Notes: generated from the sequence alone by a model not told the origin. Shown: positions 1 to 32,000, numbered from the stretch's first letter. The stretch: 32,000 bases of DNA from Wallemia ichthyophaga EXF-994 (GCF_000400465.1 NW_008806276.1:300001-332000), one strand, 5' to 3'. A program made the numbers and translations.

Positions 1-1453
1 GCTTGTGCGGAGGGAGTCGAGCCGGAGATAGAGCGTGCTCTTGATCTGTACAAGGAGATGAAGGAGTATAGCCTCCCTCTTGATCAAACTGTTTACGCAT
101 CACTCATCCACACACTCGCCAAAGGTCATCGCAGAGGAACTGCAAGTGAAATTGACAGATTGTTTAATGAGATGTTGGACACAGGTATCCAACCAACCCA
201 TCTAATCTTCGCTGCGTTGATGGAATTGGCGAAAAGGACCGGAGACGTTGGGAGAGCGAGACACGTGTTTGCAAATTGGATGAGAAGCGGCTACCCTATC
301 ACCAGCCAGGATGTTGCAAGGTTTTTTTATGCATACGCTGCTGCCCAAACACCTCAATTAAACTATAAAAAACCTCTCAACGATGAAACTGAGGTCGAGA
401 CTTCAGATAGAGTGGATGTAGACAAGACGGAGCATTATGATCCCCACTCATTTACTCCAGAGTCGATACCACAATTTCCCCACGAGTTGATGGCAGAATC
501 TGATATGATATTCAACAGGATACTCGCCGACAAAGGTCATAGCTTGGCTGTTGATGGTTTGATTCTCGCTCAGAAGGAGCCAGAAAACCACGCTAATGAG
601 AATTTCAAACCTTTTGAAAATGTCAATCTCAATAGTCGCTTAGTCAACTCTTACCTCAGCATACGGCTTAACCATTCCAAATATAATCCTGCAGAACTAA
701 TAGAGTTTGTCAAGAGACTGTCAATAAAATTGGATGTATCTAGAAATGGTCACAACATGTTCATGTTGCTCGAGTATATTTACAAGCATCACAAGGAAGC
801 TGCTCATCTCGCTGATGGCTTGTTTGAAGAGTACGTGGAGTACGTGGAGAGCATAACACCCGTAATCATGGATGAAAGCAAAGTGGTAGCTCAGCAGTCT
901 TCCTCTATTGAAGCTGGCTTGGCGCAGAAGCGTAAGATGGAAGATGATAATGGTGTTGACGAGAAGACCATTTCGAGAACATGGTCGACATACCTCAATA
1001 ATTTAGCTCGGTAAGCTTTTCTGTCGCTCTGTTGACCAACCTGACAACGTAATTAGATCTAATCGGCTCTCTGAAGCTGTAGAAGTGCTGTCGAACTTCG
1101 TCAAAAAATATCCACCCACCTCCGTTACGTCTAACATGAGATCACTTACGGATTCCAAACCAACAGCAATCAAAATAAGCAAAGAAATTAAACCGGATTT
1201 AGCACCACATCTCGTATTCGCTAGATTGAGACCATTGCATGAGAAGCTCGCCACACTTGTCAAGATAGAAGACGAGGCCGGTGTTGAAAGTAAGCTGTCT
1301 GTGCATAAATCCGCTAAGCAGGCACTCGGATTCTTTTCTTGGGCGCTTAAAGCGTATGACGGTGTCTATCGCTCGCATGTCAACCGACAACTCAAAGAAA
1401 TGGACAGGATGGGGCCGCGTTTCGATAGCTTAGACAGGCAACTTATAGAATAA
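1..1453 (+). CDS. Pentatricopeptide-repeat (PPR) protein, probably mitochondrial; 5' end lies outside the window
   Basis: Frame 1 is open from base 1 (ACAEGVEPEIERALDLYKEMKEYSLPLDQTVYASLIHTLA...LFNEMLDTGIQPTHLIFAALMELA), which is typical of PPR repeats. A GT-AG intron at 1011-1056 joins ORF 58-1014 in frame to ORF 1085-1453. Confidence 0.8.
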
Positions 1454-1560
1454 AACGCATTCGCATTTTATTTATTATTAATTTAACAATTCATTCACAC
1501 CTTGCATACCAAACAGACTTTGAAAATGAATCATCACTCATTATGGCCGTATGCAACTAA

Positions 1561-1850
1561 TTAATGCCAGTCTGCTACAGTGTTTATTGTAGGCAACTTG
1601 ATGAGTTCATTGAAATACTGCTGTTGCTGTATACCTTCCTCCGTTTGTTTGCCGAGACGACCATCGTAGTGATAAAAAGAGCAAGTAGACGACTTAAATG
1701 AATGTATCTGATACCGTGATGGTTAGCGTAAGCGAATTTAACAGATTTTGCCTATCATCGCACAAAGACCCTATTTGCAACTCGACTGAAGATCACTGAG
1801 AACCTCAGGATGATGTAATGAGATATCAGGAAAAATTGACTTTTCAGTCT
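1561..1850 (-). CDS. Possible terminal exon(s) of a small unidentified gene
   Basis: The minus strand has a GCTAAC branch site (1722-1727) and a CAG acceptor (1708-1710). A 49-codon open exon follows (IHSFKSSTCSFYHYDGRLGKQ...VADWH*, stop 1561-1563). A candidate GTGCGA donor lies at 1763. I recognise no homology and found no start codon. Confidence 0.25.
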
Positions 1851-3486
1851 AGTATCTTAAGCATTACTTGAAAGTAAACAATCGCCGATTTAATTAAATC
1901 AGCTCAAGGCACCCTGAAAATGACCAAGTAATCGAGAAGACGAACGCAGAGATAACAAGTACAAGTACTGGCAAGATAAACAAATATCAAGACTACAATT
2001 TTCATAGAAACTCTAGCAATACCAATACATTTTCATCTCAACCCTCCGCTCAATATTCACTGATTTGCATTTCTCGACTTCCACCTGTCTCACATCTCAG
2101 ATTGCTTATATACGAGTTGATGATCTGCAAATTAAAACAGCCAAAGAAACAGTCATGAATCAGCTCTACATGATGGTACCCGAGATTTAGCTCTGAGCCT
2201 TCAATCGCGCAATGTAGGCTGTTCGGAGGTTGTAATTCGATATCGCTCTAGAGCACGCTATAGGATAGATATGGAAGATTTCATGTGCTTCATCGATGGA
2301 AAGAAATTGTTTAAGAGGATGCAGACCACAAACACTCAAAATTTCCAGGTATTTGGCTATATAAACGCGATTTACGTTTTCAAGTATTTAGCGTCCATAA
2401 GTCTTAAAAGTGGCTCCAGGGAATTATTATTTGTGTTATAGCATGGCTGCAAGCTTATTGAATGCAATCGATCTAAAGAAAAGGGGGGGGGTCAGCCCAA
2501 CTTTGAAATCGCGACTTTGGATGGACCAAGTGCATTCGAGATTTCAAATAATGGGAAGTAATGGTGGTGTGAAGGTGGCTAAGACCGCGTTAGAATCTCA
2601 GAAAGCAGGATGATTTGGTTATAAAGCTTTCAAACTCCAAAACTCTCTACAAGGAGCATTCTACATCTAAATGGGCAATTACAGAGCGCCACACCCTATT
2701 TATACTAAAAATCAATCTCGAATTTATCAAAAGCGATTGTTTCGGAATGATACCAATGTTGCTCAAGTTTGTAGCAATTATAGTTCTATAACGTTGAGAT
2801 GCCGTGTTTTGGTTTAGTGATGAGGTGAGAGTTGGGGGATTAAATACTTTTTTTAGAGTAATTAATGCATGTAATCAACTTGAAAATTGTACTGAGTATT
2901 GACTTTTGCAAGTGATTGATCGTCTATGAGCTGATAATGCTCTGCGACGATCAAATGAAATGCCTTAAAGTGGGAAAGATGAGAAGCTACGAAGCATGTG
3001 AACTTTCAATGTGCTTATTCGAGTATTGTTTGCTAAATTAACACATTTCAATCCGTTTAAACGGCCTTCGAGTCTTTTACTCAACTTGATGCAAATAGCC
3101 CATTGAATAGACGGGCATAGGAGAAACAGGCTACTGAAGCAAAGCGATTTTATAAAGGATTGGGGTTCATTTATCTTTCGCCCTTCTCTTGATTCGCCAT
3201 GAGTTCACTCTAGTAAAACGATTCTGGTGATATCATTGATGTACGCAGAGGGAAACCAGATCGAAGATCAATAGTGGTACAGGTGGATTATTCAGAGCTT
3301 GATCGAGCAAGCCCAATTCTTCAATCATCTTGTTGCTTCACAAGTTACTGAGTATTCTCCAACATATTGAAGTGCTCGAGGCAGCCCGCAAAAGATACTG
3401 TAATACATCAAGGCAAAAGCGCCCTCTCAAAAGCAATTGCTTTGATAACATTTAATTAAATTATAATACAAACTCGTTGCGGATTG

Positions 3487-5983
3487 CTAGTTAGATTTTA
3501 AAATCATGTCAGCAGTCTATTGAGATATCAGCTAAGAAATTGCTGAGATCAAGATGCAAATCTACCTTTTCTGCGATACCATAAAGTGTTGCTTGGATAT
3601 GTGCACTTACGTGTAACGGCATTATTGATGCATCAGCCTAACGTTGTCTAAGTAATTTAGTCGATTTGTATAATGGAAACCCACAATACGTAAATTAGAT
3701 AGCCCATAGACCTTTAGATTGCTATCAACAACGCCGTTAAGCTCTTTTGGCATCATACTGGCAGTACCGATCAAGTCTAAATGTATGTAAGAATATTGCT
3801 CTCTTTAGAAGGTATTCAGCTCACGATGCTCGCTTCTAATTGCAGTCTTCCAATACTCTTCAAGATCCTTATCATTATTCACGCTTGGACCAGGATACAC
3901 CTCTTGCTGTATTATTTCCTGCATAGATGGTGACTTCATGAGCTTCCTTATGTCTGTAGACTTCAGTACAGCGTAAAATTTGTTCAAAAGAACTTACGCT
4001 TCAATCCTTGGGTCTGTAAAATTTTATCTGATTCAACTCCAAAATAGTTTGCTGATAATATAGGGTGATCATTATGGTCGGAGCTGTGTTTACGGTAAGC
4101 AACATTTACCCTAAAATTGTGATACTTGCGACTGAATGTGTATAGAGCCACGTGAAAGCTGTATGGCGTCAACCTCTGGATACCGATAAAGCAAGACACT
4201 TACCGGATGTTGGACAGCAGCCTCGACGGAAATGTAGCTGGTGTTAGTCTCTGGTTTTCTATCGTCATTGTATGAAACAAAACTATTGGCCACAAGATGT
4301 TCGATTGCATTAGTTTCAATAAATTTCATCTGCTCCTGATACAACGAAGCGTAGACTGAGTCAGATTGAGACTCTACCCATTCTTGAGCGCTCTTCAGGT
4401 ATGATTTTTTCTCATTTTCCTCGAAGACAATATCCAAGCTTACATATGCAAGACAAGCTCCGACGTGTGCAAGTTTTGATGTGAAGTCACCCTGTTGGAA
4501 TTTCTGCAGCTCCTCAAGATACAGCTCTCTGTCGTGTGTCCTTTAAATAGGCTGTGAGTGGAATTACAATTGTCACACACTACTTACAATCGATCATTTG
4601 AGCTAAACTCTGGTTTCAACTTCCAAATAGTCTAGAAGGATACGTCAACTACGCAAATTCGGTGTAATTGAGGCCTACAGAAATAGCTGTGTGATCCTGA
4701 AAGTTTTCACCAACACCGTCTAACTCCAGTATAACATCAATACCATTTCTGTGGGTGTCAGAGGTATGACCTGCAAAATAAGACAACTTACTGCTCCAAA
4801 ATATCTCTTCTTCCAATACCACTCAGCTCCAATATTTGAGGTGTGCCAACTGCACCAGCTGATAAAATGACCTCTTTCTCAGCAGATACAGTAAACTCTT
4901 CCCCACTTTTTGTGTAGGTCACACCGGTAACTCGACTGTCAGACACTATCAACTTAATAACTTGAGCATTAGATTCGACTTGTAAATTATCTCTATATGC
5001 AAGAGGGAAATAATAAGCGGATGCGGAGTAACTTCTTGTGAAGTTGTGGTAGTTTACTGAGCTTGGATTTATACTAGCTCCAGAATTGTCTCCATCCCAA
5101 GGCTGCAGAATTGTTTAGCGGTATAAAGAATTGCCCTATTTGCCTACGCTGTAATTGGCGTTGACACCAATATCTTGGAAGGCTGGCAGCCATCTCCTTG
5201 CAAAATCGGGGACATTCTGGCTAATTGTAGCTTGAAGTGGACCTTCATGTCCAATGGCATAATCGTTGAGCTTGTCATTGTCATCAATGGAATATTTGTG
5301 AAGAATATCATCAGATGGAATGTGGAAGGTCTCTGACTTTTTCATGCTAGAAGAAAAGTCAGCGGAATTATTTATACAAAGTGATGTTGCATACTAGTAA
5401 AGTAGATCATCAAAGCTCCAGCCATCATTGCCAAGGTTATTCCACGCATCTATCTCGAGAGAATGAGGTCTATCCCAACCACTAGATAGGCTTAATGATT
5501 ATTCCAGCAATGAAAAGAAGAACATACAGTCCATTCAAAGCGCTCGTTCCTCCAAGAACTCTGCCTCTCGGTAAAGAAATCGGATGAAGGCCAAAATCGG
5601 CTTGTGCCTCTGTGGTGTAATTCCAATCGACTACACTTGTTAAAGTAAGCTGGTAAATTAATTCAAACTTACATTTAGATCCTATTGCAGATCCACCAAA
5701 AGGCAAGTCAATATTACTGTTATTGAAGCCACTACATGAATGTGAGATAAAGTGGAATTACTGTGTGATAACAACCTTTCACCAGCTTCGAGTACCATTA
5801 CTTGCAATTTGCTGACATCTGATAACCGTGAAGCTAATGCCAGACCGGTTGTGCCACCCCCGATAACGATCTACAATTGAGTTAGGCAGAATTTGTAGAA
5901 GCGGATCAACATACAAAATCAGGATTAGCAGCATAAGCAGAGGCTACAATAGCAGCCAGAACAAAGCATCGTTTGATAATCAT
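3487..5983 (-). CDS. Secreted GMC oxidoreductase (CAZy AA3_2-like: glucose oxidase/dehydrogenase or aryl-alcohol oxidase type), multi-exon
   Basis: Signal peptide MIIKRCFVLAAIVASAYA. FAD-binding motif DF|IVIGGGTTGLALASRLS across intron 5871-5914. GMC motifs PRGRVLGGTSALNG, RSEHHLIGTASM, GVVDSNLKVYGLSNLRIV, DASIMP and SAHIQATLYGIAEK. Stop at 3487-3489. Not every internal exon boundary was traced. Confidence 0.9.
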
Positions 5984-6121
5984 TTGACTAAAACAAGAAT
6001 GGGATTCAGCGAATATTCACATTCCAGCATTCCCGATGTTGATTTTTGATTAGCGATTTGATTAAAACGTTCAAAGGAAAATGTTGATTGTTGATTTTGA
6101 TTTCCTTCGGTGATTACGGTG

Positions 6122-7294
6122 ATGATCGACAGTCTACAAGACATATTGAATAGAAAACTAGAGGAAAGATTACCGGGAAAGAGGAGCTTAACAGTAATCT
6201 CATTAGTCTCAAATTTCACTCAATTAAAGCAACATCTATTCCCGTTCACCTCATCTATACCAAATCCACCAATCAAGAAGATCCTTATTGCATTCGCAGA
6301 ATATGATACGCTCAGCTCTGCGATAGAGCTGCATCTATTCAAATTGAATGACAGAGTCCTTATTTACGTCTCAAAGGTAGACTCTACAGGATTCGGTTTG
6401 ACACCTTCACCAATGTCAATTGCGATTGAAAGTGTCATACACTGGGCCAAAGTAGCCTTCAATTTGCAAGTCTGGCTACACATTTTTTCTCGAGCTCAAA
6501 ATGCATACATATTCCCTAATAGCGAGAAGAATGGTAAAAAGAGAGTACTCTCTGACATGCAATTGCAGAGATGGTGGAAGCAAACATTGGATAACCTCAC
6601 TCCATTCAAGCGATGGCTCTTTCTGCCTGGATTTTCTCAAGAAGAGGCGATAGGGATCATCAAGGTTGATAATGATTGGATTTACGGTAATCCACATCAA
6701 TCCAACCAGGAATTGAATTCCAGGAACCTCTCATCTTTGATACCTTACTTTGAAGATGACCCAAAGTCGAGATTTTTGGACGAATTGGCTAACTCAGCTG
6801 AAGCTCTGGACGGCCGTTCTTTGAAGAAGCCCAGACGTGAAAGCAGCAAGGAAGAGAATGTAAGCTATAAGCAAAACGCATTAGACCGCATCTCAATTGA
6901 AGAGTTTTGGGAAAGACTCGGTTATAGACAGGAGTGTGCGTCAGGTAGAGTGACTGGATTCTTCTTTCTACATTTCTCAAGAGAAGATGGACCAATCAAA
7001 GAGGCAATTGAGGTGAATAAGACGGATCAAGATATCGATATTTCGATAGAATTATTCCATCGAATTCATGATCTGCTGACAAACTCGGACTTCCATACGT
7101 TTGAAGGCGCGGTGTCTGCAACGTCATCGTGGTTAAACAAGATCAGGACATTGATAGATAATTCTCAAGCATACATAGCACCAAATGTTAAAGTCGATAA
7201 CCCTGAGAAAGTTAAAGCGACAGCAGATACTGAGCCTGTAAAAGCCCAAGTACTGACCGTGCGCAAGAAAAAAAGACCCGCGAGTGCCGTATAA
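6122..7294 (+). CDS. RTT109: Histone H3K56 acetyltransferase Rtt109
   Basis: Single long ORF with Rtt109 motifs YVSKVDSTG, FSRAQNAYIFPNS, LSDMQLQRWW, IPYFEDDPKSRFLDEL and EFWERLGYRQEC...VTGFF. First ATG at 6122. Confidence 0.9.
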   Translation: MIDSLQDILNRKLEERLPGKRSLTVISLVSNFTQLKQHLFPFTSSIPNPPIKKILIAFAEYDTLSSAIELHLFKLNDRVLIYVSKVDSTGFGLTPSPMSIAIESVIHWAKVAFNLQVWLHIFSRAQNAYIFPNSEKNGKKRVLSDMQLQRWWKQTLDNLTPFKRWLFLPGFSQEEAIGIIKVDNDWIYGNPHQSNQELNSRNLSSLIPYFEDDPKSRFLDELANSAEALDGRSLKKPRRESSKEENVSYKQNALDRISIEEFWERLGYRQECASGRVTGFFFLHFSREDGPIKEAIEVNKTDQDIDISIELFHRIHDLLTNSDFHTFEGAVSATSSWLNKIRTLIDNSQAYIAPNVKVDNPEKVKATADTEPVKAQVLTVRKKKRPASAV

Positions 7295-7342
7295 ATTAGA
7301 ATGCATTCTTAAGTTTAGCGTTATAAGTGTAATTGTATTTAA

Positions 7343-9703
7343 TTAAACTACTGATTGTCTATACCGTATGAAAGAAAGGAAGTTTTGATAGGCCTCGTCT
7401 ATTGTTGCTCGGAGTTCTGGATTGAATTTTCTGTCAACCGAGCGTGTCTGTAGATGAGTCAGCTAAGATATCCTTGATTACTAACATACGTACGCAAGTC
7501 CTGACTAAAGGTACAACGCCTCTAAGCTTGCTCAAGAATTTTTCATACCTGAACACTGGAACATCATAAGAAGAGTTCTCATCAGCATAAACATCGAAAA
7601 GCTCGTTGAGAACTGCAACTGTTACTTCAGCAGTCGTTGATTCAGCTGTGGCTTGTGACGCTACTTGTGGTAATTTGAATAACAAATCGATGAAAAAGTT
7701 GCCAATCAATCTGTTGTCTTCAATGGCATCTTGACGGCGCGCAAGACTACCTAAAGTTCCAATAACCTTACTCTTGAGAGCATCGGAAGTCGTAGACCTG
7801 TAAATTGAAGTCAAAGCTGCAATTTCCGATGATTGTAGAATCAAATCTTCTCCTAATACCTTTGAAACACCTAGCATACATCCAACGAGATTATCTATAC
7901 AACCGAAGCGAGCGCTTTGAGTCTTGATCGTAAAGTCATTCATTTCACATGGTTCAATCGCCTGACCTAGTTCGAACAGTTTATTCCATAACTGAGACAA
8001 CGCTGGCTTCAATTGCTGCTTCAGCTCCGACCATGCTTGAGCCTCATTATCCGATGTAGGACTAGATGGTGATGGTGCATAACGAGCCAAAGATAATAAC
8101 AGATTTTGAAGAGCTTCCAAAGCACGCAAATGTACAGCGGACAAGTGAGCAGTTGTTGGTGGATGAGGTGACCTAGCAGATAATCCAGTGCGAAGGAGAG
8201 ACATGTTGGTAGGGAAAGCTAATTTGATTAAGCCCTCATGTAAGGCTATCTCTGGACCAAACAACTTGACTAAAGAGGATGGAATGATTGAAGTAGTTGC
8301 CACTGGTTGAGTATCTTTAATTTCATTATCCTGCATGTTCGAATCACCTTCAATGATTGCATCAATGTTTTCTTCCATGTCCTCTTCCATATCCTCATTC
8401 TGATCCTCTTCATCTTGATTAATTTCAAAGTCATCGTCAGGTATTTGAGAGCAGTATCCTGTTAGGACGTCAAGACTGCTTTGAAGTGCGATCAAAACAA
8501 GCTCAATTTCATCTAATCTCTTCTCCTCATTTGACTTGTGGTCAGTAGAATTCTTGTTTTGCTTGGTAGAAACTTGAGGCTGGAAGATAATGAGCTTGAG
8601 TTTGATATTTGAAGGATATACTCACCAGCTTTGACGCTAATGTCTCACTTTCATCGGAGAGAGATTTCAAGTCTGCGTTTAAGCAAGAAATAAGAATAGG
8701 TAGGATAGTACTACTATCATTAGCAATAGCAGCTGCGGGAATCACAGCAGGCAAGGGAGATATGTTGCGTATTATACCTTTGAGGATTATTCAGTAAGTG
8801 AGCTCAAATTAGATAGAAGACTGACCACAAGCTAGGATTTTTGATAGGGTAGCCTTAACTTGGTCTTGACCGTCGAAAGAATCTTGGACTATATCGACAA
8901 GAGCGGTACAATCACCAGGGTTGTCAGTGAAGTGCCTTTTAAACATACTATTTTCTTCAGAAAGAACGAATAAACATTGTGCAGAAGCAATAGTAGTTGA
9001 AAGAGGTGCATTTTTTCTAAGGTCGTTCTTCAAAAATGCAACCAAGAATGGAGGTAATGAGAGATCGTTGACGGCTTTGAATGCTTTATTGGAAGTTTCA
9101 CTGGATGTATTTGTTAGTTATAAGTATAACTTTGGTGATGAACTAACGATAGACACCAGAAGATAGTAACAATGTTCTCAACCCAGGACCAAACAATATT
9201 TCTCCAAGACATTTCATCGTGATCAGCGGGTGGATGACCTTGAATAAGATTTTCAATCAAAGGGATAATCTGATTGAGATGCTAATTAAGTTGTAATAAG
9301 AAGACAAAAGAGATCAACAAACCTTTGTAACATGAGTTTTTAAAGGAGCAAGTATGTTCTTATTAAACATTTCAGCGCAGATTTCCGGACCACCATCAAT
9401 ACAAAGGTTTCTAAGAGAACCAGTTGATTCATTTATAACATCAGGTTCATCATCGGTTAATCTTCCAATTAAGAGAGAAATGACACCTTTAGATTGTAAA
9501 AGCCTACGAGTGGAAGAATCATTTGCAATTAGATTTGAAGTTGCTGCACAAGCCCAGACTCTATCATTTGGATTTGGCGAGTTAAACTTTTCTAAAACGG
9601 GGATAACCTGAGTGTGATTGTCCTTGGAGGACTTGTGATGGCTATCCGGGACACGAATTGGATTATGCCTTGCGGTTCTCTTCTTGGTTTGAGATTTTCC
9701 CAT
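7343..9703 (-). CDS. SYO1: Symportin-1-like ARM/HEAT-repeat adaptor (Rpl5/Rpl11 import), multi-exon
   Basis: N-terminus MGKSQTKKRTARHNPI and ARM segment DRVWACAATSNL...LIGRLTDDEPDVINESTGSLRNL. Acidic loop, then NELFDVYADE near the C-terminus. Last exon ...ELRATIDEAYQNFLSFIRYRQSVV*, stop 7343-7345. Confidence 0.8.
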
Positions 9704-10011
9704 TAAATGATTGAGTGACTGAGTAGAAAGAGAGGTGAAAGTGTGTAAAATTTAAAATTAAAAGAACAAAAGATAATATGCAAATTACAAATCAATTTTT
9801 AAGTAAAATATTTGAAACACCCTTTAAATCTCAATTCAGTTCTAAATATGTCGTCAAAGCGTTACTACGACGGTTGAGCTTGACTTTGCTGTTTTTTAGT
9901 CATCATTTTAGAGATTTAGTGGGTTTGAAATTTCAAAGTAAATTTTAAAAATTCAAATCCAATTTCAACTTGGTTGTCCTTGTTCAAGGTGAATATCAAG
10001 AGGAAAATCAG

Positions 10012-11951
10012 ATGGAATCTCAAGAGATTTTAGAATCAACAATCAAAAATGAAAATAAAAGATTGAACGAAGATCCAAATGATTTATCTAAAGTTGTTAA
10101 GAAGCGTAAGCAGCGTACACCTTCACCACCTTTATTTGAAAATCAGCAACTAAAACCACTTCAAACGGTTAGATTAGACATTGATTTGGATAAAGATGAT
10201 TACTTATTCAACTTTTTACATTTGTCTAAAAATTCTAATCAACTTTCTCCCGATAAGCCTTACTCGAACTTGATCAACTTATTGGATCATGTTAGTGATG
10301 CTGAGGATGATGATGAACCTCATCCAGATAAGAAACGCGCTGAATACGATAATTACGACGTTAATGACCCCTTCGTTGATGATAGTCAACTCACCGTTGA
10401 TGAACCAAAGATGATGGCCAAACCTACAAATGAGGGCTTTTATATTACAATTGATCATGTCGAACTAGAGACTAAATCTCCTTCTCAACTTAAAGAGAAG
10501 AAAAAAGATTCTGACAAAGACAAGCAAAAGAAACGTTCAAGCTTACACAACTTGTCCAAGTATTCCTCCTTCTTCCCTAAACCGCAACTACCTGCAACTC
10601 CAATTGCTCCAGATATATCTTTTGAAGGCATTTCTTTAGATGTATCTGATACACCCATCAACAAGAGCAGAGATTCTCCTGCAATCACTACCCAACATAA
10701 AGACTCTCCAGAGCCATCAAAGTCTCAAACACGTACAGACGTTAGCTCAATTATTGGTCCAAAGAAAGGTGGTTTACTTACAGGTTTCACAATGGATCAT
10801 CTACCTTCACCTTCCTGGTCAAAAGGTAAAAAAGAATACCCAATTGAACCTATTTCAGAGGATCTTCAAAGCGCATTCGAGCAGCTCACCGTACTCATTA
10901 TGAAGGAGAATTTTGAACAAAAAACAAAATTTCCTCAAAGTCTCAAAGATCCACTCAAACGTACAGCAGAAATAGCTATCCAGCTAGAACAGTATGATGA
11001 AAATCACTTTTTCAATCGTTTACCTAGACTCTTTCCATACAACAGATTCACTATGATGAAATTAACCAAGACTATGCTATTCGATTACCACAAAAATTTC
11101 TATGAAGAGCGTTACGAGTTATGTAAGGGTGCATTTCAAGAAGAAGTTGACAATGAGCGGGACCAGTACATTCATGACCACGAAGATGCTATAAAGCAAT
11201 ATGAAGCTGATTGGAATCATTTCCAAGAGCGTTACCCAGAAGATGCTAAAATATCTGAAGACATTAAATCAGGTGGTCATTCATTAAAGCTCTCACAGCA
11301 TCAACAAGCACCTGATCCACCAAAACCACGCTGGAAGTGGACAGAAAAGATGAACACCGCTTTGATGGCAATGACTGAAATCAAAGAGGATATATACCAT
11401 TTAGACCTTGAAAGATCTGAGTTGGATAAGAACCAACCTACTCCAACGCGTGAACAAACTTATCGTAGTAAGGTCTATGCCGAATTAGCGGCCATTTTTC
11501 CTGCTGATTGGATGCATACTACAGATATCTCTAGAAAAAGTAAGGAGTAATAATACTTCTAGATTACATTTTTGCTTACAAAGTCTTAGGAACAACCCTT
11601 CTTAGTCGTTCTAAACATCAAAAGACTTCAAATACGAACGATGAAAATAGCAACGCTAATGAGAAAGGGAAAGATAAAAGTAACGAGTCAAAAGTTGCAA
11701 AGGATGAGAAGGATGAAGAAAATACAAAGGATGAACAAGATGCAAAGGATACAGAAGATCTAAAGAATCCAAGTGATGCAAATTCGAAAGAGCAAAAAGA
11801 ACCAAATAAGCAAAGTGAATTCAACAAGCAGAATGAACCAAATGAGGCCAAGGATGTAGATCAACCAACAAAAGAAACACACGAGCCAGCAAATGAAACG
11901 AATCATTCACTTAAAGACACAAATCAGCCAGCAGAAACTCCTGAAAAGTGA
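10012..11951 (+). CDS. HPC2/ubinuclein-like HIR complex subunit
   Basis: HRD-like motif YDVNDPFVDDSQL...EGFYI and a ubinuclein middle-domain-like segment KFPQSLKDPL...RLPRLFPYNRFTM. Intron 11540-11589 leads to a charged low-complexity tail ending at TGA 11949-11951. Confidence 0.72.
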
Positions 11952-12005
11952 AATACAATTAAAGTGGCTTAAACTGTACAATACATGTAAAATGATACTA
12001 ATAAT

Positions 12006-13732
12006 TTATTTACCAAGTGGGCTTTGAGGATCATGACCAGCATTATTGATATTCGTACCGAACCAAGTGGATGTGACATCGCCATGTAATTGCAATTTTG
12101 ATTCCTGATTCTTATTAGATCGAGGTCCAAACAAGGTATCAGAAGCATCTGTATTTTGATTACTCATACTGTTATTTATACTGTCATCGTCTGAGTCTGA
12201 GTCGTCTTGTACATTTGCCATCACAGCAGCAGCGGTGAGCGCAAGTGGTTGTGGCTGTATACTAGTATCGTCTAATGAGCTAGTCGTAGAAGATGAAGAG
12301 ACATCAGGATTAAAGTCATTGCCCTTACTGTAATTTCTAGTCATAAACGATCCTTGATGCATGAGTGTATCCTGGTCATCCTCATTGTCATCATCTCCAG
12401 CATTAATTGCCTTAATTTTGAGGGGTTTCTTATTAGACTGACCAGTTTCTCTGAGTATGTCATCCACAATACTAGCTGCTGCTTCTTTAGCTGGTGTTTT
12501 CTGTAATTTAGACTTTGGCATAGTAAAGTTCATCGTCTGTGGAGGTGACATTCCAGGGGGTAAAACATCATCTTCATCTTCATCGGAATCAAGGCCATCT
12601 TCATCACTCTGTCTGTAATTGTGACTTGAAAAGTTAAATTTTCCCTCTTTGTTGTCTATGCGCAGTGGTGTGTTTCTCAAATCGGTGATACCATTCCAGT
12701 TTGGACCACCAAAAGGATTGCTGATAACCTTCCCCTTCTTAGGAGTCTTCTCTAAGCCATCGTTATCCTGATTCTCCTTATTGATCGGCACTTCATGCGT
12801 GGAGTGCTTGAAACTGAAGCTCATAGATGAAGTTTGTTGATTTTCATGGTAGTTGTTTGTGTCATTATAATTAATGGTATCATCAGCAAGTTGTGAGTCA
12901 TCAGGCTTGATTTCACCAGTTCCAGTTCCAACAGCTTCAGCTTCAGATGCGGAAGGTAAAGAAAAGGAAGGCAGGATGGATGTAGAATTACTGGTCTCAA
13001 AGTTGATATCATCGTCATCGTTCTCGCGTATCTGTCTTCTAAGTCTTTCAAATGGTGATTCAAGCGAATTAGGTATTGTTGTCGATCTATCTTGTATATT
13101 AGCTTCTGATCCATCAACTTTAGGCAACGGTGTTGAAGATACACCGTTGTTAGCTAATTGGCCGAGGAAAGAGTCTTGATTGAAAGTCTCATTTATAGAC
13201 CTGTCGTCATCGCGCTCAGCACCGTGGTTGATATTTGTGGCTGTAAGATCATCGCTGTAATAAGTGTCTCCGAATGATTGCTCTCCAGTCTGTGATACTC
13301 TGACCTGTGCTGCGTGCTCGAAGAAGGACTTCCAGTACTGAGTATTGCGTTAAGAATGTTTGTCTCAAAATCGAAAGACAAACCTTGGATATATTTCTCG
13401 AGTTATCAGTTGCTAATCCGTAATTTTTGATTTCAGGCAGAATGCGGCTGAGAATTACATTGTAGACGTTTGATAGATCAGCGTCTATGTTTTCTGATAA
13501 GAAAATGAGCCTTGTTATATCCGATTAAATCTACTAACGTAACGTAAGTGTTATTCTTTGGTCCATTTGCTCAATCTGACTCCTTTGTCAGTCACATGTT
13601 CACAATCAAACGGGAACCTACTTGTTCAGATGGAGGTAGATTATCGTGATCAATCCCTTTGATTCTGGGTATCCTGAAATCTGGGTTGTTTACGGGATCA
13701 GGACAAAACATAGCAAGCTGTTCAGATTCCAT
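12006..13732 (-). CDS. ASK1: DASH/Dam1 complex subunit Ask1, multi-exon
   Basis: Spliced N-terminus gives IEQMDQRITLTL...NIDADLSNVYNVILSRILPEIKNY, matching the Ask1 N-terminal domain. A long disordered tail contains PPGMSPPQTMNF. ATG at 13730-13732. Confidence 0.75.
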
Positions 13733-13780
13733 GACGGTTATGAAAGACGCGTAAACTAGAGGCGTGTTTAAACGATAAAA

Positions 13781-16479
13781 CTAAATAAAATAATTCCAAT
13801 CTATTTTACACTCATTCCAATCATCCTGCTTGTTCTCTAAGCTTAGTAGGTGCCGCAGCGTTGGCCTCCCATGAGGACAGTTCTACACAGATTAGGAGTT
13901 TAATCAATGATAGTAGTTTGAAGATACTCACCCAGGGCTGTTTGAGTGTTGAAAGATTCCTAACGATGCTTGTCATTTGCTTCTTCTTCAGGGATTTTCC
14001 AACCATTACACTCATTCTGCATGCTCGACTAGCAAACATGTCTTTTGCTTTTGTACATCGGGGAACCTGGCTTGGATTTTCATTGATGTCATGAATCAGC
14101 TCTTCTAAATCTACTGGCTACCATTAGACATATATCGACTTGAATATCAACGTACCCCTCAAATCGAACACTGTAGTTTTTGACAGGGGCAGAGCTACCA
14201 ATTGGCATCGTCTACCACTCGCGCCATCTCCGTCAACTTGAATTTCGAAGCCGTTCTGTTTGAGCGTCTCCAGGTTGTCAAAAACTGTCAATTCATCAGA
14301 CGCACTTAAATCGAGAGTACGTGGCCTGCCAAACAAGTCAATAATCACTACGCTGGTTGCGCTTCCAACTCACTTGATAAGCTTCTGAGACTGTATCCTA
14401 GAATTGAGTTGTAGCTTCTCGTAATTATACTTCTCATCTGCGGCATGTTGGTCAACGATAAAGAGATCATTCTCTTGTAGACCATTGTCGTTGACAGCCT
14501 TGCGTTTGACTATCATAAACCCTAAGTTGAACTGCCCAAGTATTTCTAGATTCTCAAAGTCAGTCTTGTGCAATACTCGCGATAGCGCTTGCTCTGCAGC
14601 TTGAGAGTTATCAAAGTTCTCTATTCCAGCTTTTTCCAGTTTTTCTGAGTACAACTTTTGCGAATTTTCATTAGTCAATGCGTTCGATTTGTTTGTATCT
14701 TTTTGCCATTTATAATGAAGTTCGTCAATATTAACAGTCAGTGACTGTCTAAAGTAGTTTGGCTCATCATCTTCTGAGCTTTCGTCGATCGTAAAAGTGT
14801 CATTCACGATTTGCATGTCAATGTTATGAGGATTCTGGACATCATTTTCATCTATTTGATTGTAAAAGCCATTGTCAAAAACTTTTGAATCAGTTTGATC
14901 GATTCGAATTTTCGTGTCAGTCTCTCTATCGCTAATCTCATCAATTAGTTCTGTCTCAGTTTTCCTTCTTTTAGGTGCTCGATCAACTGTTACTTGATTA
15001 TCAGGAAACACCTCTGATGCCCATGAAGCATGTCTCGTATTTATTTGAGAGCTACTCATTGGATTTTCGGGTAAATCGTTAACCTTCTCGCACACAACCG
15101 AACCATCATTGTCGCTATCAATTGAGTTGTTATTGGGCTTTTTTTGAAAATCATCTTGACTAATTTGTTCCTCTGACAATGACTCAGCATCCCTATCGTA
15201 GCTGTGTTGATCATCATCAGCATCCTTTTGAGGTAAATCAGAAAGCTTATTTGGGGGTTCATTTAAAGGGATTGAGTGCATTTGAATGCTAGGTTGATGA
15301 ATAATTGGCGTTGGAACTGATTGAGACTGTTTGTTTATCGTAAAGTGACCTCTAAATGGTTCAAAAAATAGGTTCAAATGGTAGTTGAGTGAATCTATTA
15401 AGCTAGATTCAAAGTGTAAGAAAATTGTACGCTTGTCAGGAGTAATATTGACGTCGTAAGCATCAGTGGGTATCTTAAAATCAGCGACGATAAAAGGATA
15501 AGATTGATTAATGTAAGATCTGAATAGGGAATTAATTGTTTTGGCGACTTTTGGTAGATTACAAGGTCTACCATTGATATAAAAGTATTGTCTGTCAGAA
15601 GTAGATCTTCCATGAGCGAATAAGGGTTTAGATATTGAACCAATCAGGTTTACAGTGAACGAAGTGTTAGTTATGCCCTCACGTTTTGCTATAGAAGGAT
15701 CGACTTGAACAGGTAATTCTAAAGAGAGCGGAACTAAAGATTGATTTGCTGTTGAGCCGAATACAGAAGCGATTGAAGAAGGTAAAGAAGATTTACCTGC
15801 AGTTTGAAAGATGATAGACTTCTTATTAGCTTTATTATAGTTGGAAATATTGAATTTGACACTTGAGTGTAAAGGGCATAACGCATAAGATTGTAACAAG
15901 TTGATAGCTTTGCTGAATTCTCTCTTAAGGTTCTTTTCGAACTCCCTTCTTCGAACGGGTAAATTGTAGAATAAAGTAGACAAAGAGATGGTGGTACCCC
16001 TTTGTCTTGGGATATTGTGTCTTAACTGAGTAATGTTTCCTTTGTTATCGAAGGAGATGTTTGTAGCTTTTGGTGACGTCACATCGGTTGCAGTTAAGCA
16101 ATCGAAGGACTTAGAGATGGTAGATAAGCTGGATAAGGCTTCACCACGGAAACCGAAAGTGCATAAATTGTTGAGGTCGTCGAAATTGGATAATTTTGAA
16201 GTAAAGTGCTTCTTAGTTAAGGATGAGAAGGATGATTCGTGGATACCAAAGCCATTATCAATAACCTTAAACCCATCGAAACCAGAATTATAGAAATTAA
16301 TTTCAATTATGCTTGAATTAGCGTCTAAACTGTTCTCAATTAATTCTTTGACGGCAGCTGTGATTAAGTGTGTGAGTGAGAGTGTATATGAAGATGAATA
16401 ACGAACATTGTAGATCTAAAATAACTTGATCAGATTGCAATTTATTTTTTGTTTTTGTATCGATTGAATTTAGGGACAT
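13781..16479 (-). CDS. PMS1: MutL-alpha endonuclease subunit (fungal Pms1 / human PMS2 homologue), multi-exon
   Basis: GHKL ATPase motifs SAVKELIENSLDA, DNGFGI, TSKL and TFGFRGEALSSL. Endonuclease motifs DQHAADEKYNYE, ACR and PW|NCPHGRPT. Stop at 13781-13783. Confidence 0.95.
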
Positions 16480-16513
16480 TGAGGTTGGTTGAACAAGAAC
16501 ACTATTGAGGCGA

Positions 16514-18010
16514 ATGGATCGATTGTTTACAGATAACTTAGAATATTTAGAATCTCTAAATAATTTAAGGCTAATTGAAATAAATAAGCAACCAAAGCTA
16601 CTCAAATCTCAATTATTTGATTCCACCAATGATTTAAATAATCTATTGATTAAGGATTATAATATATTCTTAAATAACCAATCAACTGCTAATTCAATTG
16701 AAAGTTCAAATTTAGACTTAGATTTGAATTTAGTAGATGATCTATCAATATTCAATGAGAACACTAGAAATATAAAGTCTAATCTGAAATCTTCAATTGA
16801 CTTGTTGAATTTGAGTAATGAGCTCCAGTTCATACTAAGATTACCCATAAAGTTAGATAACTTGATCAAATGTGATAACTTCAAAGAATCCATACTCTTA
16901 TTAGATAAGTACGAATTCATTATGACCTCAACTTCTAGTTTATCATCTCAACTAATCATGGAACTGGATAGCCTTAAAATGATTTTGATCAACAAACTAA
17001 TCATATCACTATCTTCAAATAAGCGATTAAGTGATTTAAACAATTCCATCAAATACTTGGAAAAGTTAACCAATCTAGACTACCGAGCGCTCTCCATTAT
17101 ATTCTTGAAATCTAAGTTATCCTTATTCAATCAACGAACATTTTCATTTAAAGATGAAGACTCCATCAAATTATACTTTGACTTTGTTAGACAATCCTTA
17201 ACTGATCTAATTAGCCAATTCAACTCCATTTTTAGCAACCTTGATGATAAACTCATTCTATTACCTTTCATACAAGACATTTTAGCAAACTTGTTCTCCT
17301 CACTACAATCCAACCTTAATTTTATCAATGACGCCGTAGCCTTATCTTCAATAGCTGGCTCTATCACTTACCTGAATCACTCCTTCTCATCTATCGGTTT
17401 AGACATTTCACCCCCTATATCTCAAATAATTCATTCTACCATCCTATCTTTCATAAACAAGTCCTTTAACATACCATCAAATGACACCAAAAACTACTTA
17501 CAATCTCTGCTCAAGTCTCCAAAATCTTCAAAATCTATATCATCTTCCTTACTGTCAGATAGTGTTAAAGTCAAATTATCACAAAATAAATTACCAACAT
17601 ACCCAATTTTTAACGGTGACTTTACTTTAAATCCCCCTCAACTTGTATCAAATCATCCTTTTCTGGCCAGCTGGTTAAACTCAATCCTGAATACCCTAAA
17701 TTCTCTCAGATTATTAGCACCAATTTCACTCAAATCTCATTTGAATAGCTCTTTAGATCAATCTCTCATCTTAATTGCAAGGATATTTTCAGTGTTTATC
17801 GTTCACTATTCACCTAGTAAAGATCCAAATCTTGATTTGAAATCTCTATACTTTACCATTTTTGCTTTCGTTCATCAAGCACTACCCTATTCAAAAGTAG
17901 CACTAACTCAATACATTTACCAAGATTCCAGCCACACTGTCTCATACGATCAAGAATTGAAGTTTATCATTGATCGCTTGATTGAATGGCTCGATAAATT
18001 TAGCTTCTGA
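16514..18010 (+). CDS. COG8: Conserved oligomeric Golgi complex subunit 8 (Dor1)
   Basis: Intronless, helical, Leu/Ser-rich ORF. It has Cog8-like segments ELQFILRLPIKLDNLIKCDNFKESI and PFLASWLNSILNTLNSLRLLAP. Confidence 0.72.
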   Translation: MDRLFTDNLEYLESLNNLRLIEINKQPKLLKSQLFDSTNDLNNLLIKDYNIFLNNQSTANSIESSNLDLDLNLVDDLSIFNENTRNIKSNLKSSIDLLNLSNELQFILRLPIKLDNLIKCDNFKESILLLDKYEFIMTSTSSLSSQLIMELDSLKMILINKLIISLSSNKRLSDLNNSIKYLEKLTNLDYRALSIIFLKSKLSLFNQRTFSFKDEDSIKLYFDFVRQSLTDLISQFNSIFSNLDDKLILLPFIQDILANLFSSLQSNLNFINDAVALSSIAGSITYLNHSFSSIGLDISPPISQIIHSTILSFINKSFNIPSNDTKNYLQSLLKSPKSSKSISSSLLSDSVKVKLSQNKLPTYPIFNGDFTLNPPQLVSNHPFLASWLNSILNTLNSLRLLAPISLKSHLNSSLDQSLILIARIFSVFIVHYSPSKDPNLDLKSLYFTIFAFVHQALPYSKVALTQYIYQDSSHTVSYDQELKFIIDRLIEWLDKFSF

Positions 18011-18052
18011 TGCATTTCACTATTTCTACAAATGTTTTCTCAATGAGAGGGT

Positions 18053-20863
18053 TTAAAACCACTTTGCGTCTAATTGTTTCGCTTTCACCTTGACTCATTG
18101 TTAGCATCAGTATTCATATTAATCAACTAATGGCTTACTATCGGTTTGACTATGATAAGACCAATAGACAACGCCAAAATCGTAATAGCTAATTGTATTT
18201 TGTTGAAACTTTCACTCAATACATCGAACTGTCTGGATGGTGAGACTCTAAACATGAAGATATCTTGTCCGTAAGCAACACAAATCGAAGTGGACTCTAA
18301 TTGCGTCGATGGTACGCATTGAATGTCTTTGACACCGATGACTGGATCTTCATTTAGTATTGCTTTTGGGTCATTTGGTATCTTGGCCAAATCACTATTT
18401 ATGACCATGTCGAATTGGCTATTGTTCTTCTTGCCTTTGCTGATTGCAGCCAACTTGTTAATGTGCATTTGCTTAGGTGTGTTAGGATCCAAGTATAACC
18501 TAGGTATCGAGATTATATCATCATTATCGTTAGCTATAATCAAATCCTTGTGTGTAATACCATTCCTTGTTACTGTTGGACTTATAGCTTTGATCGTGTT
18601 CGGTGAATACAGATATTCATGTTTCAAGTCTTCGACATTGACAAACAATTCTTTGGAATGAACTATTGTACTCATGTCCATTGTTCTGGCAACTGTGATT
18701 ATTCTATTGTCAATAAAAACGCTATTTTCTTCTTCGCTCTCATCCTCTATTGTGTACTCTCTCTCGACTTGTCCTGTCACACCATCTACGACATATAGCT
18801 GCTTCATAGATGTATCTGCAATTACCGTAGTAATTAGTACAGCATGCGGGTTCAAGTATTTTTCAATTGCTTCTCTATTGGGCCCAATCTGTGCTACCGA
18901 TGCAGTTGCACTGTTTATACGTTCTTGAACACCGACAATAGCTTGGTTTTCTGGTGCAAAAAATGACCAGATTTGATTTGACTCTATATCTTCATAGTTC
19001 ATCATTGGTTTGTATCCATTTACTTTATCCTCAGATACTTGTAACGTGTAATAAAAGTCATTGGATATTGAATCGAATTTATCTCTGACAGTCTTGCAAA
19101 ATGGATATAAATGTATACCCAGTTCTTCATCTATCAATGCTATTGCTCTGTTACCAGAGCTACCACACTCTATATCAAGTGGTATGATTTTGATCGGTCT
19201 GCTTTCCATTAAAGACAAATAAGCAACACTGCCAGAGCCCGTTAAAGCCGGTCCACCCAAAGCATCGACCTCAATTGCGAGGGTTTTCAATTTCCCATTA
19301 ATTTCTAGGTATTCAACCAATGCTAAGACGTGAGCTGCATCATTAATACCAGCTGAGCGTGTGTTTATCAAATGTGTTACTCTCGTGTTTGAGCCAAAAT
19401 TTCTACTCCAAAGTGTCTTGTTCGGATTGGCACTATCCAATCCTATTAATTTACCTTGTTTTGTGCCAACAATCACTATTTTTCTGTATCCGAATAAATC
19501 TCTAACTAACGAAGTTGAATCTCTGTGCCTGTCTCCTGTTAAAAATCTGGAACCGAAATTGACAATATATCTGGGAAAGTATTTGATGTTGTGGAAATGA
19601 CTCAGGATTCTTGGGATAAAGGAGTACAGTTGGTTATTGTCAATTGAAGTCATTGGTTCATCTTTTTCTGGTAAATCAACCATAGTCAACGACAGTGGAT
19701 CTGATAAGCCTAATTCCTTCACCCATTTTATTTGTAGGCCTTGATATAGTTCCATTGTCCCGGATGTCGTAATCAAAGCCATTCTAGCCACTGAGCTGTA
19801 GTTGTTTGCTAAAGTTGCTTCACTGATAATCTGTATAGGTGTGCCGCGCTTTGTCTGATCAAAAGGCAATGTGTATGAGCTTTCCAACTTGCCGTCGGGA
19901 CCGTCTGGTGTAAAGATGTTGACGGTTAAGGCCTGAGTTTTTTTTAAGTAATCGAATAGTAATCAAGTGATCACTAACTCGTAGTGCATTTGCGGGTGAA
20001 GTCTGTACTATAAATGCTCTATTGTGCTTATCTAGATAACCATTAAAGTATGTCAAAGTGGGATCATACTTGAAGGCATGTAGTTGATTGAGAACACCCA
20101 TTTCGATAGTGTAAACCAAAAGATCGTCTTGATAGACAGCACTGAAGATATTCTTGGATGACAGATTCAAATCAACGAGAGTTTTAAAGGACTTTTTTGA
20201 TGACGTGATAGGTTTCAAAGATTTAAGATCAATGATAGAAAGCCTAGAGTGTTTGTTTAGCAATATTAAGTAGTCTCGGGTGAACTGAGTGCTAAGGTGA
20301 TCCTCCAATTTCGCCTTAGACATTGTATCACCCGAACTGGGATCCAAAGACATAATTTCGTTGCTGTTGTATAAGTAGATGAAATTTGATTGAGACTGTA
20401 GACGGTAATTGTCATGTACTTGGAGCTCCCAAAGTAGATCTGCGGATAGAATATTGAAGCATCTCAGATGATTGTTATCAAGGACCAGGATGGAGTGTTT
20501 GTCATCCTTTGTAAAATCTACCTGGAAGTCACTCGAAGCTGCCAATGTTTTGTTCCAAAATTCATGCAAGCTGTGTCCATCAAACAGTCTTAGCGTGTGT
20601 TGAGAATCCAAACTAGCCAAAACGTCTTGATCAAACTTATAAGAAATTAGATTATCAAAGTTTATTCTGTTGAGTAGTTTGCCGTCTGAAGGGTTGAGTA
20701 CGTTGATGTCTTTATTGGAGTGGGTGACCAGCGCAGTCTTGTTTTGAGATACTTGCTTGTAGTTGAACTGATGAAAATATATTTTTTCTGGGATATTTAT
20801 TGATTCTAGCTTAAACCCGCATATTACTTGGACCAATGCTATAATCGCGATCAACCACTTCAT
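18053..20863 (-). CDS. EMC1: ER membrane protein complex subunit 1
   Basis: Signal peptide and a large beta-rich lumenal domain. C-terminal LESTSICVAYGQDIFMFRVSPSRQFDVLSESFNK, then a TM helix and last exon VKAKQLDAKWF* (stop 18053-18055). Confidence 0.9.
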
Positions 20864-20890
20864 CGTCGATTAATATCAAGTTCTTTACAA

Positions 20891-23800
20891 TTAAAAAAGT
20901 TTATTTGCGAAATTTATTGATATCAAGTCAAAGCCCTCTGTTTTAACCCCATTCAAAAATATATCATGCCTCTCTATCAACTCCTTTTGATTCTTCCTTA
21001 ACTCTCTTATCACCCCATGACTGCGCGCGCACAATGGACATTCGCTTTCATTGTCTGCTAATGACGTCGCATTGTACGAGTGCCCGCACGCAAAGTGTAT
21101 TGCAGGTAGCTCCAGTCTCTCCCCTGTAGAAGCACACCTTGTGTTTTGGAATGACTGCGCCTTGTCACTCAATCCATTCAGCTTGTTCTCTTTCTTTTTA
21201 CTTTCCTCTCGATACGTGAGAAACAGCAGCTCGTCGAGTCTGCTCTTTTCTTCGTCGTCACTAACTTTTCTTATAATCCATTCCTTGATTGCTCCGATCT
21301 GTACACCTGCTTTACTGATTATCTCAATTACCTCACTATACTCCGGTAGCTTGATCGACTCGTCCACATGCCCATTTTTGTTCAATTCTACTTTTACGTT
21401 ATCTATTTCATTCAAAAGATTTTGTATGTCTGACAGTCTCTTGCTGTCACTCTCGATTCGATCAACCAAGAATTTCAGTACAACCACGTACATGTGAGGA
21501 ACAAACCTTCCGTACAGATGGATGGACGTGATTACTTGCTCGATCATCTCTTCTCCTATACCTTTGACATCAGAGTATTTACACAACTCGATGTAATGAT
21601 AAATTACTTCTTCGTATAGCCCTAATATACACCAAATCTTCAGCTTTCCCTCATCATAGTCTTCTAATGTGCATGTCATTAACGCGTGATTCAAGTCAAT
21701 GGGTATCTTATCGTGATTCTCGATCATAGTGAGTGACTTTGAGCGTAAGTCTTCACGCATCTTCCCATTTTCTGCATTTTTCGCTACTTTTAGATATACC
21801 TCTAACAATGTCGTCATCAAAGATGAAGCATCATTGTGATTGATTGGTTTAGACAACGTTGGCTGATCACATGTTTTGATGCTAGTTGTATCAATTTCTA
21901 TCCCCACCCTAGATTTCAAAATAGCTTCAATGAATTTGATTAACTGTTTCGGGACTTTGACGAAATGAGAAAAATACTTGCGCGGGGATGGGGGGACGTA
22001 AACATTTTCGTCCTCCTCCGATGACAATTGTGAGCCATGATTACTAGGGTTGTATCCAATATAGTTTATCGTGTTGGTGGCTATTGAATTTAAGCCACTT
22101 TTCCTCTTAATAAGCTTCTGATCAATGGATTTAGGCTTGTACGTGCCACAACACAAATCTATCAAAACGCAAGTGGTTTCCTCACACATGTTCTCCAAAA
22201 GCAATCTCCCGTAGTGATGTAGGTACTTCTCAGCCTGCGTATTTAATTAGATCAGGATTATTTAGCAATGATCAACAAACATCTTTGGAAGGAAGCTCCT
22301 CGAGATAAGACAATGCGAATGCCCAGTTATTGTTATCTTCAATCTGTATTTTTAGGAAGTCTTCGTGCCTATGATACTTTGCACTGAGCTGCAAAGCATG
22401 CTGTACGTATCCTGCTTGTCTCAAGACTCTGACAGCAGTCTGAAGGTCGAATTTCACTTCATCATTACTATCAGACTGATTGATAAAATCATTTAAACAG
22501 TCAACATCCTTTTAAAGTTAGTAGTGAAAAAGGAAGAATTTAGCATTCAGTACCTTTATTTTGATGAGACAATTTAGCAATAGCGTGGTATATTCAGGAT
22601 TGGCATATCCTTTGTAATGTAACTCTTGAAGGTATTTCACTAGTTCGTGAAATCGTTGCTTTTCTAATAACTAGAAGATTTTTAGGCATGGACCAGAATG
22701 CTAGGGCAATGCTACTTGCCTTTCGAATAATACTGCTAGATTCGACGAATCCAATTGCTTGGGAGTACTCTAGTGTTGCCGAATGAAAATCGCTTTTATC
22801 GTATAAGTGGTCACCGTAAAGTCTATGGACATCCATTATGACATCCTTTGCCAACTTCTTTTCTGTGACTATATCCAATGCTAGCAAATAATAACCCTTA
22901 GCGTAAAGTGAATTCAACTTGGCATCAATACTGATCTCGCTCAGGGAATACGTCTGAAATAGAAATTAAGTTCAAGTATTAAAACCCGTAAAATCTTACC
23001 TTGCCGTCATTGCAAATAATAAAGAGTGTTTTGTCGCACTTGACTACGTCAATAATGCCCTGATGTAGGTCCTTTTTGTACGCTACGAATTTAAGGTTAA
23101 GATCAATTATAGTGATTGAATTTGCGTCTGCACTAGCTTTGCTGTTCATGCAAAGCACAAGATAGTTTTGAAAGCTCCGTAGAAACAATTTTTCTCCTTC
23201 GAATGCATACGTCGCCCTCCTGCCTTCTATTCCATAAAGATATAATGCCTCTTCTCTAGCTAAAACCAAACTCGCTGAAGCTACTGGACTTGGTTGAAGA
23301 CAATTTAAACTACAACCTAAGTCGTCGAGTGGTGCAGCTGTACGACTACTCCTTGTTTTAATGTTTGAGACGAGCACGCAAGAAGGTGTTGATATAAACA
23401 GAACGTCCTCTGATGAGCCAAACAAAAGACCCGTTATCGGCTCATTAACGTCCACGATAAGATTGTAAGGCTTTAATTGTTCCAACTGCTGTATTGCCTG
23501 CTTGAATCTTCGCAACAAAATGACGCTGCCATTTGCGAGACCAATTGCTAAGAAGGACAGGTCGACGGAAATAGCAAACGAAGAAACCTGTAATGTCAGA
23601 AAGCGAGGACTTGATGATTAGCACCTACAGGGTGAGGATCGCTGTTGTGCTCTATGACTTTATGATAAGCGAGTTTAGGTTGATCAATCAAGTTCCAGCA
23701 CTTAATGACTGGATAGTTTGAGGAATTTTCCTAATTTATCGCGTTAGATTATCAGAATCGGAAGAATACACCTACAGCAAGAGCTACAAGCATGCTGCTG

Positions 23801-24061
23801 GACATGTCCAAGTAAAGGCATTTGCAATCCTCAAAGCCATTCCATTCGTGGATAATCTCAAGGTTTTTGTTATAAATTTTAATGTTGCCATTTGGGTATA
23901 CTTTGATGATCGATTCATGGTTGGACGTCATCAGACAGCCATCAAGACTTTCCACAGAGTTCTTCACTAGTGTTGAATTAAAGAAATTTAGAGATTTCCA
24001 CTATTTCTTGTTAGTTGTAGTCGCGTCAAGCCACATTACCTACGTTGTGTTTGGACGCCAT
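20891..24061 (-). CDS. VPS11: HOPS/CORVET subunit Vps11 (Pep5), multi-exon
   Basis: MASKHN|WKSLNFF start (intron 24001-24043), beta-propeller exons (LYLYGIEGRRATYAFEG), VHRLYGDHLYDKSDF, KFDLQTAVRVLRQAGY and a C-terminal RING-like region ...ELPAIHFACGHSY...ECPLC. Confidence 0.92.
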
Positions 24062-25396
24062 CAGTGACGGTGTATTGATAAGGCAAGCCCTGGGTTACAA
24101 AAACCACTAAAAAAAAAAAACCATGGCCCCCTCAAAACATTTTTATTATTGCTTGAATCTTTAGATCTCCATCGCATTATTATACTATTCCTTAGATGCT
24201 AGGATTCATTTCAACGACCGTTTTATGGGGCTTTGCCAGCCCAACTGTTTCGACATGGCTTTTTACAACTTAAGCACATCAAATGCTCCCAGACATGTGT
24301 GCTGCATAAATAACGGATAAATACTTATCCATAGTACTCGCTACTATACTCTTTTTGAGGCCACGGCGAAGAAGCAAAAGTATTGAATGGTGCGACTTTA
24401 TTTGGTTGGAACACTTTCAAGTTGCCCGATGACTGTTCCACGCGGTCCGCAATGTTTGTGTCACTAAAAGAGTTTCTAGGCTCGGCTGACGAGCAGCGTA
24501 TGACGGACTTGACTCATCGTCAAGTGAATTTAATCAAATGGACACAGATTAGGTCTCCCAAAATATCAACGTGAAGATAATAAATTTGCTTGTGCAGCAC
24601 GTTCCGACGGAGCCCTACAGCTGTACAGGCTGTATGGCAATGGTGAAGCGCTCATGCTGGATGCCGAGTGGAGCGCAGTGTAGGCGTGGGTGGGGGCAAT
24701 GCCGGTAGCATCGAAGTTAATATGAGCGTGGCGAGCAGTGATTATCTCTGCTACACCAGTTTACTTTTTTTTTCTTTTTGTTATTTGTCTTCGTTCCACG
24801 CCACCCCATGCCACTCTGCGTCAACCTCTGTCTACATCACCCTTCCAGCCTTCCTGGTTCTCAAGTCAGACAGAAGGATATGTGTAATACGATACATATC
24901 TATTTAGGAGAACTGTTGAAAGAATGTTTACAACTCTTTCAGAGCCTCAATCATTTTCATATAATTTACTGTACGCCCACCTACAGACTTACCTTAGAAC
25001 ATAGAACGCTTAAGCTTACTTCTTTGAAGTATAGGCTAATCTCATACGTTCTATCTTATATCGCTGTGTGCGTATTTCTCAATAGCGGTCTAAAGCTTAC
25101 AATGGGGGAGCTTAATAGATGAAATTGATGAGATGCATTATTTATATAAAGTGAGTATTGGGAATACATTTGTGGGTGCAATAGGTAGTGAGATCCGGAG
25201 GTGTTATATTAAAATCTGCTTACTTCCTTTGCTACTTCTATAATTCTTAAACTTTTTCTTGGACATAGTGGTTTGTGAGGAGGTTTATGTATTAGGTTTG
25301 ATTTCCCTAGTGGAAGATTACCATCGTTGATTCAACATGTTTGTTAATGTGCCCCGGTAATAGGTCAGGTTAGTGCTAGCGCTGCCTGTGTAAATA

Positions 25397-25619
25397 CACG
25401 TGAAAATTTACGCCTGAGCGCATGCTGTGCATCCCTATAGCCACGTGACAAGGAACGAAGGTATTCTAGAAATAACAGTTAGCACAAAAAATAACTGAAC
25501 ACACCAACAGGTATGAGGAATAAAAGCTGAGCAGATTCGTTTACGAAAATAAACTCACGACAAGTAACGAGGGTAGCGGGTAAGTGAAGCACATCCGAAA
25601 CAAGTTACGGGCCACGTGA
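25397..25619. promoter_or_regulatory. Cluster of three CACGTGA E-box (bHLH/Cbf1-type) motifs
   Basis: CACGTGA occurs at 25397, 25442 and 25613. The 25442 copy reads GTCACGTG on the minus strand. Function is unproven. Confidence 0.3.
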
Positions 25620-25835
25620 GCCACAGAGAAAATCACCTTTTCAGTCGCTGCTGCGACGTCTAAGCAGTCCACAATTATATAATCTTTTTCTTGCGATTCA
25701 ATGTCTTGAGTGACATCGCAAGTCGTGTGCGCCCGCTTCCCTTGGGTAATCTTCACCACGCCTAGTAAACTATATCTTCAATCCATCAACTCTTCAACTA
25801 CAACCTGATAGTACGAAGAAGATTGTAAATCCGAG

Positions 25836-27650
25836 TATTGACGCTGACGTTTCACCAAACAAAGCTCCTCAACCAACGAACCAACGTATGTTTCCCGCCA
25901 TAGCCAAAGCCCCGATACGTTCTCATGTTTTCGAACATGACGGGTAAGATGGCTAAAAATTGGACGGAAGTGTAAGAAGTTGGTCCTGATCCATGATCCG
26001 AAAATGTGGAACATTCTGCAAAAGTCAAAATCAAAATTGATATAAAAACACTATCATAAATGCTTCCATTAGATTGAGGCAAATTGTTAAATGAGTGATA
26101 CAAAAAATCAATTTACAGTTATAGACAAATTATCCGATGTAGAAGACTTACCCTTCGGTGACAACTTTGACAATACTTTATTCTCAAACAAATTAAGCAC
26201 TATGCAATATTATGATAATTCATTACCGCAAAAACGTCATAGATTGTTTTATTTGCGTACATCGAAAAAGAGAACGCAGTAAAGATGGCGCGATATATAA
26301 GCAGCAAAACGTGAACAGCATTAGTCTGCTTCAAAGTCAACATTAAACAAATAAAATCTGTAAAATTGAATCAGGATACCGAGCTCTGACTCAACATTCA
26401 ATCAGAGAAAGCTGCCATTCGAAACAAATTTTTGTTCAAGCAAGAAAAAGAAATATTACTCGTATAGCCTGGTATTATTGAAGACAGTGAGTTTGCACAT
26501 GGTTATTTTATACAATTTGCTGTCTCGTGTTTCTCCGCGCATCTCAGGCAACGGAGGTGGTGATCTGCATACTTTGTGTGTCTCAACTTTCCACATTTTA
26601 GGCATTGTCTCGGAATGAGGTTCGCTGGTTCTACTCTAGGCATTTCTCCGCTATAACCAACATTCAGGGATACGCTAGCTTTGGCGGCGTTGATGTCGTT
26701 CAGTTGCATCATTGATCGACAGAATCGTCAATGCACCCTCAAATGACGTCTCAGAGATGCGCAAGATCGTCAAGAACCTCGATCGCTTATGTTATGGATT
26801 ACGTGTAGTGATTGATTTAGCTGAGCTCACGAGGAACGTTCACCATGATGTAAAATGGATTAAAGCGGCCCCAAACACGTACAATAGGCTCTGCGAGCCC
26901 ATAAATGAGCTTAATACTCATGTAGGATTATACCAGGCCGTTAGAGAACAGAGCAAAATCCTACTATTCAATTAGATTACTCTGCTAATCAAGTTGCACT
27001 CTTGTTCCATCGAGACTTCGAGAAATCTGGCATAAAATTGTCAGACGCCCCAAGAAGAAGATTTATGTAACTCTCATTAGAGTCTTTGCTGCTTGGAGAC
27101 CAATCTTTCCGATCAAAGCCCGCGTTGCTTTGTGTAAACTGTACCTAACGAATTGATAGATTGACCCATCAACTGAAAACCCCATAATCTTAGATAGAAA
27201 GGGCAAAACCGACAGCTTCGTCTACGGCTTAGCTCGATTACTTTTCCAAAATCGAAGTAAATTTCGAACTGATTAATACGCAAAATTGCAAAGCTAAAGA
27301 CGCCGGCAATAATTGAAGCAAAAAAAAGGGTGAAATATTAGAGATAACTTATGCCGTATATCCACATTATTTTCAGACAAATCGTGTACAAGCAGGAAAA
27401 TGACATTCTTCTTAAACATGTGACAGAACCGTGTAGGATATTATAAACTAGTGATCTACTTATTTAATCGTCATATGTTATATAATCATAGAAAATAAAC
27501 AATAACATAAAATCGACTAAAAGACACCTTCTTTGAGTATATTGCAATATTGTGAAACATGAGTAACGACGAATTGATTTATTCCCACATGAACGGAATC
27601 AATTACGCTGTGAAATGCTAGAGAGTGTATCTCGTTTACATTTCCTAACG
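25836..27650 (+). repeat. Left arm of a long near-perfect inverted repeat (1815 bp)
   Basis: Position x pairs with 56951-x throughout, and the ORFs mirror each other (26091-26282+ and 30669-30860-; 26503-26712- and 30239-30448+). Mismatches found by hand: 26862, 27618, 27639 and 27647. Confidence 0.97.
26491..26712 (-). mobile_element. Degenerate non-LTR retrotransposon (Tad/LINE-like) ORF1/gag zinc-knuckle relic, left-arm copy
   Basis: ...GEMPRVEPANLIPRQCLKCGKLRHTKYADHHLRCLRCAEKHETANCIK*PCAN fits the LINE ORF1 array Cx2Cx4Hx4C / Cx2Cx3Hx4C / CAN. The first knuckle has lost its last Cys, and a stop precedes the third knuckle remnant. Confidence 0.65.
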
Positions 27651-29300
27651 AATGACGGCTGCTTCAAAAGTTCGAAATGTATAAAACAAATCGTTCATTA
27701 AAAATCGTCACAGTGAATCCCAATCAAGTGGGGAACTCTGCTTCGAAGCTTAAGAAAACTCTTTAAATGTCAAATTTAATGTGAGTTACTTTTGAAAACA
27801 CCTCGAATAAGTAACTTGTTACACTGATGAATTTTGGCCTCAGAGGGGCAGTTTTCATCTGATCTTTTGACATGGGTTGTCATTTTTCAAAGCTTTAATA
27901 AATTTAAAATATCTCGTAACCTTAAAACTACTTAGTCGCTTAAGCATCCCATAACTATTTTAATGTCTCGCCACCTTTTCAGGACTAATCTTTAACATTG
28001 AGTCGCTTTAAAATATGAATAAACGAGAGAAACTTCAACGGGTAAGCAAACTTGTTCTTAAAATTGAATTTAAACATGTTTTGAAATAAAGAAAATTTAC
28101 TCATTATCTTAGTGGCAACACAATACTTTGAAAATCATTAAAGTGCTGGCGGTACTCTGAACAGCGCAGTTCAACACACCGTCTTCTATCGCACGGTCCG
28201 ATTAATAAATAAGATAACGACACGTGAGACAACAATCCTTTTTAAGATTCAAGTCAATAACCGATTTTTGGAAAAAAAAAAAAACGACTATTTGAAACTC
28301 GGTTCTTTTGGAATAAAACATTACTTTACATTTATACCTGCATCTTAATTTTTAATCGAATAAAACAGCTTTATGTCACTACAGTCGTAAACTTTTACGG
28401 TCTATTTTAAAGAATGCATTCAAATGCGTCTCATTTGCTTCAAATGAAGACAAAACAACGGCTATTGCTTAACTATTCATTCTTGAAAAATTGTAATTAT
28501 AATTTGGCAAAAAGGTTTCAGTTGAAAACTTTCAGCAAATCATAATTGCGTGTCGAATCATCTGTTTCCATTTCAATAAATCAAAAGATCTAAAGGAACC
28601 TGTTGGTTTATTTTTTTTTTTTTTTTTGAGTACATATCCGGTTTGTGATACTGATTAAGCAAACATCTATGTAAAATAATAAATGTTGTGCAGAAGTAAT
28701 TGATTAAATTTCTTTTAACGATTATCAGTTTCTCAGGAAGGAGTTTATGCGTGTATGTTTAGTGATTTCACTAGCTCGTGGAACCTGTGCGGACAGATCT
28801 ATTTCACATATGGCAAGGCTGCCCTTGCACTCTGCAGCCCTGTGAAAAGGTTTTTTTAAGAATTCAACAATCTCATCCTTGTCATACTCAGGTACTACAT
28901 AGGAATAGCATCTTATATTACAAGAATTCACTGTTTTGACTTTATAAGTACTAGACTTTAATAACAATCGAACCACCTTCGGCCGTACAAGTCGATTTCA
29001 TTGATAAGTTCTACAAATTAACTTTCAATTTTATAGCGTACAACAAAAGTAGATCACCATTTCATTTAAAAGTAGTAATTTGCACTAGAGTTACTAAAGT
29101 GAAGTTATTTTACGAACAGTAAGTCCGAACTTTGCAATTCAACTAGTGCCTATTTTCGCCTTGCTTCCGCACGACTTCTTCTTTTTAATGCTTTAAGACA
29201 ACCTTGACAGTCAGATGTTGATTCAAATGGTAATTTGACTTTTTTTTTAATAAGATAACATCTATAAAGATAAAACTGTTCTTTAGAAACACGCGTTATC
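27651..29300. other. Unique AT-rich spacer/core between the inverted arms (1650 bp)
   Basis: Hand-counted sample lines at 28021 and 28321 are 30% and 25% GC. Homopolymers: A13 (28272-28284), T17 (28611-28627) and T9 (29240-29248). No recognisable gene. Confidence 0.9.
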
Positions 29301-31115
29301 CGTAAGGAAATTTAAACGAGATACACTCTCTAACATTTCACAGCGTAATTGATTCCGTTCATGTGGGAATAAATCAATTCGTCGTTACTCATGTTTCACA
29401 ATATTGCAATATACTCAAAGAAGGTGTCTTTTAGTCGATTTTATGTTATTGTTTATTTTCTATGATTATATAACATATGACGATTAAATAAGTAGATCAC
29501 TAGTTTATAATATCCTACACGGTTCTGTCACATGTTTAAGAAGAATGTCATTTTCCTGCTTGTACACGATTTGTCTGAAAATAATGTGGATATACGGCAT
29601 AAGTTATCTCTAATATTTCACCCTTTTTTTTGCTTCAATTATTGCCGGCGTCTTTAGCTTTGCAATTTTGCGTATTAATCAGTTCGAAATTTACTTCGAT
29701 TTTGGAAAAGTAATCGAGCTAAGCCGTAGACGAAGCTGTCGGTTTTGCCCTTTCTATCTAAGATTATGGGGTTTTCAGTTGATGGGTCAATCTATCAATT
29801 CGTTAGGTACAGTTTACACAAAGCAACGCGGGCTTTGATCGGAAAGATTGGTCTCCAAGCAGCAAAGACTCTAATGAGAGTTACATAAATCTTCTTCTTG
29901 GGGCGTCTGACAATTTTATGCCAGATTTCTCGAAGTCTCGATGGAACAAGAGTGCAACTTGATTAGCAGAGTAATCTAATTGAATAGTAGGATTTTGCTC
30001 TGTTCTCTAACGGCCTGGTATAATCCTACATGAGTATTAAGCTCATTTATGGGCTCGCAGAGCCTATTGTACGTGTTTGGGGCCGCTTCAATCCATTTTA
30101 CATCATGGTGAACGTTCCTCGTGAGCTCAGCTAAATCAATCACTACACGTAATCCATAACATAAGCGATCGAGGTTCTTGACGATCTTGCGCATCTCTGA
30201 GACGTCATTTGAGGGTGCATTGACGATTCTGTCGATCAATGATGCAACTGAACGACATCAACGCCGCCAAAGCTAGCGTATCCCTGAATGTTGGTTATAG
30301 CGGAGAAATGCCTAGAGTAGAACCAGCGAACCTCATTCCGAGACAATGCCTAAAATGTGGAAAGTTGAGACACACAAAGTATGCAGATCACCACCTCCGT
30401 TGCCTGAGATGCGCGGAGAAACACGAGACAGCAAATTGTATAAAATAACCATGTGCAAACTCACTGTCTTCAATAATACCAGGCTATACGAGTAATATTT
30501 CTTTTTCTTGCTTGAACAAAAATTTGTTTCGAATGGCAGCTTTCTCTGATTGAATGTTGAGTCAGAGCTCGGTATCCTGATTCAATTTTACAGATTTTAT
30601 TTGTTTAATGTTGACTTTGAAGCAGACTAATGCTGTTCACGTTTTGCTGCTTATATATCGCGCCATCTTTACTGCGTTCTCTTTTTCGATGTACGCAAAT
30701 AAAACAATCTATGACGTTTTTGCGGTAATGAATTATCATAATATTGCATAGTGCTTAATTTGTTTGAGAATAAAGTATTGTCAAAGTTGTCACCGAAGGG
30801 TAAGTCTTCTACATCGGATAATTTGTCTATAACTGTAAATTGATTTTTTGTATCACTCATTTAACAATTTGCCTCAATCTAATGGAAGCATTTATGATAG
30901 TGTTTTTATATCAATTTTGATTTTGACTTTTGCAGAATGTTCCACATTTTCGGATCATGGATCAGGACCAACTTCTTACACTTCCGTCCAATTTTTAGCC
31001 ATCTTACCCGTCATGTTCGAAAACATGAGAACGTATCGGGGCTTTGGCTATGGCGGGAAACATACGTTGGTTCGTTGGTTGAGGAGCTTTGTTTGGTGAA
31101 ACGTCAGCGTCAATA
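29301..31115 (-). repeat. Right arm of the long inverted repeat (1815 bp)
   Basis: Reverse complement of 25836-27650; ends ...GTCAGCGTCAATA at 31115. Confidence 0.97.
30239..30460 (+). mobile_element. Degenerate LINE-like ORF1/gag zinc-knuckle relic, right-arm copy
   Basis: Translation identical to the left-arm copy, including the in-frame TAA at 30446-30448. Confidence 0.65.
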
Positions 31116-31481
31116 TCCGTTATAAGTTGTAGTGTTATTTTCTACTTTGCCCTTCATGCAGATTATTATTTCAGGTTGATCATTCTGCTGTCCTATAATT
31201 TCATGTTGAGTTTAAATGATCGCCAGACAAGTCACATGCTAAATGCCTCCTTTATTGGAAGTAATAGAAACCAAGTTAAATAGCACGTCGTCTTGTTACG
31301 CACTTTGCGTGTAATGAGTATGCCAACATTTTACGAATGCACAATGTCACTGATTGAATTCGGTTATATTGAGTACTTCTTGTGGAATGATGATTACTAT
31401 TAATTATAATTCAGTTAAAAAAGTTTCTAAATATCACACTTCAATTCAAGATAGGGCAAATTTACAAATTTACAAGAAAAA

Positions 31482-32000
31482 TCAAGTGCTAGCTCTTTCA
31501 ATTTGACCGCCATGTAGAGTTATAAATTTGATTTCCAAATAAGCAGCCAAATCTGTCAATGGTTTGTAATACTTCAATGAAGACCATGGAAAGAGAAGAC
31601 CGTTCTCATTCGAAATGGCATCAAAGTCACTGGAAATAGTAAGAGGCCGCCTTTGACTATATGATTGATTAACTCACGATTCCATATCCTTTCTCAATTG
31701 AACGAAATATTTCGTTTCATCAGTAATAATACCATCAACTCCCCACTGATTGGCAGAGTTAACAAATCCCATATTCAATCTTTCACTCACTTTAGAAGCC
31801 TCGACCATTTCGGAACGATTATTGACAGTCCAAACCATTACACCTTTATGTGATTCTTTGCACTGTTTAAGAAATGCTTGACCGTCGCTACTGATTAATG
31901 AGCTAAATGACATACTCAAGACCTTGACATGATCCTTGAATTCGATGAGAAGATGTCTAAGCTGGAAAAATGACGCTTACGAAGAAGTGAGATCGAGCGA
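31482..32000 (-). CDS. Glycerophosphodiester phosphodiesterase (GDPD) family protein, Pgc1-like; 5' part lies outside the window
   Basis: GDPD C-terminal motifs VMVWTVN and WGVDGIITD across an intron. The last exon ...GLLFPWSSLKYY...GGQIERAST* ends at 31482-31484. Confidence 0.75.

Follow-up and report, generated by a model that had tools for sequence, protein, structure and literature searches.

A candidate inverted-repeat centromere in a gene-free gap of a Wallemia genome

The centromeres of Komagataella phaffii consist of 2.0-2.7 kb inverted repeats, the two copies of which show 0-1 differences, placed around a mid region of 0.9-1.3 kb (PMC5010909). They measure 5.4-6.7 kb in total, lie in untranscribed regions of 6-9 kb and have an unexceptional GC content (Coughlan et al. 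2016, PMC5010909). Their function has been proven by Cse4 ChIP-seq, by their behavior as transcription coldspots and by their occurrence as one copy per chromosome (PMC5010909). Both in Barnettozyma and in Candida, close relatives are found with and without inverted-repeat centromeres (PMC12711049; PMC7292649). Here we describe a palindrome of comparable layout in a basidiomycete. The window, i.e. the whole stretch of DNA that was analyzed, is 32 kb long. The named proteins nearest to those it encodes are from Wallemia hederae and W. mellicola, and its Rtt109 is 68-71% identical to the proteins of these two species.

The palindrome lies in the sole large gene-free gap within the 32 kb of chromosome examined, which extends over 7.39 kb from the 5′ end of VPS11 to the 3′ end of a glycerophosphodiester phosphodiesterase (GDPD) gene (24068-31457, unstranded). 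Collinear homology to the flanking genes of a relative, L001, ends at 24067 and restarts at 31458, which slightly refines the gene-less interval of ~7.4 kb (24062-31481) recognized in the first-pass annotation and otherwise bears it out. On the left, VPS11/PEP5 (20891-24062, minus strand) has its 5′ end toward the gap and was identified by the Pfam PEP5_VPS11_N domain (E = 4e-39) and the orthologues P0001 and P0123. On the right, the GDPD gene (31458-32000, minus strand; Pfam GDPD, homology to L001 611-1164) has its 3′ end toward the gap and continues past the window edge. When the stop-to-stop ORFs of at least 45 aa in the gap were all scanned against Pfam, none had a domain, and searches of the gap for tRNAs with ARAGORN and for Rfam families, at the gathering threshold and also at E ≤ 1, gave no match. 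The palindrome is separated from the flanking genes by a unique non-coding left spacer (24068-25835, unstranded, 42% GC), which presumably contains the VPS11 promoter, and by a right spacer (31116-31457, unstranded, 33.6% GC). Nearby gene pairs are as tightly packed as had been noted, with 27 bp between the VPS11 stop and the EMC1 ATG and 34 bp between the start codons of PMS1 and Dor1. About three quarters of a Wallemia genome is coding sequence; repeats make up 1.67%, and the gene density is 514-538 genes/Mb (PMC3849046).

A repeat search of the 32 kb window returned a single long repeat, an inverted pair at 25836-27670 and 29281-31115, in which arms of 1835 nt are 99% complementary and 1610 nt apart. 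Compared base by base, these arms show 10 mismatches and no indels. Eight of the 10 mismatches fall in the innermost 33 nt, whereas the outer 1803 nt hold only two, at 26862 and 27618, corresponding to an arm-to-arm divergence of 0.11%. The loss of identity is confined to the inner edges; in the left arm the decayed transition zone covers 27638-27670, the homogenized part ending at ~27638. The outer ends are sharp and complementarity is absent past 25835 and 31116. With the arms cut at 27650 and 29301 the palindrome totals 5.28 kb and comprises a left arm (25836-27650, plus strand, 38.1% GC), the core, and a right arm (29301-31115, minus strand) that both the repeat search and the base-by-base comparison identify as the reverse complement of the left arm. 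For these cuts the earlier description, with arms of 1815 bp, 4 mismatches and a core of 1650 bp, is exactly right. Tandem subrepeats were searched for in the arms and none were found. The layout is that of inverted-repeat centromeres, which have near-identical arms of ~1-4 kb and a unique core of ~1-3 kb.

The central core (27651-29300, unstranded) has a GC content of 32.5%, against 38.1% in the arms and 38.4% in the window, so that its AT content is 67.5% versus 61.6% for the window. Of the "AT-rich unique core" reported in the first pass, the uniqueness stands while the AT-richness is only mild. The lowest-GC 500-nt bin of the window falls within the Dor1 gene, outside the gap. Homopolymer runs inside the core include A13 at 28272-28284 and T17 at 28611-28627. 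There is no residual palindromic symmetry in the core (local score 17, shuffled mean 16.1), and neither a Pfam domain nor an RNA family was found in it.

Among the described systems the similarity to K. phaffii includes the arm-core-arm plan with near-identical arms (0-1 differences there, 2 in the window palindrome), arm lengths of ~2 kb, a 1-1.6 kb unique core and an overall length of 5.3-6.7 kb. Both loci also occupy one long gene-free interval of a compact genome of ~9-10 Mb, and both have a base composition near the genome average and no shared motif. K. phaffii is a member of the Ascomycota (Saccharomycotina), whereas the window locus, a candidate, belongs to the Basidiomycota (Wallemiomycetes); furthermore, no transposon relic is reported for the K. 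phaffii arms, whereas the window arms contain a LINE relic. Inverted repeats around a core, which is CENP-A-rich in Candida, are likewise present in Candida tropicalis, C. sojae and C. parapsilosis (PMC7292649). The repeat-less centromeres of C. albicans at syntenic sites parallel the repeat-less L001 gap described below, and Candida centromeres adjoin synteny breaks (PMC7292649); synteny of the window with a more distant relative breaks upstream of VPS11. Features of C. tropicalis itself are repeats of 3-4 kb, their homogenization between chromosomes and a 12-bp motif (PMC7292649). The Barnettozyma centromeres are similar in having inverted repeats of 0.5-4.3 kb that are 99-100% identical and located in long intergenic regions (Hession et al. 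2025, PMC12711049), with the presence or absence of the repeat varying by species at conserved locations (PMC12711049). These are budding yeasts with Hi-C-supported centromeres (PMC12711049).

Similarities to basidiomycete centromeres are found as well. Malassezia shares a compact basidiomycete genome and has centromeres of 3-5 kb in gene-poor intervals where synteny breakpoints occur, but these lack inverted repeats, and their core measures <1 kb, with 78% AT and an AT-rich 12-bp motif (PMC7025860), compared to 67.5% AT in the window core. An AT-rich centromere of the Malassezia type was rejected for our locus, which has no sharp GC trough (core 67.5% AT) and does have long inverted repeats. 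Cryptococcus centromeres are arrays of 20-100 kb of LTR-element remnants. Like the window locus they are from a basidiomycete and carry retrotransposon relics; the window gap differs in measuring 7.4 kb and having one 250-nt LINE ORF1 relic per arm.

The proteins of the relative L001 are ~82% identical to those of the window (71-92% for individual proteins) and the two are collinear on both sides of the gap. At the same syntenic site L001 has a gap of 6.85 kb in which a Pfam scan found no domain-bearing ORF. The structure differs: the only inverted pair in the L001 gap is 59 nt long at 76%, and because the syntenic gap is without an inverted repeat of the window type, the repeat is not conserved. 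A weak resemblance of the 59-nt element to the inner arm ends (E = 3.4) was judged to be chance. The first-pass annotation had pointed to VPS11 and the GDPD gene as possible flanks of a similar structure in a relative; L001 has the gap between them and lacks the inverted repeat. No similarity was detected between the window gap and the L001 gap at the DNA or protein level. Since 4-fold degenerate sites are just 62% identical between the window and L001, this result is uninformative and is expected of unconstrained DNA.

A closer comparison is provided by a ~99% identical strain, of which a contig (L011) stops exactly 30 nt into the left arm with an identical junction sequence. This length is presumably k-1 for a k = 31 graph, as in Logan assemblies, and a contig ending k-1 into the left arm implies that the arm is repeated in that strain too, with the same junction. 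Such a graph branch would be equally expected were the arm a dispersed repeat. Reads spanning the junction are already implied for one of the arm junctions. An empty site joining 25835 to 31116, which had been named as the mark of a transposon insertion, was not found, and this strain keeps the flank/arm junction. The left spacer differs from L011 by 2.8% substitutions and three indels, compared to 0.65% for the adjoining genes. A 150-aa ORF in the left spacer of the L011 strain is not a gene, because it is frameshifted in the window. The contrast between a spacer divergence of 2.8% between strains and a divergence of ~0.1% of the arms from each other points to arm homogenization, and judged by this comparison the arms appear homogenized. 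A further assembly break near the site is seen in W. hederae, where an Illumina contig terminates ~2 kb before the start of VPS11; the loci of W. mellicola and W. hederae were compared as far as Dor1. Four ORFs from the arms, the core or a flanking gene had no exact-product copies in public assemblies, and JGI metagenomes gave no match when scanned with an exact 28-mer or on the basis of VPS11.

The arms are not wholly anonymous sequence, since each includes ~250 nt of LINE ORF1. In the left arm the relic of a non-LTR retrotransposon ORF1 (26479-26727, minus strand) is gag-like with a double CCHC knuckle, and its mirrored counterpart in the right arm (30224-30472, plus strand) was located by tblastn. 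The relic matches P0128 (phmmer E = 3.5e-24, 70% identity) as well as residues 309-389 of the 477-residue L018 ORF1 (69% aa identity, tblastn). Its source is a LINE family whose ORF2 encodes endonuclease, reverse transcriptase and RNase H. When ORF1 and ORF2 of L018 and L020 were used in tblastn searches of the window and of all loci, the 250-nt ORF1 piece was the sole match. A LINE insertion as the origin of the entire arm was rejected since an ORF2 match and a tail are absent; the 250 nt are a relic inside the arm.

From its sequence we consider the palindrome a plausible candidate for a small regional, inverted-repeat centromere, with a probability of roughly 45%. The ~7 kb gap at the same site in the diverged L001, the apparently homogenized arms and dimensions near those of K. 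phaffii fit this assignment. Points against it are that L001 is repeat-less, that the core is only 6 GC points lower, that the arms contain a LINE relic, and that a few short ORFs with coding-like codon usage occur. The claim of the first-pass annotation that this is the chromosome's centromere thus finds agreement in architecture, gap and junction and disagreement in the mild AT-richness of the core and the repeat-less L001 gap; it is plausible rather than demonstrated. Of the refuting conditions named there, those that were examined did not speak against a centromere.

The main rival, which we regard as somewhat unlikely, is a functionless inverted segmental duplication in old junk DNA with transposon debris; template switching at a stalled fork is one way in which it could have formed, and it would have no role in segregation. 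Its arms would be alike by gene conversion because they lie close together. Anonymous arms carrying a 250-nt LINE ORF1 relic, the unremarkable composition of the core and an L001 gap without inverted repeat are all in agreement with such an origin. However, 7 kb of non-coding DNA is hard to retain in two lineages with a genome that is about three-quarters coding unless it is constrained, and the repeat, down to its precise boundary, is retained in strains with 2.8% neutral divergence. Should the locus not be a centromere, it would be no more than an ordinary homogenized palindrome situated in junk DNA and would hold little interest.

A mobile element upstream of VPS11, either a non-autonomous, foldback-like DNA transposon whose terminal inverted repeats are very long or a composite element, is clearly unlikely. 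No direct repeat is present at 25835/25836 and 31115/31116, and there is no convincing target-site duplication, since the TCCG found on both sides is shifted by 2 nt at the left end and has a chance expectation of ~6%; the terminal TA..TA might nevertheless mask a palindromic TA duplication. The sharp outer ends, the retroelement debris in the arms and the occurrence of the arm's first 31-mer in at least two contexts in the second strain would suit an element, but a Pfam scan of the gap ORFs found no transposase or any other domain, and the tandem subrepeats typical of foldback elements are absent from the arms. Decay restricted to the inner edges fits an old repeat maintained by conversion. 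Furthermore, the diverged strain has the same junction, no empty allele was seen, and L001 has the gap without the element.

It is quite improbable that the palindrome serves to carry a gene, with a lineage-specific protein or RNA encoded in the arms, or acts as an invertible switch in which flipping of the core alters expression. This possibility was suggested by the coding-like codon scores of three short left-arm plus-strand ORFs at 26091-26279 (0.161), 25750-25944 (0.152) and 26694-26972 (0.079), where known genes average 0.149. However, 18% of non-coding frames exceed the same threshold and the selection of open ORFs biases scores upward. There is also no Pfam domain, no exact copy in public assemblies and no match in any related locus, and the sole arm-to-arm difference within an ORF is non-synonymous. 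Neither pheromone-like CaaX ORFs nor MAT genes were found nearby. A mating-type flip-flop of the Ogataea or Komagataella type was rejected, since homeodomain and pheromone receptor genes are absent from the window, as is any credible CaaX pheromone ORF. Artefacts in the form of perfect palindromes are known, but a chimeric assembly product of long-read or amplification errors is highly improbable in view of the unique 1.6 kb core with syntenic genes on both sides, the match in size to the L001 gap and the branching of an independent assembly of short reads precisely at the edge of the arm.

If the palindrome is a centromere, CENP-A nucleosomes would reside on the 1.6 kb core, which is unique and slightly richer in AT, and their density would fall while spreading into both 1.8 kb arms, with the transcribed VPS11 and GDPD genes delimiting the CENP-A domain. 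Frequent intrachromosomal gene conversion, or reciprocal recombination that flips the core, would hold the arms identical. The inverted-repeat geometry may aid in establishing or insulating the CENP-A domain, as in Candida tropicalis and Schizosaccharomyces pombe. For the window locus we infer kinetochore function, arm homogenization and the presence of one such locus per chromosome.

We know of no report of an inverted-repeat centromere type in basidiomycetes. Tentatively, the locus may represent the first inverted-repeat centromere in the Basidiomycota and the first centromere in the Wallemiomycetes, arisen independently of those of Saccharomycotina and fission yeast and with a repeat-less centromere at the same chromosomal site of a sister species. 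It is part of the same tentative reading that centromere structure would turn over in place, the LINE fragment being a trace of sequence renewal.

Confirmation would mean that arm-core-arm centromeres have arisen repeatedly among very distantly related fungi whose genomes are compact, and it could then be argued that this geometry by itself contributes to specifying or insulating CENP-A chromatin. The locus would also offer a landmark in assembling whole chromosomes and a candidate element with which to make plasmids stable. It would be the first centromere for the Wallemiomycetes, early-branching and poorly studied basidiomycete moulds that are extremely xerophilic and halophilic, and the window species together with its repeat-less relative would form a natural system for the in-place replacement of centromere structure.

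The gene-free interval of 7.4 kb (24068-31457) is bounded on the left by the 5' end of VPS11 (minus strand, ca. 24062) and on the right by the 3' end of a gene assigned to the GDPD family by Pfam. Further left of VPS11 lie EMC1, Dor1/COG8, PMS1, an unknown gene, an HPC2/ubinuclein gene, SYO1, Rtt109 and an intron-rich GMC oxidoreductase gene. The VPS11 stop codon and the EMC1 ATG are separated by 27 bp, and the divergent start codons of PMS1 and Dor1 by 34 bp (16479-16514). The latter region also has the lowest GC content (27%) and the sharpest GC-skew reversal of the window. Since the closest named proteins to the Rtt109 ORF are from Wallemia hederae (71%) and W. mellicola (68%), the first-pass annotation was right to describe a Wallemia-like basidiomycete; proteins from Logan assemblies matched the same ORF at 98% and 82%. 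The W. hederae gene model adjoining PMS1 (15530-20026 of L014, the locus taken from contig SPNW01000030.1) contains a DASH_Ask1 domain, and on this basis an unannotated 373-aa ORF with upstream exons at 12006-13800 (minus strand) may encode the Ask1 kinetochore subunit. Published Wallemia genomes measure 9.6-9.8 Mb, are about three quarters coding and have 1.67% repeats and 514-538 genes/Mb (PMC3849046). A gene-free stretch of 7.4 kb is far beyond the norm of such genomes.

The single long repeat within the window is an inverted pair located in this gap (25836-27670 and 29281-31115), with arms of 1835 nt that are 99% complementary and spaced by 1610 nt. Base-by-base comparison of the arms gave 10 mismatches and no indels. 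The innermost 33 nt hold 8 of the 10, and the outer 1803 nt only two, at 26862 and 27618. When the arms are cut at 27650 and 29301, the comparison reproduces exactly the earlier description of 1815-nt arms with 4 mismatches around a 1650-nt core. The outer arm ends are abrupt, while the inner ends grade into unrelated sequence through a 33-nt zone of ca. 76% identity. No leftover symmetry was found in the core (27651-29300) when one half was aligned to the reverse complement of the other (local score 17 versus a shuffled mean of 16.1), nor did the gap contain tandem repeats beyond homopolymer runs. Against a GC content of 38.4% in the whole window, the arms have 38.1%, the core 32.5%, the left spacer (24068-25835) 42.0% and the right spacer (31116-31457) 33.6%. 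The core, initially described as AT-rich, is thus AT-richer than the window but only mildly so, and the lowest-GC 500-nt bin lies outside the gap, within the Dor1 gene.

In structure and setting the palindrome matches the inverted-repeat small regional centromeres of Komagataella phaffii almost number for number. In that yeast, repeats of 2.0-2.7 kb with 0-1 differences enclose a mid region of 0.9-1.3 kb, the total length is 5.4-6.7 kb, the untranscribed regions span 6-9 kb and GC content is unexceptional; the sequences are unrelated between chromosomes, and of the only seven sequences >1 kb present in identical copies in the genome, four are centromeric repeats (PMC5010909). We consider a centromere of this type the single most likely explanation of the Wallemia palindrome, with a probability of roughly 0.45; it is a well-supported candidate and not a finding. 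CENP-A would be deposited on the core and spread into the arms, the transcribed flanking genes would bound the CENP-A domain, and the arms would be homogenised by conversion or flipping. The resemblance does not extend to the basidiomycete Malassezia, of which the centromeres are AT-rich and repeat-less, whereas here long inverted repeats surround a core that is only mildly AT-rich. Those of Cryptococcus, also a basidiomycete, are large transposon-rich arrays. A full-text literature search combining Wallemia and centromere gave no description of any Wallemia centromere.

A related species provided a syntenic gap for comparison. Its 41 kb Logan contig (L001, from SRR25399871) encodes proteins 71-92% identical to those of the window and is collinear with 10716-24067 and 31458-32000 at 76-85% nucleotide identity. 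Between these blocks the contig has 6.85 kb and the window 7.39 kb, with no similarity between the two gaps at the DNA or protein level. Neither a Pfam domain nor a long inverted repeat was found in the L001 gap, and the uninterrupted k=31 assembly across it argues against a near-identical repeat. A lone 59-nt inverted pair (1287-1344 and 7854-7912 of the contig; 76% identity, E ca. 5e-6), ca. 110 nt inside each gap edge, may be what is left of an earlier inverted repeat, or may match by chance. Because four-fold degenerate sites of the two species are only 62% identical, the lost similarity of the gaps is expected of unconstrained DNA and on its own carries no weight. More telling is the retention, at one and the same site in both lineages, of a gene-free interval of ca. 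7 kb, although their genomes otherwise tolerate almost no spacer. It is this retained spacer that is left unexplained if the palindrome is an inverted duplication without function in junk DNA, its arms being homogenised as a result of their closeness; this explanation accounts for everything else, and we regard it as possible though rather unlikely. The repeat-less L001 gap is compatible with a centromere, since in Barnettozyma (PMC12711049) and Candida (PMC7292649) centromere positions are known to be conserved among related species of which some have repeats there and others have none.

The history of the arms could be followed in a strain ca. 99% identical to the window, represented by three Logan contigs (L011-L013). 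Such contigs are assembled on a de Bruijn graph with k=31 and, on running into a repeat, break off after k-1 = 30 nt. One of them (L011) aligns to window positions 25865-16944 and ends exactly 30 nt within the left arm, with 64 nt identical to the window at the arm/flank junction. If k=31 holds, the first 31-mer of the arm would therefore have two contexts in this sample, at precisely the same boundary; such a graph branch would equally come from the arm being a dispersed repeat. The strains differ by substitutions at 0.65% of sites in genes but at 2.8% in the left spacer. Three indels also fall in this spacer, one of them of 48 bp (25631-25678, ca. 160 nt from the start of the left arm). For a repeat older than the divergence of the two strains, arms free of homogenisation are expected to differ by ca. 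3% (ca. 50 sites). The actual number of 2 points to ongoing conversion, and the loss of identity at the inner edges is in keeping with an old repeat maintained by conversion. This decay pattern and the junction common to a diverged strain also speak against a long-TIR or foldback-like mobile element, which we consider improbable as no convincing target-site duplication, no transposase and no subrepeats were found.

The gap was confirmed to be without a recognisable gene: no Pfam domain occurs in any stop-to-stop ORF of at least 45 aa, no tRNA was found, and a search of Rfam stayed empty even when relaxed to E<=1. Nor was any pheromone-like CaaX ORF conspicuous. Within the left spacer, 225 nt (24296-24520) show zero differences to the contigs of the ca. 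99% identical strain, the remaining spacer being ca. 3% different. This block may represent a conserved promoter, 5' UTR or small exon upstream of VPS11; no counterpart could be detected in the 82% relative. A few arm ORFs score as coding-like by codon usage trained on the genes of the window, a measure that is weak at such ORF length and that 18% of non-coding frames also pass. These scores weakly favor a gene-bearing or switch palindrome, an explanation we find very doubtful. An assembly artefact is highly improbable, as the short-read graph, obtained independently, contradicts it.

The arms also carry a trace of a transposon. A 74-aa ORF on the minus strand (26506-26727), in which a CCHC-like pattern is seen, gave four matches (280-527 aa; E 3.5e-24 to 7e-5, 70% to 39% identity) among 1.84 billion representative proteins. 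The matching proteins sit in multi-copy clusters, one member occurring on 84 contigs, and the contigs, mostly 5-6.3 kb, encode an ORF1 (477-488 aa) followed by an ORF2 (1283 aa) with endonuclease, reverse transcriptase and RNase H domains, which identifies the family as a non-LTR retrotransposon. Intact members, 5.4-6.3 kb long, are represented by multi-copy contigs from the same series of metagenomes (L018-L023). The only matching part of the window is ca. 250 nt of gag-like ORF1 with a double CCHC knuckle (26479-26727, minus strand, mirrored at 30224-30472, plus strand), corresponding to residues ca. 309-389 and sharing 69% amino-acid and 73% nucleotide identity with the closest copy. The first of the two zinc knuckles is damaged, and ORF2 and the other parts of ORF1 are absent from both the window and the L001 gap. 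A short, old LINE relic is thus all that can be identified in each arm; the other ca. 1.55 kb of each arm and the entire core are anonymous sequence.

The locus was also compared with further relatives. In a more distant, Wallemia-like organism with 27% GC (L002-L007; ENA metagenomes KERN20-1, ERZ27275090) the Dor1-PMS1-unknown block lies upstream of VPS11 and not downstream of EMC1 as in the window, which makes the region upstream of VPS11 a rearrangement breakpoint. Both W. mellicola and W. hederae have their genes arranged as in the window between the GMC oxidoreductase and Dor1. The Illumina contig of W. hederae (L014) ends 9.7 kb past the PMS1 start and the window arm begins 9.3 kb past it, placing the W. 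hederae break ca. 2 kb upstream of VPS11 and so close to the position of the arm start. This coincidence is suggestive only; the break may be repeat-induced at the same site. If the centromere candidate is confirmed, it would add a new member, from a new phylum, to the known kind of inverted-repeat centromeres, and the comparison with L001 would reveal in-place structural turnover between sister species.
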